Source: a virus. From it: DNA of 64,000 nt. The notes under the pieces are model-generated. The model was not told the DNA's origin, made no database searches, and saw only the letters and a list, made by a program, of their open reading frames with translations. A program made the translations under genes and the position numbers. Positions 1-64,000 of the stretch are shown here, in pieces (position 1 is the stretch's first letter; each line of letters begins with the position of its first letter). The DNA lies in IMG/VR virus record IMGVR_UViG_3300023179_000020; one strand, given 5' to 3'.

Positions 1-1
1 A

Positions 2-181
2 GAAGCTAAAAAATCACTTATGTTTGGAAACGTAGATTTTAATGCTACTCAAAACGGTGATTATGTTGTAGAAGGAGTATGGGATGAAGATTATTACTCT
101 AGTTTTGTTTATTATGATACAATAAAAGCAAAAGCAGAAACAGCTGATTTACAACTTGAATATTTTGTAGCATCTGCTTAA
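2..181 (+). CDS. 3' end of an upstream gene (partial, hypothetical virion-region protein)
   Basis: Open frame from position 2 (EAKKSLMFGNVDF...LEYFVASA) to TAA at 179-181. Confidence 0.7.
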   Translation, partial: EAKKSLMFGNVDFNATQNGDYVVEGVWDEDYYSSFVYYDTIKAKAETADLQLEYFVASA

Positions 182-191
182 CAAAACAATA

Positions 192-199
192 TATTTATA
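192..199 (+). promoter_or_regulatory. Putative late promoter TATTTATA
   Basis: Recurrent intergenic motif ~10-30 nt upstream of structural-gene starts. Confidence 0.6.
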
Positions 200-218
200 A
201 ATAAAACAAAATAATAGT

Positions 219-689
219 ATGACACATTCTTTTCAATTAAACTATAAACCTCTTCCTAATGATGAAAAAAATTTAAGAACAGGTTTAATTGCGTTTTTAG
301 TATTTTCTAGTTTATTATTAGGATATAATACTTATCAAGATAACTGTATATCAGTTAATGATGTAGAAAGAGTAGGTACTGGTGACACAGTAGATGGATT
401 TAAATTAGGTACTGGTGATACAGTAGATGGATTTAAATTAGGTATTGGTGACACAGTAGATGGATATTTAAGAGGATTTACTGGTGATACAGTTGATGGT
501 TATATAAACGGAGTTAAAGCTATTGACCGTTATGGTAATACATCTACAATTTCACGGAGCGTAAACGGTGAAGAAGAGTATTTAAATTCTCAAAATAGTA
601 TTCTTGAATACAATTTACCTTTTTCTACTACAAATTCTGAATCTCAACTCCAAATGGTTATGCCTATTATGGATACTTTAAAACACTAA
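219..689 (+). CDS. Hypothetical membrane-anchored protein with GDTVDG repeats
   Basis: Hydrophobic segment GLIAFLVFSSLLLGY followed by four G-x-GDTVDG-(F/Y) units. Confidence 0.7.
   Translation: MTHSFQLNYKPLPNDEKNLRTGLIAFLVFSSLLLGYNTYQDNCISVNDVERVGTGDTVDGFKLGTGDTVDGFKLGIGDTVDGYLRGFTGDTVDGYINGVKAIDRYGNTSTISRSVNGEEEYLNSQNSILEYNLPFSTTNSESQLQMVMPIMDTLKH
375..503 (+). repeat. 33-bp coding tandem repeat (~4 copies)
   Basis: ggtactggtgacacagtagatggatttaaatta at 375, near-identical copies at 408 and 441, degenerate fourth copy. Confidence 0.85.
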
Positions 690-707
690 TAAAACCAAAA
701 CACAACA

Positions 708-2909
708 ATGGGATTAACATACAGAAAAAATTTAGGACGCCCTTTAACATCTGATGAAATAGATGCTAATTTTGCCTATTTTACCGGATCACAAAGTATA
801 ACAGGCTCAATCACCATTTCAGGAAGCATAATTCCTGTAGTAGGAGCAGGAGAATTAACTTCATCTTTTAGTCTAGGCTCAGAAACAGCAGCTTGGAAGG
901 ACATTTACGTATCTGAAGGATCAATTCGATTTGTAAAATCAGGTTCAAATGCTGTTGTTCTTTCAGCTACAGCTGAAGGAGGAATTGCAGTTGGTGGTGT
1001 TCCTGTTCCAACAGCTGAATACAGTGGTAGTTCAATTGTAGATGGTACTTCAACAGTTTCTGGAAGTTTAAAAGTTTCAGGTAGTTCAGATTTTGATGGC
1101 AGTATTAAAATAGGAACAGGTAATACAGTTTCAGATAAAGGAGCATTTGCTTCTGGGGATTGTAATTCAGCTATTGGTGATTTTTCTTCAGCTAAAGGAG
1201 CAAATTCCAGAGCATCTGGTTTTGTTTCAGATGCTAAAGGATTATTTGTAACATCTTCATTTACAGCATCTAGTGCTAAAGGATACGGAACAATAGCTTC
1301 AAATTTAGCATCAAGTGCTAAAGGTTACTATACAGTAGCATCAGGTATAATTTCTAATGCTAAAGGATATATGACTACTGCCTCAGGTACTGGTTCAAAT
1401 GCTGATGGTTATAAAACTAAAGCTACAAACGATTTTGCAGAATCTAAAGGATATTATTCAATAGCATCAGGTATTTATTCTCATGCTAAAGGTGCATATA
1501 CTACAGCATCAGGAACATCATCATATGCAGAAGGAAATCAAGCAAATGCTTCTGGTCCTTTTTCACATGCTCAAGGAGCGGCTACTATTGCTTCAGGTAT
1601 TTATTCTTATGCAGAAGGTGATCAAACTTTAGCATTAGGTGCTTTTTCTCACACTAAAGGAGCATTTACAACTGCTTCAGGAGTAGCTTCAGTAGCTATA
1701 GGTAACCAATCCTTAGCATCTGGTCCTTTTTCACATGCTCAAGGAGCGGCTACTATTGCTTCAGGTATTTATTCTCATGCAGAAGGTGATCGAACCTTAG
1801 CTTCAGGCAATTATTCACGTGCAAAAGGTGTTTATGCTACTGCTTCAGGACAAGCATCTAGTGCTGAAGGTAATAATACTTTAGCATCTGGTTTTTATTC
1901 CCGTGCTGAAGGATTAGCAACAATTGCTTCAGGAAAAGCATCTAATGCTAAAGGCAGACAAACTATTGCTTCAGGTACTGGTTCTCATGCTGAAGGTATA
2001 GGAACCGTTTCTAGTGGTTTAGGTTCTCATGCTGAGGGTTGGTTTACAACTGCATCAGGTGGTAATTCACACGCTGAAGGAAACCAAACCGTATCCTCAG
2101 GTGAAGTGTCACATGCTGAAGGTGTTTTAAATTTAGCTTTAGGAGGTGGTTCTCACGCTGAAGGTGTTTTAACAACCTCTTCAGGTCTTTGGTCTCACTC
2201 TGAAGGTAGAGGCACATTAACCTTAGGAACTGGTTCTCATGCTGAAGGCCGATTAACAGTTGCTTCAGGTGATTATTCACATGCTGCTGGTTCTGCTTCT
2301 TTAGCTTCAGGTATAGGTTCTTATGCTGCAGGTCTTTTATCAACTGCTTCCGGTGATTATTCGCATGCTGAAGGATATTTAACCATAGCTTCAGGTTCTC
2401 AATCACATGCTGAAGGATTTAGTACAGAAGCATTAGGACAATCTTCTCATGCTGAAGGTACAAATACAATTGCTTTAGCAACTGCTACTCATACTGAAGG
2501 AGCAAATACAATTGCTTTAGGTTCTTATTCTCATGCTGAAGGTCAATACACAACAGCTAGTGGTGTTGGTTCACATGCCGAAGGTCAATATACAACCGCT
2601 TTAGGTACTTACTCACATGCTAGTGGAATAAACACAGTAGCATCAGGTAGTGGACAAACAGTAGTAGGAACATATAATGCTTTAAATAACGATAATTCTT
2701 TATTTGTTGTAGGAGCAGGTAAGTCAGGTAATAGAAAAGACGGATTCTCAGTAGAACTAGATACTATTAACGTTAGACCTCACATTGTTATACCTACAAA
2801 TACTGGTAATCCTAATAATCCAAAAGCTGGATCTATGTATTTTAATTCTTCTAGCCTTTTATTATACATTTATGATGGTGCGGCTTGGAGATCATCTTCA
2901 TTCGCTTAA
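708..2909 (+). CDS. Fibre protein with YadA-head-like 14-aa (S)HAEG/AKG beta-roll repeats
   Basis: Over 30 repeats of the ASGxxSHAEGxxTx type; N-terminal virion-anchor-like motif RKNLGRPLTSDEIDANF; neck-like segment GTYN..LFVVGAG..RKDGFSV. Confidence 0.8.
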   Translation: MGLTYRKNLGRPLTSDEIDANFAYFTGSQSITGSITISGSIIPVVGAGELTSSFSLGSETAAWKDIYVSEGSIRFVKSGSNAVVLSATAEGGIAVGGVPVPTAEYSGSSIVDGTSTVSGSLKVSGSSDFDGSIKIGTGNTVSDKGAFASGDCNSAIGDFSSAKGANSRASGFVSDAKGLFVTSSFTASSAKGYGTIASNLASSAKGYYTVASGIISNAKGYMTTASGTGSNADGYKTKATNDFAESKGYYSIASGIYSHAKGAYTTASGTSSYAEGNQANASGPFSHAQGAATIASGIYSYAEGDQTLALGAFSHTKGAFTTASGVASVAIGNQSLASGPFSHAQGAATIASGIYSHAEGDRTLASGNYSRAKGVYATASGQASSAEGNNTLASGFYSRAEGLATIASGKASNAKGRQTIASGTGSHAEGIGTVSSGLGSHAEGWFTTASGGNSHAEGNQTVSSGEVSHAEGVLNLALGGGSHAEGVLTTSSGLWSHSEGRGTLTLGTGSHAEGRLTVASGDYSHAAGSASLASGIGSYAAGLLSTASGDYSHAEGYLTIASGSQSHAEGFSTEALGQSSHAEGTNTIALATATHTEGANTIALGSYSHAEGQYTTASGVGSHAEGQYTTALGTYSHASGINTVASGSGQTVVGTYNALNNDNSLFVVGAGKSGNRKDGFSVELDTINVRPHIVIPTNTGNPNNPKAGSMYFNSSSLLLYIYDGAAWRSSSFA

Positions 2910-2928
2910 TAAAATAAACATAACAATA

Positions 2929-2960
2929 AGAAGACCCAATTTAGGGTCTTCTGTTTTCTC
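2929..2960 (+). terminator. Rho-independent terminator
   Basis: agaagaccc-aattta-gggtcttct followed by gttttctc. Confidence 0.7.
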
Positions 2961-2964
2961 TTAA

Positions 2965-2972
2965 TATTTATA
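2965..2972 (+). promoter_or_regulatory. Putative late promoter TATTTATA
   Basis: Motif 15 nt upstream of the neck gene, just after a terminator. Confidence 0.65.
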
Positions 2973-2986
2973 AACAAACTCTATTC

Positions 2987-4150
2987 ATGTCTAACATTCC
3001 TATATACCCAGGCTCTTCATCATTTCTTCCAGGCCAAACACCTTTTGGATTCTATGACAATGATATTCAATTTCAAGAAGACATTGATAAATTTGTTACA
3101 TATTGTGCTAGAAGATTAGGTTATCCTTTAGTAGACGTTGAATTACAAGATTTAAATTTTTATGCTGCATTTGAAGATGCGATAACTACTTATGGTAATG
3201 AAATTTATTCATTTCAAATAAGAGATAATCTTTTATCATTAGAAGGAGCACCAACAGATACTTTTGTAAACGATGCTATTATTACTCCTAATATGGGGGC
3301 AATAATAAAATTGTCACAACAGTATGCTGCTGAAGCAGGTGCAGGAGGAAACATAACTTATTACAGTGGTGCTTTAGCATTAACACCAGGCCAACAAACA
3401 TACGATTTAAAAGAATGGGCTGTTAGTCAAAGCATTTCAGGTGGTATAGAAATTAAAAAAGTATTCTATCAAGACTTACCAGCTATAAATCAAATGTATG
3501 CACCTTTTGGTGGATTTGCTGGATTAGGAGGATTACCTGCTGCTGGTATTTACGGTGGAATGTATGGTGGAGGATACGGAGGAGGATACTTAATGATGCC
3601 TGTAGCATATGATGCTGCTGTAATACAAGGATTAGAATTAAGTAATACCATTCGTTTATCAAATTACACATTTGAAATTATAAACAATAATATAAAAATA
3701 TTCCCTATACCAACAGACAACGATGTTAGGCAAGGATTTTTATGGTTTGAATACATAAAAGTTGAAGACAGATACGCTGACAGTATAACACAAACTGATG
3801 GAAGTAAAGTAACAAATGTATCAAATGCTCCATATAATTATCCTATTTATTCTCAACTAAATGCTGTTGGTAGATCATGGATTTTTGAATACGGTTTAGC
3901 ACTCTGTAAAGAAATGTTAGGATACGTTCGTGGTAAATACAGTACCGTTCCTATCCCAGACCAAAATATTTCTTTAAACCAAGCTGATTTATTATCAGCA
4001 GCAACTGCTGAAAAAACAGCTTTAATTGAAAGATTAAGAACATACCTTGATGAAACTTCTAATAAAGCTTTACTTGAAAGAAGAAAAGATGAAAGCGAAT
4101 TTAGAAAGCAAGAGATTAATAATGTACCAATGTGTATATTTATCGGCTGA
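2987..4150 (+). CDS. Neck/head-tail adaptor protein (T4 gp13-like)
   Basis: YCARRLGYPLVDVELQD N-terminus and WIFEYGLALCKEMLGYVRGKY C-terminal motif; gene order before gp14/gp15-like genes. Confidence 0.8.
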   Translation: MSNIPIYPGSSSFLPGQTPFGFYDNDIQFQEDIDKFVTYCARRLGYPLVDVELQDLNFYAAFEDAITTYGNEIYSFQIRDNLLSLEGAPTDTFVNDAIITPNMGAIIKLSQQYAAEAGAGGNITYYSGALALTPGQQTYDLKEWAVSQSISGGIEIKKVFYQDLPAINQMYAPFGGFAGLGGLPAAGIYGGMYGGGYGGGYLMMPVAYDAAVIQGLELSNTIRLSNYTFEIINNNIKIFPIPTDNDVRQGFLWFEYIKVEDRYADSITQTDGSKVTNVSNAPYNYPIYSQLNAVGRSWIFEYGLALCKEMLGYVRGKYSTVPIPDQNISLNQADLLSAATAEKTALIERLRTYLDETSNKALLERRKDESEFRKQEINNVPMCIFIG

Positions 4151-4152
4151 TT

Positions 4153-4863
4153 ATGATAGTATATTGTATACATAATATAATAAATGGAAAAAAATATATA
4201 GGATCTGATAGTAAAAATGACCCTAAATATCTTGGATCAGGGGTATATATCAAAAAAGCTATTAAAAAATATGGTAAAGAAAATTTTATCAAATGTATTT
4301 TAGCTAAGGTAGATTCATATGATATCATGAAAGAATTAGAAGAATACTGGATAGATTATTTTGACGCTTACAATAACAATATGTTTTATAACGCCACAAA
4401 ATATTCATCAGGTATAACTAAATTTCCTGAAGATAAAAAAATTAATATATCATTAGCTAACAAAAATAATACATACCATAAAGGATATAGACAAACTGAA
4501 TTCCAAAAATCCCAAACATCTAAAGCTAATACAGGGAGAAAACACTCAGATATTTCTAATAAGCTAAAAAGACAAGCTAAAATAGGTAATAAATATGCTT
4601 TAGGAAACAAATTATCCGAAGAACAAAAGAAAAAAATATCACAAAGTAAAAAAAATCATCCTTGTTATAATAATGTAGAACGTAATAAGAAAATAAGTGA
4701 AAAAAACAGTAAACCTATACTTCAATTTGATAAACAAGGTAATTTTATACAAGAATGGCCTAATGCTAAATCAATATGTCTTTATTTAAATATAACAAGT
4801 ATTAGTAGATCTTTAAAAGATTGGAATAATAATAGTAGGGGATTTAAATTTAAATACAAATAA
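4153..4863 (+). mobile_element. Free-standing GIY-YIG homing endonuclease with NUMOD3 and NUMOD1 DNA-binding modules
   Basis: IVYCIHNIINGKKYIGS, YLGSG, ELEEYWI, YN motifs; GRKHSDISN and LSEEQKKKISQS (NUMOD3); KPILQFDKQGNFIQEW (NUMOD1). Start moved to ATG 4153, just after the neck-gene stop. Confidence 0.85.
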
Positions 4864-4865
4864 GT

Positions 4866-5378
4866 ATGTGCGCACTTTTTGGTGGAAAAAGAGATATTTC
4901 CCTTTTTAGGCATATTAACAGAGAACTGTTAGGGGATATTATTACTCAACAATGTGCTTTTTACAAATTTGTTTTAGACAAAACCATTGTTAACATGTAT
5001 GGAGAAGCATCAGGTGGTAAATTTTATGATGGTCCTGTACTATTAAATTCTTTAATAACAGTAGCAGACAATACTTCTCCTACAAACGAATTTGGTGTTG
5101 ATTTTAATTGGAGTATAAAAGTTGCATTTTTACGAGACGATTTAGTAGAAGCAAATGTGCATCCTGAAGTAGGAGACATTATACTTTATCAAGAAAGTTA
5201 TTTTGAAGTTGATAATACTAACATAGTTCAGTTCTTTGCAGGCAAAGACCCAGACTATCCGTACGCTACTAATCCATTAAACCCAGGATTAGAAAATTTT
5301 GGTTACAACGTAAGTGTAATATGTGAAACCCATTACGTTCCTGCGGATCGTGTGAATTTGATAAAACAAAGATTATAA
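4866..5378 (+). CDS. Head completion/neck protein (T4 gp14-like)
   Basis: N(M/L)YGE motif and PEVGDIILY..YFEV motif; position. Confidence 0.7.
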   Translation: MCALFGGKRDISLFRHINRELLGDIITQQCAFYKFVLDKTIVNMYGEASGGKFYDGPVLLNSLITVADNTSPTNEFGVDFNWSIKVAFLRDDLVEANVHPEVGDIILYQESYFEVDNTNIVQFFAGKDPDYPYATNPLNPGLENFGYNVSVICETHYVPADRVNLIKQRL

Positions 5379-6640
5379 TGGCTGGAAGAAAACCAATACC
5401 TAAAACACAGAGAGAAATTAGCATTTCTCAACAAACTCCATTTGTACCACCACCTGGAGCACCTGGTTTTCAGTCTACTGGTAATCCTAATAAAGCTGAG
5501 GGTATTAACAGAGCAGAACAAACATCATTTAGAGACGATACTGTTAAACCTTTATCTATTGGTATCCAAGACATGGATGAAGCAGTAATGTATTATTTTC
5601 AAAACGTTATAAACCCATCAGTTTTACAAAATGGAGAAAAAATATCTGTACCTATAATTTACGGTTCACCAGAAAAATGGAAATCATTCCAAAAAGATGG
5701 ATACTATAGAGATTTAAATGGTCGTATAATGGCTCCTCTTATTATGTTTAAGAAAAACAGTATAGAGAAAGTTAGAAATTTAACCAATAAATTGGATGCT
5801 AACAATCCTAACAATGTTGTTGTGTATGGTAAAAGGTATAGTAAACAAAATGAGTACAGTAAATTTAACATTTTAAACAATGTTAAACGTGAAAAAACAT
5901 ACTACGCCACAGTAGTACCTGACTACTTAAATATCACTTATGATTGCGTTATTTTCACCTATTATAATGACCAATTAAACAAAATTATAGAAACATTAGA
6001 ATATGCTTCTGATTCATATTGGGGTGATCCTGAAAGATTTAAGTTTAAAGCAACTATAAGTACATTTACCCCAACTGTAGAATTATCAGACAATTCTGAA
6101 CGTATAGTAAAATGTACTTTATCCATAACACTTTATGGATACATCATTCCAGACATTCCTCAAAAAGATTTAAATTCTATAAAGAAGTTTTCTGAAAAAA
6201 ATAAATTAACATTTACTGTAGAAACAGTAAGTGGAGAAATAAATAATTTTAATTCTAACGTTAATCAAACAACTATGCAAAAAGGAGGTTTAGCAAGTAT
6301 TATAGATTCACCTAATATTGTTAACAATATAACAATATCAAATGTAGGTGCAGATGTATTAACTTATCTTAATACAAGTAAAGCACTTCAAGCAACAACT
6401 GTTACTGCTCCTGATACAGCAGTATTTACAGGAGCATTTTTAACAGCTCCTACTGGCTTACCAGCTACAAGTGCTACTTCATTTTCTTATTTTATAAATG
6501 GACAATTAGTAGAACCAAATGCTGTTACATCTTTTGTTGATAATGGAGGAAGTACTTGTACATTAACAATTAATACAACTAATTTAGGTTTTACTTTACA
6601 ATCAACAGACGAAGTAGTAGCAATAGGTAAATTTGCATAA
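5378..6640 (+). CDS. Tail terminator/sheath stabiliser (T4 gp15-like) with C-terminal beta-rich extension
   Basis: ISVPIIYGSPEKWK and VPDYLNITY..DQLNKIIE motifs; extra ~100-aa domain containing FINGQLVEP. Confidence 0.7.
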   Translation: MAGRKPIPKTQREISISQQTPFVPPPGAPGFQSTGNPNKAEGINRAEQTSFRDDTVKPLSIGIQDMDEAVMYYFQNVINPSVLQNGEKISVPIIYGSPEKWKSFQKDGYYRDLNGRIMAPLIMFKKNSIEKVRNLTNKLDANNPNNVVVYGKRYSKQNEYSKFNILNNVKREKTYYATVVPDYLNITYDCVIFTYYNDQLNKIIETLEYASDSYWGDPERFKFKATISTFTPTVELSDNSERIVKCTLSITLYGYIIPDIPQKDLNSIKKFSEKNKLTFTVETVSGEINNFNSNVNQTTMQKGGLASIIDSPNIVNNITISNVGADVLTYLNTSKALQATTVTAPDTAVFTGAFLTAPTGLPATSATSFSYFINGQLVEPNAVTSFVDNGGSTCTLTINTTNLGFTLQSTDEVVAIGKFA

Positions 6641-6642
6641 AC

Positions 6643-8262
6643 ATGAGTATACTTAGAAAAGAACAATCAATTAATCCTTTAAGTACATTACCGGATGAAT
6701 CTATCCAATTTAATAGTGGAAGTTCATTTAGTGGAAGTTCTAACTTTATGTATAACTATTTATCCCAAAGTTTAGAACAAGGGAATAGTGTTATAGCTTC
6801 AGGTCATTTTTCACATGCTGAAGGATCAAGTTCATTAGCTTCAGGTTATAGTTCTCACGCTGAAGGTAATAATACAACTGCTTCAGGTGAGTATTCACAT
6901 GCTGAAGGTTTTAATACAAAAGCTTTAGGTGATGTTTCTCACGCTGAAGGCGAATACTCTACAGCTCTAGGTAATTATTCCCATGCTGAAGGTGGATTTA
7001 CAAATGCTTCAGGTGAGTATTCACATGCTGAAGGTTCAGGATCATTCGCTTTAGGTTCTTATTCACACGCTGAAGGAAATAATACATATGCTAGTGGTTC
7101 TTATTCTCACGCTGAAGGTGGATTTACAAGTGCTTCAGGTGAGTATTCACATGCTGAAGGATCAAGTTCATTGGCTTCAGGTTTATTTTCTCACGCTGAA
7201 GGTTTTAACACAACTGCTTCAGGTACTGGTTCCCATGCTGAAGGAAGTGGAACAAAAACTTTTGATTTAGTAACATATTCTCATGTTGAAGGCCTTACAA
7301 CTCAAGCAGGAACTAATAAAGCATATTCTGCCTCTATTTCTAATGGTACTGCTTCATTTATGTCTTCTTATGGAAACATAACAAGTTTATTTACTGTAGG
7401 CAACTATGCTATTATATATAATCCTTCAAATATAACTTATACTCTTCCTTTAATTACAAGTAGATCATTTAATAGTGGTACAAACATAACTCAAATGTTT
7501 TTTACTCCAATAGGAAGTAATATAACTACTGCTTACATTTTAAACACAACTCCTTCAAATTGGAATGGTGATCAAAATGTATTAGTTAACGTAGCACATG
7601 CTGAAGGTTTTAACACAGTAGTAATAGGCGCAGCATCACATGCTGAAGGTAGAGGAACATTAGCTGGAGGCTCTTATTCTCATGCTGAGGGCCGAGATAC
7701 AATAACTATAGGTTTATATTCACATGCTGAAGGTCAAAATACAACATCTGTAGGTTCTTATTCTCATGCTGAAGGATTAAATACTAATGCTTTAGGTAAT
7801 TATTCTCACGCTGAAGGACAAAATAATGTTGCTTCAGGTTCCTACTCTCATGCTGAGGGTTTAAACAACCTAGCAGGAGGTACTCATTCTCATGTTGAAG
7901 GACAAAGTAATACAGCTTCAGGTAACTATTCTCATGCTGAAGGAAATGCAACAAAAGCTTTAGGTCCTTACTCTCATACCGAAGGCCAAGGCACAATTGC
8001 CTCCGGTTCATATCAAACTGTAGTAGGTCGTTATAATGCTCAAAATGATTCAACTAGTTATTTTATAGTTGGAGGAGGAACATCTGATAGTATTAGAAGA
8101 GATTATTTTAAAGTAACAAGTAAACCTTCAATAGTTGTTCCTACTCAAAGTGTTGCTCCATCATTGAATATTGAAGGAGAAATGGTTCTTGCATTAGTTA
8201 GTGGAAATCCACGTTTATATGCTTACATTGGAGGAACTTTAAGATCATGTTCTTTATTTTAA
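6643..8262 (+). CDS. Second SHAEG-repeat beta-roll fibre protein
   Basis: Two blocks of 14-aa SHAEG repeats split by a ~95-aa insert; C-terminus similar to that of the 708 protein. Confidence 0.8.
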   Translation: MSILRKEQSINPLSTLPDESIQFNSGSSFSGSSNFMYNYLSQSLEQGNSVIASGHFSHAEGSSSLASGYSSHAEGNNTTASGEYSHAEGFNTKALGDVSHAEGEYSTALGNYSHAEGGFTNASGEYSHAEGSGSFALGSYSHAEGNNTYASGSYSHAEGGFTSASGEYSHAEGSSSLASGLFSHAEGFNTTASGTGSHAEGSGTKTFDLVTYSHVEGLTTQAGTNKAYSASISNGTASFMSSYGNITSLFTVGNYAIIYNPSNITYTLPLITSRSFNSGTNITQMFFTPIGSNITTAYILNTTPSNWNGDQNVLVNVAHAEGFNTVVIGAASHAEGRGTLAGGSYSHAEGRDTITIGLYSHAEGQNTTSVGSYSHAEGLNTNALGNYSHAEGQNNVASGSYSHAEGLNNLAGGTHSHVEGQSNTASGNYSHAEGNATKALGPYSHTEGQGTIASGSYQTVVGRYNAQNDSTSYFIVGGGTSDSIRRDYFKVTSKPSIVVPTQSVAPSLNIEGEMVLALVSGNPRLYAYIGGTLRSCSLF

Positions 8263-8274
8263 AAATAAATTTTA

Positions 8275-8604
8275 ATGTCATCTAGAAGATCCCTTTTTTC
8301 TGTAAATGCCAATAATGCAACTTCTGCATCTTTTTCTAATAAAGCAGCATTAGCAACCCTAGCAACACTTGCAACTAATGCAAACCATGCAACATCAGCA
8401 AGTTATGCTTTAACTGCTTCGTATGCTATGAATGGTGGAGGTGGAGGAAGTACAGATACTGGTTCTTTACTAACAACTGCTTCTTTTTCTAATCCAAACT
8501 TAACTTTTACTAAAGGTGATAAATCCACATTTCCAGTTAATTTAATAACTTTAATACCAACTAATGCTTCAACTGCTAGTTATATTAATGGAGGAACATT
8601 TTAA
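8275..8604 (+). CDS. Small fibre-associated protein (TASYA repeats, C-terminal INGGTF)
   Basis: ORF track; S/T/A-rich. Confidence 0.6.
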   Translation: MSSRRSLFSVNANNATSASFSNKAALATLATLATNANHATSASYALTASYAMNGGGGGSTDTGSLLTTASFSNPNLTFTKGDKSTFPVNLITLIPTNASTASYINGGTF

Positions 8605-8927
8605 TGGCAACTAGAATACCGTTTCAATGGGGCAATGCAAATTTTGCTTGGGAAACTAACCCTTTTCCTAACCAAAGTAAAAATCCATTTACTTGGGATG
8701 ACTGTGCTTTAATAACTGAAATTTTAGAAGGATTAGCAGGTGGTAAAGCACCTGAAGATTTATGGAAAGATAAAGAAAAGAAAAAACGATTTATTAAATT
8801 GCTTTGTAAAGTTGAAGGCAAAGAATACAAAGAAACTAAAGAAGTAACAAATCGTAAAATACGTATATCGGACATAGCCTTAGTAGCTAAAGAAGTTCTA
8901 GGCATAAACATTAAAGTAGATTTATAA
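8604..8927 (+). CDS. Hypothetical protein
   Basis: ORF coupled by TAATG overlaps. Confidence 0.65.
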   Translation: MATRIPFQWGNANFAWETNPFPNQSKNPFTWDDCALITEILEGLAGGKAPEDLWKDKEKKKRFIKLLCKVEGKEYKETKEVTNRKIRISDIALVAKEVLGINIKVDL

Positions 8928-9490
8928 TGTACAAATTATTTACAGACAAACCTGAATTATTTGAGTGCAACATAAAAATTGAAGGCGCCTCACTTAAAAA
9001 TAGTCAAGCTCGATTAGTAATTGAAACAGAAGACATTAGTCTTTTATTCAATGGTACTATAAACAAAGATGGTAAATGCACCATTCCAGTAAAAAAATTA
9101 AAAGGCTTACTAGAAAATAACACAGAAGGACAAATAAAACTTGAGGTTATAGCAGAGGATACGTATTTTACTCCTTGGAAATCAAATTTTCAGGTTGAAG
9201 CGTCAAGAAAAATAACAGTAGAAGTTAAATCCCAAGACGCAGAAATTATAACTGAAAGTGCTCCTAAAGTTCAAGTTACTGGAATTAAAGAAGAAAGTAT
9301 TGATCCTATAACAGAACACGTTATAAAATTAGTTAGAATGTTAGTTAAAGAAGATATTAATGTTAAAAACTTAACTATTAAAAAAGATAAAGTAAATAAC
9401 ATTGTTGCTACATACTTACAAGAAAACAAAATTGAACAAAACCAAGTTCAAGAAATTATAAACGGAATTTTATCAAAACTTCCTAAATAA
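8927..9490 (+). CDS. Hypothetical virion-region protein
   Basis: ORF coupled by TAATG overlap; beta-rich N-terminal half. Confidence 0.65.
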   Translation: MYKLFTDKPELFECNIKIEGASLKNSQARLVIETEDISLLFNGTINKDGKCTIPVKKLKGLLENNTEGQIKLEVIAEDTYFTPWKSNFQVEASRKITVEVKSQDAEIITESAPKVQVTGIKEESIDPITEHVIKLVRMLVKEDINVKNLTIKKDKVNNIVATYLQENKIEQNQVQEIINGILSKLPK

Positions 9491-9505
9491 AACAAATAAA
9501 AAGTT

Positions 9506-10534
9506 ATGGCAGGACCATTTGACTTAACCGGTCAAAATATAGAGAATACATACCAACGAGTCCTACAAACACCAGATGGGGTTAACATTTATGATGGTAC
9601 TGGTTCCGCATTTACAGTTACGGCTGTAATTAATACAAGCAGTTTAGTAACAACTTCAAGTTTCAATGCGTTTACTTCAAGTATAAACAACTTTACATCA
9701 TCCTATAACACAGGTTCTTTTACTGGTAGTTTTACAGGTAGTTTTAACGGTACTGCGAGTTGGGCTGATAGTGCATCTCAAGCTACAACAGCATCCTATG
9801 CTTTAAATGGAGGAGTAACTAGATTATTAGAAGGACCTGGAATAAGTTTATCCCCAACTAATGGTTTAGGCAATGTTACTATAAGTTCTACAGCAGGTGC
9901 CTACAACACAGCCACAGGTTCATATGGCAGTTTCTATGACACTGGTTCTCAAACTGCTGTTAGTGCTACTACCATATACTCAATGTCTATATCTACAACA
10001 GATATTTCCAATGGTGTTTTTATAAGTGGTTCTACAAATCCGTATAACACTTATGTTAAAGTTACTAATGCTGGAGTATATAATATACAATTTTCTGCTC
10101 AGCTTAGAAACGCAGGAAATAACCCAGTAGATGTGACTGTATGGGTTAGAAAAAACAATATATCATCAACTAATGACATTGCTGATTCTTCGGGTAAATG
10201 TACTGTACCTGCTAAAAAAGGAGCTGTACCTGGTCATTTAATTGCTAGTTGGAATTATTACATATCATTAGCAAATAATGACTTTATTCAATTGTTATGG
10301 CATGCTGATACAAGCAATGATGTAACTTTAGAAACTATAGCAGCAGGAGTTAACCCAACCCACCCTAGAATCCCATCACTCATATTAACAGCACAACGTG
10401 TTGATACATTTTTAAGCAACACTGGATCATTTAGTGGATCATTTACCGGCGAATTAATAGGAACATCAAGTTGGGCTTCTCAAGCATTAACTGCTTCATA
10501 TTTTGACGGAGTAATAAATGGAGGTACTTTTTAA
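9506..10534 (+). CDS. Fibre protein with C1q/BclA-like head domain
   Basis: TGSFTGSF/TASYA repeats; NAGVYNIQFSAQL and L.NNDFIQLLW motifs; ends INGGTF. Confidence 0.6.
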   Translation: MAGPFDLTGQNIENTYQRVLQTPDGVNIYDGTGSAFTVTAVINTSSLVTTSSFNAFTSSINNFTSSYNTGSFTGSFTGSFNGTASWADSASQATTASYALNGGVTRLLEGPGISLSPTNGLGNVTISSTAGAYNTATGSYGSFYDTGSQTAVSATTIYSMSISTTDISNGVFISGSTNPYNTYVKVTNAGVYNIQFSAQLRNAGNNPVDVTVWVRKNNISSTNDIADSSGKCTVPAKKGAVPGHLIASWNYYISLANNDFIQLLWHADTSNDVTLETIAAGVNPTHPRIPSLILTAQRVDTFLSNTGSFSGSFTGELIGTSSWASQALTASYFDGVINGGTF

Positions 10535-10542
10535 TATTTATA
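10535..10542 (+). promoter_or_regulatory. Putative late promoter TATTTATA (start of cassette A)
   Basis: Recurrent motif. Confidence 0.6.
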
Positions 10543-10549
10543 AAAGATA

Positions 10550-11578
10550 ATGGCTACAATAATAATAAAAAATAGTACAGGTTCAAACTCAGTACCTGCC
10601 TCTTTATTGCAAGGAGAATTAGCTGTTAATACAGTAACAGGTAAACTGTTTTATGGTAGTGGTTCAGGAAATGCTGTAAGAGAATATACTGCTTCATTAG
10701 CATTAACTTCTTCAAATGGTTTTCCATATTCTGGTAGTGCTGTTATAACAGGTAGTTTAATAGTAAATAATGGAACTAATAATATTTTAACAGTTGACAC
10801 AATTAATGGAAACTATCAACTAAATGATGGTAGTGGTATTCTTAGTATAGATTGGAATAATAGAACTTTAAGTGATGGAAATAGAGCCCCATTAGACTGG
10901 TTTAACAGATACTTACAATCATCAAATGCTGATGAATTGTCTGTTGATTGGGAAAATAGAGTTCTATACGCAAGTGACGGAACAACAGCTCATTTAGATT
11001 GGAGTAATCCATCATATATGCAGTTAGGTGGTACAACTGAAAGTCCAATAACAAATGTATTAGGCATAGATGGTAGTGGTAGATTATACTACACTGCCTC
11101 AAGTGCAATTGGAGGAGGTGGTGCTTCTTTTCCATATACAGGCAGTGCAATAATTACTGGCTCATTAGTAATAACAGGCTCAACAACCTCAACTTCAGGA
11201 TTTACAGGTAGTTTATTTGGTACATCATCTTGGGCTGAAAGTGCTTCTCAAGCGTTAACTGCTTCATACGTAACAGGATCAATATTTACAAGTACAAATC
11301 CTGCTTTATCAGCATCATATGCGTTAACAGCAAGTTATGCGGCTAATGCTGGTAGTACTTTTAACTCGACTTCATCTGTTATAGGAAATGGATTATCATC
11401 TTCCTTTAATATAAACCACGGCTTTAACACAAGAAATCTTCATATTACAGTCTATGAAAGCAGTTCAAATGGAGAAACAGTATACCCAGATATAAGAAGA
11501 ATTAATGCTAATACAGCAAGTATCATATTTGCAAATCCACCTACATCAAACCAATATATAGTTTACATTTCACAGTAA
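10550..11578 (+). CDS. Fibre/adaptor protein, cassette A (Mtd-N-like N-terminus)
   Basis: IIIKNS..VPASLLQGELAVNTVTGKLFYG N-terminus; C-terminal NH..NT..HITVY..VYP domain shared with 14263. Confidence 0.65.
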   Translation: MATIIIKNSTGSNSVPASLLQGELAVNTVTGKLFYGSGSGNAVREYTASLALTSSNGFPYSGSAVITGSLIVNNGTNNILTVDTINGNYQLNDGSGILSIDWNNRTLSDGNRAPLDWFNRYLQSSNADELSVDWENRVLYASDGTTAHLDWSNPSYMQLGGTTESPITNVLGIDGSGRLYYTASSAIGGGGASFPYTGSAIITGSLVITGSTTSTSGFTGSLFGTSSWAESASQALTASYVTGSIFTSTNPALSASYALTASYAANAGSTFNSTSSVIGNGLSSSFNINHGFNTRNLHITVYESSSNGETVYPDIRRINANTASIIFANPPTSNQYIVYISQ

Positions 11579-11724
11579 TGTCACAGTTTTTAACTGAAAT
11601 ACAATTTGTTGCTACTGGGTCGATAGAAACACCTGACAGTGGGTTTGTCACCTTATACATGAATACAGATGGATTTATATATGTAAAATTTTCTGATGGA
11701 ACACAAGCAAGATTAACACCATAA
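11578..11724 (+). CDS. 48-aa stand-alone fibre-tip domain, cassette A (missed by the ORF track)
   Basis: MSQFLTEIQFVATGSIETPDSGFVTLYMNTDGFIYVKFSDGTQARLTP; TAATG overlap; paralogue at 15261. Confidence 0.75.
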   Translation: MSQFLTEIQFVATGSIETPDSGFVTLYMNTDGFIYVKFSDGTQARLTP

Positions 11725-11733
11725 AAAGTTGTT

Positions 11734-12873
11734 ATGAGTCAAATACTAAAAAGTTTACAGTTATCAACCACAGGATCAGCACCTGGAACACCAAACTCAG
11801 ATTTTGGAGTTGTGTACGCTAGTGGAAGCAATAAGTTTTTTTTTAAAAACGCTGCAGGTACTGAATTTGATTTAACAGCTACAAACGGTCTTATAAACAC
11901 ACTTTATTACACTGGCTCAGCTATAGGAAACGGAACAACACAAACATATACTTGGAACAAACCAGTTGGTTTAAAGTATATTGAAGTGTGTTGTGTTGGT
12001 GCTGGAGGTGGAGGTGGTGGCGGAATGAGGTCTACTAATAGTAGTACTGTTGGAGGAGCAGGAGGAGGTGGTGGAGCAATAGTTTGGCTAACTCTTGATG
12101 CTAATACACTAACAAATGCTAGTTATACAATTGTAGTAGGAGCTGGAGGTGCAGGAGGAGGAGGCAGTACAACTAGTACTGGAAACACCGGAATAACTGG
12201 AGGGACTTCTTCTTTTGGTACTTTAGTAATAGCAAGAGGAGGAGCAGGGGGAGTTGCTGGAGGATTTGCAATAAGTAGCCAAACTTCAGGAGGACAAGCA
12301 TTATTATGTACTCCTGCAGGATATCCATATTCTATAAACGGATGCAATGCCGGAACATTAGATGCTAATGCTATAGGCCCATCTTATGCTTCTCCGGCTT
12401 TTGTTATTTTCGATAATGCTGCTCTTACTTTAGATGAAGGTAGAACAGGTGGAGGTGTTTTAACTAATATTCCAAAAGGAAGAGGAGGAGGAGGAGGAGG
12501 ATATGGAGGAGGACTTCAAGGTGGAATCCATTCTGGGTCTCGTGGATCAAATGGATACCAATTTACTACACTAATTACAAATGGAGGATTTCCTGGTAGT
12601 GGTTCTAGTGGTCAAAATGCAACTACACCTACAGATAACATGATAACAACTCTTTTACAATTTAGTGGAAGTACAACAACTTATGGACTAGGAGGAGGAG
12701 GACACGGTGGAGGATACGGTTCTAGTGGAAATGGAGGAAATGGAAGCAATGGTGGTCTATATGGTGCAGCAGGTGGTGGAGGAGGACATTGTGGTACAGG
12801 ATCTGCTGCATTTAGAGGAGGAAACGGAGGATCTGGTTCTTCAGGTTTATGTATTATTACTGAATTTTATTAA
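11734..12873 (+). CDS. Glycine-rich adhesin A1
   Basis: TWNKP..KYIEVCCVGAGGGGGGG ... GGSGSSGLCIITEFY Gly-rich domain. Confidence 0.75.
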   Translation: MSQILKSLQLSTTGSAPGTPNSDFGVVYASGSNKFFFKNAAGTEFDLTATNGLINTLYYTGSAIGNGTTQTYTWNKPVGLKYIEVCCVGAGGGGGGGMRSTNSSTVGGAGGGGGAIVWLTLDANTLTNASYTIVVGAGGAGGGGSTTSTGNTGITGGTSSFGTLVIARGGAGGVAGGFAISSQTSGGQALLCTPAGYPYSINGCNAGTLDANAIGPSYASPAFVIFDNAALTLDEGRTGGGVLTNIPKGRGGGGGGYGGGLQGGIHSGSRGSNGYQFTTLITNGGFPGSGSSGQNATTPTDNMITTLLQFSGSTTTYGLGGGGHGGGYGSSGNGGNGSNGGLYGAAGGGGGHCGTGSAAFRGGNGGSGSSGLCIITEFY

Positions 12874-12879
12874 AAAAAT

Positions 12880-13986
12880 ATGCCTAAGTTTTTAAATACA
12901 ATTTATCAAATTACACAATCCGCTCCGGCTACTCCAAGCACAGGAGGAGTGTTATATGCCAGTGGAAGCAGTGTATTTTTTAAAAATACTACTGGTACTG
13001 AATATAATTTAACAGGCTCAAAAGGATATATACAAATTGTAGAGTACACTAGTAGTGGTACTTGGAGTAAACCAGCAAATGTTAAGTATATTAAATTAGC
13101 AGCAGTAGGTGCTGGAGGCGGAGGCGGTGGTGGAGCTAGAGATGCTGTAACTAATGCTGTAGGAGGAGGTGGTGGAGGTGCAGGTGGACAAATTTCTATT
13201 GTGTTTTATAACGCATCTGATATACCCGCAGGTTTATATACTGCTAGTGTAGCAACTTCTGCTAATGGAGGAGCAGGCAGAACAACAACTAATGGTGCAG
13301 GAACTGGAGGCTCTAGTGGTGGTACAACTTCTCTTGTTAGTGCTTCAAGAACATTAATTACTGCTGGAGGTGGAGGAGGTGGCACAGGTGGGGTTACAGG
13401 TGGAGGAAATGCTGCTGGAGGAAGCAATTCTGTTTCTGCTACTCTTTTAAACACCTTACCATTTCGTTTAATAGGAAATGGAGGAGGAAGATATGCTACC
13501 ACTCCTCAAGTTCCAACCCCTAATCCTGGTATTACTTATACTATATACCATGCTAGATCAGGATTTAGAGGAACCGGAGGAGGAGGTGCAGGTGGAGGAA
13601 TAACAGCAGCTGGAGGACTACAAAATGGAGCATCAGGATCCGGAATATATTTAATTGATGGAACTTTATTCACTTCAGGTAGTCCAGGTACCGGAGGTAG
13701 TACTCCTGCTAATTCAGGTAGTGATGGTGGTAGTAATATTGTTACAGCTGCATCCTTACTTTCATTTTCAGGAAGTGCTACAGTCACTTCTAGTTATGGT
13801 TTTGGAATGGGAGGACATGGTGCTGGAGGCGGTGATGCCGCAGGAACAGTAAATGGAGGTAAAGGTGGAGATGGTGGATTTTTTGGAGCTGGTGGTGGTG
13901 GTGGAGGAGGAGGTAGAGCAAGTTCAAACGGAGGAAGTGGAGGTAGTGGTGGAGCAGGTTATTTAATAATATTAGAATACTATTAA
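12880..13986 (+). CDS. Glycine-rich adhesin A2
   Basis: EYTSSGTWSKP..VGAGGGGGGG ... GGAGYLIILEYY. Confidence 0.75.
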   Translation: MPKFLNTIYQITQSAPATPSTGGVLYASGSSVFFKNTTGTEYNLTGSKGYIQIVEYTSSGTWSKPANVKYIKLAAVGAGGGGGGGARDAVTNAVGGGGGGAGGQISIVFYNASDIPAGLYTASVATSANGGAGRTTTNGAGTGGSSGGTTSLVSASRTLITAGGGGGGTGGVTGGGNAAGGSNSVSATLLNTLPFRLIGNGGGRYATTPQVPTPNPGITYTIYHARSGFRGTGGGGAGGGITAAGGLQNGASGSGIYLIDGTLFTSGSPGTGGSTPANSGSDGGSNIVTAASLLSFSGSATVTSSYGFGMGGHGAGGGDAAGTVNGGKGGDGGFFGAGGGGGGGGRASSNGGSGGSGGAGYLIILEYY

Positions 13987-13998
13987 AAAATAAAATAT

Positions 13999-14202
13999 AT
14001 GAAATGGTTTGTAATAAAAGATAATTATGTAATTGATAACATAGAATGGGATGGAACAACACCTTACACATACCCTTTCCCACATGATTTTTTAAAAGAA
14101 GATACTGAATTTGTAGCAGGAATTGGTGACTGGTATGAGTCTACTGAAGATATTTTTTATCGTCCTTTGGGAAAAACCCCACCTGATTTTCCTTCTGTAT
14201 AG
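13999..14202 (+). CDS. Small protein, possible fibre assembly chaperone
   Basis: AGIGDWY...F.RP motif; position after the adhesins. Confidence 0.5.
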   Translation: MKWFVIKDNYVIDNIEWDGTTPYTYPFPHDFLKEDTEFVAGIGDWYESTEDIFYRPLGKTPPDFPSV

Positions 14203-14216
14203 TTATAAATCTAAAT

Positions 14217-14233
14217 AGAACCAATTTGGTTCT
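14217..14233. promoter_or_regulatory. Perfect inverted repeat (operator or weak terminator)
   Basis: agaaccaa-t-ttggttct immediately before the late motif at 14240. Confidence 0.4.
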
Positions 14234-14239
14234 GTAACA

Positions 14240-14247
14240 TATTTATA
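14240..14247 (+). promoter_or_regulatory. Putative late promoter TATTTATA (start of cassette B)
   Basis: Recurrent motif. Confidence 0.6.
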
Positions 14248-14262
14248 ATAAAAATCTAGCCA

Positions 14263-15264
14263 ATGCCTACAGCTAACAATTCTTTAATATTAAGAGAAGT
14301 TTTAGGTCAAAAACTTTCCATTACACAAATGGATGGTGACCTTTTGTATTTGTCTACTACTTTATCCGCTTCTAGAGGAGACGGTATTATACAAGTAACA
14401 GGATCATCTTTTGATGCTAGTAATACAAACATTACAGGTTCAAGATTATCATTAATAAACATAACAGAAATTCCTGATACTCATGTTTTAACATACAACA
14501 CTACTACAAAACAAGTTAATTACACTGCCTCAAGTGCAATTGGAGGAGGTGGTAGTGGGACACCGAGTGCTCCAGTCAACAGTGTTCAATTTAACAATGC
14601 TGGTGCTTTTGGTGGAAATGCTAATTTTACCTTTACTAATAATTCTACTGCTTCATTAACTGGAAGTTTATTGGTATCAGGAGGATTAGAAATATCAGGA
14701 TCAACTAAACTATTTGGTTTAACAAATCCAACCGCTACTAATGTTTTAACCTATAACACAAGCACAGGACAAGTATTTTATACTGCCTCAAGTGCAATTG
14801 GAGGAGGTGGTAGTGGAGTACCAGGTGGTGCTAATACTACTATTCAATTTAACGATGCTGGTGCTTTTAGTGGTAGTGGAAATTTTACTTTTATAAAAGG
14901 TTCAAACCTTGTTACACTAACAGGTAGTCTAACAGTTTCAGGTTCAAACACTACTACAGAAATAAAATTTCAAAACTTACAAGAAAATCTTGTTCCTACA
15001 AGTTCTGTAATGATTGATGAAGCAACAGGAAAACTTTCATACATTAATTTTTGGTATTCTCAATCAATTGGAGGTGCAGGAGCTACTAGTATTCAAGTAA
15101 ACCATAATTTAGGAACAATTTTAGTACACGTTACAGTTATGTCTGGAAGTGCTCCTTATGATACTGTTTATCCTACAGTTCAAAGAACAAGTGCTAATCA
15201 AGTAACACTAATATTTTCTCAACCTCCTGCTACTAATGAATACATAGCATATATTTCAAGATGA
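14263..15264 (+). CDS. Fibre/adaptor protein, cassette B
   Basis: N-terminus LREVLGQKLSITQMDGDL resembles that of 708; internal duplicated (I/V)QFN..GAF.G..NFTF unit; C-terminal domain paralogous to 10550. Confidence 0.65.
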   Translation: MPTANNSLILREVLGQKLSITQMDGDLLYLSTTLSASRGDGIIQVTGSSFDASNTNITGSRLSLINITEIPDTHVLTYNTTTKQVNYTASSAIGGGGSGTPSAPVNSVQFNNAGAFGGNANFTFTNNSTASLTGSLLVSGGLEISGSTKLFGLTNPTATNVLTYNTSTGQVFYTASSAIGGGGSGVPGGANTTIQFNDAGAFSGSGNFTFIKGSNLVTLTGSLTVSGSNTTTEIKFQNLQENLVPTSSVMIDEATGKLSYINFWYSQSIGGAGATSIQVNHNLGTILVHVTVMSGSAPYDTVYPTVQRTSANQVTLIFSQPPATNEYIAYISR

Positions 15265-15434
15265 TAAATGTAGTAACCTCAATACAATTAGTAGAAACAG
15301 GATCAATTCCAACTACTCCCCCATCAGGTTATTTAACTCTTTATATGGGTACAGATAAAATTTTATACATTATAGATTCTAATGGTACTAGAAAACAATT
15401 AAATGGTCCTAATATTTCTTTTTCTTATTTTTAA
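15261..15434 (+). CDS. 57-aa stand-alone fibre-tip domain, cassette B (missed by the ORF track)
   Basis: MINVVTSIQLVETGSIPTTPPSGYLTLYMGTDKILYIIDSNGTRKQLNGPNISFSYF; ATGA overlap; paralogue of 11578. Confidence 0.75.
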   Translation: MINVVTSIQLVETGSIPTTPPSGYLTLYMGTDKILYIIDSNGTRKQLNGPNISFSYF

Positions 15435-15443
15435 ATTAATTTT

Positions 15444-16856
15444 ATGATAAAAGTTTTAGACACTATAAAATTTAGAACAACAGAATCTTCACCTTTACCC
15501 GGTGCTCAACCTGATAATTTTGGACTTTTATTTTCAAGTGCAAGTTCTTTAGGAGCATATACTACTTTATATTTTACTAATAATACTGGTCAATCATTTG
15601 ACTTAACAAATGCTAATTCGGGTAGTATAAACGTTCTTTATTATACTGGCTCAGCTATAGGGGATGGAACAACAAAAACATATACTTGGACTAAACCTAC
15701 TAACCTAAGATTGTTAAAAGTAATATGTTTAGGTGCTGGAGGAGGAGGAGGTAGTGGTTGTGCTTTATATAGTAATTTCCATACTGCTACAGGTGGAATG
15801 GGAGGAGGAGGAGGAGGAATTACATATACTCAATTCTTTGCAGAAGAACTTCCTAATAATGTTTCTATAACCGTAGGAGCAGGAGGAGCAGGATCTTTAC
15901 TTCCTGTAACTTCATCAAATGATAATTTTAATCAAATAGTAAACGCAACTTGGGCTCAATCTGGTTCTAAAGGAGGTAATACTTCTTTTGGTTCATATGT
16001 TATAGCAGAAGGAGGTTATGGAGGATATGGAGGTTCAATACTTAGTATTTACTCAGGAAGTCAATTCAAATCAGAAGTAGCTGTCCCAGGAGGAGGAAAA
16101 AACAGCATACCAAGTAGAGGACCATATTCTTTCTTTGGAATCCCAGGTGGAGGATATGCTAGTGGATTTACTTTAACAACAGGATCCGGAGCACATGCTG
16201 GGATAGCCAACAATCCTTTTGTAAGTTCACCTTATAGTTCTTTATCATCTCCTCAAACATTTCAAATATATTCTAGTGAGAATGAAATAAATTTACAATA
16301 CACTGGAGCTATACCTATAGCAGGAGCAGGAGGAGGGGCTGGAGGAGGAAGAAGCACTGATTTTTCAAGTTTTGGTGGAGAATTTGGAATTGGTAATGGA
16401 GGATCAGGATCAGGGGTGTTTACTTTTAATGGTACTCTAACAAGTGGAAGTGCTGGAGGAAGAAGAGCATCAGCAAGTACAGATCCTGCTATTTTTAATG
16501 TATTTACAGCAAGTAATGGTTTTAATGGTAATGATAATGTTGGTAAAGATATTATCACTCAACTTATACAAAGTTTTCCTTTAAAAGGATTTACTGCTTC
16601 TTATGGTTTAGGAACAGGAGGTGGAGGTGGAGGAGGTACTTATTTTTCTGGTTCTACTCATAGAACAAATAAAGTAGCAGGAAATGGAGGACATGGAGGA
16701 TTATACGGAGCTGGAGGTGGTGGAGGAGGAGGATGTGGTACATTTGCAGTCTCACCAACCCTTGTCCCAGCTCAAGGAGCCGGAGGAGGTTATCCTTGGA
16801 GTGGCACAGGAGGAAGTGGCTCCTCAGGTTTATGTATACTAGTAGAATACTTTTAA
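15444..16856 (+). CDS. Glycine-rich adhesin B1
   Basis: Shares LYYTGSAIG.GTT.TYTW.KP and GGSGSSGLCI..E with A1. Confidence 0.75.
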   Translation: MIKVLDTIKFRTTESSPLPGAQPDNFGLLFSSASSLGAYTTLYFTNNTGQSFDLTNANSGSINVLYYTGSAIGDGTTKTYTWTKPTNLRLLKVICLGAGGGGGSGCALYSNFHTATGGMGGGGGGITYTQFFAEELPNNVSITVGAGGAGSLLPVTSSNDNFNQIVNATWAQSGSKGGNTSFGSYVIAEGGYGGYGGSILSIYSGSQFKSEVAVPGGGKNSIPSRGPYSFFGIPGGGYASGFTLTTGSGAHAGIANNPFVSSPYSSLSSPQTFQIYSSENEINLQYTGAIPIAGAGGGAGGGRSTDFSSFGGEFGIGNGGSGSGVFTFNGTLTSGSAGGRRASASTDPAIFNVFTASNGFNGNDNVGKDIITQLIQSFPLKGFTASYGLGTGGGGGGGTYFSGSTHRTNKVAGNGGHGGLYGAGGGGGGGCGTFAVSPTLVPAQGAGGGYPWSGTGGSGSSGLCILVEYF

Positions 16857-16864
16857 TAAAAAAC

Positions 16865-17938
16865 ATGAAAATTTTACACAACATATCCTTAATAAAAACT
16901 TCATCTGCTGAACCATTAGCATCACAATCTGGAGTAATTTACTCTAGTGGAAGTTCCGTGTACTTAACAGATAAAAGTGGAGCAGTATTTGATTTAGCAG
17001 CTAATAAAGGTTCTATGGTAATAACGGAATATGTTACTCCTGGGATTTATACTTGGAATAAAAACCCTAGTATTAATTTTGATATTAAATACTTACAAGT
17101 AGTTTGTGTAGGAGCAGGAGCAGGTGGTGGAGGAGGACAATCCGGTGCCACTAATAGTTCTAGAAGTGGAGGTGGAGGTGGTGGTGGAGGATCTATTGCT
17201 ACTGCTTGGTTTGAATCTTCTTCTTTAACTACTAGTTCTTATACTATTCAAGTTGGTACTGGAGGAGCTGGAGGTGCAGGAGGAGGAAGTGGAGGTGCAG
17301 ATGGAAGTACAGGTGCTGATGGCGGTGATAGTTTTTTTAGATCTGGTTCTTCTACAATTTTAGTTCAAGGAAAAGGAGGAAAAACTGGTAATTCTTATAG
17401 TGTTGGTGGTGATTTTTCACTAGCATCCACTCCTAATTTATTTTATCAATTAGTAGGATCAAGAGGAGGAAATGCCAGTACTTCTCCTAATTTTAATAAT
17501 ACTCCTTTATATTCATTTAATAGTAGTATAGGAACAGGAGGAGGAGGTGGAGGAGGATCAATTAATGTTTCTAATACTGCTCAAGCTGGAGCAACAGGCT
17601 CTGCTGTTTTTAAAAACGGACAATTGATTTTTACAGGTTCAGCAGGAACAGCTGGAGGTTCTGGCATAAACGGACAAAATGGTGTAAATAATTTTATAAA
17701 TGGATTAGTTTTAGCTGGTTTTTCTAGTAGTCTATACTCTTCTTCTTACGGTGTAGGAACACCGGGCCATGGAGGAGGAGCAAGTAGTCTTAATACTATC
17801 AATGGCGGAAATGGAGGATCAGGAAGTATTGGATGTGGTGGTGGAGGTGGTGGAGCAGGAACATCAGGAGGAGCAGCAAGCGCAGGAAACGGTGGAAAAG
17901 GTGGTGATGGGTATGTTCTTTTAATAGCCTATTACTAA
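16865..17938 (+). CDS. Glycine-rich adhesin B2
   Basis: Start moved to ATG 16865 (MKILHNISL..), which aligns with A2; ends GGDGYVLLIAYY. Confidence 0.75.
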   Translation: MKILHNISLIKTSSAEPLASQSGVIYSSGSSVYLTDKSGAVFDLAANKGSMVITEYVTPGIYTWNKNPSINFDIKYLQVVCVGAGAGGGGGQSGATNSSRSGGGGGGGGSIATAWFESSSLTTSSYTIQVGTGGAGGAGGGSGGADGSTGADGGDSFFRSGSSTILVQGKGGKTGNSYSVGGDFSLASTPNLFYQLVGSRGGNASTSPNFNNTPLYSFNSSIGTGGGGGGGSINVSNTAQAGATGSAVFKNGQLIFTGSAGTAGGSGINGQNGVNNFINGLVLAGFSSSLYSSSYGVGTPGHGGGASSLNTINGGNGGSGSIGCGGGGGGAGTSGGAASAGNGGKGGDGYVLLIAYY

Positions 17939-17950
17939 TAAAAATTTATA

Positions 17951-17958
17951 TATTTATA
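17951..17958 (+). promoter_or_regulatory. Putative late promoter TATTTATA
   Basis: Recurrent motif. Confidence 0.6.
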
Positions 17959-17970
17959 ACAAAATAAATT

Positions 17971-18219
17971 ATGACAACAAAAGTTTTAACCCAAGAAGAA
18001 ATTACACAACTAAAAAAAGTTCAACAAGACAGAGCCAACCTAATTGAAAAATTTGGTGTATTAGAAATACATAGACAAGAACTAAAACTCCAAGAACAAC
18101 AATTATCTTCTAGTTATCAACAATTAAAACAACACGAAGAACAATTAGGAAAACAACTCCAAAACAAATATGGAGACGGAACTATAGATTTAGAAAAGGG
18201 AGAATTCATAAGTAGTTGA
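17971..18219 (+). CDS. Small coiled-coil protein
   Basis: Q/L/K heptads; KYGDGTIDLEKGEF tail. Confidence 0.7.
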   Translation: MTTKVLTQEEITQLKKVQQDRANLIEKFGVLEIHRQELKLQEQQLSSSYQQLKQHEEQLGKQLQNKYGDGTIDLEKGEFISS

Positions 18220-18237
18220 TTTGTACATTCTCCAAGA

Positions 18238-18245
18238 TATTTATA
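18238..18245 (+). promoter_or_regulatory. Putative late promoter TATTTATA
   Basis: Upstream of the sheath gene. Confidence 0.65.
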
Positions 18246-18270
18246 ATAAAAATAAAAACACTTTAACAAA

Positions 18271-20355
18271 ATGGCAGAAACATTAATTTCACCCGGTGTA
18301 TTAGCAAGAGAAAATGATACATCCTTTATTTCACAACAGCCCGTAGTAGTAGGAGCAGCAATTATAGGCCCAACAGTAAAAGGCCCTATTGAATTGCCTA
18401 CTGTTGTTACTTCCTATAGTGAATTTGTAAATACCTTTGGAGACGTTTTAACAAGTGGTAGTGATACTTATTCATATTTTACCTCTATTGCTGCTTATAA
18501 TTACTTTAGTAATGATGGAAACACATTATTAGTATCTAGAGTAGTAAGTGGATCCTATTCTCCTGCTACAAGTTCAAATATTTTAAATAATGTACCTTCT
18601 ACAGCAGGTGCTTTTGCAACTGCTTCAGGTAATTTAAGTGGAATAGCAAGTTGGATTGATACTGAGTTTAGATTTACGGACAATAGTTCTAATATTTATC
18701 GATTCTTACCAACCGCTTCTGGTAATTACCAAGATGATGCAGATGGTAAATTATATTTCTTTGCTAGTGCAAGTACTGCAGCTACTAGTACTACTAACTT
18801 AGCAGCTAAAATTACTTCTGTAACAAGTTTAGGAATTACTTCAAACTCAAGTACTACTACAATATCATTTACTGGTTCAGTTTCTAGCTCAGCTTATAAT
18901 GGATACGAATTTGAAGCAGGAAATGGAACTAATTTTATTAATTATGGAACTTTAGGTGGTGGTGTAAATGGTGATGGAAGTGTAGCTTTTGTTTTAGAAA
19001 CAATTTCTGAAGGTGTTATTATGAACAGTTCAAGTTCCCTTGATGCACAAGGTGCTTTAGCAAATGGTTCAAAAGACAACGTTCGTTGGCAAATTGTTAA
19101 CGCTAACACATCTTCAGGTACATTCAATTTATTGATTAGACAAGGAAATGATAATACTAATAGTCCTATTATTTTAGAACAATGGACCAATTTATCATTA
19201 GACCCTAAAGCATCTAACTTTATTTCTAATGTAATTGGTGATTACGTTTACAGTTACAACCCAGCAAATAATCAAATTGAAGTAACAGGTAACTATCCTA
19301 ATGCTTCAAAATATGTTAGAGTAAAACAAGTAAATTACTTAACACCAGACTATTTTGATAATGTTGGAATAGCTAAGCCTCAATATACTGCTTCTATTCC
19401 TGTAAATGCTAATGGTTCATTTACTGGTGCTACAGGTGATGTAAAAGGAGGAGCTAATTTTTATGATACTATAGATAATAATAATACTCAAGGATTAGTA
19501 GCAGCTAATTATGATAACATGATTGATCTTCTTTCTAATAAAGATGATTATCAATTTAATGCTCTGTATACTCCTGGATTGATTAAAAATTTTGGTACCC
19601 ACGCTTCTAAAATAAACAACATTATTACTAATACTCAAGACAGAGGAGACAACATTTACGTAGTTGACTTAGTAGACTATGGTAGTTCAGTTACTACAGT
19701 TACTGGTCAAGCAGCAAGCATTGATTCTTCATATACTGCTACTTACTGGCCTTGGTGCCAAATCCTAGACCCAGGTACTGGTAAAAGAGTATGGGTTCCT
19801 GCCTCAGCAATGATTGCTGGTGTATATGCATATAATGACAGAGTATCTGAGCCATGGTTTGCACCTGCAGGTATAAACAGAGGTGGATTAGGAAGAGTAA
19901 TTAGAGTAGAACAAAAATTACCACAAGCATCACGTGATACTTTATACCAAGGAAAAGTAAACCCAATTGCTACATTCCCAGGTACTGGAGTAGTAGTGTA
20001 TGGTCAGAAAACATTACAAACTAGAGCATCTGCTTTGGATCGTGTAAATGTTAGAAGATTGTTAATTGCACTTAAGTCTTATATTTCTCAAGTAGCAAAT
20101 ACATTAGTATTTGAACAAAATACAATTGCTACAAGAAACCAATTCTTAAGCCAAGTTAATCCATACCTTGAATCAGTACAACAAAGACAAGGTTTGTATG
20201 CATTTAAAGTTGTAATGGATGATACTAACAACACTCCAGACGTGATTGACAGAAACCAATTAGTAGGTGCAATTTATTTACAACCAACTAAAACAGCTGA
20301 ATTTATTTACTTGGATTTCAATGTTACACCAACTGGAGCTACTTTCCCAGTATAA
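18271..20355 (+). CDS. Tail sheath protein (T4 gp18-like)
   Basis: ISPGVLAREND, PWFAPAGINRG, NPIATFPG, GQKTL, DRVNVRRLL, FEQN, PTKTAEFI motifs. Confidence 0.95.
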   Translation: MAETLISPGVLARENDTSFISQQPVVVGAAIIGPTVKGPIELPTVVTSYSEFVNTFGDVLTSGSDTYSYFTSIAAYNYFSNDGNTLLVSRVVSGSYSPATSSNILNNVPSTAGAFATASGNLSGIASWIDTEFRFTDNSSNIYRFLPTASGNYQDDADGKLYFFASASTAATSTTNLAAKITSVTSLGITSNSSTTTISFTGSVSSSAYNGYEFEAGNGTNFINYGTLGGGVNGDGSVAFVLETISEGVIMNSSSSLDAQGALANGSKDNVRWQIVNANTSSGTFNLLIRQGNDNTNSPIILEQWTNLSLDPKASNFISNVIGDYVYSYNPANNQIEVTGNYPNASKYVRVKQVNYLTPDYFDNVGIAKPQYTASIPVNANGSFTGATGDVKGGANFYDTIDNNNTQGLVAANYDNMIDLLSNKDDYQFNALYTPGLIKNFGTHASKINNIITNTQDRGDNIYVVDLVDYGSSVTTVTGQAASIDSSYTATYWPWCQILDPGTGKRVWVPASAMIAGVYAYNDRVSEPWFAPAGINRGGLGRVIRVEQKLPQASRDTLYQGKVNPIATFPGTGVVVYGQKTLQTRASALDRVNVRRLLIALKSYISQVANTLVFEQNTIATRNQFLSQVNPYLESVQQRQGLYAFKVVMDDTNNTPDVIDRNQLVGAIYLQPTKTAEFIYLDFNVTPTGATFPV

Positions 20356-20371
20356 AAATTTAATAAACAGA

Positions 20372-20379
20372 TATTTATA
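20372..20379 (+). promoter_or_regulatory. Putative late promoter TATTTATA
   Basis: Upstream of the tube gene. Confidence 0.65.
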
Positions 20380-20399
20380 ATTAAATAAAACATAATACA

Positions 20400-20888
20400 A
20401 TGGCAGTACTAGACGCAAACGAAATATTTTTTACAGCATTTGAACCCAAACAGGCTAATAGGTTTATCCTTTATATGGATGGTGTTCCAAGTTATCTAAT
20501 AAAAGGAGTAAATGCTGTAACCGTATCACAAGGAGAAGTAACCTTAAACCACATTAACGTTTATCGTAAAGTAAAAGGTAAAACTACTTGGGGTAACATT
20601 CAGATGACACTATTTGATCCTATCACACCTTCAGGTGCTCAAGCAGTAATGGAATGGGTTCGTTTGCATCACGAATCTGTAACAGGTAGAGATGGCTACT
20701 CAGACTTTTATAAAAAAGACTTAGTAATTGACATTTTAGGACCTGTAGGAGACATTGTTAGTGAATGGATTCTTAAAGGCGCATTTATAACAGAAGCTAA
20801 TTTTGGTGATTATGCTTGGGATACTGAAAACCAAGCCGTTAACATTACAATGACTGTAGCTGTAGATTACTGCGTACTCAATTTTTGA
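20400..20888 (+). CDS. Tail tube protein (T4 gp19-like)
   Basis: FEPKQANRF, KGKTTW, VMEW, YKKD, W.LKGAF motifs; follows the sheath gene. Confidence 0.9.
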   Translation: MAVLDANEIFFTAFEPKQANRFILYMDGVPSYLIKGVNAVTVSQGEVTLNHINVYRKVKGKTTWGNIQMTLFDPITPSGAQAVMEWVRLHHESVTGRDGYSDFYKKDLVIDILGPVGDIVSEWILKGAFITEANFGDYAWDTENQAVNITMTVAVDYCVLNF

Positions 20889-20920
20889 AAATATAGTAGT
20901 CCAAATATACATCTTAAAAG

Positions 20921-20956
20921 AATGCTCGATATTTATTATCGAGCATTTTTATTTTT
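20921..20956 (+). terminator. 11-bp hairpin with T-tract; loop region contains a late-promoter-like TATTTATT
   Basis: aatgctcgata-tttat-tatcgagcatt then tttatttt. Confidence 0.65.
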
Positions 20957-20958
20957 AT

Positions 20959-21714
20959 ATGAAAAACAGTGAAAAATTAATACAAGAAAAATACAATGGA
21001 ATTCACCCAACATGCAAATGTGGGTGTAATGAAAAAACAGTTTATGATCCTAGTCGGAGAGATTTCCCTGAATATAAAAGAGGACATCAAACTCGAGTAA
21101 TTAAGGATTATTTTGGCGACCCTAAAAATCCAAAACGAGTTGAAAAAATTATATCAACCCGCAAACAAAAGTTTACTTCTGGGGAGTATGATCATATTAA
21201 AAAACAAGTATCTAAACCTAGATCTGAAGAAATTAAAAATAAAATTTCAAAATCAGGTAAAGGTGTATCTAGACCTAAAAAAGAAGGATTTGGGGTTGGT
21301 AGAAAACATTCGAATATAACTAAAGAAAAGATGAGTGATTCTGCTGTACAAAGAATAATAAAGACAGATCAAAACCATACATCTAAATTAGAAAAAACTT
21401 TTTCTAATATTTTAGAATTATTAGATATAGAATATAAACAATTTTTTTATGCTAAAGATATTAAAGCATTTTACGATTTCTACATTCCAAAACATAATAT
21501 TATTATTGAAGTAGATGGTGATTTTTGGCATTGTAACCCTAACTCTAAACATTCTGTTCCAAAATATAAAACACAACAACAAAATTTAATTAAAGATTCT
21601 ATTAAAACACAATGGGCTGTAGATAAGGGATATAAATTATTCAGATTTTGGGAAGACGATATAAATAACAATATCCAATACATAAAACAAATACTATTAG
21701 AAAATTGTAAATAA
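20959..21714 (+). mobile_element. Free-standing homing endonuclease: CxCGC Zn-finger, NUMOD3, Vsr/DUF559-like nuclease domain
   Basis: CKCGC; GRKHSNITKEKMS; SKLEK..YDFYIP..IIIEVDGDFWH..GYKLFRFWEDDI. Confidence 0.8.
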
Positions 21715-21715
21715 T

Positions 21716-22387
21716 ATGAATAATAAAGAATTAATTAAAAAGTTATATGAGGAATATAAAAAAGAATATTTAAACGAAATATACGATATTCCTTTAGAAT
21801 ATAAAAAAGAATCACCCACTAAATATCTTGTATATAAAGATAATAAAGAAATAGCATATTTTTTATTTACTTTTAAATACGATATAAATAATTCTCCTGT
21901 TGATTATAAACGTTATAAATTAGATAGATATTGGAGTGTGGATTGGTATTGGAGTCAAGGTATATCTAAAGAAGAAAAAAACGCTAAAAATTTTATTAGA
22001 GTAACATCTACTGCTTTTAAAATAGTAGATGATTTTATAAGAAACCATAATTACCCATCTCTACTAGGATTTGGAGGACTAACAGAACAACATGAAAATA
22101 TATATTCTGATGAAAAATTTGTTGATAGATGGAACATTTTATTAGGAGAAAGATACTATATAAAATGGGATATAGAAAATGATAAAATGTGGATAATAAA
22201 TAAGAATTTTTATAAGACAGATGAAGCAAAAATATATGATGCTTCTCGTGCTTTTGAAAAGTCCTTATCTGAAATATATAGGCAGCAAAAATTTCCAACT
22301 AAACGTGACACTAAAGGTATATCTCGTCATAATCTTATAAAAGAACAAATTAGAAGAATTATATTAAAACAAATATATTTAAAATAA
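21716..22387 (+). CDS. Hypothetical protein, possible head-packaged protein (YLNE propeptide site)
   Basis: ORF; N-terminal helix ending KEYLNE. Confidence 0.6.
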   Translation: MNNKELIKKLYEEYKKEYLNEIYDIPLEYKKESPTKYLVYKDNKEIAYFLFTFKYDINNSPVDYKRYKLDRYWSVDWYWSQGISKEEKNAKNFIRVTSTAFKIVDDFIRNHNYPSLLGFGGLTEQHENIYSDEKFVDRWNILLGERYYIKWDIENDKMWIINKNFYKTDEAKIYDASRAFEKSLSEIYRQQKFPTKRDTKGISRHNLIKEQIRRIILKQIYLK

Positions 22388-22418
22388 CCCGCAAAAAAAT
22401 TGCGGGTTTCTTTTTTTT
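22386..22418 (+). terminator. Rho-independent terminator
   Basis: aacccgcaa-aaaaa-ttgcgggtt followed by a T8 tract. Confidence 0.85.
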
Positions 22419-22423
22419 CTTTA

Positions 22424-22431
22424 TATTTATA
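22424..22431 (+). promoter_or_regulatory. Putative late promoter TATTTATA
   Basis: Directly after the terminator, before 22445. Confidence 0.65.
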
Positions 22432-22444
22432 ATAAAACATAATT

Positions 22445-24835
22445 ATGGGTTTATTAGAACGTTTTTTAAACAATGGTTCATCTTTAGACATTGAAACCCC
22501 ATCAGTTGGAGGAGGACCAATTAATGATCCTGCTTCTGGGTTTGTTCAAACATATTTGCCTAATAATACTTATGAAAGCACCACAGTAGGACAACCTGAT
22601 AATGGTAGTGAATTATCAACTACCCTAAACCAAACAGCATTAGACACTAGTGATCCTAATTATGTTGGTCCTACACTTCCTCCTAACATCAACACTCAAT
22701 ATCCAGACCAGGCACATGGAGAATTTGGAGGAGCGCCTTCTCAATTTACTCAACAGTGGAACGCAACAAATACTTACTTAAGTTATATTAGTGGTATTGT
22801 TGATTCTGCTGATGACATTCAAGTTCAAACATTAACCCAAACCAATTTAGATACAGATGCTCAAGGTAATTCCAACATACCTAGTCCTTTAGGGTATCAA
22901 ACTTCATATCCTGAACAAACACATGGAGAATTTGGAGGAGCGCCTTCTCAATTTGATCAAAATTGGAGTGTAAATAATCAATATATTAGTAATTATAATC
23001 CTAATGCTCAAGTTCAAACATTAACCCAAACCAATTTAGATACAGATGCTCAAGGTAATTCCAATGTGCCTAATCCGTTAAACATTAATACTCCTATAAC
23101 TCCTACAATACCTTCACTTAATGTTAATATGGGTGAATTTGGAGGGGCACCTTCTCAATTTGTTCAAACATATAGTCCTAGTAATACTTATTTAAACAAT
23201 TTACCTTCTGTATCTCCTCAAGAAAATACCTTAGCCCAAACTGGATTAGATAATACTGATCCTACAGCCGAACCTACAACATTAATAAACACTCCTACTA
23301 TACCGGATACTATAACATCTTATCCCCCATTAGCAAGTGGAGAATTTGAAAATGGATCTGAAGGATTTACACAACCTTGGAACCCAAATAACACATATTT
23401 AGACAATCTTAATCCTAACACCCAAGTCAATACTTTAACCCAAACAAATTTAGATACAGATGCTCAAGGTAATTCCAATGTGCCTAATCCGTTAAACATT
23501 AATACTCCTATAACTCCTACAATACCTTCACTTAATGTTAATATGGGTGAATTTGGAGGGGCACCTTCTCAATTTGTTCAAACATATAGTCCTAGTAATA
23601 CTTATTTAAACAATTTACCTTCTGTATCTCCTCAAGAAAATACCTTAGCCCAAACTGGATTAGATAATACTGATCCTACAGCCGAACCTACAACATTAAT
23701 AAACACTCCTACTATACCGGATACTATAACATCTTATCCCCCATTAGCAAGTGGAGAATTTGAAAATGGATCTGAAGGATTTACACAACCTTGGAACCCA
23801 AATAACACATATTTAGACAATCTTAATCCTAACACCCAAGTCAATACTTTAACCCAAACAAATTTAGATACAGATGGTCAAGGTACTTCTAACGTCCCTA
23901 ATCCTTTAGCCCCAGGAGTTATACCTGATTTAACTCCAAATCATGAATTACCTAATGGAGTATATATGGGTGAATTTGGAGGAGCGCCTTCTCAATTTGA
24001 TCAAAATTGGAGTGTAAATAATCAATATATTAGTAATTATAATCCTAACATTCAAATTGATACTTTGACCCAAACCGCATTAGACAATACTGAACTTCAA
24101 CAAGTAAATACTAATATTAATCCGTTAGACATTGATACTCCTATAACCCCTCAAATTATGTCACCCAATATTAACATGGGTGAATTTGCAAATGGGCCTT
24201 CTCAATTTGCTCAAACATATGGTCCTGATAATTTGTATTTAGAAACTATTAATAATATTAGTATTCCTGAAAATAATACTCAAGTTCAAACATTAACCCA
24301 AACCAATTTAGATACAGATGCTCAAGGTAATTCCAATATTCCTAATCCGTTAGACATTAACATCCCAACAACACCTGCGCATCCTTTGTCTAAAGGAGTG
24401 TTTATGGGAGAATATTATAGTAGTAATCCTTCCCAATTTACTCAAAATTGGAGTGTTAATAACATGTATTTAGACAATGTAGATTATGGAGGCCGTAATC
24501 CTCAAATCCAGTCTTTAAAAGACACAGGATTAGATGTAGAAAATGAAAGAGCTCAAACTACAGCTGAAAACTTTGCTCCAGTAATTCCAGATAATACTCC
24601 TTATCCATTAGAAGCAACTGGTAGAAATGGGTATTTTAAACAAGAATGGACACCTAAAAATGGATACTGGAGGTACTATTTGGGTAACAGACAAAAATTT
24701 AATACAGGTCCAATAGGTGTTAGTTCAGCATATTCATATGAAACAAACCCAAAACTTCGAGGTAATTTTGCTTTTGGTTCTAACGCTGCTAATTTTATAA
24801 AAGATGCAGTATCTTCAGTAAAAAACATATTTTGA
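22445..24835 (+). CDS. Long N/P/T/Q-rich repeat protein (~10 units of TLxQTxLD...GEFGGAPSQFxQxW)
   Basis: Repeats visible in both protein and DNA. Confidence 0.75.
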   Translation: MGLLERFLNNGSSLDIETPSVGGGPINDPASGFVQTYLPNNTYESTTVGQPDNGSELSTTLNQTALDTSDPNYVGPTLPPNINTQYPDQAHGEFGGAPSQFTQQWNATNTYLSYISGIVDSADDIQVQTLTQTNLDTDAQGNSNIPSPLGYQTSYPEQTHGEFGGAPSQFDQNWSVNNQYISNYNPNAQVQTLTQTNLDTDAQGNSNVPNPLNINTPITPTIPSLNVNMGEFGGAPSQFVQTYSPSNTYLNNLPSVSPQENTLAQTGLDNTDPTAEPTTLINTPTIPDTITSYPPLASGEFENGSEGFTQPWNPNNTYLDNLNPNTQVNTLTQTNLDTDAQGNSNVPNPLNINTPITPTIPSLNVNMGEFGGAPSQFVQTYSPSNTYLNNLPSVSPQENTLAQTGLDNTDPTAEPTTLINTPTIPDTITSYPPLASGEFENGSEGFTQPWNPNNTYLDNLNPNTQVNTLTQTNLDTDGQGTSNVPNPLAPGVIPDLTPNHELPNGVYMGEFGGAPSQFDQNWSVNNQYISNYNPNIQIDTLTQTALDNTELQQVNTNINPLDIDTPITPQIMSPNINMGEFANGPSQFAQTYGPDNLYLETINNISIPENNTQVQTLTQTNLDTDAQGNSNIPNPLDINIPTTPAHPLSKGVFMGEYYSSNPSQFTQNWSVNNMYLDNVDYGGRNPQIQSLKDTGLDVENERAQTTAENFAPVIPDNTPYPLEATGRNGYFKQEWTPKNGYWRYYLGNRQKFNTGPIGVSSAYSYETNPKLRGNFAFGSNAANFIKDAVSSVKNIF
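23033..23876 (+). repeat. Exact 414-bp tandem duplication (138 aa)
   Basis: 23047 matches 23461, 23227 matches 23641 and 23407 matches 23821; period 414. Confidence 0.9.
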
Positions 24836-24837
24836 TA

Positions 24838-24845
24838 TATTTATA
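24838..24845 (+). promoter_or_regulatory. Putative late promoter TATTTATA
   Basis: Recurrent motif. Confidence 0.6.
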
Positions 24846-24869
24846 ATAAAACGTTATAACAAATAATTT

Positions 24870-25598
24870 ATGAATAATTTAAACACCCCAACAGAAGTTA
24901 TTGAATTACCCTCAAAAGGTTTAGTCTACCCAGAAACAAATCCACTTTCAAGCGGAAAAGTTGAAATGAAATACATGACCGCAAAAGAAGAAGACATTCT
25001 AACAAACCAAAATTACATTAGTAAAGGTGTAGTTTTAGATGAATTAATCAAGTCACTTATTGTTTCTGATGTAAAGTATGAAGATTTAATTATAGGCGAT
25101 AAAAACGCTTTATTAGTAGCAGCTCGTATTTTAGGATATGGTAAAGACTATACTTTTACTTATGATAATGAAGAACAAACAGTTGATTTGTCTAAAATTG
25201 ATAACAAACCACTAAATGAATCTTTATTTGTTAAAGGACAAAATGAATTTTCATTTACACTTCCTTCAACTGGTACTAACATAACTTTTAAGTTATTAAC
25301 AGGTCATGATGAGAAAAAAATAAACGCTGAATTAGAAGGTTTAAAAAAGATAAACAAATTCAATTCCCCAGAAATGTCAACCAGGTTAAAATACATAATA
25401 ACTTCAGTTGAAGGTAATAGGGATTCAAAAGACATTCGTCAATTTGTTGATAATCAATTATTGGCTCGCGACTCTAGAGCGTTAAGAGAGTACATAAAGG
25501 AGGTGCAGCCAGACGTTGATCTGACCTTTTTTCCCGATGGAAACGACACAAAAGTTGACATTCCCGTTGGACTTAAGTTTTTTTGGCCTGACATCTGA
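24870..25598 (+). CDS. T4 gp26-like baseplate hub/tail assembly chaperone
   Basis: IELPSKG, YMTAKEEDIL, GDKNALLVAARILGYG, and FFWP C-terminus. Confidence 0.75.
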   Translation: MNNLNTPTEVIELPSKGLVYPETNPLSSGKVEMKYMTAKEEDILTNQNYISKGVVLDELIKSLIVSDVKYEDLIIGDKNALLVAARILGYGKDYTFTYDNEEQTVDLSKIDNKPLNESLFVKGQNEFSFTLPSTGTNITFKLLTGHDEKKINAELEGLKKINKFNSPEMSTRLKYIITSVEGNRDSKDIRQFVDNQLLARDSRALREYIKEVQPDVDLTFFPDGNDTKVDIPVGLKFFWPDI

Positions 25599-25866
25599 AG
25601 TAGCACCTCAGGTTAGAATTAATTTATTTACTCAAATTCATGAAATAGTTTTTCATGGTCAAGGTGGCTATGATTGGGAAACAGTCTATAACATGCCTAT
25701 TTGGCTTCGTAAGTTTACTTTTAATAAAATGAAAGAACATTACGATAAACAAAATTCTCAACAAAACGAAGACTTAGCTACTCAATCTCAAAAGATTAAG
25801 GAAGGTAAAATTCAAATTCCTGATTATTTTAAGGGTAAATCTGGTAAAAAGATACCTAAATACTAA
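25576..25866 (+). CDS. T4 gp51-like chaperone extension, probably expressed by frameshift from 24870
   Basis: IHEIVFHG..GYDWETVYNMPIWLRKF motif; overlaps the upstream gene at a T7 run; the only upstream ATG (25537) lies inside the previous gene. Confidence 0.6.
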   Translation, partial: SFFGLTSEVAPQVRINLFTQIHEIVFHGQGGYDWETVYNMPIWLRKFTFNKMKEHYDKQNSQQNEDLATQSQKIKEGKIQIPDYFKGKSGKKIPKY

Positions 25867-25882
25867 AAATCACAGTATTTAA

Positions 25883-25890
25883 TATTTATA
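25883..25890 (+). promoter_or_regulatory. Putative late promoter TATTTATA
   Basis: Upstream of the tape measure gene. Confidence 0.6.
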
Positions 25891-25904
25891 GCATATAAAA
25901 TATT

Positions 25905-28364
25905 ATGGCACAAAATTTATCACCAGCTGAATTACAAGAATTAATTAAATTATTCAAAATATTAGATGGTTTATCAGATTCTGCTGCTCAACATGCTGCA
26001 ACTCAAGCCCAAAATATAGGTAATGCTACTAATGAATTAGATCGTTTACGTAAAGCATATAAGGATTTTACAGGAGATATCTCAAATGCTTTAAAAACAT
26101 TTAAAGAATTAGTTTCTCAAATTAGTAAACAAAAAACCGGTATTGAAGAATCTAAAAAAGCATATAAAGGTTTATCTTCTATAGCTGAAAAAATTCAATA
26201 CCATCAAATGGGTATATCTACTCTATCTTCTAAAGAAATAAAAAATCTTCAAGAAAAAGCTAAACAAGAAAAACAAAGATTAGAAACAGCCCAATACTTA
26301 TTAGATTCAGATAAAGCTAAAATTGAATCTGATAAACGACAATTAATTGCTGCTATACAACAAAGAGCTCAACAAGGTTTATTAAGTAATGATTTAAGAA
26401 AACAATTAGCTGAAAAAAACTTAAAGCTTCAAGAAATTAATAAGACATATCAAGAAAATAAAGACCTTCTTAATGATACTAACAATTCTTTAACTCAAAC
26501 CGTTGAAACCTTAGAGACAGAATATAAAGCTGCTAAAAAAATTGAAAAGTCTATGGGCCTTACTGGGGCACTAATGAAAGGAATAAGTAAAATTCCTATA
26601 TTAGGAGACATGCCTGGAATGGCTAGCATAGCTGGAGAAGTTGAAGAGGAGATGAAAAAAATTGAAAGAGAAGAAGGAAGAATAGTTGGTAGAACAGAAG
26701 CTATGGGTATGGCTTTTAAAAAAGTAGGAGGTGTTATAAAAGATAATTTAACAGATCCTTTATTTTTAATTGGATTATTAGTTAAAGGTTTTAAAGCGTT
26801 TTTAGACATAGGATTTGCTGCTTCTAAACAAACTACAGAAATGGGTAAATCTATGGCTATATCTTCAAAAGAAGCTGGTTTTATAAGAGAAAGATTTAGA
26901 GACATACAAAACTCAAGTGACAATATTTTAGTAACAACCGTTAATTTAGCAGAAGCCCAAGGTCAATTAGCTAATGCTTTTGGGGCTACTAGAGGTTTTA
27001 CAGATGCTCAATTGCAAGACCAAATAAAATTAACAAAAGCAATGGGCCTTACAGAAGAAACAGCAGCAGGAATACAACAATTAGCAATGGCTAATGGTAA
27101 ATCTGCAGATGACGTTGTTGCTTCAACAATAAAACAAACTGCTGCTTTAGCCAAACAAAAAGGAATACAATTAGACAACAGAAAAGTATTAGCTGAAGTA
27201 GCAAAAGTTTCAGGCCAATTAAGATTACAATACCAAAATAATCCAGAACTAATAGCTAAAGCAGTTGTTCAAACTCAAAAATTAGGTATTAATTTAGAAC
27301 AAGCCAAAAACATGGCTGAAAAATTGTTAGACTTTGAACAATCTATTAGTAGTGAATTAGAAGCAGAATTATTAACAGGTAAAGATCTTAATCTTGAAGA
27401 AGCAAGACTACTAGCATTTCAAGGCAAATCAGCTGAAGCTGCAGCTTTAATGTTAAAACAAATGGGAGGTTCAGCCGAATTTGCTAAAATGAATGTTTTT
27501 CAACAACAATCTATAGCTCAGGCTTTAGGCATGAATGCTGATGAATTAGCAAATTCTTTAGTTGCTCAAGAAAATTTAAATAGATTAGGAGGTGAAACTA
27601 AAAAACAAATTGAAGAACAATTAAAATTAGCAAAAGCAAATGGAGAAACAGATAAGATTCGTATGTTAGAAAACTCTCTTGGGAACGAAAAAGAAGCTAA
27701 AGCTGCTTTAGAAAAACTAGATGCTCAAACTCAATTTAATGCTGCTATTGATAAATTAAAAAGCATGTTGACTTCTATTGTAGAAGGACCTGCTTTAAAA
27801 TTTGTTGAAATGTTAGCAAATACAATTTCAAATGGAGAGGCTTTAAAATCTATTTTTACACAAATTGGTATTATAATAAGTACTATAAGTTTAACTAAAT
27901 TAATCACAGGTTTAATAACAGCAGCAGTATCAGCTGGTTCACTATCTATTGCATCTGCCACTTTTGCATCTGCTCTCACATTAGGTATAGGAGCAGCAGT
28001 TATTATAGGTTCTATAGCAGCTATTAGTAGTGCTATGAGTAATGCTCAAAAAGATGCTGAAAATAGAGCTAAACAACTAAAACCAGCAAAAGCAGCACGA
28101 GGAGGAACAGTAGTAGGTAAAGGAAGTGTAATGGTAGGAGAAGAAGGCCCTGAAATTTTATCCTTAAACCCAGGAGCAACTATAACTCCATTGTCAAAAA
28201 CTAACGCTGCTACAGAAGTTTATTCTACTACAAATAATTCATCCGGTATTGATTACGATAGACTTATAAACGGATTAGCAGACGCAATATCTGGAAGACC
28301 AACATATTTAGACTCACAAAAAGTAAATCAACAATCTAACTTAAGTGCAGTATCTGTTCAATAA
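25905..28364 (+). CDS. Tape measure protein
   Basis: Long alpha-helical A/K/Q/E-rich protein with a hydrophobic stretch and C-terminal ARGG.V.....VGEEGPE motif; follows the chaperone genes. Confidence 0.8.
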   Translation: MAQNLSPAELQELIKLFKILDGLSDSAAQHAATQAQNIGNATNELDRLRKAYKDFTGDISNALKTFKELVSQISKQKTGIEESKKAYKGLSSIAEKIQYHQMGISTLSSKEIKNLQEKAKQEKQRLETAQYLLDSDKAKIESDKRQLIAAIQQRAQQGLLSNDLRKQLAEKNLKLQEINKTYQENKDLLNDTNNSLTQTVETLETEYKAAKKIEKSMGLTGALMKGISKIPILGDMPGMASIAGEVEEEMKKIEREEGRIVGRTEAMGMAFKKVGGVIKDNLTDPLFLIGLLVKGFKAFLDIGFAASKQTTEMGKSMAISSKEAGFIRERFRDIQNSSDNILVTTVNLAEAQGQLANAFGATRGFTDAQLQDQIKLTKAMGLTEETAAGIQQLAMANGKSADDVVASTIKQTAALAKQKGIQLDNRKVLAEVAKVSGQLRLQYQNNPELIAKAVVQTQKLGINLEQAKNMAEKLLDFEQSISSELEAELLTGKDLNLEEARLLAFQGKSAEAAALMLKQMGGSAEFAKMNVFQQQSIAQALGMNADELANSLVAQENLNRLGGETKKQIEEQLKLAKANGETDKIRMLENSLGNEKEAKAALEKLDAQTQFNAAIDKLKSMLTSIVEGPALKFVEMLANTISNGEALKSIFTQIGIIISTISLTKLITGLITAAVSAGSLSIASATFASALTLGIGAAVIIGSIAAISSAMSNAQKDAENRAKQLKPAKAARGGTVVGKGSVMVGEEGPEILSLNPGATITPLSKTNAATEVYSTTNNSSGIDYDRLINGLADAISGRPTYLDSQKVNQQSNLSAVSVQ

Positions 28365-28369
28365 TAGAA

Positions 28370-28377
28370 TATTTATA
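28370..28377 (+). promoter_or_regulatory. Putative late promoter TATTTATA
   Basis: Recurrent motif. Confidence 0.6.
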
Positions 28378-28401
28378 ATAAAACATTAAAACTATAAAAC
28401 C

Positions 28402-28677
28402 ATGGGATTACTAGACAAATTACTAAATGGAGGATCAACTTACACTCCATACAACGGAACAACTCCTGGAATTAATCCTTTAGCAACAAAGCAATCTCAA
28501 CTTCATGCTGACGGAGCAGGAGCACCTGGTTACTCTGTAAATGGAGGATTTTTTGGTAGTGTAAACAGCGCATATCAAACGTATTTAGACGGTACTAATA
28601 ACATTTTACCACAACCATCACAATTAGACTTGAATGGTATTGATCCTACTCAATATATTCAAAACTTACCTGAATAA
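28402..28677 (+). CDS. Small virion-region protein (MGLLDKL N-terminus like 22445)
   Basis: ORF track; shared N-terminus. Confidence 0.65.
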   Translation: MGLLDKLLNGGSTYTPYNGTTPGINPLATKQSQLHADGAGAPGYSVNGGFFGSVNSAYQTYLDGTNNILPQPSQLDLNGIDPTQYIQNLPE

Positions 28678-30239
28678 TGCCCTTAATTGACCTTCAAACA
28701 AATTTAAGATCCCTTAAATATGGGATGGATAGACCTGGAGGGGCAACTAGCAAACAACCATTTATTACCACTGACATACCCGGAACCCCAGAGGGAACAG
28801 TTCCTTACAGTGCTGCTAATGATAATTCTGATTATGAAGGAAATTCTCCTGACTTTATTTTAAGGAATGGATTATTAAACGTTCAAGACTCACTTCAAGA
28901 CGTTGTTAGGGTAACTAAATGGTTTGCTACACCTAGTGGTTTGTCTTTTATTATAAAACAGACTTTATTAGAAAGGCAAAATGTGCTTATACCTGGAGGA
29001 AGTGGAGGAGTGTTACAACGACTTTATCTTCCTACATCTACAATAGCACAAGCTGGTGTTTTATCATTAGGGTACCATTTGAATAAAAAAGGATTAAACC
29101 CATTTGTTAAAGGATATGCTGTTGACGGTGAAAGTGCTGAAGGATACTTTAACACTACATTAACTGAGGATAGAGATAATGATAGTAGTAGGCTTACATT
29201 GTTGTATAAAGTAAAAGATTTATCATTTGTAAATATTAGTCAAGATGAACTTTTTAAAGCCAAACAACTCTACAACATAAGTAGAGACTCAACCCTTTTA
29301 TTTTCATACAATGGTGGTCCAAACAGCCCTATTCCCGGTTTGGGAAAAACAAATATACGATTTGCAGGTTCAGGTCCAAGAAACAGAGTTATCAACAATG
29401 ATCGTACTATATCAGATGCTATATTATTAACAAACAATGAAGAACCTCAAGTTTATCCTGTTAAAAAATCAACATATTTATCTGCTTTAAATGCTAATTA
29501 TAATAAAGGAATAAAGGGATTTAATAGAGAAAAAACTTATGGTACCTTAGCTACTAATTGGAGTGGATCAGGGGACCCAAATAAAGATTCTCAAAATTAT
29601 CTTGATGTTACATCAAAGCCTACTCAAGAAGACAAAGATCGTGATTTAATTAAATTCTTTTTTGAAGTTGTTAACCCTACATCTGTTAATGACACAAGTA
29701 ATGATTTTTTATTCTTTAGAGCATATGTTAATAGTATAGGTGATAATTTTAAAGCAGAGTGGACACCATACAAATATGTTGGTAGAGCAGAAAATTTTTA
29801 CAAATACGGTGGATTTGGTAGAGATGTTCAATTATCATTCACTATATATGCTCATACTGAACAAGAAATGATTCCTTTGTATAACAAATTAAACCGATTA
29901 TTAGGAACAACTGCTCCACGATATGGAAAATCAGGACTTATGCTAGGAAATTTTGTTAGAATAACAATTGGTGATTACTTTAATAATATGCCTTCTATAA
30001 TTAGTAGTATAAACCTAAAACCTTCATTTGAGGCAGGATGGGAAATAAATAGGAATGATAATGGTACTATTATAACTACCTCCAATTCTTCATTTCCCGC
30101 TAATCCTTCAGATGAAACAATTAAACAATTATCAATTGGTCAAATACCAAAACTGATAGAAGTTGATTTAGGCTTTACTCCTCTTCATGATTTTGTTCCT
30201 CAATATGGAGAAAGTTTTATACGAAAAACAGTAAACTAA
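28677..30239 (+). CDS. Baseplate/tail-tube initiator-like protein (gp48/gp54-type C-terminal tube fold)
   Basis: FFRAY..DNF.AEW..YVGRAENFYKYGGF.R...F...RITIGD motif; position between TMP and the LysM gene. Confidence 0.55.
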   Translation: MPLIDLQTNLRSLKYGMDRPGGATSKQPFITTDIPGTPEGTVPYSAANDNSDYEGNSPDFILRNGLLNVQDSLQDVVRVTKWFATPSGLSFIIKQTLLERQNVLIPGGSGGVLQRLYLPTSTIAQAGVLSLGYHLNKKGLNPFVKGYAVDGESAEGYFNTTLTEDRDNDSSRLTLLYKVKDLSFVNISQDELFKAKQLYNISRDSTLLFSYNGGPNSPIPGLGKTNIRFAGSGPRNRVINNDRTISDAILLTNNEEPQVYPVKKSTYLSALNANYNKGIKGFNREKTYGTLATNWSGSGDPNKDSQNYLDVTSKPTQEDKDRDLIKFFFEVVNPTSVNDTSNDFLFFRAYVNSIGDNFKAEWTPYKYVGRAENFYKYGGFGRDVQLSFTIYAHTEQEMIPLYNKLNRLLGTTAPRYGKSGLMLGNFVRITIGDYFNNMPSIISSINLKPSFEAGWEINRNDNGTIITTSNSSFPANPSDETIKQLSIGQIPKLIEVDLGFTPLHDFVPQYGESFIRKTVN

Positions 30240-30242
30240 TCA

Positions 30243-30542
30243 ATGAACAGATACCAATACATTCCTATCATTACCAGTTCTTTAGGAAAAAGATACTATA
30301 GGGATTCAAAATACCCTCGTATTCCACTATCTGTCAACGATATTTATGTGGTGACAACTATTGGTGATAGGTTTGATTTATTAGCAGACCAATACTATGG
30401 TGATTCATCGTTATGGTGGATCATATCTATTGCTAATGAAGAATTACCACAAAACTCACTATACATATCTGAAGGTACTCAACTTAGAATACCAACAGAT
30501 GTGAGTAATATTATAAGAAGTTACAATCAATTAAATTCTTAG
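30243..30542 (+). CDS. LysM-type baseplate protein (gp53/gpX-like)
   Basis: GDRFDLLADQYYGDSSLWWIISIAN..GTQLRIP. Confidence 0.85.
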   Translation: MNRYQYIPIITSSLGKRYYRDSKYPRIPLSVNDIYVVTTIGDRFDLLADQYYGDSSLWWIISIANEELPQNSLYISEGTQLRIPTDVSNIIRSYNQLNS

Positions 30543-30544
30543 TT

Positions 30545-33500
30545 ATGGCTATTTTAGGAGAATCATTTGATGATTATGTAAATAAACAAATTAAAACACG
30601 TCAAAACCTATTAGCTTTAAATGCTAATCACGATAATGATTTTTTAAAATACACCCATTCTCGCACTGCCTTTTTACGATTAACTTCAGGTGTAGATGTA
30701 ACAAATGAAAAGATTATTAATGATTTAGATTTGAAGGATATAAGCCTTAATAGTGGTTTAGCTAGTTCTTTAGTAATTTCTAATGCTAATTTCAGTGATG
30801 GTCTTACTAAAGGATTAGGAGGACTTAATGCTTCTTATGGGTTTTTATCTAACACAGATTATGGTTACACCCCACCTCCAGGTATTTTGTCTGCAGACAT
30901 AAGATCTTTAAATAGAGGTTCTTTACGAGAAGCAACCGTAAACTTAGTATGCCACAACTTGAATCAATTTCAAGTAATAGATACTTTGTTTTTAAAACTT
31001 AGATACTCGTTTTTATTAGAATGGGGAAATACAACATATTTTAATAATGATAATACTTTAGTTACTCCTGCTTCTGTTCCAAATTTATCAAAAGATTTTC
31101 TTGATTGGAAACAAGACCAATATGCTCTTTTAGATAAAATAGAACAAACACGTATAGGTTCAAGTGGTAATTATGATGCATTTTTTGGTGTTATTAAAAA
31201 CTTTTCATGGGAACTTCAACCTAATGGAAGTTATAATATAACAATTGTTGGCATTTCTCAAGGAGACGTAATTGAATCCCTTAAACTAAACTCTAATGTT
31301 ACCCCAGATGAAACTTCACCTGCAAATCAACAAGATTCAAAATTTAAAACATGTACTTTAACTCGAATTTTAGGTTTAATTTATGAAAAATCTCTTAGTG
31401 AAGGCAATAATCTAGATGGTTATAGTGGTCGTCCTTTTTTCCTAGCCTCAAGTAAAATAGCTTCAGAGTTAAGTATAAAACCTAATTTTTTAAGACCAGA
31501 TGATAATGCTAGTGTTACAGCAGCAAACAGTAGTTTAGCTAAAAATGAAGCACCATACATTCTTTTTTATACTATAAATCCTGATATGGGGGATAATTAT
31601 ATGCCTCGATATATAAAATTAGGAGCACTTCTTCGTATTATAGAAGCTTTTTTACTAACATATGATACTACAAAATCAAATGCCCCATCATTTAGAATAA
31701 ATTATTCATATAAAGACTCAGATAATAGATGCTTAACTATCCCTAACCATATAGCTATTGATCCTAGAATATGTGTTATTCCTTTAAAATTTGATGCTAA
31801 AAAAGTAGCAGCTGCGATAGGAAATAATGACCAACTAACCAACACATTTACTGCTAATTTTATTGATGGAGAGTATGTTCCTGGACTTCAACCTTCAACA
31901 GATTTAATAGAATATAATGCTTTAACAGATGACGATATAACTAGCCGAGACCATACTGTCCCTACTGCAAATACTACAGGAACCGCTTTACCAACTCCAT
32001 ATTACCTTACAGGAAGTGCTATTGTATTACAACAAACTCAAACTCTTAGACAAGATCCAATTGATATTGTTATTGATGATCCTATAAATTTTTCAAAAGG
32101 AATAGGAGGGATAGAACAACTTTTAGATACCAACCCTATTGAAGCATTACAAGGTGGAGCAACTCCCTCTACTACTGGTAATGGTACACCTATAAATGAT
32201 GTAAATGATTCTTTTGCTAAACAATATAATCAAATAAATGCAAATAATTTATTTCAAGCCGTTTTATCTGGAAGTTCTGAGGATGCAATAGATCAACAAA
32301 GAGGTTACAGAAGTAGTAATCCTGGTGTAGACTTTAATAATTTTAATGGGAGTTATGGAACAGATTCTCGTGGAAATAAATACTTTATTTTTAAAACTTC
32401 AGGTAATAACCAATATACTTTTACTAAAACTCCTACTAGTGAAAAAGGAACTACAAGCGCCTTCAATGATCGTACTGTTACTACAACTCTTAAGCAAGTT
32501 ACATCCGCAAGAGTATCTTATACAAAATCAACAACCGCTCCATTAGCTGATGCATTAGCAGCGGGTGGTGTACTTCAATACTTAGATAAAAGTTTTAATA
32601 GTGACAATAATCTTATTGGTAATACAATGCATATGTACATCAATATAGATCATGCTGTTGATTTGTTAAACAAAAATATTGATGAGAGTGGTAACATATC
32701 TGTTTACAATTTTTTAAAAACATTAATGCAAGATGTACAAAGATCTTTAGGTAACATTAATGATTTTGAAGTAATATGCAATGATACAAATAATACTTAT
32801 ACTATAATTGACAACGCTTTAATACCACACATATCTAAACCAAAACCAGATAGTATTGCTAATTTTAATATAAACACATTACAGAATAATACTGCTAATG
32901 GTGGAAGTTTCATTACTAATTTTAGTTTAAAAACAGAATTATTTGCTAGAGTAGCAAATGCTATAGCTATAGGATCACAAGCAAATGGAACTACTCTTCA
33001 ATCAAATTCTTCAACTTTTAGTTTTATAAATGAAGGAATAAAAGATAGAGTTTTAACTACAAAACAAAATGCAAATACAAATCAAACTGATAATGATGAT
33101 GTATTTGAAAAGAAATATACCAAGGCATATGCTTCCTTTTCAGATTTTGTTGCAAAATATTTAGGAATTAAATACGGAGTAAATAATGGTAGTACCCTTA
33201 CCCCAGAAGATATTCAACAATATAATTCATCTTTAGTTGATTTATTTAATTATGATTTGGGAATTTATACTAAAAAAGGTCAATTTACTGGTACAGGTTT
33301 TATTCCCCTTAATCTTCAATTAACTATGGATGGGTTGAGTGGAATAAAGATTTATCAAGTATTTACTATTAATGATACATTATTACCATCAATGTATAAA
33401 AATAAAATACAATTTATTATTAAAGGAGTAAACCATAGAATAAGTGATAAAGGATGGGAAACTAATGTTGAAACCTTATCTATACCTAAAAAAGAGGCAA

Positions 33501-33976
33501 AAGGTAATCCTCAACCCGGTAGATTAAACATACAAACTTTGTCTGGAGGTGGAGGAGGAGGAGGTAACATCCTCCCTAGAGGATCAGGTCCTACACCTGA
33601 AGCTGATAGATTAAGAAAAGAACTTTCAACTTATAACTATAAAGAAAAAGGAAATGAATTAGCAAATTATGGATATGATCTTACCTCAGAAATTGTTAAT
33701 AAAGCTTTAGATTTTATAAAAGACTTAAGTGCAAAATACCCTAGTTATAGAATCCAATTTACAGGAGGAAATGATGAATTCCACCACCTTAAAGCACCTA
33801 ATAGTATACATACTAAAGGCAAAGCTTTAGATTTTGTGATAGATTTTCCTTCTCCTACTCCTGAGGTAAGAAATAACATTTTAGCAATAGCTAGAAAATA
33901 TTTTAAGGTACTGGATGAGTATGCAAATCCAAGTCCTCAAGCAACAGCCCCACACATTCATGTATATTTAAGTTAA
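30545..33976 (+). CDS. Baseplate hub-like protein with C-terminal M15 (LAS) zinc peptidase
   Basis: GSLREATV..LLEWG..NYDAFFGVIKNFSW and LTMDGLSGIK..VNHRI..WET hub motifs; C-terminal SIHTKGKALDF and HIHV. Confidence 0.7.
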   Translation: MAILGESFDDYVNKQIKTRQNLLALNANHDNDFLKYTHSRTAFLRLTSGVDVTNEKIINDLDLKDISLNSGLASSLVISNANFSDGLTKGLGGLNASYGFLSNTDYGYTPPPGILSADIRSLNRGSLREATVNLVCHNLNQFQVIDTLFLKLRYSFLLEWGNTTYFNNDNTLVTPASVPNLSKDFLDWKQDQYALLDKIEQTRIGSSGNYDAFFGVIKNFSWELQPNGSYNITIVGISQGDVIESLKLNSNVTPDETSPANQQDSKFKTCTLTRILGLIYEKSLSEGNNLDGYSGRPFFLASSKIASELSIKPNFLRPDDNASVTAANSSLAKNEAPYILFYTINPDMGDNYMPRYIKLGALLRIIEAFLLTYDTTKSNAPSFRINYSYKDSDNRCLTIPNHIAIDPRICVIPLKFDAKKVAAAIGNNDQLTNTFTANFIDGEYVPGLQPSTDLIEYNALTDDDITSRDHTVPTANTTGTALPTPYYLTGSAIVLQQTQTLRQDPIDIVIDDPINFSKGIGGIEQLLDTNPIEALQGGATPSTTGNGTPINDVNDSFAKQYNQINANNLFQAVLSGSSEDAIDQQRGYRSSNPGVDFNNFNGSYGTDSRGNKYFIFKTSGNNQYTFTKTPTSEKGTTSAFNDRTVTTTLKQVTSARVSYTKSTTAPLADALAAGGVLQYLDKSFNSDNNLIGNTMHMYINIDHAVDLLNKNIDESGNISVYNFLKTLMQDVQRSLGNINDFEVICNDTNNTYTIIDNALIPHISKPKPDSIANFNINTLQNNTANGGSFITNFSLKTELFARVANAIAIGSQANGTTLQSNSSTFSFINEGIKDRVLTTKQNANTNQTDNDDVFEKKYTKAYASFSDFVAKYLGIKYGVNNGSTLTPEDIQQYNSSLVDLFNYDLGIYTKKGQFTGTGFIPLNLQLTMDGLSGIKIYQVFTINDTLLPSMYKNKIQFIIKGVNHRISDKGWETNVETLSIPKKEAKGNPQPGRLNIQTLSGGGGGGGNILPRGSGPTPEADRLRKELSTYNYKEKGNELANYGYDLTSEIVNKALDFIKDLSAKYPSYRIQFTGGNDEFHHLKAPNSIHTKGKALDFVIDFPSPTPEVRNNILAIARKYFKVLDEYANPSPQATAPHIHVYLS

Positions 33977-34506
33977 TGCCATACATTCCAAAAAATAAAA
34001 TTCAAACTGGACTTTATACAAATGGGGGAGAGTATGCTTTTGCTTCTAATAATCAAAACTATTCTGGACCATATTATAAAACATACGATGGAAAATTTTA
34101 TTCAGGTAATGGACCAAATGATACTACTACTAAAGAATTAATTTTAATTTCTCAAAACGATACAGGAAATCCTGATTTCCCTTCAGTTCCATATGATCCT
34201 CTTTTACCTACACCTCAAGATTATAAAAACGGATTTTTTACTCGATACTTTAATATTAGAAGAAACCAACCATTATTTACTGAAATTAGTAAAGATACTT
34301 ATGATAAGTATCAACAACGAGACTCTCAAGTGCTTTGGAAATTGTATAGAGTATTTTCTTTAAAATGGGAATTAACTGGTGACATAAACAAAGTTGCTCA
34401 AACAAATAAAAACGTAACCGAATTGGTAGAACGAAAAGAAAAAGCATTAGGGTTAGGACTATACTTAAAAGAAAATTGGATTCAATACTATAAAGAAAAA
34501 GCTTAA
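33976..34506 (+). CDS. Hypothetical baseplate-region protein
   Basis: YTNGGE..YSGPY and PT..DYKNG.FTRYF motifs. Confidence 0.65.
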   Translation: MPYIPKNKIQTGLYTNGGEYAFASNNQNYSGPYYKTYDGKFYSGNGPNDTTTKELILISQNDTGNPDFPSVPYDPLLPTPQDYKNGFFTRYFNIRRNQPLFTEISKDTYDKYQQRDSQVLWKLYRVFSLKWELTGDINKVAQTNKNVTELVERKEKALGLGLYLKENWIQYYKEKA

Positions 34507-34535
34507 TTTGGCTTTTTAAAGTTTTTTAGTATATT
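34507..34535 (+). promoter_or_regulatory. Bacteroidota-type promoter TTTG-N19-TATATT
   Basis: Marks the boundary between structural and replication genes. Confidence 0.7.
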
Positions 34536-34551
34536 AGTATGAATAAAGGTT

Positions 34552-35847
34552 ATGTATTACATTATAGAAAATCAATCTCAATTCGAAGAATTTGTTTTAC
34601 AACAAACAGATAGGTGTTTTGTTGAATTGATTTTTTGTCATAACTTAATTCATCCTATCCTTAATAGTGTTTCTTTAGTATACATTCGACCTGAAAACAA
34701 TAAAAAAGGATACATTATACCTATTACTCACAACGAGGCATTTTTAGTACCCTTCCAACAAGTAAAAAAATTAATATCGTCTTATAAAGAAGTGTTTGTA
34801 AGGGATAAAAAAACATGTATGTACTTTTTAAACAAAAAGAATTTACAACATGTTTATGCACCAAAAACTGAAGAATTATCATTTCCGATTTATGATTATT
34901 ATCATAGACAGTATCCAAACAGAAATGACATTAATACTTTTATTCCAATTGCAAAACATTATGAACGTTGTGAAGAATACTTTAACCATATCAAACATGT
35001 TTTTACAGAAGAAAAACCAATTTGGTTTGACTTTTACAACAAAGCAATAGAATGTTTTCACACCATAGAATCTAATGGTATTCAGGTGAATACAACGCTA
35101 ATAAACGATTATTTTACTCTAAACAATACCCTACATTCAATAAAAAATAATGTAGTATACTCACAGTATAACACTGATACTACAACTAAAAGACCTTCAA
35201 ACAGGTTTAATGGTATTAATTTTGCAGCGTTGCCTAAAGATGGTTCTCGACAAGTGTTTGTTTCTACAAATGGAAAATTCATAGACATTGACATTGATTC
35301 TTATCATCCAACCCTAATTGCTAAACAAATAGGATATGATTTTGGAGACGAATCAATTCACGAACACATGGCTAAACTGTATAATACTGATTATAAAACA
35401 AGTAAAGAACTTACTTTTAAACAATTGTACGGAGGCATATTCAAAGAGTATAAACATTTAGAATTTTTTGCTAAAACACAAACCTTAATAAACACATTGT
35501 GGGAACAGTTTAATGATGAAGGATTTATTAGTTGCCCCATTTCTAATTACAGGTTTTATAAAAACATGTTAAAAGACATGAATCCACAAAAACTGTTTAA
35601 TTATTGGGTTCAAAATTTAGAAACGTCTCAAAACATTTTATTGTTACAAGACATTTTGCCTATACTAAAAGGATATAAAAGTAAACTTGTATTATACACA
35701 TATGATGCATTTTTATTTGATTTTGACAAAGACGAATCTGGTTTATTGGAAAAGATATGTGAAGTATTCACATCCAATAACCTAAAATTTAAAATGAAAT
35801 ATGGAAAAAACTATTCTACCCTTAAACCATTCACACCATATGTATGA
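34552..35847 (+). CDS. Short, divergent family A DNA polymerase-like protein
   Basis: TTTKRPSN..INFAAL; motif A IDIDSYHP; motif B SKELTFKQLYG; NYWVQ; motif C YTYDAFLF. Confidence 0.75.
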   Translation: MYYIIENQSQFEEFVLQQTDRCFVELIFCHNLIHPILNSVSLVYIRPENNKKGYIIPITHNEAFLVPFQQVKKLISSYKEVFVRDKKTCMYFLNKKNLQHVYAPKTEELSFPIYDYYHRQYPNRNDINTFIPIAKHYERCEEYFNHIKHVFTEEKPIWFDFYNKAIECFHTIESNGIQVNTTLINDYFTLNNTLHSIKNNVVYSQYNTDTTTKRPSNRFNGINFAALPKDGSRQVFVSTNGKFIDIDIDSYHPTLIAKQIGYDFGDESIHEHMAKLYNTDYKTSKELTFKQLYGGIFKEYKHLEFFAKTQTLINTLWEQFNDEGFISCPISNYRFYKNMLKDMNPQKLFNYWVQNLETSQNILLLQDILPILKGYKSKLVLYTYDAFLFDFDKDESGLLEKICEVFTSNNLKFKMKYGKNYSTLKPFTPYV

Positions 35848-36280
35848 CAAACCCTGGCTGTTCACTCAGTCAGACTTAAACATTGATGACGTGAGTGGGA
35901 ATAAACTATTTTGTACATTTTCAGAATTAGAGGATGTTGACGATCTTATAGATGACATAAAAAATCAATACGAAGTATTGTATAATAAAATATTTGTTTT
36001 ACAAGTTAAAAGCAGTAACGAATATGTTTGCACCTATAACATAGACTATTCCAACTTAAACGAAATTCCAGAAAACACAATTTTAGTACACCGCAAAAAA
36101 GAGACAAACACTCTTTACACAATTAATGCTTTAAACGAACTGATTAAAAAATTAAATGGTGGTGTAGTAGATGTGTCTTTTAGGATTAACTGGATGCATT
36201 ACAGAAACTGTATTTTGTTGACTCAACACAATGAATTAAAACAATTAAACACAAAAGTGTATAAAATTGTAGAAGTATAA
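35840..36280 (+). CDS. Hypothetical protein
   Basis: NKLFCTF..TYN..HRKKETNTLYTINALN; start uncertain (35801, 35840 or GTG 35891). Confidence 0.65.
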   Translation: MYDKPWLFTQSDLNIDDVSGNKLFCTFSELEDVDDLIDDIKNQYEVLYNKIFVLQVKSSNEYVCTYNIDYSNLNEIPENTILVHRKKETNTLYTINALNELIKKLNGGVVDVSFRINWMHYRNCILLTQHNELKQLNTKVYKIVEV

Positions 36281-36288
36281 TATTTATA
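36281..36288 (+). promoter_or_regulatory. Putative late promoter TATTTATA followed by a gacac-aacg-gtgtc hairpin
   Basis: Intergenic region before the SSB gene. Confidence 0.45.
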
Positions 36289-36357
36289 ATAGACACAACG
36301 GTGTCAATTTAGGTTAGAACAAGTTAAGGAAAACACTACAAGAAAAAGGCAGTATAA

Positions 36358-36387
36358 TTTGGCCGTATTAAAAAAAAGTAGTATATT
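36358..36387 (+). promoter_or_regulatory. Promoter TTTG-N20-TATATT
   Basis: Conserved spacing. Confidence 0.7.
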
Positions 36388-36416
36388 AATAATAACAATT
36401 TAAAAACCAACGTTTT

Positions 36417-37265
36417 ATGAACATTGAAGCAATTAAACAAAAACTGAATGCCCTACAATCAACGGGGCAAAAGAAAGAAAAAGTTGATTACTCCAAATAC
36501 ATTTGGAAACCAAAACAAGAAGGTAAATTTCAAATCCGAATCGTTCCTTCAGCAATCAACAAAGAAAATCCATTTCAAGAAGTGTATGTACACTATGGAA
36601 TTTCTAAATTCCCTATTTATGCATTAACAAATTGGAGTGAAAAAGATCCTATTGTTGAATTTGCTAAACAGCTTCGTAACACAAATGACAAAGAAAACTG
36701 GAGATTAGCAAAAAAGCTAGACCCAAAAATGAGAATTTTTGCTCCTGTAATTGTTCGTGGTGAGGAAGACAAAGGTGTACGTCTTTGGGAATTTGGTAAA
36801 GAAATTTATGTTCAACTTTTAGGTATAGCTGAAGATGAAGATTATGGAGACTTTACAGACATTAATGATGGTCGTGACTTTACAGTTGAAGCTGTAACAG
36901 GTGACATTGGTGGTCGTCAAGGCCTTAAATGCTCAATTCGTGTTAAACCAAAAACATCAGTTTTAAGCACAGACAAAAACAGCATCAAAGTGTGGTTAGA
37001 AGAACAACCTAGTATTCTTGAACTTCAAAGAAAAATGACATTTGAAGAAATTAAAAGTGTATTAGAAAAATTCCTAAACCCTGAAGCTGAAGAAGGTGGT
37101 GAAGACGTTGACGCTGAAGACGAAACACCAAACGATTTGCCTTGGAAAGACGATGAAGAATCACCCGCTCCAAAAGCTAAATCAAACTATGCTCTAAAAA
37201 CACCAGCTGCTAAAACTTCAAAAGCAGACAAGTTTGATGCATTGTTTGAAGATGACGAAGATTAA
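36417..37265 (+). CDS. Single-stranded DNA-binding protein (T4 gp32-like)
   Basis: WKP..IRIVP, G.RLWEFGK, DFTD..GRDF motifs; acidic tail FDALFEDDED. Confidence 0.85.
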   Translation: MNIEAIKQKLNALQSTGQKKEKVDYSKYIWKPKQEGKFQIRIVPSAINKENPFQEVYVHYGISKFPIYALTNWSEKDPIVEFAKQLRNTNDKENWRLAKKLDPKMRIFAPVIVRGEEDKGVRLWEFGKEIYVQLLGIAEDEDYGDFTDINDGRDFTVEAVTGDIGGRQGLKCSIRVKPKTSVLSTDKNSIKVWLEEQPSILELQRKMTFEEIKSVLEKFLNPEAEEGGEDVDAEDETPNDLPWKDDEESPAPKAKSNYALKTPAAKTSKADKFDALFEDDED

Positions 37266-37284
37266 TTTTTAACCAAAACAGATT

Positions 37285-38370
37285 ATGGCCAAGAAAAAAG
37301 AATCTTTAATGACAGCAGTCTCTGAAGAAATTAAAGCAAGTTTCGACCTTGATAAATTTAAAGAGAAAAAACTACTTAACAGTACAGTTAAGTTCAAAGA
37401 ACAAAGATGGATCCCCTTCTCAGAAGCATTACAAGATTCAACTTCACTTCCAGGCGCAGCCATAGGCCATATTAATCTTTTAAGAGGACACAGTAACACA
37501 GGTAAAACAACAGCTTTACTTGAGTTGGCAATTAATGCCCAGAAAATGGGCATTTTGCCTGTGTTTATTATTACAGAGATGAAATGGTCTTGGGAACATG
37601 CTAAACAAATGGGTTTCCAAGTTGAAGACGTTGTTGATAAAACAACAGGTGAAATTGTAGATTATAAAGGTTTCTTCTTATACACTGACAGAAGTACATT
37701 AGGTACTATAGAAGACGTAGCAGAATTTATAGCTGACTTATTAGACGAACAAAAGAAAGGTAATTTACCATATGACTTGTGTTTCTTTTGGGACTCAATA
37801 GGTTCTATACCTTGTAAAATGAGTGTTGAAGCAAACAAAAACAATCCAATGTGGAATGCAGGAGCAATGTCCCAGCAATTTGGAAATTTTGTTAATCAAC
37901 GTTTTCCATTATCACGCAAAGAAAGTTCACCATACACCAATTCTATGGTAGCAATTAATAAAATTTGGATTGCACCTGCTGAAAACATATTTTCACAACC
38001 CAAAATGAAAATGAAAAATGGTGAGACAATGTTTTTAGATGCATCTATTGTTCTTACATTTGGTAACATTACCAATAGTGGAACAAGTAAATTAAAAGCA
38101 ACTAAAGATGGTAAAGAAGTAGAATTTGCGGTTCGTACTAAAGTGGCAGTAGACAAAAACCACGTTACAGGTTTACAAACCAAAAGTACAGTTGTAGCAA
38201 CAGTTCATGGTTTCATCAGTGACGATACTAAAGGAGTAACTGAGTATAAAAAACAACATGCTCACGAATGGATACACATTTTAGGAAGCCTTGACGGTAT
38301 TGGTCTTACTGAAGACAAATCAGAATGGGAAGAAAGCAAAGAAAACATTACCTTAATAGACGAAGAATAA
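37285..38370 (+). CDS. uvsX: RecA/UvsX-like recombinase
   Basis: Walker A GHSNTGKTT, Walker B FFWDSIG, KNH motif. Confidence 0.8.
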   Translation: MAKKKESLMTAVSEEIKASFDLDKFKEKKLLNSTVKFKEQRWIPFSEALQDSTSLPGAAIGHINLLRGHSNTGKTTALLELAINAQKMGILPVFIITEMKWSWEHAKQMGFQVEDVVDKTTGEIVDYKGFFLYTDRSTLGTIEDVAEFIADLLDEQKKGNLPYDLCFFWDSIGSIPCKMSVEANKNNPMWNAGAMSQQFGNFVNQRFPLSRKESSPYTNSMVAINKIWIAPAENIFSQPKMKMKNGETMFLDASIVLTFGNITNSGTSKLKATKDGKEVEFAVRTKVAVDKNHVTGLQTKSTVVATVHGFISDDTKGVTEYKKQHAHEWIHILGSLDGIGLTEDKSEWEESKENITLIDEE

Positions 38371-38371
38371 C

Positions 38372-39415
38372 ATGGACAAAAAAGAACTGTTTAACCTATT
38401 AAACAGTATTGAACCAGGCAATGAACCTAAAAAAGCAACATTTAATAAACATGATAGAGTTCTTATCATTGATGGTTTAAATTTGTTTTTAAGAAACTTT
38501 GCTGTTATAAACCATGTTAACAAAGATGGAGTACACGTTGGTGGTTTAGGAGGATTCTTACGTTCGTTAAGTTTTCTTATAAACCACAACACTCCAACTT
38601 CTGTGTACATTGTATTTGATGGAGTTGGTTCTACTATAAACAGGAAGAACCTTCTCCCCGAATACAAATCTGGTCGTAATCTTTCTAGGGTTAATCGAAG
38701 TACTACGTTTGATAATTTAGAAGAAGAAAATGAATCTAAAATTAATCAAATTTCAAGACTAATACATTATTTAAGGTGTTTACCCATTAAACTTATTGTA
38801 CTCGATAAAATTGAGGCAGACGACATTATAGCTTATTTATCCCACTATTTAACCACTAATCACAACAGTAAATGCACTATAGTGTCTGCGGATAAGGACT
38901 TTTTACAACTAGTAAATGATAATATTACTGTTTACAGTCCTATGATTAAAGAACACTTTACTCCAAAATTAATAAAAGAAAAATTTGGCCTTCCTGCTAA
39001 AAATTTTATATTGTATAAGACACTTATGGGAGACAATTCAGATAAAGTACCAGGATTAAAAGGTTTAGGCCCTAAAAAGCTATTTAAATTTTTCCCTGAA
39101 TTGCAAAACAATGAAATGTCATTAGAGGATTTGTATAACATTTGTGAGACTAAGTATAAAGAAAACATAATATACTCTAGACTAATATATGATTATGAAA
39201 CGTTACAAAAACATTATAAATTAATGGATTTGAGTAACCCATTAGTAGACGAAAGTGAGAAAAAAATTATAGAAGAATCAACATCTGTTTCACCAAACAA
39301 ATTAAAAACCTCAGAATTTTTAAAAATGTATAATGAAGACGGATTAGGACACACTATAAAAAATATAGAATTTTGGATTAGAGACACATTTACAACATTA
39401 AGTAGTTTTAAATAA
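38372..39415 (+). CDS. 5'-3' flap exonuclease/RNase H (T4 rnh-like)
   Basis: IIDGLN, VFDG, YKSGR, EADD, SADKDFLQL, GDNSDKVPGLKGLGPK. Confidence 0.9.
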   Translation: MDKKELFNLLNSIEPGNEPKKATFNKHDRVLIIDGLNLFLRNFAVINHVNKDGVHVGGLGGFLRSLSFLINHNTPTSVYIVFDGVGSTINRKNLLPEYKSGRNLSRVNRSTTFDNLEEENESKINQISRLIHYLRCLPIKLIVLDKIEADDIIAYLSHYLTTNHNSKCTIVSADKDFLQLVNDNITVYSPMIKEHFTPKLIKEKFGLPAKNFILYKTLMGDNSDKVPGLKGLGPKKLFKFFPELQNNEMSLEDLYNICETKYKENIIYSRLIYDYETLQKHYKLMDLSNPLVDESEKKIIEESTSVSPNKLKTSEFLKMYNEDGLGHTIKNIEFWIRDTFTTLSSFK

Positions 39416-39426
39416 ATAAAAGGTAT

Positions 39427-40794
39427 ATGGCAGCATTAAGTACCCTGTCCCAATATGGAACACACTTCCAGATTAAAGTATTGTCTTCTTTATTAACACA
39501 TAAAGAATTTTTAACTAACATACACGACATATTAAGTGAAGAATACTTCGACAACAGTGCACATCGCTGGATTATTAAAGAAATTCTTAACTATTATGAC
39601 AAGTACCACACTTGTCCTAGCATGGAAGTGTTAAAAGTAGAAGTTAAAAAACTAGAAAACGAAGTATTACAAATTTCAGTTAAAGAACAACTTAAAGAAG
39701 CATATAAAGCATCAGACGATGATTTAGCATATGTAGAAGAAGAATTCTCTAATTTTTGTAAAAACCAACAGCTTAAAAAAGCATTACTCACATCTGTAGA
39801 CTTGTTAAAAGCAGGTGACTATGATTCGATTAGAGGATTAGTTGACAATGCTTTAAAAGCAGGCGGTGATAAAAACATAGGTTTAGAATACGATAAAGAC
39901 ATTGAAACCAGATACAGAGAAGAACATAGAATTACTATACCTACACCTTGGGCATTGTTTAACAACATAATGCAAGGTGGTTTAGGAAATGGAGACTTTG
40001 GACTAATATTTGGTAATCCAGGTGGTGGTAAATCATGGACATTAATTGCTTTAGGAGGCACAGCGGTTCAGATGGGTTTTAATGTTATTCATTATACTCT
40101 TGAATTAGGAGAAGATTATGTTGGTAGACGATATGATGCTTTTTTTACTGGTGTACCTGTAAATGAAATTATGAAATTCAAACCTAGAGTAGAAGACACT
40201 ATTACTCAATTGTCAGGTAAATTAGTTGTTAAAGAATACTCACCTGGTAAAGCATCTATTTCAACACTAGAAGCACACGTTCAAAAATGTATAGATCAAG
40301 GCTTTAAACCAGATTTGATCATTATTGACTACGTAGATCTTCTTCGTTCTAAAAAAACAAATCGTGAAAGGAAAGACGAAATAGATGATATTTATGTAAG
40401 CACAAAAGGATTGGCTCGTGAATTAAAAATTCCAATTTGGAGTGTTTCACAGGTTAATCGTGCTGGAGCAAAAGATGACATAATTGAGGGTGACAAAGCC
40501 GCAGGTAGCTATGACAAAATCATGATTACAGATGTGGCTATTTCTCTCTCACGTAAAAAAGAAGATAAAGTGAAAGGAACAGGACGTTTTCATATAATGA
40601 AAAATAGATACGGCATAGATGGTTTAACATTTGGAGCTAAAATTGACACATCTACAGGTCATATGGAAATTTTTGACAATTATGATGACGACCCAGACCA
40701 ATATACTCCTTCAAAACCAGTCAATAGTTTTAGTGATGTTACCTCTTTAGACAGAGATCTTCTTCAACAAAAGTTTTTTGAATTAAACAAATAA
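39427..40794 (+). CDS. Replicative DnaB-type helicase (gp41-like)
   Basis: GNPGGGKS, YTLEL, IIIDYVDLL, SQVNR, KNRYG. Confidence 0.9.
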   Translation: MAALSTLSQYGTHFQIKVLSSLLTHKEFLTNIHDILSEEYFDNSAHRWIIKEILNYYDKYHTCPSMEVLKVEVKKLENEVLQISVKEQLKEAYKASDDDLAYVEEEFSNFCKNQQLKKALLTSVDLLKAGDYDSIRGLVDNALKAGGDKNIGLEYDKDIETRYREEHRITIPTPWALFNNIMQGGLGNGDFGLIFGNPGGGKSWTLIALGGTAVQMGFNVIHYTLELGEDYVGRRYDAFFTGVPVNEIMKFKPRVEDTITQLSGKLVVKEYSPGKASISTLEAHVQKCIDQGFKPDLIIIDYVDLLRSKKTNRERKDEIDDIYVSTKGLARELKIPIWSVSQVNRAGAKDDIIEGDKAAGSYDKIMITDVAISLSRKKEDKVKGTGRFHIMKNRYGIDGLTFGAKIDTSTGHMEIFDNYDDDPDQYTPSKPVNSFSDVTSLDRDLLQQKFFELNK

Positions 40795-40797
40795 TTT

Positions 40798-41346
40798 ATG
40801 AGAGCGTTAAATGTAATAGCTTTAGAAATATATCAACAACTAAATATTAAGTACTCTAATTTAACAGAGCGTAGAGAAGCTACTAAACAATACATTTTAA
40901 ATGAAATTACTCAATGGGAAATAAAAACCTTAGAACAAGAAAATAACTATTTTTTTAAACCTAAAGAATTTATAGGAGATAAAAATAGTCCACCATTTGA
41001 GGTTAGATTATTAAAAAGTAAAGCAGTAGAAGGATACCATGAATTGAAATTTGGAAATCTTAACGCTGAAACAGATGAAGAAAAATTTAAATGGGATGAC
41101 AAAGATCCTTATAAATTACAAAAGGCTTTATTTTTACGAAATGTATTAGATAAAAAAATTAAATCTTTATTTGAAACCGGAGAAATTAAAGGTATTATGT
41201 TTCAACCATATAATGGAGACGGGTTAGCAGATGATAGGTATAGTTATTTTTATAACATGTATTCTAAATTAGGAAAAGATAAATATGATTTAGATAAAGG
41301 TGAATTTGAAGCAGAAGGTACATATTTTATAACCCCGAAAATTTAA
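40798..41346 (+). CDS. Hypothetical protein (ILNE site; possible head-packaged protein)
   Basis: ORF inserted between the helicase and nrdB genes. Confidence 0.6.
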   Translation: MRALNVIALEIYQQLNIKYSNLTERREATKQYILNEITQWEIKTLEQENNYFFKPKEFIGDKNSPPFEVRLLKSKAVEGYHELKFGNLNAETDEEKFKWDDKDPYKLQKALFLRNVLDKKIKSLFETGEIKGIMFQPYNGDGLADDRYSYFYNMYSKLGKDKYDLDKGEFEAEGTYFITPKI

Positions 41347-41354
41347 AAAATAAC

Positions 41355-42305
41355 ATGATTACTGACATAAGGAATTACTACAAACCATTCGAATACCAAA
41401 CTGCATTTGATTTTTATAAAGACCAACATAGAGCACATTGGTTAGCAGATGAAGTTCCACTCGCATCAGATTTGAACGATTGGAAATTAAAATTAACAGA
41501 ACCCGAAAAGAATTTAATTGGAAACATATTAAAGTCATTTGCTCAAACAGAAGTCCATGTTAACGATTATTGGTCAACAAAAGTATCAATTTGGTTTCCG
41601 AAACCCGAAATCCAAGCTATGGCTCGTGTATTTGCTGATTTTGAAAGCATCCACGCTGAGGCTTATGCTCGATTAAATGAAGAATTAGGCTTAGACAATT
41701 TTAAAGCATTTTTAGAAGACGAAGCATCTAAAGCTAAAATTGAACGCTTGATTGAAACACCAGGCGAAACAATAGAAGATAAAGCAGTATCATTAGCCAT
41801 ATTCTCAGCATTTACTGAAGGTGTAAATTTATTTTCTTCATTTGCTGTATTAATGAGTTTCCAACTAAGAAACTTAATGAAAGGTACTGGTCAAGTAGTA
41901 GAGTGGAGTGTTAGAGATGAATCATTACATTCAAAAGCAGGTTGCTGGTTATTCAGAACACTACTTGAAGAACAACCAGAACTAAACACTGACGAATTAA
42001 GAGAAAAAATTATCGAAGCATGTCACCTATCAGTACAATTAGAATTTGATTTTATTGATAAAGCATTTGAAATGGGTGATATTGAAGGTTTAAATAAAGA
42101 ACAACTTAAAAACTTTATTAAAGCCCGTGCCAATGAGAAAATGATTGAATTAGGTTACAAAGCAATTTATAATGACATTGACCCTAACCTTTTAAAACAA
42201 ATTGAATGGTTTGGACATTTAACATCAGGTAAAACACAACAGGATTTCTTTGCTGGAAGAGTGACTGCGTATGCTAAGTCTACAGCAGATTGGGATGATT
42301 TATAA
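41355..42305 (+). CDS. nrdB: Class Ia ribonucleotide reductase beta subunit
   Basis: W.ADEVP..D, ESIHAEAY, EGV.LFSSF, RDESLH, DFF. Confidence 0.92.
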   Translation: MITDIRNYYKPFEYQTAFDFYKDQHRAHWLADEVPLASDLNDWKLKLTEPEKNLIGNILKSFAQTEVHVNDYWSTKVSIWFPKPEIQAMARVFADFESIHAEAYARLNEELGLDNFKAFLEDEASKAKIERLIETPGETIEDKAVSLAIFSAFTEGVNLFSSFAVLMSFQLRNLMKGTGQVVEWSVRDESLHSKAGCWLFRTLLEEQPELNTDELREKIIEACHLSVQLEFDFIDKAFEMGDIEGLNKEQLKNFIKARANEKMIELGYKAIYNDIDPNLLKQIEWFGHLTSGKTQQDFFAGRVTAYAKSTADWDDL

Positions 42306-42314
42306 TATTAAAAA

Positions 42315-44039
42315 ATGAGTATACAAGTAGATACAACAAATTGGATTAAGGGTAAAAATTACCCTGTATGGTTTGATGAAATAGGATTAAGTATGATTTC
42401 AAAAGGTTATTTATTACCTGATGAAGACGTATTTGATGCTTATAAAAGAGTAAGCAAGTTTGCTGCTCGTCGCTTACGCCGTAAGGATTTACAACCATTC
42501 TTTTATGAGGCAATGGTTAAAAACTGGTTATGCTTAGCATCACCCGTACTATCAAACATGGGCACTGAACGTGGAATGCCAATTTCATGTTTTGGTATTG
42601 ACGTAGGTGACAGTATTGAAGGCATTGCTGATGCTAATTCAGAACTAATGAGACTATCATCTCAAGGTGGAGGTGTTGGTATTGGTGTGTCTCGTATTAG
42701 GGGACGTGGTAAAGCCATTAAAGACAATGGAGTATCAGAAGGTGTTGTTCCATGGTGTAAAATTTATGATTCTACAATTCTGGCAACCAATCAAGGCTCA
42801 GTTCGTAGAGGAGCGGCATCTGTTAACCTAAACATTAACCACCCAGACATTGAAGAGTTTTTACAGATTCGTAGACCAAAAGGTGATGTTAACAGACAGT
42901 GTTTAAATCTTCATCAGTGTGTTGTTATTGATGATGAATTTATGAATAAAGTTGAAAATAAAGACCCCAAATCATTAAAAATTTGGGGTGAAATTTTAAA
43001 AACACGTCTTGAAACAGGTGAACCTTACATTATGTTTGAGGATAATATAAACAATGCTAATCCTGAAGCGTATAAGAAAAACAATCTAAAAGTTTCAATG
43101 AGTAATATTTGTACTGAAATTGCTCTTTATACAGACGAATTACACTCATTTATTTGTTGTTTATCATCATTAAACTTAGCAAGATGGGAAGAATGGAAAG
43201 ATTATAAATTTGAAAATGAAATGACTTTACCTGAACTATCATGTTGGTTTTTAGAAGGTGTATTACAAGAATTTATTGATAGAGCTAAAAACATTAAATT
43301 CATGGAAAACACAGTTCGATCCGCTACTAAAGGCAGAGCAATTGGAATTGGTGTTTTGGGTTGGCATACATTTTTACAACAAAAAGGATTACCATTTGTA
43401 GGCATTCAAGCAAATTCTTACACAAGAATAATGTTTGAATTTATTGAACAAGAAGCATTAAAAGCATCTCGTGCTCAAGCTGAATTGTATGGGGAACCAG
43501 AATGGTGTAAAGGTACAGGTTTAAGACACACCCATCATTTAGCACCTGCACCTACAGTGTCAAATGCTCACATTTCAGGAGGTGTATCACCTTCAATCGA
43601 ACCTATTCCTGCTAATGTTTATAACCTTAAAACAGCAAAAGGCGTATTTATTAAGCGTAATAAAATTCTAGAAGAATTGCTTACCAAAAAAGGATACAAC
43701 ATTGATAGTGTTTGGGACCAAATTCTAAAAGACCAAGGTTCAGTTTTAGGATTACCTGATTACATTTTAACAAATGAAGAAAAAGAAATATTTTTAACTT
43801 TTAAAGAAATTAATCAGTTAGAAATTGTTAAACAAAATGGCATTAGACAAAAATACGTTGACCAAGCAATTTCATTAAACTTAACATTTGACCCAAATGA
43901 CTCACCAAAATGGATTAGTCAGGTACATAAAGAAGCACATAAACAAGGAATTAAAACATTGTATTACTTACGCACTGAAAGTGTTTTAAGAGGAGACAAT
44001 TTACAACGTTTATCAGATTGTGTGAGTTGTGAGGGTTAA
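42315..44039 (+). CDS. nrdA: Class Ia ribonucleotide reductase alpha subunit (short, no ATP cone)
   Basis: PISCF, GGGVG, QGSVRRGA, SNICTEI, APTVS, KTLYYLR, C-terminal CVSCEG. Confidence 0.92.
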   Translation: MSIQVDTTNWIKGKNYPVWFDEIGLSMISKGYLLPDEDVFDAYKRVSKFAARRLRRKDLQPFFYEAMVKNWLCLASPVLSNMGTERGMPISCFGIDVGDSIEGIADANSELMRLSSQGGGVGIGVSRIRGRGKAIKDNGVSEGVVPWCKIYDSTILATNQGSVRRGAASVNLNINHPDIEEFLQIRRPKGDVNRQCLNLHQCVVIDDEFMNKVENKDPKSLKIWGEILKTRLETGEPYIMFEDNINNANPEAYKKNNLKVSMSNICTEIALYTDELHSFICCLSSLNLARWEEWKDYKFENEMTLPELSCWFLEGVLQEFIDRAKNIKFMENTVRSATKGRAIGIGVLGWHTFLQQKGLPFVGIQANSYTRIMFEFIEQEALKASRAQAELYGEPEWCKGTGLRHTHHLAPAPTVSNAHISGGVSPSIEPIPANVYNLKTAKGVFIKRNKILEELLTKKGYNIDSVWDQILKDQGSVLGLPDYILTNEEKEIFLTFKEINQLEIVKQNGIRQKYVDQAISLNLTFDPNDSPKWISQVHKEAHKQGIKTLYYLRTESVLRGDNLQRLSDCVSCEG

Positions 44040-44060
44040 AAATATTTATTACAAAACAGC

Positions 44061-44948
44061 ATGAAGAGATCTCAATTAAAACAAATCATTAAAGAAGAAA
44101 TACGAAACGTATTAAATGAACGACAAGTGTTTTACTCTGATGATTCTAAAATAGACCCAAGATTTATTAAGCAAACTACATATGGAGAACCTACTGGAAA
44201 TATTTTATTCAAAATAAACACCATTCCTTCAGAATTAACTCCAACCCAAAATCAACAAATCCAAAAAGAAATTTTTATAAAACATTTTGGAAAAATGGAT
44301 CCAATGTATTCTAAATTGTTTTTTACTAATAAAGACAAATGGTCGTCTACTTTTCCTTCATCTAAAAATTATAATTTTAAATATTTAATTAATTTCAATA
44401 AAGATGGAAGCATAACTATTGGAGAATTAAAATCAACTCCAATTAATCAACCTCAATCTAATAACCCGGATACAGTTGTTTTACCTTTTAACATATATTA
44501 TGTTCAAAGTGATAGTCAATTAAGAAATATAGGGTTAGATGAAGGTGTAAAAACCGAACCTGAATTGATGTGGGTATTGTGGAATGAATATCAAAATATG
44601 CAGGGTTTTGAAAGAACAACCAAAAGTGGAGGAGATAAATACACTAATAAAATGCAAGATATAGGTGTTAATATGGACTTTGATGCAGATGCAGATAAAA
44701 TGTTTTATGGGGAAACAATGCGTAATATATTAAATAATGTAGAAGTATATGTTTCTGAAGGATCAATGGGTAAAAAAGAAAGTGAAGATAAAGACCCATA
44801 CACTAATTTTATTTATGGAATATATTATGGTGAAGAAGGAGAAGATTTTAAATACTCAAAACAAGAAGCAGACAAATATCAGTACATGTTAACTGATGAT
44901 GATAGTTTTAAAGACTTTGTAGAAACAATAAAGACTGCTTTATTATAA
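44061..44948 (+). CDS. Hypothetical protein with capsid-targeting-like leader
   Basis: MKRSQLKQIIKEEIRNVLNE; late-like TATTTATT at 44043. Confidence 0.65.
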   Translation: MKRSQLKQIIKEEIRNVLNERQVFYSDDSKIDPRFIKQTTYGEPTGNILFKINTIPSELTPTQNQQIQKEIFIKHFGKMDPMYSKLFFTNKDKWSSTFPSSKNYNFKYLINFNKDGSITIGELKSTPINQPQSNNPDTVVLPFNIYYVQSDSQLRNIGLDEGVKTEPELMWVLWNEYQNMQGFERTTKSGGDKYTNKMQDIGVNMDFDADADKMFYGETMRNILNNVEVYVSEGSMGKKESEDKDPYTNFIYGIYYGEEGEDFKYSKQEADKYQYMLTDDDSFKDFVETIKTALL

Positions 44949-44950
44949 TA

Positions 44951-45931
44951 ATGAAACAAAGAATATTCCCATTCTTAATAGCATTGTCAGCACTTGCCGT
45001 TAGCGGCAGTGCTGCTTTCTATTCTATAACAGGTTTATCCAAATTATTTGCTGGAGCAAGTACCGAAGTGATTATTATGGCTTCTAGTTTAGAGGCCGCC
45101 AAATTAGTAATGGCTTCTTTACTCTACCAATATTGGGATAAATTAAACAAATTATTAAGAACATATTTAACAATTGCTTTAATAATACTAATAGGTATTA
45201 CTTCTGCTGGTATTTATGGATTCTTAAGCGGAGCATACCAAGACACTGCCAACAAAGCATCAGTTGTAGATAAAGAAACCCAAGTGTATAAAGTTAAAAA
45301 GGAACGTTTTGAACAAACCAAAGCTGACTATACAACTGAAAAACAAAGACTAGACAACGATATTAGTCAATTACGAAATGCTTTAGCAACAGGTAGTACT
45401 ACTCAATCTGTAGACCAAAAAACAGGTCAATTAGTTACTAAAGCAAACAATGCTAATAGAAAAACATTTGAAGCACAACTAAACAGTGCTTTACAAAACA
45501 AAGAAACAATTGATACTAAAATTGTAGCGGCAAATGACAGTATAACTGCTTTAGACATGAAAATACTAGAAATTGAATCTAAAGCTGAATTAGCCGGAGA
45601 ATTGGGACCACTCAAATACTTAAGTAAACTTACAGGTAAACCTATGGACCAAATTATAAACTGGTTTTTACTTGTAATCATATTTGTATTTGATCCTTTA
45701 GCTATTAGTTTAGTAATAGCAGCAAATTTTGCTTTTAACAGACTAAAACCAACACCTAAAGACGAACCAGTTAAAGACGAACCAGTTAAAGAATATCAAA
45801 TTTACCAACAACCAGAACCTGAACCGCAACCCGTCCCTCAGGAACCATACGTGTTTCCTTCCGCCCCGTTGATTCAAAAAATTCAACAGGAAAAAAAAGA
45901 TGATGACGATACTATAATAAAGTATACTTAA
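44951..45931 (+). CDS. Multi-pass membrane protein with long coiled coil
   Basis: Three N-terminal TM helices, a coiled coil, and a C-terminal TM segment IIFVFDPLA. Confidence 0.75.
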   Translation: MKQRIFPFLIALSALAVSGSAAFYSITGLSKLFAGASTEVIIMASSLEAAKLVMASLLYQYWDKLNKLLRTYLTIALIILIGITSAGIYGFLSGAYQDTANKASVVDKETQVYKVKKERFEQTKADYTTEKQRLDNDISQLRNALATGSTTQSVDQKTGQLVTKANNANRKTFEAQLNSALQNKETIDTKIVAANDSITALDMKILEIESKAELAGELGPLKYLSKLTGKPMDQIINWFLLVIIFVFDPLAISLVIAANFAFNRLKPTPKDEPVKDEPVKEYQIYQQPEPEPQPVPQEPYVFPSAPLIQKIQQEKKDDDDTIIKYT

Positions 45932-45933
45932 AA

Positions 45934-45963
45934 CTTGGCTTTATAAAATTTTGTTATTATATT
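45934..45963 (+). promoter_or_regulatory. Promoter CTTG-N20-TATATT
   Basis: Conserved spacing. Confidence 0.65.
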
Positions 45964-45969
45964 TAGAGT

Positions 45970-46266
45970 ATGAAAGTAGGCTCATTTGTACAATGTATCA
46001 ATGATGTGTTCAACCCAGAACAATTAGACAAAATTCCGAATCGCCCTATACTAAACGAGTATTATACTATTAGGGAAATTATAGAATTTAATCCAAACCA
46101 TATAGGTATAATTTTAGAAGAAATACACAACTCTAAAATACCTAGCAAAAGATTTGGAACTATTGAACCTAGTTTCAATATTGAACGCTTTAGAGAAATA
46201 GAAGACATGCCCGACATACAAGCATTGTTAGACGAAATATTTACAGAAGAATTAATAGAAACATAA
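45970..46266 (+). CDS. Hypothetical protein
   Basis: ORF directly downstream of a promoter. Confidence 0.65.
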   Translation: MKVGSFVQCINDVFNPEQLDKIPNRPILNEYYTIREIIEFNPNHIGIILEEIHNSKIPSKRFGTIEPSFNIERFREIEDMPDIQALLDEIFTEELIET

Positions 46267-46784
46267 TGGTTACAGTTGAACAAGTTTTAAAAGAAGTAAA
46301 TCCAGTTTTTGGTATTAAAGCACCACCAAAACCTAAACCACTCAAGTTTAACATATTTTATTATCACAGACGTTATCCTACTCATAAATTTTTACCATCC
46401 AATTCAAGCATATGGGATAAATGTAAAAACGGTGATTTTGAATACTCACCTTATGCTCAATACATAAATTATGAGTATTATTGGATGGCTGAAGAAATTA
46501 CCGCTGTTCGCAACAGCAACAGCAACGATGATGTGAAGGAAGAAAAAGAACGAGACATAAGATTAAACTACAACAAACGTATCAAAAACCTTAGACAAGA
46601 CTTTGAACGAGACGAATTTGAACGTATCAAAAACCTTAAAAACAGTCTCCGTTCAATATTTGGTGGTACAATGGAAGAAGTAAACAATTTTATAGACAAT
46701 TTTGCTTGTGGTACAACAGATGAAGTGATTCGAAGTTACAGGGCTATACGAGCCAAATCACCAGAAAATAATCTTCCTTATTAA
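46266..46784 (+). CDS. Hypothetical protein
   Basis: ORF with TAATG overlap. Confidence 0.65.
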   Translation: MVTVEQVLKEVNPVFGIKAPPKPKPLKFNIFYYHRRYPTHKFLPSNSSIWDKCKNGDFEYSPYAQYINYEYYWMAEEITAVRNSNSNDDVKEEKERDIRLNYNKRIKNLRQDFERDEFERIKNLKNSLRSIFGGTMEEVNNFIDNFACGTTDEVIRSYRAIRAKSPENNLPY

Positions 46785-46790
46785 AATACA

Positions 46791-46820
46791 TTTGTCTTAT
46801 TAAAGTTTTATATTTATATT
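46791..46820 (+). promoter_or_regulatory. Promoter TTTG-N20-TATATT heading the 7-deazaguanine cluster
   Basis: Conserved spacing; overlaps a TATTTATA at 46811. Confidence 0.65.
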
Positions 46821-46829
46821 TAACACGTT

Positions 46830-47615
46830 ATGAAAGTATCTCACGAAGTTCCCTTATGTGCTTTAGAATGGTCAAAAGATTTTAATGACTATGATTATTG
46901 TTTGCCCCACTTATTAGACAAATACCCTCAATACGAGAAGTATTTTAGATGGGCTAAAGAAAACAATCGATACATTATAATGGATAATTCACTACATGAA
47001 TTAGGTCATGCTTATGATACTGATCGTTTAATGTACTGGATAAATGAATTACAACCAAACGAATTTATTGTCCCTGATGTGTGGGAAGACATGGAAGCAT
47101 CAATCAAAAATGCAGCTAAATGGGCTAACACTACACTCCCACATAATGTTCTTAAAGTAGCTGTAGTACAAGCCAAAGATATTGAAGAAGCACATATATG
47201 TTATTTTAAGTATAAATCATTAAGGTACAACAAAATAGCATTCTCATATGGTGCTTCTTATTATAAACAACTATTCCCTCACCCATCTCCAGACATTGCT
47301 ACAGCAATGGGACGAGTATATGTTGTAAGTAAATTATATAAAGAAGGTGTTATTAAAGAAACTGATAACATTCATTTATTAGGATGTGCTGTTCCACAAG
47401 AATTTATGTATTATAAAGACATGCCTTTTGTTACAACAATTGATACATCAAATCCTATAATGGCCGCTATTGAAAACATAAGATATAATGAGTGGGGTTT
47501 AGATAAAAAACCTAAAACCAAAATTGACGAAGTGATGGAAGCCGATTTAGAAAAACCACAATTAGCAAAAATAATTTTTAATACTAAACAATTTAGAATA
47601 ATAAATGGAATATAA
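46830..47615 (+). CDS. TGT-fold/DpdA-like 7-deazaguanine insertion protein
   Basis: IMDNS, IVPDV, AVVQ, IHLLG and IDTSNP motifs, spaced as in TGT/DpdA TIM barrels; first gene of the que cluster. Confidence 0.6.
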   Translation: MKVSHEVPLCALEWSKDFNDYDYCLPHLLDKYPQYEKYFRWAKENNRYIIMDNSLHELGHAYDTDRLMYWINELQPNEFIVPDVWEDMEASIKNAAKWANTTLPHNVLKVAVVQAKDIEEAHICYFKYKSLRYNKIAFSYGASYYKQLFPHPSPDIATAMGRVYVVSKLYKEGVIKETDNIHLLGCAVPQEFMYYKDMPFVTTIDTSNPIMAAIENIRYNEWGLDKKPKTKIDEVMEADLEKPQLAKIIFNTKQFRIINGI

Positions 47616-47820
47616 ATCACTTTATGATTACTTGGGCAGAGCTGCAGGTAGTCAACTAGGAAAACAAGTAGCTGAGGCTGCTGTTCGAGATAGAATAAAA
47701 ATTCAAACTCGACAAGTATCTAATCCAAAATACCAAGGAGAAATAATGCTATACCCTTCAGATTGGCTTACAAAATACTTTAATCCAAATAAATCATCAA
47801 AAGACAATTTACCATTTTAA
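47605..47820 (+). CDS. Hypothetical protein
   Basis: SLYDYLGRAAG..Y.GEIMLYP. Confidence 0.6.
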   Translation: MEYKSLYDYLGRAAGSQLGKQVAEAAVRDRIKIQTRQVSNPKYQGEIMLYPSDWLTKYFNPNKSSKDNLPF

Positions 47821-47830
47821 AAATAAAATT

Positions 47831-48718
47831 ATGAACAAAAAACAAGCAGTATTATCATTAAGTGGAGGAATGGATAGCTCCACATTGCTGCTTCATCTAC
47901 TTGCCAATGGCTATGAAGTAACAGCACTATCATTTGATTATGGACAAAAACATAATGTTGAATTAGAATGTGCTAAAGATTTAGTTAAATACATTAACAC
48001 CTATCCACTCCGTTTATTTCATCATGATCGAGCACCTGGTGGATTTGAAGAAATTTATCCATTAGTAAAACACCAAGTAATTAAACTTGACGGATTATCA
48101 CAATTACTTAATTCAGCATTGGTGCAAGGTGGAGAAGAAGTACCTGAAGGACACTATGCTGAAGAAAATATGAAAGCAACAGTAGTACCTAATCGTAATA
48201 AGATTTTTAGTTCAATTATTCAAGCAGTTGCATTATCAGTTGCTGAACAAAAGAACACAGAATGTGCCATTGCAATGGGTATTCATGCTGGTGACCATGC
48301 CATTTATCCTGATTGTAGACAAGAATTTAGGGATGCTGATTTTGAAGCATTCAAAATGGGAAATTGGGGAAGTGAAAAAGTATACCATTATACACCGTAT
48401 CTTGAAGGAGATAAATATAAAATATTATGTGATGGGGCTTATTGTTGTCAAGAATTAGGATTAAACTTTGACGAAGTGTATAAGCGTACTAACACCTCAT
48501 ACAAACCAATTCATTGGACTTGGCAAGATGTAAACGGTGAATTTAGAAGCAAATGGTATTCAGACTATAAGTCAGCATCATCTGTAGAACGTATTGAAGC
48601 ATTTATGAAACTAGGAAAACAAGATCCAGTTGAATATGCAGATGAAGAAGGCCCTACAACTTGGAAAGTAGTAACAAATCATGTACAACAAATATTAAAA
48701 AATCATGCCAACATCTAA
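47831..48718 (+). CDS. queC: 7-cyano-7-deazaguanine synthase (variant lacking Zn cysteines)
   Basis: SLSGGMDSST PP-loop, FDYGQKH, TVVPNRN, HAGDHAIYPDCR. Confidence 0.9.
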   Translation: MNKKQAVLSLSGGMDSSTLLLHLLANGYEVTALSFDYGQKHNVELECAKDLVKYINTYPLRLFHHDRAPGGFEEIYPLVKHQVIKLDGLSQLLNSALVQGGEEVPEGHYAEENMKATVVPNRNKIFSSIIQAVALSVAEQKNTECAIAMGIHAGDHAIYPDCRQEFRDADFEAFKMGNWGSEKVYHYTPYLEGDKYKILCDGAYCCQELGLNFDEVYKRTNTSYKPIHWTWQDVNGEFRSKWYSDYKSASSVERIEAFMKLGKQDPVEYADEEGPTTWKVVTNHVQQILKNHANI

Positions 48719-48893
48719 AAAACGAGGTGGAAAAAAAGCCCACAACAAACGAATTAAAAAACGTAATACTAATCTTAAAAACATGGAACGTGCATACGAG
48801 AAAGTATTTACTAAAGTCTTAGAAAAACAATTAGAAAACATAAACTTAGAAGAAAATGGAACATCCAGATCCGAAGAAACACCTTCAGCTTAG
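48705..48893 (+). CDS. Small basic protein
   Basis: K/R-rich ORF. Confidence 0.55.
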   Translation: MPTSKKRGGKKAHNKRIKKRNTNLKNMERAYEKVFTKVLEKQLENINLEENGTSRSEETPSA

Positions 48894-49011
48894 TCTTTTA
48901 AAATCTGCTTTTAGAATGGTAGGTTATTTATTTTTATTATCAAACCCATTATTTGCAGTATTATTACTGATTATTAGTGAGGTTTTTGGAATATGGGAGG
49001 AAAAAGTATGA
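48856..49011 (+). CDS. 51-aa membrane protein (missed by the ORF track)
   Basis: MEHPDPKKHLQLSLLKSAFRMVGYLFLLSNPLFAVLLLIISEVFGIWEEKV; ATGA overlap with the thioredoxin gene. Confidence 0.6.
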   Translation: MEHPDPKKHLQLSLLKSAFRMVGYLFLLSNPLFAVLLLIISEVFGIWEEKV

Positions 49012-49262
49012 GCAAACAATTATACTACTACAGTGCACCTTGGTGCAACCCATGTGAAACATTAGGACCAATCATGGATCAAGTTAATAAACAGATTCCT
49101 GTTCGTAAAATTAACATTGACTATGCTGATCCGGCTGTATTAACAGAAGCGCAAGTAAGAAACATTCCTACTGTAGTTCTCGTGGAGAATAATAAGGAAG
49201 TTCGTAGATTTACAGGTATAAAAACTTTTAATCAAATTATAGACTGGTTGAATTATGGCTGA
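49008..49262 (+). CDS. Thioredoxin-like protein
   Basis: APWCNPC, VRNIPT; start moved to 49008. Confidence 0.85.
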   Translation: MSKQLYYYSAPWCNPCETLGPIMDQVNKQIPVRKINIDYADPAVLTEAQVRNIPTVVLVENNKEVRRFTGIKTFNQIIDWLNYG

Positions 49263-49515
49263 ATTTAGTAAACAATGGGCTGAAAAAAATGATCCCGAAA
49301 TGCCCTGGGATTTTGATATTTTAGAAATTGCAGATACTCTTGAACCTAATTATTATTCTTCGTACATTTGTGAAGGTTATGGTTTTATTGCCATAGCTAA
49401 AGACGGAAATGGAGACATTATGTTAGGAATACCTACAGGTACATCTAATCTTAATGAAGACGGAACATATGTTGATGAAGTAAATTGGAAATCTTTTGAC
49501 GAAGTAATAATATGA
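49255..49515 (+). CDS. Hypothetical protein
   Basis: MAEFSKQ..ICEGYG. Confidence 0.6.
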   Translation: MAEFSKQWAEKNDPEMPWDFDILEIADTLEPNYYSSYICEGYGFIAIAKDGNGDIMLGIPTGTSNLNEDGTYVDEVNWKSFDEVII

Positions 49516-49973
49516 GTTTTAAATCAACAAAATTATTTGACGGATACTCAACTTGTTTTCGTCAATGGAAAGCAGACGATACGCATTGTAAATTTTTACA
49601 TGGCTACGCTATTTCATTTAGAGTATGGTTTGAAGGTGAATTAGACGAACGTAATTGGGTGTGGGACTTTGGAGGCATGAAACGTGCTAAAACCCAAATT
49701 AATCATATGTCACCAAAAGATTTTTTTACTTGGTTACTTGACCATACTACAATTATAGCGCAAGATGATCCACATTTAGAAACTTTTAGACAACTGAATA
49801 AAGATGGTATTATACAATTAAGAGTACTACCAGCAACTGGTTGTGAACAATTTGCAAAGTATTTATACAATACTATTAATACTTTCTTAGTAGAAGAAAC
49901 AAATGGTCGAGTTAAAGTATCAAAATTAGAAGTTTATGAAAACGAACGAAACAGTGCCAGTTACGGAGAATAA
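49512..49973 (+). CDS. queD: 6-carboxytetrahydropterin synthase
   Basis: HCKFLHGY, WVWDFG, LDH, CEQFA, VYENERNSA. Confidence 0.85.
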   Translation: MSFKSTKLFDGYSTCFRQWKADDTHCKFLHGYAISFRVWFEGELDERNWVWDFGGMKRAKTQINHMSPKDFFTWLLDHTTIIAQDDPHLETFRQLNKDGIIQLRVLPATGCEQFAKYLYNTINTFLVEETNGRVKVSKLEVYENERNSASYGE

Positions 49974-50030
49974 TTACTGGACTTCAACTCCAACATACAA
50001 CATAAATTACATTTACATTTATATAAAATT

Positions 50031-50573
50031 ATGTCAAAAGTAAGTAAAAATAAAATTACGTTACTTGAAATGAGAACCGAGTATCTACGAATATTGCAAG
50101 AGGTAGGTGATTTAGAAAACGTAGAACCGTATCCATACGAAAATAACAGCTTTACGACAGATGAAAATTGGAAAGTGAAGGTAGATTTTGATATTGTCCC
50201 ATTTGCTGAATTTAAACAATTAGATTTACCTACCAAGAGATGGAATACATACAATGTGAGCTATGATGTAAATGGGGAACAATCACAGTATAAAAAAACA
50301 ACATACAAACAGCTAATAAGGATACTTAAGACTGTATCTGACATTGTAATAGATTTTGTCAAAGGTAAAGATACAGTAGAAGCATTAGGTTTTCTAGCAG
50401 CTAATAAAGACCCACAAAAATTAATTACCCATACCGATCCTCAAAAATCTGCTATCTACAAAGCAATAATAGTAAAAAGCATTTCTAAACTAGGTTCGGA
50501 GTGGAAATTAAGAGAGGTTGAAATAGGAGGCCCTGAATTTAAAGGATTTGTATTAATAAAAACAAAAATATAA
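50031..50573 (+). CDS. Hypothetical protein (ILQE site; possible head-packaged protein)
   Basis: Inserted between queD and queE; CATTTATA upstream at 50016. Confidence 0.6.
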   Translation: MSKVSKNKITLLEMRTEYLRILQEVGDLENVEPYPYENNSFTTDENWKVKVDFDIVPFAEFKQLDLPTKRWNTYNVSYDVNGEQSQYKKTTYKQLIRILKTVSDIVIDFVKGKDTVEALGFLAANKDPQKLITHTDPQKSAIYKAIIVKSISKLGSEWKLREVEIGGPEFKGFVLIKTKI

Positions 50574-50575
50574 TT

Positions 50576-51520
50576 ATGTCAAAAATAGATCCAAACAAAT
50601 TATTAATCAGTAGTGATTTTTACAGCGTACAAGGAGAAGGTTTTTCTACAGGTGTGCCTTCATATTTTGTTCGTTTAGGAAACTGTAATTTAACTTGTGG
50701 TATGTCTCGTTTATTTACTAATAAACTAATGAAAGAAAAATCATTAGAAAATGGTGAAGTATTTGAAGGTGACTTACACAAAGAAGGTAAAGCAACTTGG
50801 ACCTGTGATTCAACTTCTCAATGGCTATGGAGAGGTGAGAATAGAGACTTCCAGTATCTAATTGATAGATGGAAGGAACAAGGTATCTACGAAGATATTA
50901 AGAACGGTACTATCCATATCATTTGGACTGGTGGTGAACCTACAATTAAAGGGCATCAAGAAGCAATTGTAAACTTTACTAAACATCTGTTAAAGTCCAA
51001 TACCAAAATATCAGTACCTGATGATCTGTTTACAACATTAGAGCACCTACATGGTTTAGATAAATCTAAAATAGATGATATGTTAAGTGACACAGCAGCT
51101 GAAATGATTAGTAAATCAGATACATCATTGTATTATGAGATAGAAACAAATGGTACAGTTTATATTGACGAACCATTATTTAAAATTATTGATCAAATCA
51201 ACTGTTCACCAAAATTATCCAACTCAGGTATGACAGAAAAACAACGTATTGTTCCTGCAGCTATTAAGCGTATTATGGAACATTCAAACTACCAATTTAA
51301 GTTTGTAATTTCAAATGAAGAAGATGTTAAGGAATTGTTCCGTGACTTTATAGAACCATTTAATATTCCTCTTAAAAATGTTTGTTGTATGCCTGGAATG
51401 GATTCTCAAGAACAGTTTCATGAACGGACACAATGGGTACTTGAAATGGCTAAAAAATATCGTTTTGTAGGATTAACCCGTTTACACATCTCAGCTTGGG
51501 ACAAAACCTTAGACGTTTAA
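50576..51520 (+). CDS. queE: 7-carboxy-7-deazaguanine synthase (radical SAM)
   Basis: FYSVQGEG..G.PSYFVRL.NCNLTC..CDS, TGGEP, IETNGT, CSPKL, FKFV, RLH. Confidence 0.88.
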   Translation: MSKIDPNKLLISSDFYSVQGEGFSTGVPSYFVRLGNCNLTCGMSRLFTNKLMKEKSLENGEVFEGDLHKEGKATWTCDSTSQWLWRGENRDFQYLIDRWKEQGIYEDIKNGTIHIIWTGGEPTIKGHQEAIVNFTKHLLKSNTKISVPDDLFTTLEHLHGLDKSKIDDMLSDTAAEMISKSDTSLYYEIETNGTVYIDEPLFKIIDQINCSPKLSNSGMTEKQRIVPAAIKRIMEHSNYQFKFVISNEEDVKELFRDFIEPFNIPLKNVCCMPGMDSQEQFHERTQWVLEMAKKYRFVGLTRLHISAWDKTLDV

Positions 51521-51521
51521 T

Positions 51522-51743
51522 ATGAATAAACCAATTTTTATAATGCGATTTCCATATAATGATATGGATAGAGATAGTTTTTTAAAAAATTATGAAGCTA
51601 TAAGCAACCAATTAAATGATTATCATGTATTAGCAATGATGGATAATTATGTTGAAACAGTAACATTTGAATGTTTTAATGCCCCTCATACTGAAATGGA
51701 ATTTGAAGAATTAAAGCATCGTGTATTAGAATTACTAAAGTAA
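51522..51743 (+). CDS. Hypothetical protein
   Basis: ORF. Confidence 0.55.
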   Translation: MNKPIFIMRFPYNDMDRDSFLKNYEAISNQLNDYHVLAMMDNYVETVTFECFNAPHTEMEFEELKHRVLELLK

Positions 51744-51753
51744 AGAGTATAAC

Positions 51754-52029
51754 ATGAATAAACAATTACTAAAAGAAACAATCAATAACGAAAATGTTAT
51801 AATTCTGTTTAGTGCAGATTGGTGTGGTGCTTGTAAAGCAACTAGTCCTTATGTTCAAAAAATAGTTGAACGATTAAGGTTTAAGTTTATTAAAATTGAA
51901 GAAAACGAAGAATTAGAACAAGAATACGGTGTAGATTATTACCCTCACCTTATTTTAGCAAGCAAAGGTAAAATAAAACATTATCCAGGCGGAAACGAAA
52001 TAAAATCCCTATATGAAAGTATTATTTGA
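51754..52029 (+). CDS. Second thioredoxin-like protein
   Basis: FSADWCGACK, YGVDYYP. Confidence 0.8.
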   Translation: MNKQLLKETINNENVIILFSADWCGACKATSPYVQKIVERLRFKFIKIEENEELEQEYGVDYYPHLILASKGKIKHYPGGNEIKSLYESII

Positions 52030-52525
52030 AAAAGAAACAATTGAAAAGCAAATTAAAAAAATTGCAACTCAAATCCACAACCGCCACAAATCAGAAAAAG
52101 ATGTACCCATTGTTATGGTATGTGTTTTGAATGGTGGTTTTATGTTTTATTCTAAATTACTAGACCAATTATCACATTTAGACCCAGAATGTGAATTTAT
52201 TAAAATAAAATCTTATAAGGGTAGAGAACATGAAGCACCTGAAATGATTATTCCTGCTTCTTTAGATGTAAAAGGTAAATTTGTTTACATTGTAGACGAC
52301 ATTTATGATTCAGGTGTAACAATGGATATTTTAAGAAAGCAATTTACAGAAAAGGGTGCTTTTGGAGTAAGTGTTGTTACCCTAATAAAAAGAGAAATTA
52401 ATGAAATAAACATGCCCGTAGGTTCATTTTATGGATTTGAAATTTATGATGAATGGGTTGTTGGTTATGGTATGGATGATGAAGAAGGTAAGAAAAGAAG
52501 TTTGCCTTACATTTTGGCAGTTTGA
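52013..52525 (+). CDS. hpt: Purine (hypoxanthine/guanine-type) phosphoribosyltransferase
   Basis: VCVLNGGFMF, KSY, PRPP loop VYIVDDIYDSGVT, WVVGYGMD..R.LPYI. Confidence 0.85.
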   Translation: MKVLFEKETIEKQIKKIATQIHNRHKSEKDVPIVMVCVLNGGFMFYSKLLDQLSHLDPECEFIKIKSYKGREHEAPEMIIPASLDVKGKFVYIVDDIYDSGVTMDILRKQFTEKGAFGVSVVTLIKREINEINMPVGSFYGFEIYDEWVVGYGMDDEEGKKRSLPYILAV

Positions 52526-52542
52526 TAAAATTATAGTATATT
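52513..52542 (+). promoter_or_regulatory. Promoter TTTG-N20-TATATT
   Basis: Upstream of folE. Confidence 0.65.
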
Positions 52543-52550
52543 AAGGTTAT

Positions 52551-53246
52551 ATGGAAAACAATAGAAGAAAATTTCACAATGACATTGAATGTGTCCCATT
52601 AGGATTTGCTAATGGTTCTGCTCCTGGAGCACCATTTACAGAACGAGAAAAATTAAAAATGATTGATGAAGCAGCTGAACACTTTGGTAACTTCTTAACA
52701 GCACTAAAATGTGACTGGCAAAACGATCCTAATTCTGCTGACACTCCTCGTCGTGTAGCTAAAGCATATGTAAATGATTTGTGGGCAGGTCGTTATAACG
52801 GTTTTACAGACATTACTTCATTCCCATCAGACGGGTATGATGGAGTAATCATTGAACGTAATATTGAATTAACTTCAATGTGCTCACACCACCACCAAAC
52901 AATTAGAGGTGTAGTACACATCGGATATGTTTCAGGTGCCGAAGGTAGAGTAATTGGTTTGTCAAAACTGAATCGCATTGTAGAACATTTTGGTCGTAGA
53001 GGTGCTATTCAAGAACAATTAACTGCCGCTATCCATCAAGCAGTAAATAAAGTATGTGAAGGTAATAAAGGTGTTATTGTATCAATTGTAGCAACTCACA
53101 ATTGTGTAAGTTGTAGAGGTGTAAAACACCAAGGCGCCGCTATGGTTACTACTAAAGCATCAGGAGTATTTATGGAAAACGATAATCAAGCACGTAAAGA
53201 ATTTTTTGATTCACTTAAAATAAATAATGGTCATGTCTCAATCTAA
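52551..53246 (+). CDS. folE: GTP cyclohydrolase I
   Basis: DTPRRVAK, SMCSHH, IGLSKLNR, IQEQLT, HNCVSCRGV. Confidence 0.93.
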   Translation: MENNRRKFHNDIECVPLGFANGSAPGAPFTEREKLKMIDEAAEHFGNFLTALKCDWQNDPNSADTPRRVAKAYVNDLWAGRYNGFTDITSFPSDGYDGVIIERNIELTSMCSHHHQTIRGVVHIGYVSGAEGRVIGLSKLNRIVEHFGRRGAIQEQLTAAIHQAVNKVCEGNKGVIVSIVATHNCVSCRGVKHQGAAMVTTKASGVFMENDNQARKEFFDSLKINNGHVSI

Positions 53247-53748
53247 AACAGTAAATTACGAAGCAATTGCTAAAGCAATGCAATCAGTAGCATTTGTTGA
53301 TGAAGTAGAAACATTCAACAAAACAATGGGTAAACCCAACAATTATTCTCCAGTCATTCCTGAAGAAAAAGAATGGATGTTTGTTTATAATTTTATTCTA
53401 GAGGAACTAGAGGAATATAAAGAAGCATGTGAAAAAGGAGACATTGTAGGAGTATTAGATGCATTGTGTGACATAACTTATGTTTCACTAGGAAACGGTA
53501 CTATGCTTCATGGTCTAAAAGGCCACATTAAAGATGCATATGCTGAAGTACAAGCATCAAACATGAGTAAAGTTTGTAAAACAGAAGAAGAAGCTAATTT
53601 AACAGTTCGTGTTAGAGAACAAGAACAAGGTACTGTTTGTCATTATGAAAAACAGGGTGATTATTGGGTAGTGTATCGTACTTGGGATAGGAAAGTTATG
53701 AAATCAATCAACTACTTTAAACCAAATCTAGAGCAATTCTTTAAATAA
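53227..53748 (+). CDS. MazG-like all-alpha NTP pyrophosphohydrolase
   Basis: EELEEY..DALCDITYV..EVQASNMSK..KVMKS. Confidence 0.8.
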   Translation: MVMSQSKTVNYEAIAKAMQSVAFVDEVETFNKTMGKPNNYSPVIPEEKEWMFVYNFILEELEEYKEACEKGDIVGVLDALCDITYVSLGNGTMLHGLKGHIKDAYAEVQASNMSKVCKTEEEANLTVRVREQEQGTVCHYEKQGDYWVVYRTWDRKVMKSINYFKPNLEQFFK

Positions 53749-53766
53749 ATTTACGAATTAAATTTA

Positions 53767-53813
53767 AAATTAGGCTTGGGAAACTAAGCCTTTTTTATTA
53801 TATTAAGGTTATG
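53767..53813 (+). promoter_or_regulatory. Composite terminator hairpin and CTTG-N20-TATATT promoter, copy 1
   Basis: aggcttgg-gaaa-ctaagcct plus T-run; 44/47 identical to 59741-59787. Confidence 0.75.
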
Positions 53814-56396
53814 TACCAATCAGTTTACTACGACCATCAAACATACACCTATTACTTACGAGACGACAAACAAGGTTGGATGCAATTCCAGTTCCAACCT
53901 ACATTTTGGAAACGTACTAGTGAATGGAGTGAAAAAGCAAAACCTGTTCTAACAGGTGGCTACGCTGTGCCCACTAAAAAGTATAGTAAAGAGGATCCTG
54001 ATTTATTAGAAAAAGACATTGACAAATCACTTTTAATACTACGAGAATTATACTATAAAGAAGATGATGTTGTCCCTGAATGGCATAACATAGTCTACAT
54101 AGACATAGAAATTGAAATGGGAGGTGCACTTACACCCTCATACGTTCAACAAGCACCTATGCCTTTAACATCTATTGCTCTTATAGATGTGACTACAAAA
54201 CAAAAAATATGTCTTGTTGTTGATCCATCAGGTCAAATCAAAGAAATAAACCAAGATAGTAAACACATTATTCCTTGTAAAACTGAAAAAGAATTAATAG
54301 GTAAATTTTTATCTAAATTTGAAGAACTAGACCCTACAATACTTGTAGGATACAATTCAGATTACTTTGACATACCTTATTTATACTACAGGATTAAACA
54401 AATTGTAGGTGAAGATGAAGTGTTACGCTTGTCTCCAATCAAAAAGGTAACTGCTAGAGAATTTAATGGAGAAACACAAATCACTATTGGAGGTGTTAAT
54501 TGTTTGGACTATATGCTGCTTCATAAAAAATACATTATGAAGGAAGAACCATCATATAAATTAGGAGACATAGGAACCAAATATGTTAACCTAGGAAAAA
54601 TTGAATACGAAGGAAACTTAAACACATTATTCAAAGACAACCTAAACAAATTTATAGACTACAACTTACGAGACGTAGAAATTATTGAAGCGTTAGAGGC
54701 TAAACTTAAATTTATCGACTTAACAATAATGATTTCTCACATCTGTAACATTCCTTACGAATCAATTTACTGGAATACAGTTATGAATGAAGGTGCTATT
54801 TTAAAGCATCTTAAACGTGAAGGTATCATTTCACCAAACAAGCCAACAACTCATAATCCATCATTAAAAACATTTAATGAATCATATGCTGGTGGTTATT
54901 TGTTAGAACCTATTCCTGGTTTATATTTTGATGTTATTGATTTGGACTTTACTTCACTGTACCCTTCAATCATCAAATCACTTAATTTAGGAATTGAAAC
55001 ATTAGTTGGTAGAATTAAAGTTGATCATAGACCAACCTATGAACAAAACCATAGTCTAGATAAACTTAAAGAACGTGATCCTGAAGAAGAAATTATAATT
55101 GAAAAAGTAAACAAGAAAAATTATACTTTGGTTCAAGGAAAAACCAAAATAAAAGACCTAATTAAAATTGTTGAAGACAATAACTTTACCATTTCAGCTT
55201 CAGGTGCCATGTTTAGAACTGATGAACAAAGTGTTGTTGCTAAAATTTTAGAAGGATGGTTTGATAAACGAGAACATTATCGTGGTTTAAAGAAAAAAGC
55301 TGGTAAAGAAGAAGATTGGGCAAATTATAAATTGTATGACTTGTTTCAACATGCCTTTAAAATCTTACAAAACGCTATGTATGGTACATTTGCTAAAAGT
55401 GGATGGCGCTATACTGATGGACAATTAATTTGTAGTGCTGCTATTACAAATACTGGACAATCCCTTACACAGAATACAATTAAATTTGTTAATAATAAAA
55501 TAAACACTGAATTAAAATCAGATAAACAATACGTTTGCATTAGTGACACAGATTCGGTTTATATAGTATTAGGGGATTTATTAAAACATAGATATTCTAA
55601 TTATACTCCTGAAGACAAAGACAAACATATCCTAGAATTAGCAACCCAAATCCAAGATGAAGCAAATAATAATCTTAACACAATGTGTAAAGAATTATTT
55701 AACATTGATGCTTCTAAACACTACTTTCAGCTAAAACAAGAAGTAATTGCTAAAGGTATTCTTGTTACAGGTAAGAGAAGATATGCAATGTACATTACTA
55801 ATAAGGAAGGTGTCGCTGTTGAAGAACTGGACATGAAAGGACTTGAATTGATGAAGTCTAATATGAATAAGTTATTCAAATCATTTGGAGAACAACTTAT
55901 TAAAAACATATTGTTTGGTAAATCTAAAACTGACATAGACAATTCAATTATTGACTTTTATAAATCACTTAAAACAACAGACATTAAACAACTTGGTAAA
56001 CCAACTGGAGTAAAACAAATAAAAGCATATATTGTACCTGCCAAAGCAGGTGAAATGTTTAGTAGCTTCAGACTAAAAGCACCTTCAAACACCAAAGCAG
56101 CTGTTCGTTATAATGACTTATTAAAATTTAAAAAACTAGATAAAAAATACGAATCCATAATTGAAGGTGATAAAATTTTTATTATTAACCTAAAACCAAA
56201 CATGTACAAACTGGATACAATTGGTTTACCAAATGCTAAGGTACCTGATGAAATAGAAAAATTTGTTAAAATGTACATTGATATAGATGAAATTTTTGAA
56301 TCATTGTTGTTGAATAAGTTAAAGGAACTTTATATTGACCTTTCTTGGGAGTTCCCGCCATTAAATGCTAATGTGACTAAGTTTTTTTCGTTTTAA
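53811..56396 (+). CDS. Family B DNA polymerase (T4 gp43-like)
   Basis: Exonuclease motifs DIEIE, GYNSDYFD, YNLRD; polymerase motifs DLDFTSLYPSII, KILQNAMYG, SDTDSVY, KRRYA. Confidence 0.95.
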   Translation: MYQSVYYDHQTYTYYLRDDKQGWMQFQFQPTFWKRTSEWSEKAKPVLTGGYAVPTKKYSKEDPDLLEKDIDKSLLILRELYYKEDDVVPEWHNIVYIDIEIEMGGALTPSYVQQAPMPLTSIALIDVTTKQKICLVVDPSGQIKEINQDSKHIIPCKTEKELIGKFLSKFEELDPTILVGYNSDYFDIPYLYYRIKQIVGEDEVLRLSPIKKVTAREFNGETQITIGGVNCLDYMLLHKKYIMKEEPSYKLGDIGTKYVNLGKIEYEGNLNTLFKDNLNKFIDYNLRDVEIIEALEAKLKFIDLTIMISHICNIPYESIYWNTVMNEGAILKHLKREGIISPNKPTTHNPSLKTFNESYAGGYLLEPIPGLYFDVIDLDFTSLYPSIIKSLNLGIETLVGRIKVDHRPTYEQNHSLDKLKERDPEEEIIIEKVNKKNYTLVQGKTKIKDLIKIVEDNNFTISASGAMFRTDEQSVVAKILEGWFDKREHYRGLKKKAGKEEDWANYKLYDLFQHAFKILQNAMYGTFAKSGWRYTDGQLICSAAITNTGQSLTQNTIKFVNNKINTELKSDKQYVCISDTDSVYIVLGDLLKHRYSNYTPEDKDKHILELATQIQDEANNNLNTMCKELFNIDASKHYFQLKQEVIAKGILVTGKRRYAMYITNKEGVAVEELDMKGLELMKSNMNKLFKSFGEQLIKNILFGKSKTDIDNSIIDFYKSLKTTDIKQLGKPTGVKQIKAYIVPAKAGEMFSSFRLKAPSNTKAAVRYNDLLKFKKLDKKYESIIEGDKIFIINLKPNMYKLDTIGLPNAKVPDEIEKFVKMYIDIDEIFESLLLNKLKELYIDLSWEFPPLNANVTKFFSF

Positions 56397-56397
56397 A

Positions 56398-56427
56398 TTT
56401 GTATTTTTTAATTAGTTTTATTATATT
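56398..56427 (+). promoter_or_regulatory. Promoter TTTG-N20-TATATT
   Basis: Conserved spacing; implies the next gene starts at ATG 56435. Confidence 0.65.
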
Positions 56428-56434
56428 AGGTTAT

Positions 56435-57157
56435 ATGATTTCAAAACTAGAACTTCAATCTGTTATAGAAAAATACCATTTAAATGGCTTAATTGAAAAC
56501 GTTAAATGGGAAATAAGTAAAGATAAACAACTTACTATCAATTTTATGTCCCCAACCCGGGAAATGATAGGTAAAGTTACAACAGAATCCTTCCCATTAC
56601 CTGAATCAGCAATTGGAATTAGTAATACAACTCAACTTGATAAACTGTTAGCCATTACAAGTGGTGATTTGGTTCTTGATTATGTTAAAGAAGGAAAAGT
56701 TATCACCAAACTACTAATTGCAGACGAACAATTTAATTTAAATTATACTTTAGCAGACTTGCTTACTATTCCCAAACCAGGGGAATACAATGGTCCTGAA
56801 GACTATGATGTTAAAGTAAAATTAGACAACGAAAGTATCAGTGCATTGATTAAAGCAAAAAATGCTCTTCCTAATGTTGAAAATGTAGTTGTTGAACCGG
56901 ATGAATTAGGATTAGGATTTACATTTGGAGGAGACGTTGAATACGCAAACAAAGTATCATACTTTATCCAAAACATAACTCCCCCTGAAAATGCCTTTAA
57001 ATTAACATACAATTCAGATTTGTTAAAAGAAATTTTAGTTTGTAATAAAAGTATGGATGAAGGTACTCTATATGTTAAAAGCAATGGTTTAATGAAACTC
57101 ATGTTTACTGGTAAAAATTTACAAAGTACATATTACATTGTTGCGAAAGAACAATAA
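56435..57157 (+). CDS. Sliding clamp (gp45/PCNA-like)
   Basis: ~240 aa two-domain beta pattern ending GLMKLMF..STYYIV; follows PolB. Confidence 0.65.
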   Translation: MISKLELQSVIEKYHLNGLIENVKWEISKDKQLTINFMSPTREMIGKVTTESFPLPESAIGISNTTQLDKLLAITSGDLVLDYVKEGKVITKLLIADEQFNLNYTLADLLTIPKPGEYNGPEDYDVKVKLDNESISALIKAKNALPNVENVVVEPDELGLGFTFGGDVEYANKVSYFIQNITPPENAFKLTYNSDLLKEILVCNKSMDEGTLYVKSNGLMKLMFTGKNLQSTYYIVAKEQ

Positions 57158-57164
57158 ATGCATA

Positions 57165-57220
57165 TATTTATAAACAAAAGTTGCATTTTATTTGGTTATT
57201 TAAAGTTTTGTTCGTATATT
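57165..57220 (+). promoter_or_regulatory. Tandem late (TATTTATA at 57165) and TTTG-N20-TATATT (57191) promoters upstream of the groES/groEL unit
   Basis: Both motifs present. Confidence 0.6.
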
Positions 57221-57237
57221 CAAATAAATAATAAGTT

Positions 57238-57564
57238 ATGAAACAAGAAAAACAAGCGTTGTCATCCTTGACGCTAATTAAGGATCCACTCATTGAGCCC
57301 TACTTTATTGGTAAAGATGCTAGCAGTTACACTGTTTATGAAACATTAAAACCTGGCACTAATAAAGGTGGAAGAGGACGACAAACCCGTGCTCAAGAAG
57401 GTCTTAAAGCCCACACTCACCATTCATCATTTGGTTCAGCCATTTCATCAATTGCTAAACTTAAAATTGACAACAGACCTGTTTATGAATCACTTTCAGA
57501 GTATGTTGCTGAATGGAAACGAGTAAAAGAAGAAATTACACAAATTATTCACCCAGAATTATGA
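57238..57564 (+). CDS. Hypothetical protein
   Basis: ORF. Confidence 0.6.
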   Translation: MKQEKQALSSLTLIKDPLIEPYFIGKDASSYTVYETLKPGTNKGGRGRQTRAQEGLKAHTHHSSFGSAISSIAKLKIDNRPVYESLSEYVAEWKRVKEEITQIIHPEL

Positions 57565-57854
57565 AACAGTTACAAGCAACATTTAACGCGGTTATAGTTA
57601 AACCCCGTGAATCAGAAGAGTCAATGTACGGCTCAATTATAGTACCCGACTTGGGGAAAGAAAAAGCACTTATTGGAACAATTGTATCCGTAGGTGAAGG
57701 TTATCATTCAGCAACAGGTGTTTGGATTAGTACTATCCTAAAAGAAGGAATGGAAGTTATGCTTCCAGCTATGGGACCAAACAAAATTGAATTTGATGGC
57801 CAAGAATACTGGGTATGCCCAGAAAACCAAGTATTAGCAATTATAACAGAATAA
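57561..57854 (+). CDS. groES: Co-chaperonin GroES
   Basis: VIVKP..GSIIVPD..KEK..GTIVSVGEG..DGQEY..VLAI; start moved to ATG 57561. Confidence 0.88.
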   Translation: MKQLQATFNAVIVKPRESEESMYGSIIVPDLGKEKALIGTIVSVGEGYHSATGVWISTILKEGMEVMLPAMGPNKIEFDGQEYWVCPENQVLAIITE

Positions 57855-57861
57855 AATAAAT

Positions 57862-59484
57862 ATGAGTAAAATTATAGAATTCGGACCCGAAGCAAGAAAA
57901 AAATTAGTAAATGGTATTGATAAATTAGCAAATGCCGTTACAGCAACATTAGGCCCTAATGGTCGAAATGTTGTAATTTCAAAAAACAATGATTATCCTC
58001 AATCTACAAAAGATGGAGTAACAGTAGCAAAAAACATTTCACTTGAAGACCCAATTGAAGAATTAGGAGCACAACTTGTAAAACAAGCAGCTATTAAAAC
58101 AGCTGATGGAGCAGGTGATGGTACAACTACTTCTACATTGTTGGCTCAAGAAATGGTTAAAAACGGTTTAACACATTTAAATAATGGTGTTAATGCTGTA
58201 AAAATTAAACGTGAAATTGATTTTGCTGTTAAAGAAGTTGTTAAAGAATTACGTAAAGAAATTTCTCAAGACATTAGTTCTGAAGGACAACTCAAACAAG
58301 TAGCCACCATTTCTGCTAACAATGACCCTGAAATTGGAGAATTAATTGCTACAGCAATGCAAAAAGTAGGACGTGAAGGTGTAGTCCACATTGAAGAATC
58401 AAAATCAGGTGAAACATACCTTGAAACAGTAGAGGGTATGCAATTTGACAGAGGATACAAATCACATTACTTTGTTACTGATAACAATACAATGACTTGT
58501 ACTCTTGAAAACCCACTAATTTTAATTGCTGATAAGCGTTTTACTACAATTAAAGAATTACTCCCAGTATTAGAAGCAGTGTCTAATCAAAGTAAACCAC
58601 TTCTTATTATAGGAGAAGATGTAGATGGTGAGGCATTAGCAACGCTTATTGTAAACAAAATGCGGGGTACTATTAAAGTGTGTGCTGTAAAAGCACCTGA
58701 CTTTGGAGACCGCAGAAAACTGCTTTTAGAAGACATTGCGACTTTGACAGGAGGTGAGGTATTTAGTACTGACAAGGGCATGAAGCTCGATAAATTTGAT
58801 TGGAAATGGTTCGGCTCAGCTCGTTTAATAACAGTTACTAAAGAACAAACAACAATAGTTGATGGAAAAGGAGAATCTGAGAGAATACAAACACGTATTG
58901 AAGAACTTCAACAACAAATCGAAAAAGCAAAGACCCCTTTCGAACAAGAAAAACTACAAGAAAGACTTGCGAAGTTCGTCGGAGGAGTAGCAATTATTCA
59001 CGTTGGTGGTAATACTGAAACCGAGGTTAAAGAAAAGAAAGACCGCGTGGATGACGCTTTGCAAGCAACTAAAGCCGCAATTGAAGAAGGAATTGTACCA
59101 GGTGGTGGATCTGCTTTGCTTTATGCACGTGAAGCAATTACAAACCAAAATACTATTGGTGGAAAAATTGTTTGGAAAGCATGTGCTGCTCCATTTATAA
59201 AAATTCTTACTAATGCTGGTTATGAAGAAATAGAGGCATATCAAGTTATTAACAACTTGTTTAATGTTCGTGACAACTGGAGAGGATACAATCTTGAAAT
59301 ACAAAAGTTTGTTGACATGAAAGATGCTGGTATTATTGATCCTTCTAAAGTAACAAGATGTGCTATTGAAAATGCAGCATCAGTAGCTGGAACCATTTTA
59401 TTAACAGAATGCACTGTTGTAGACAAGCCTGAAGAAAATACAAAACAGGATGATATGATAGGCGGAATGGGAGGAATGTATTAA
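57862..59484 (+). CDS. groEL: Chaperonin GroEL
   Basis: [57 protein letters not shown] tail. Confidence 0.97.
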
Positions 59485-59738
59485 TGTCTACTGAAACCAA
59501 ATTAATTGAAGAACTAATCGCTCAACGTGTAAAGCCTGGTGACAGGTGGTCACTGTTGGACGAGGATGTTGTATACAATTCATTGACTGATACTTTAGAG
59601 GCTTATTATCAAAAAGCACAAAAAGTTTGTGACTTTAAATTGTCTCCTAGAAAAGGTGAACTGTATTCATTGATAGAAAAAACAATTGAAATACAAGCCC
59701 CACCACCAAAAAAGTTTAACATGTACGGAGACTATTAG
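59484..59738 (+). CDS. Hypothetical protein
   Basis: ORF with TAATG overlap. Confidence 0.6.
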   Translation: MSTETKLIEELIAQRVKPGDRWSLLDEDVVYNSLTDTLEAYYQKAQKVCDFKLSPRKGELYSLIEKTIEIQAPPPKKFNMYGDY

Positions 59739-59740
59739 TT

Positions 59741-59787
59741 AAATTAGGCTTGGGAAACCAGGCCTTTTTTATTATATTATGGTTATG
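59741..59787 (+). promoter_or_regulatory. Composite terminator hairpin and CTTG-N20-TATATT promoter, copy 2
   Basis: aggcttgg-gaaa-ccaggcct plus T-run. Confidence 0.75.
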
Positions 59788-60705
59788 AAAGAACACAGTT
59801 TATACGTAGAAAAATACAGAAGTAAAACATTAAGTGAATACATTGGTAATGATCAACTAAAACAAATCATCCACCAATATATTAAAAACAATGACATTCA
59901 AAACTTATTATTCTACGGACCACCAGGTACAGGTAAAACCACATTAGCAAAATTAATTGTTAATAACATTAACTGTGATTACCTTTACATTAATGCTTCA
60001 GATGAGCGCGGTATTGATACAATTCGAGACAAAGTGCAAGGATTTGCTTCCTCAGCAACATTTAAATCTATTAAAATTATCATATTAGACGAGGCTGATT
60101 TTTTAACAATTCAAGCCCAAGCATCACTTCGAAACATTATTGAAACATATTCTCGTACTACACGTTTTATTTTAACATGTAATTACCTTGAACGTATAAT
60201 TGATCCACTTCAGTCTCGATGCCAAGTACTAAAAATTGTTCCCCCGTCTAAAAAAGAATTAGCACAACATGTTTCTACTATTCTAGACCAAGAAGATACT
60301 TATTATGAAGTGTCTGATTTGGCTCTTGTAGTTAATAAATTTTACCCAGACATTAGAAAAATAATTAACACTTGTCAAATAAATACTGTTGAAGGTAAAT
60401 TAAATGTTGACAATTCAATTTTAACATCTAGTGGTTACAAAGATGCTATTCTAAAAGAACTTAAAACACCATCTAAAAACAGTTTTAAAAACATTAGACA
60501 AATACTTGCTGATAGTAATTTGGATGATTTTGAAGAAGTTTATAGATTCTTATTTGATAATTTAGACGAGTATGGCAAAAATGATTTGTCTAAAGCAATG
60601 ATCATCATTGAAATAGAAAATTATATGTACCATGCCAATTTTAGAATTGATAAAGAAATCAATGTAATGGCTTTAATATGTGCAATCTTAAAAATAATAC
60701 AATAA
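59785..60705 (+). CDS. Clamp loader large subunit (gp44/RFC-like AAA+)
   Basis: VEKYR, GPPGTGKTT, NASDERGID, LDEAD, SRC. Confidence 0.92.
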   Translation: MKEHSLYVEKYRSKTLSEYIGNDQLKQIIHQYIKNNDIQNLLFYGPPGTGKTTLAKLIVNNINCDYLYINASDERGIDTIRDKVQGFASSATFKSIKIIILDEADFLTIQAQASLRNIIETYSRTTRFILTCNYLERIIDPLQSRCQVLKIVPPSKKELAQHVSTILDQEDTYYEVSDLALVVNKFYPDIRKIINTCQINTVEGKLNVDNSILTSSGYKDAILKELKTPSKNSFKNIRQILADSNLDDFEEVYRFLFDNLDEYGKNDLSKAMIIIEIENYMYHANFRIDKEINVMALICAILKIIQ

Positions 60706-60706
60706 A

Positions 60707-60946
60707 ATGAATAAAGAAAAACCACTCAACATCAACGTTGACATTAAATCATCAACACCATTAACATCAGCTGATGGTAATCACATTTTTGCAGAAGGAG
60801 TAATCATCAGAAAAATTTCTAAATTCGTAGCGGGAACAGCTGAAGATGCAATTATTCCTATTCCTTGTTTTTATGACGTTAAAACCGGTAAAGTATTAAC
60901 TGAATTGCTTCCTAAAGACATTAGGGACGAGTATGCAAATCTTTGA
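60707..60946 (+). CDS. Hypothetical protein
   Basis: ORF. Confidence 0.6.
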   Translation: MNKEKPLNINVDIKSSTPLTSADGNHIFAEGVIIRKISKFVAGTAEDAIIPIPCFYDVKTGKVLTELLPKDIRDEYANL

Positions 60947-61343
60947 TTTTTTAAAACAGATTACTTACGAAAAACAATCTTGGGACTCATTTACTGAGGA
61001 AGACAAAGCATCATTTACTCCATACCTGGTGCATCGTTTCCTCAGTATGAATCCTGATTACATTGAATTTGTAAATCTGGTTCAAACAATTCCTCATACT
61101 GAAAAGGAAAAAATATATAAACTATATTTATATATGATACCTAAAAATAATATGTTTCTAAAATACATCAAATCATCAAAACCAAAAACTCATGAAGTGC
61201 TGTTAAAACATTTAGCAGACCACTATGAATGTTCACTGCGTGAAGCACAAGAATATTATCATGCTCACCACACAGACACTATTAAGAACATTTTGAAAAA
61301 AAGAGGTATTGATGATAAAGAAATAAAAAAGTTATTAAAATGA
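60933..61343 (+). CDS. Clamp loader small subunit (gp62-like)
   Basis: FDFLKQI..PYLVHRFLSM..YECSLREAQEY. Confidence 0.7.
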   Translation: MQIFDFLKQITYEKQSWDSFTEEDKASFTPYLVHRFLSMNPDYIEFVNLVQTIPHTEKEKIYKLYLYMIPKNNMFLKYIKSSKPKTHEVLLKHLADHYECSLREAQEYYHAHHTDTIKNILKKRGIDDKEIKKLLK

Positions 61344-61597
61344 CAGACAAAATTACAGAAGCAGTTATAGATGATTTAAAGTCTAGAAGTGAACGTGGTA
61401 TAAAAAAGTATAATACCACTTTAGACCAAAATAATAAGGATGATTTTATGAATCATTTGTATGAAGAGTTGTTAGATGCTGCTCAATACGTTAAAAAAGA
61501 AATGTCAATTGTTCCTGAAATTCAAACTCTTATAAAACAGTATCCTAATGATGTAGAATTAGGACGTGCTATAAGAAAAAAATATAGTCCGTTTTGA
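61340..61597 (+). CDS. Small helical protein, possible NTP-pyrophosphatase-like
   Basis: RSERGIKKYNTTL..HLYEELLDAAQY. Confidence 0.45.
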   Translation: MTDKITEAVIDDLKSRSERGIKKYNTTLDQNNKDDFMNHLYEELLDAAQYVKKEMSIVPEIQTLIKQYPNDVELGRAIRKKYSPF

Positions 61598-62523
61598 AAG
61601 TTCCTTCCATTGTAAAAACAATTCAATCTAAACCACTTCTAGAGATAAACTATGCATACCATAAAACAATCTCTTATAGCCAGTTTGCAACTTATTATGA
61701 ATGTCCTCATAAATGGGAGTTGCAATACAAAGATAACCTTCAACAGTATGAACCTACTATCCATACTGTCTTCGGAACCGCTATGCATAGTGCCATTCAG
61801 CATTATCTCACTTTAGTATACCAAGAAAGTGGAGCATCAGCTGACAAATTTGACATAAAAACGTTTTTTGAAGACGAATTTAGAAAAACATATTTAAAAG
61901 AATACGAAACAAATAAAAATACCCACTTTAGCAGTGCTGTTGAAATGAGGGAATTTTTTGATGATGGAATTGCTATTTTAAATTTTTTTAAGAAAAAGCG
62001 TAATGGTTATTTTAGTAAAAGAGGATGGCATTTAGTTGCTTGTGAATTGCCTATAGTATTATCACCAAACAAAGCGTTTAACAACGTTATATACAAAGGC
62101 TATATTGACTTGGTAATGTATCATGAACCTACAAATAAATTTAAAATTTACGATTTTAAAACATCAACTCGAGGATGGAATGATGATGCTAAAAGAGATG
62201 AAAAAAAACAATTCCAATTATTGTTTTATAAAAAATATTTTAGTGAACTTCATAATGTTCCTGAAGATGATGTAGAAGTAGAATTTATTATACTTAAAAG
62301 AAAAATATGGGAAGAAAGTGAATACCCTCAAAGCCGTATTCAAGAATACATTCCTCCTAGTGGTAAAATTAAAATGAATAAAGCAAAAAATGCTCTAGAA
62401 AACTTTTTAAATGAATGTTTTAACGTAGATGGATCATACAAAGACACATCACACCCCGTGAATCCAAGTAAAAGTTGTCAGTGGTGTCCATTCAACGAAA
62501 GAAAAGATCTTTGCAACAAATAA
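61594..62523 (+). CDS. Cas4/RecB-like PD-(D/E)xK exonuclease with Fe-S cysteines
   Basis: SYSQ..ECP, FGTAMH, GYIDL, DFKT, QLLFY, CQWCPF..C. Confidence 0.85.
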   Translation: MKVPSIVKTIQSKPLLEINYAYHKTISYSQFATYYECPHKWELQYKDNLQQYEPTIHTVFGTAMHSAIQHYLTLVYQESGASADKFDIKTFFEDEFRKTYLKEYETNKNTHFSSAVEMREFFDDGIAILNFFKKKRNGYFSKRGWHLVACELPIVLSPNKAFNNVIYKGYIDLVMYHEPTNKFKIYDFKTSTRGWNDDAKRDEKKQFQLLFYKKYFSELHNVPEDDVEVEFIILKRKIWEESEYPQSRIQEYIPPSGKIKMNKAKNALENFLNECFNVDGSYKDTSHPVNPSKSCQWCPFNERKDLCNK

Positions 62524-62535
62524 AATTTTCGTATA

Positions 62536-62543
62536 TATTTATA
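62536..62543 (+). promoter_or_regulatory. Putative late promoter TATTTATA
   Basis: Upstream of 62557 and the glycosyltransferase gene. Confidence 0.55.
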
Positions 62544-62556
62544 TACAAATCAAGTT

Positions 62557-62742
62557 ATGGATAAAAAGGATATGACACTAACAAGTGTTAAAATTCAAAG
62601 CAATTTATTTGAAGACTTCAAGTTAGAATGCGTTAAACGCAAATTCTCTTTACAAAAACTTGTTGACCGCACAATTCATTTATACCTTACATCAGACGAA
62701 TTTAGAAAATCAATTCACAATCACAATAATTTAGACTTATAA
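62557..62742 (+). CDS. Small ribbon-helix-helix-like protein
   Basis: LTSVKI strand followed by two helices. Confidence 0.55.
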   Translation: MDKKDMTLTSVKIQSNLFEDFKLECVKRKFSLQKLVDRTIHLYLTSDEFRKSIHNHNNLDL

Positions 62743-62749
62743 AAAATTT

Positions 62750-64000
62750 ATGAATTCAAGTTTTGCCTATTTACCCCCAAACGAGCGTAAAAAAATCTTA
62801 CTTATCTGCGATGACATTAGAGTACATTCAGGTATAGCTACAGTTACTAGAGAATTAGTTTTAAACACAGCCCAACATTTTAATTGGGTAAATGTTGGTG
62901 GAGCAATTAACCACCCAGAACAAGGAAAACGATTAGACTTGTCTCAAGACACTAATACTAATACTGGTTTAACTGACTCTTCAGTTGTTTTGTATCCTAC
63001 TAATGGATACGGAGATGCTAGACTAATCAGACAATTGATTAAAATTGAAAAACCAGATGCTATCTTTTTAGTTACAGACCCAAGATATTTTATTTGGTTA
63101 TTCCAAATTGAGAATGAAATTAGAAAAAACATTCCAATCATTTATCTTAACATTTGGGATGATTATCCTGCTCCAATGTATAACAAACCATATTATGAGT
63201 CTTGTGATGCATTGTTAGCAATTTCTAAACAAACACTAAACATTAATAGATTAGTGTTAGGCGATAAAGCAAAAAATAAAATACTACAATATGTTCCTCA
63301 TGGTTTGAATCATGATATTTTTAAACCCATAGATGCCAAATCACCCGAATTAATAGAATTTAAAAAACAACTATTTGGAGGAAAAGAAATTGATTTTGCT
63401 TTATTCTTTAACTCCAGAAACATTCGTAGAAAACAAATTCCAGATGCTTTACTAGCATATAAAATATTTGCTGACTCCTTAACTGAAGAACAAGCAAAAC
63501 GTTGTGCTTTTGTACTTCATACTCAAGTAGTAGATGAACATGGTACAGATTTAGAAGCAGTAAGAGAATTATTGTTTGGTGAAGATGAAAAATACAACAT
63601 TATTTTCTCACCACATATGCTTCCACCTGATAAAATGAGTCTACTTTATAACAGTACTGACTGTCAAATTTTATTAACCAATAACGAAGGATGGGGACTA
63701 AGTTTAACTGAAGCAATTTTGTGTGGTAATCCAATCATTGCAAACGTTACTGGCGGAATGCAAGACCAAATGCGTTTTAGTATAAAAGGCAAATGGATTG
63801 ACTTTGATGATAAATTCCCTTCAAACCATACTGGTAAAATTAAAGAACATGGTGAATGGGCATTTCCAGTTTACCCAACAAACCGCTCAATTCAAGGCTC
63901 ACCACTTACACCTTACATTTGGGATGACAGGTGCAATGCTGAAGATGCAGCAGAACAAATTATGAATGTTTACAAATTAAGTAAAGAAGAAAGAAAAGCA
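62750..64000 (+). CDS. GT-B (family 4-like) glycosyltransferase, partial (runs off the window)
   Basis: KKILLICDD..SGIATV, PDAIF..DP, VPHG, SRNIRRKQIPD, NEGWGLSLTEA..G.PIIA..TGGMQDQ. Confidence 0.85.
   Translation, partial: MNSSFAYLPPNERKKILLICDDIRVHSGIATVTRELVLNTAQHFNWVNVGGAINHPEQGKRLDLSQDTNTNTGLTDSSVVLYPTNGYGDARLIRQLIKIEKPDAIFLVTDPRYFIWLFQIENEIRKNIPIIYLNIWDDYPAPMYNKPYYESCDALLAISKQTLNINRLVLGDKAKNKILQYVPHGLNHDIFKPIDAKSPELIEFKKQLFGGKEIDFALFFNSRNIRRKQIPDALLAYKIFADSLTEEQAKRCAFVLHTQVVDEHGTDLEAVRELLFGEDEKYNIIFSPHMLPPDKMSLLYNSTDCQILLTNNEGWGLSLTEAILCGNPIIANVTGGMQDQMRFSIKGKWIDFDDKFPSNHTGKIKEHGEWAFPVYPTNRSIQGSPLTPYIWDDRCNAEDAAEQIMNVYKLSKEERKA

Follow-up and report, generated by a model that had tools for sequence, protein, structure and literature searches.

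The window, i.e. the whole 64,000-nt stretch of viral DNA analysed here (IMG/VR record IMGVR_UViG_3300023179_000020), carries a contiguous set of genes on the + strand (Table 1). Profile searches of the window gave matches for all genes named in an earlier note on this DNA, i.e. a TGT/DpdA-like gene, queC, queD, queE, two thioredoxin genes, a phosphoribosyltransferase (PRT) gene, folE, a MazG-like gene and PolB, with NrdAB upstream, and the gene list of that note was thereby confirmed. With moderate confidence, which applies jointly to the whole reading developed below, we regard the region as a DpdA3-type 7-deazaguanine DNA-modification module located among the nucleotide-metabolism and replication genes of an uncultured aquatic phage.

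Table 1. Genes of the cluster and its upstream neighbourhood in the window, with the supporting matches.
Gene product	Position	Strand	Evidence
NrdB, class I ribonucleotide reductase	41355-42305	+	PF00268 1.5e-64
NrdA, class I ribonucleotide reductase	42315-44039	+	PF02867 8.5e-96
Conserved 172-aa protein, no assigned function	46266-46784	+	directly upstream of DpdA3
DpdA3-family 7-deazaguanine transglycosylase (putative), 261 aa	46830-47615	+	phrog_19058 7.7e-48; homology to CP220 gp056
QueC (CDG to ADG to preQ0), 295 aa	47831-48718	+	PF06508 2.4e-38
Thioredoxin 1	48993-49262	+	PF00085 1.2e-12
QueD (CPH4 synthase)	49512-49973	+	PF01242 1.4e-15
QueE (radical-SAM CDG synthase)	50576-51520	+	phrog_2076 8.5e-39; TIGR03963 2e-11
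Thioredoxin 2	51754-52029	+	PF00085 3.8e-16
Hpt-type 6-oxopurine phosphoribosyltransferase (PRT), 170 aa	52013-52525	+	PF00156; TIGR01203 6e-37
FolE (GTP cyclohydrolase I), first pathway step	52551-53246	+	PF01227 8.5e-43
MazG/PRA-PH-like all-alpha NTP pyrophosphatase	53227-53748	+	PF01503 4.8e-9
PolB, family B DNA polymerase	53811-56396	+	PF00136 1.8e-31; PF03104 3.2e-16

QueC, QueD, QueE and FolE are all encoded within 6.5 kb, an arrangement kept in about 150 related loci. The end of the thioredoxin 2 gene overlaps the start of the PRT gene by 17 nt, and the end of folE overlaps the MazG-like gene by 20 nt. The gene order recurs in 80 IMG/VR loci reached via DpdA3 and in 78 reached via PolB, and therefore is not due to chance. 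Also, the order thioredoxin-PRT-FolE recurs in relatives, in most related loci NrdA precedes DpdA3, and PolB comes after the MazG or a dUTPase gene in all of them. The cluster is surrounded by RNR, ThyX and polymerase genes; PolB and NrdAB adjoin it because it sits inside the replication module. Most related loci encode a homologue of the 172-aa protein ahead of DpdA3. This protein has no significant Pfam or PHROG match and no Walker A motif (P-loop), and it does not look like a kinase.

The putative transglycosylase gave no Pfam match. In tblastn searches, it was 37% identical to gp056 of the Campylobacter phage CP220 and to the DpdA of phage immuto (query coverage 98-100%, E 1e-45 to 3e-49), and it is 21% identical to CGPG_00065 of the Cellulophaga phage phiST, with which it has the invariant residues in common. 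CP220 gp056, phiST CGPG_00065 and immuto gp206 are the founding members of DpdA3. The AF2 model (pLDDT 93.8) is a minimal TGT-fold (beta/alpha)8 barrel, for which Foldseek returned a probability of 1.0 to TGT (2ash, 7nq4), ArcTGT (1iq8) and DpdA (7ui4); the CxCxxC zinc motif is absent from its 261 residues. D52, D83 and D205 are invariant in the alignment reaching from the window to phiST. A profile alignment pairs D205 with the SID motif of DpdA 7ui4, albeit with a weak E-value (1.3). The TGT/DpdA-like call of the earlier note is borne out by the homology to CP220 and immuto and by the TGT fold; homology, predicted fold and the company of que genes assign the protein to the DpdA3 subfamily. 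It is DpdA3, and not the PRT, that constantly accompanies the que genes. In all three analysed DpdA3 phages, CP220, phiST and immuto, G is replaced completely (100%), whereas tests of DpdA3 in E. coli failed (Cui et al. 2023); an activity of DpdA3 on DNA, be it in vitro or in another host, is not known from the literature. Both this and the replacement to 100%, which is unusual for a post-replicative exchange, speak against the reading that we favour below.

All four enzyme families of the preQ0 pathway are present. The scores of FolE, QueD, QueE and QueC all stay under the NCBIfam equivalog cut-offs, so these proteins are divergent phage forms. QueE contains a long insert inside its Cys motif (C37x3C41x35C77) and shares just 28% identity with its counterpart in L003, the closest relative; in some relatives, FolE is swapped for FolE2. 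Searches with the immuto genes for QueF, the DpdN formyltransferase and the AAA_28 kinase gave no homologue of any of the three, either in the window or in the about 150 related loci, and no DpdL or Gat domain was found. The statement that neither queF nor an amidinotransferase gene is visible in the window thus holds. As QueC is present and QueF, DpdN, DpdL and a Gat domain are not, we predict dPreQ0 as the product, or dADG in case this QueC stops early.

The PRT aligns over its full length with E. coli Hpt (1g9s) and Leptospira HGXPRT (4qri). Its score against TIGR01203 (HGPRTase) is 127 bits and falls short of the curated cut-off (150), and matches to Hpt/HGXPRT entries of the PDB reach about 1e-20, with the PRPP loop, the SY loop and the stacking residue aligned. 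All hallmarks of the family can be recognized, i.e. the PRPP-binding loop, the acidic pair, the catalytic Asp, the SY flexible loop, the basic O6 ligand, the aromatic stacking residue and the PPi-binding Arg. Among 51 distinct phage copies, no substitutions occur at S67, Y68, D95, D96, D99, G101, T103 and R162, and only R or K is seen at position 127. D99 corresponds to the Asp through which human and E. coli HPRT contact N7 of the purine. Differences from the cellular enzymes are found in loop I, which reads L-N-G instead of L-K-G in 48 of the 51 phage copies, and in the stacking residue, which is Trp.

A PRT is present in 46 of 49 informative loci seeded with DpdA3 (94%), as an Hpt-type enzyme in 36 and as a small Gpt-type enzyme in 10, and it is missing from the cluster in 17 of 38 close PolB relatives. 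Related clusters thus carry the Hpt type, the Gpt type or none, and on a tree of 55 DpdA3 loci the state switches at least 10 times, even between sister loci. These two unrelated 6-oxopurine PRT families share one slot beside FolE, and the PRT adjoins FolE throughout the related DpdA3 loci. In one complete genome (G004), the PRT is located about 100 kb away from the cluster; one complete (G005) and one 95% complete genome (G006) contain no purine PRT, and the CP220 genome gave no PF00156 match. PRT genes are present in phiST and immuto, too, and the FolE of Queuovirinae-type phages includes a fused Gpt-like domain. In Vibrio phage VpKK5 and in a Pseudomonas phage, this domain forms the N-terminal part of a 300-aa FolE, and its PRPP loop is intact (XGPRT E 7e-5). 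The Queuovirinae members tested are only partially modified. Outside que-bearing phages, few matches to either PRT type were obtained in 50,697 phage records, and most of those to the Hpt type were short unannotated or bacterial-looking records. The PRT is common, yet replaceable and dispensable; it is most likely an optional helper salvaging guanine (or hypoxanthine). Its frequency of 94% in DpdA3-seeded loci may hint at a tighter tie to the pathway than housekeeping, an observation that goes against our preferred reading.

The MazG-like protein is 73% identical to immuto gp208 and belongs to the Pfam family PRA-PH. The only clear PDB matches of its AF2 model (pLDDT 94.2) were those to DR2231 (Foldseek E 7e-4, probability 1.0, TM 0.54-0.72, 16-20% identity), from which it differs by an additional C-terminal beta-hairpin (residues 138-151). 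DR2231 of Deinococcus radiodurans acts exclusively on dUTP, as the title of Mota 2016, cited in PMC10014863, has it. The match is modest, and the fold does not reveal the substrate specificity of the protein. The slot of this gene can instead hold a trimeric dUTPase/DCD gene, and the two are mutually exclusive: among loci with both FolE and PolB, 35 have only MazG, 3 only the dUTPase, and none has both or neither. Also in whole records, MazG-bearing genomes lack a PF00692 match and vice versa. The family comprises 2822 representative clusters reaching far outside the clade of this phage. Slot exchange and likeness to DR2231 disfavour the earlier claim that the MazG-like enzyme depletes dGTP; most likely, the protein would be a dUTPase-type housekeeping enzyme of pyrimidine metabolism, although a protein with the trimeric dUTPase fold might, in principle, act on something else. 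The evidence thus leans towards a plain dUTPase, the outcome that the earlier note had named as speaking against its proposal. For the phiST counterpart, HHpred indicated a dimeric dUTPase or MazG (Cui et al. 2023). An NTP pyrophosphatase or dUTPase-fold gene is always found beside FolE, even in the unrelated phiST, which may mean, against our reading, that the gene is linked to the pathway more tightly than a housekeeping gene would be.

Among the known systems, immuto shares DpdA3 (37% identity), QueC (63%), QueD (60%), FolE (63%), the MazG-like protein (73%) and GroEL (60%) with the window, and also the position of a PRT just upstream of FolE and of a polymerase downstream. In contrast to immuto, the window has no QueF and DpdN, so its product should stop at preQ0 or ADG; moreover, its PRT is of the Hpt type (170 aa) instead of the Gpt type (131 aa), its polymerase is PolB instead of PolA, and its cluster has no AAA_28 kinase, which in immuto is encoded near DpdA3. 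CP220, a Firehammervirus whose DNA contains 100% dADG according to the literature (Cui et al. 2023), has the DpdA3 homologue together with FolE, QueD, QueE and QueC and no QueF, like the window. Unlike in the window, these genes are scattered, DpdA3 is located between an HD/AAA protein and a kinase, and the genome gives no PF00156 match. The dDG phage phiST (DpdA3 plus DpdL) shares the invariant Asp residues of DpdA3, the order of FolE followed by an all-alpha NTP pyrophosphatase/dUTPase-like gene, and a small PRT near RNR; it differs by the lack of QueC, by its DpdL decarboxylase and by a MazG/dUTPase-like gene without detectable homology to that of the window. TubE and ToyH of tubercidin and toyocamycin biosynthesis resemble the window in gene context, a purine-type PRT being encoded beside FolE, QueD and QueE homologues, and TubE is a proven CDG:PRPP transferase (PMC6112128). 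In contrast to the window, these clusters have no transglycosylase and their product is a free nucleoside antibiotic. A 7-deazaguanine-specific PRT thus exists in nature, and this, too, counts against the reading that follows.

We consider it probable, with considerable room for doubt, that DpdA3 inserts preQ0 (or ADG) and that the PRT recycles guanine to GTP for FolE. In this mechanism, GTP would be converted to preQ0 by FolE, QueD, QueE and QueC, steps that are established pathway chemistry. DpdA3, as judged from its family membership, would then swap preQ0 (or ADG) into the phage DNA for guanine, with a replacement that, by analogy with the three analysed DpdA3 phages, is probably near complete; both product and extent are extrapolations. 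From the released guanine and PRPP, the PRT would form GMP, which would be recycled to GTP for FolE, and released guanine would thereby be kept from competing in the exchange reaction. The MazG-like protein most likely covers the dUTPase-type role of the phage and would not deplete dGTP. Salvage by the PRT of guanine released by DpdA had been offered in the earlier note as the alternative, and the swaps and losses of the PRT, its canonical residues and its link to FolE now make it the favoured reading.

It is unlikely, yet worth considering, that DpdA3 is not a DNA transglycosylase but a pre-replicative enzyme exchanging guanine for preQ0 or ADG on free dGMP or dGTP. The product would be re-phosphorylated to the triphosphate by a small AAA_28 kinase and host enzymes and incorporated by PolB, while the PRT would only recycle guanine to GTP. 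Complete replacement, as in the three analysed phages, is typical of pre-replicative routes, and the minimal barrel lacking the zinc motif would be in line with such a role, but every characterised TGT/DpdA enzyme works on polynucleotides. That a modified-dGTP route had been proposed for Campylobacter phages is noted by Hutinet 2019, and the cytoplasm of cells infected with CP220 contained the ADG nucleoside, as related at second hand by Cui et al. 2023 citing Crippen. With regard to the kinase, an AAA_28 gene adjoins DpdA3 in CP220 and lies near it in immuto, and homologues (E 1e-13 to 1e-17) were found in all four large genomes of the clade that were checked; in the clade, however, the gene is located 50-60 kb from DpdA3, the window has none, and neither does the whole phiST genome. 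A guanylate kinase was not found, and the MazG-like enzyme, the would-be source of dGMP, looks like a dUTPase stand-in.

Less probable still is the route put forward as the main proposal of the earlier note, in which the PRT joins preQ0, CDG or ADG with PRPP to a ribonucleotide, the deoxynucleotide is formed from this by kinases and NrdAB, MazG destroys dGTP and PolB incorporates the product. Given the TubE precedent, such a route is enzymatically possible, and the high frequency of the PRT within que clusters, the adjacent RNR, NTP pyrophosphatase and PolB genes and the complete replacement in DpdA3 phages would fit it. The comparative tests argue against it: DpdA3 would be redundant, yet it is the que genes' constant partner, and the N7-contacting Asp is invariant along with the remaining canonical Hpt site. 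An indispensable maker of the modified nucleotide, as in dZ phages, is not seen in a PRT that was lost or replaced by a non-orthologous one at least 10 times and that CP220 and some complete or almost complete genomes of relatives do without. Also, Queuovirinae-type phages, of which the tested relatives show only partial modification, have a PRT-like domain joined to FolE, i.e. to the first step, which consumes GTP, and a trimeric dUTPase-family gene can take the place of MazG. That PRT and MazG-like protein are general nucleotide-metabolism enzymes adjacent to the deazaguanine genes only as parts of the replication module is likewise improbable: the distant or missing PRT of some genomes, the wide distribution of the MazG-like family and the RNR, ThyX and polymerase genes around the cluster would suit it, but two unrelated PRT families in the slot beside FolE, the PRT genes of phiST and immuto, the fusion to FolE and the scarcity of both PRT types outside que-bearing phages argue against it.

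The cluster is a new member of the already described DpdA3 system and does not look like a new pre-replicative route. If a base swap by DpdA3 at the nucleotide level should prove true, it would explain the 100% replacement in DpdA3 phages and overturn the published post-replicative model.

The window is a stretch of a phage genome with a GC content of about 31% and closely packed genes, with nearly all ORFs located on the + strand. All genes named in the earlier note (NrdAB, a TGT/DpdA-like protein, QueC, QueD, QueE, two thioredoxins, a phosphoribosyltransferase (PRT), FolE, a MazG-like pyrophosphatase and PolB) were recovered in profile searches of the window and confirmed by profile or homology searches. 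Against 50,697 phage records, megablast gave no match to the region. Elsewhere in the window, four paralogous glycine-rich proteins with long poly-Gly runs and C-termini including LCIITEFY and YLIILEYY are probably tail-fibre-like; they account for a local rise of GC (to 0.43) and GC skew (to +0.33). Two of them are preceded by short, conserved ORFs (48-57 aa), and the fourth ORF, as listed, has its start within the third.

Features of the window and of related loci (L) and genomes (G)
Feature	Location	Evidence or remark
Four glycine-rich paralogues	window 11734-17938	379, 368, 470 and about 370-400 aa
NrdB and NrdA		profile matches
DpdA3	window 46830-47615
QueC, a thioredoxin, QueD		profile matches
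180-aa ORF between QueD and QueE	window 50031-50573	no Pfam, PHROGs or NCBIfam match
Paralogue of the 180-aa ORF	L003:3518-4048	29% identity
QueE	window 50576-51520	phrog_2076 8.5e-39; NCBIfam QueE matches weak
Second thioredoxin		profile match
PRT	window 52013-52525	best model HGPRTase TIGR01203, 6e-37, below cut-off
FolE		profile match
PRA-PH/MazG-like pyrophosphatase		profile match
Family B polymerase (PolB)	window 53811-56396	profile match; single 861-aa ORF
GroES and GroEL		downstream of cluster genes
125-142-aa family (examples)	L006:9624-10001; L127:7156-7566, similar loci	no Pfam match
Trimeric dUTPase/dCTP-deaminase-like gene	L035:12855-13307; L092:15872-16369; L085/L087:18787-19284	between FolE and PolB
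'GTP cyclohydrolase', Vibrio phage VpKK5	L008:4998-5900	297-300 aa (both phages)
'GTP cyclohydrolase', Pseudomonas phage Baskent_P4_1	L007:4971-5864
AAA_28 kinase-like gene	G004:C1:94153-94647	loci L175-L178 (all four genomes)
AAA_28 kinase-like gene	G005:C1:114271-114711
AAA_28 kinase-like gene	G006:C1:31301-31756
AAA_28 kinase-like gene	G009:C1:117681-118175

The TGT/DpdA-like ORF found no match in a Pfam search and shares 37% identity over its full length with gp056 of Campylobacter phage CP220 and with a protein of Flavobacterium phage immuto annotated as DpdA. Proteins of this type were named DpdA3 by Cui et al. 2023 and linked to complete G replacement, with dADG in CP220, dDG in Cellulophaga phage phiST and fdPreQ1 in immuto. 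An AlphaFold model built with 19 homologues as input (pLDDT 93.8) matched bacterial, human and archaeal TGT as well as the DNA preQ0 insertase DpdA with a Foldseek probability of 1.0. Residues D52, D83 and D205 are invariant between the window protein and phiST, and D205 was aligned to the SID motif of DpdA 7ui4 in a weak profile match (E 1.3). The protein has only 261 aa and lacks the CxCxxC motif. Net charge and pI were uninformative as pointers to DNA versus nucleotide binding, DpdA1 being equally acidic. At E<=1e-3, 3267 metagenomic homologues of DpdA3 were found. The window cluster is a further member of the known DpdA3 system; QueD, FolE, DpdA3, GroEL and the MazG-like gene (73% identity) also occur in immuto, where they are similarly arranged.

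Related IMG/VR loci were collected via a DpdA3 alignment (80 loci, 52-82% identity) and via PolB (78 loci, 56-100%). Common to both sets is the gene order NrdA ... DpdA3, QueC, thioredoxin, QueD, QueE, (thioredoxin), PRT, FolE, MazG, PolB, GroES/EL, with FolE2 in place of FolE in some loci. Relatives lacking que genes, sought as a control for PRT frequency, were not found among the 78 PolB relatives; each of these loci whose upstream flank is long enough carries the cluster. The window and its nearest relatives encode PolB in one ORF; more distant relatives (L004, L005, L006 and many others) have it divided into ORFs of about 570 and 309 aa that are separated by a small ORF of 88-123 aa. The 125-142-aa family is a further mobile accessory gene of the cluster, found in some relatives directly before DpdA3 and in others in the QueE-FolE interval.

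The QueC protein shares 63% identity with that of immuto, and homologues of the immuto QueF, DpdN formyltransferase and kinase were found neither in the window nor in about 150 related loci. From this gene content, the DNA base is predicted to be preQ0, or ADG should the window QueC halt early. The window QueE shows only 28% identity to its 260-aa counterpart in L003, the closest relative, although the flanking genes are 75-97% identical, which looks like xenologous replacement of one pathway gene. It also carries an insert of about 33 residues within the radical-SAM cysteine motif (C37x3C41x35C77 instead of the usual CxxxCxxC).

Over its whole length the PRT aligns with E. coli Hpt and Leptospira HGXPRT, with matching PRPP loop IVDDIYDSGVTM, SY catalytic loop, stacking residue and PPi-binding Arg. 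Across 51 distinct phage copies, ten residues (S67, Y68, D95, D96, D99, G101, T103, G151, G153 and R162) never vary, and position 127, which corresponds in the alignment to the Lys of E. coli Hpt that binds O6, is R or K throughout. We take D99 to be the counterpart of the Asp touching purine N7 in HPRTs; since a 7-substituted 7-deazapurine has no N7, its retention suggests a canonical 6-oxopurine site.

Of 49 informative DpdA3-seeded loci, 46 have a PRT within the cluster, 36 being of Hpt type and 10 of a small Gpt-like type (about 131 aa), which is unrelated to the Hpt type and also occurs in immuto and phiST. Of 38 loci from the closest PolB relatives, 17 lack a PRT in the QueE-FolE interval. 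The ORFs of 132-142 aa preceding FolE in such loci were rejected as diverged PRTs: they show neither a PRPP motif nor a Pfam match, and the same family adjoins DpdA3 in one locus where an Hpt-type PRT is also present. Hpt homologues of 72-75% identity were rejected as host genes indicating recent capture, since they are located within the same phage cluster. A maximum-likelihood tree of DpdA3 from 55 loci requires at least 10 changes of PRT state (Hpt, small or none), and sister loci disagree. In the complete genome G004, an Hpt-type gene lies about 100 kb away from the cluster, and the complete genome G005 has only a 256-aa PRT-fold protein, whose sequence we read as Prs-like. Searches with PF00156 gave no match in G006 (95% complete) or in the CP220 genome.

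An apparent gene fusion in Queuovirinae-type phages also links the PRT to FolE. The FolE proteins of VpKK5 (Queuovirinae) and Baskent_P4_1, which has the queE-queC-queD-folE order of VpKK5, have at their N-terminus a Gpt-like PRT domain of about 117 aa (XGPRT E 7e-5) whose PRPP loop is intact; their records leave this domain unannotated. The Queuovirinae and relatives analysed to date are partially modified, phage iggy in a motif-specific manner. In a term search of Cui 2023, Hutinet 2019 and a third phage 7-deazaguanine paper, which covers iggy, the PRT was unmentioned, and neither its association nor the N-terminal FolE domain is discussed in these papers.

Since the PRT is linked to the pathway's start, can be exchanged between families and is dispensable, it fits a guanine-recycling helper, which would convert guanine freed in the base swap to GMP and on to GTP. 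Such salvage, an alternative in the earlier note, is therefore favoured over its main proposal of a pre-replicative route with the PRT as obligatory entry step to a new nucleotide. The enzymology of that step is real, as TubE joins CDG to PRPP (PMC6112128), but at least 10 state changes and the absence of a purine PRT from G005, G006 and CP220 are expected of a helper rather than of an entry step.

In the same proposal, the MazG-like protein would deplete dGTP. This highly conserved protein is one of a large PRA-PH-like family (2822 representative clusters). A minority of relatives lack the gene after FolE, and these have a trimeric dUTPase/dCTP-deaminase-like gene in its place (PF00692 3.6e-17; PF22769 2.6e-10). 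Loci with FolE and PolB had either MazG only (35) or dUTPase only (3), none having both or neither; in whole records, the MazG-like gene is present and PF00692 finds nothing in three complete or near-complete genomes, and two others show the reverse. The protein sequence had no match in the PDB; its AlphaFold model (pLDDT 94.2) gave one clear PDB match group, DR2231 of Deinococcus, crystallised with dUMPNPP, for which a title cited in PMC10014863 states exclusive activity on dUTP. Cui et al. 2023 scored the phiST gene in the same FolE-adjoining position as dimeric dUTPase or MazG; its product has no detectable homology to that of the window. Based on the gene swap and the modelled fold, the slot probably has a dUTPase-type function, with the MazG-like gene as the likely dUTPase equivalent. 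This would correspond to the plain dUTPase that the earlier note itself had named as refuting, and dGTP depletion is not favoured.

For a base swap by DpdA3 on free nucleotides, the data speak neither for nor against, and its probability is put as low. A modified-dGTP route was previously proposed for Campylobacter phages (Hutinet 2019). A small AAA_28 kinase-like gene adjoins or lies near DpdA3 in CP220 and immuto, and all four large clade genomes checked contain a homologue (E 1e-13 to 1e-17; 176-177 aa in three). However, these homologues lie 50-60 kb off DpdA3, unlinked to the cluster and with neighbouring genes yielding no functional clue; none was found in the window, its 20-kb relatives or the phiST genome, and a search for guanylate kinase was negative. 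The ORF u172 upstream of DpdA3 is not the CP220/immuto kinase, as it shows no similarity to it and has no P-loop. Post-replicative insertion was argued by Cui 2023 from the presence of DpdA in every modified phage, and their attempt to demonstrate DpdA3 activity was unsuccessful. This activity is not known to have been demonstrated in vitro or in E. coli, which makes any route to 100% replacement by DpdA3 a putative one.

No phages other than those with DpdA3 are known to swap every guanine for a 7-deazaguanine, and the window extends DpdA3 to a very abundant uncultured clade with thousands of metagenomic homologues. As the PRT is frequent yet dispensable and interchangeable, and the MazG-like protein is read as a dUTPase equivalent, neither would serve well as an indicator of a pre-replicative pathway.
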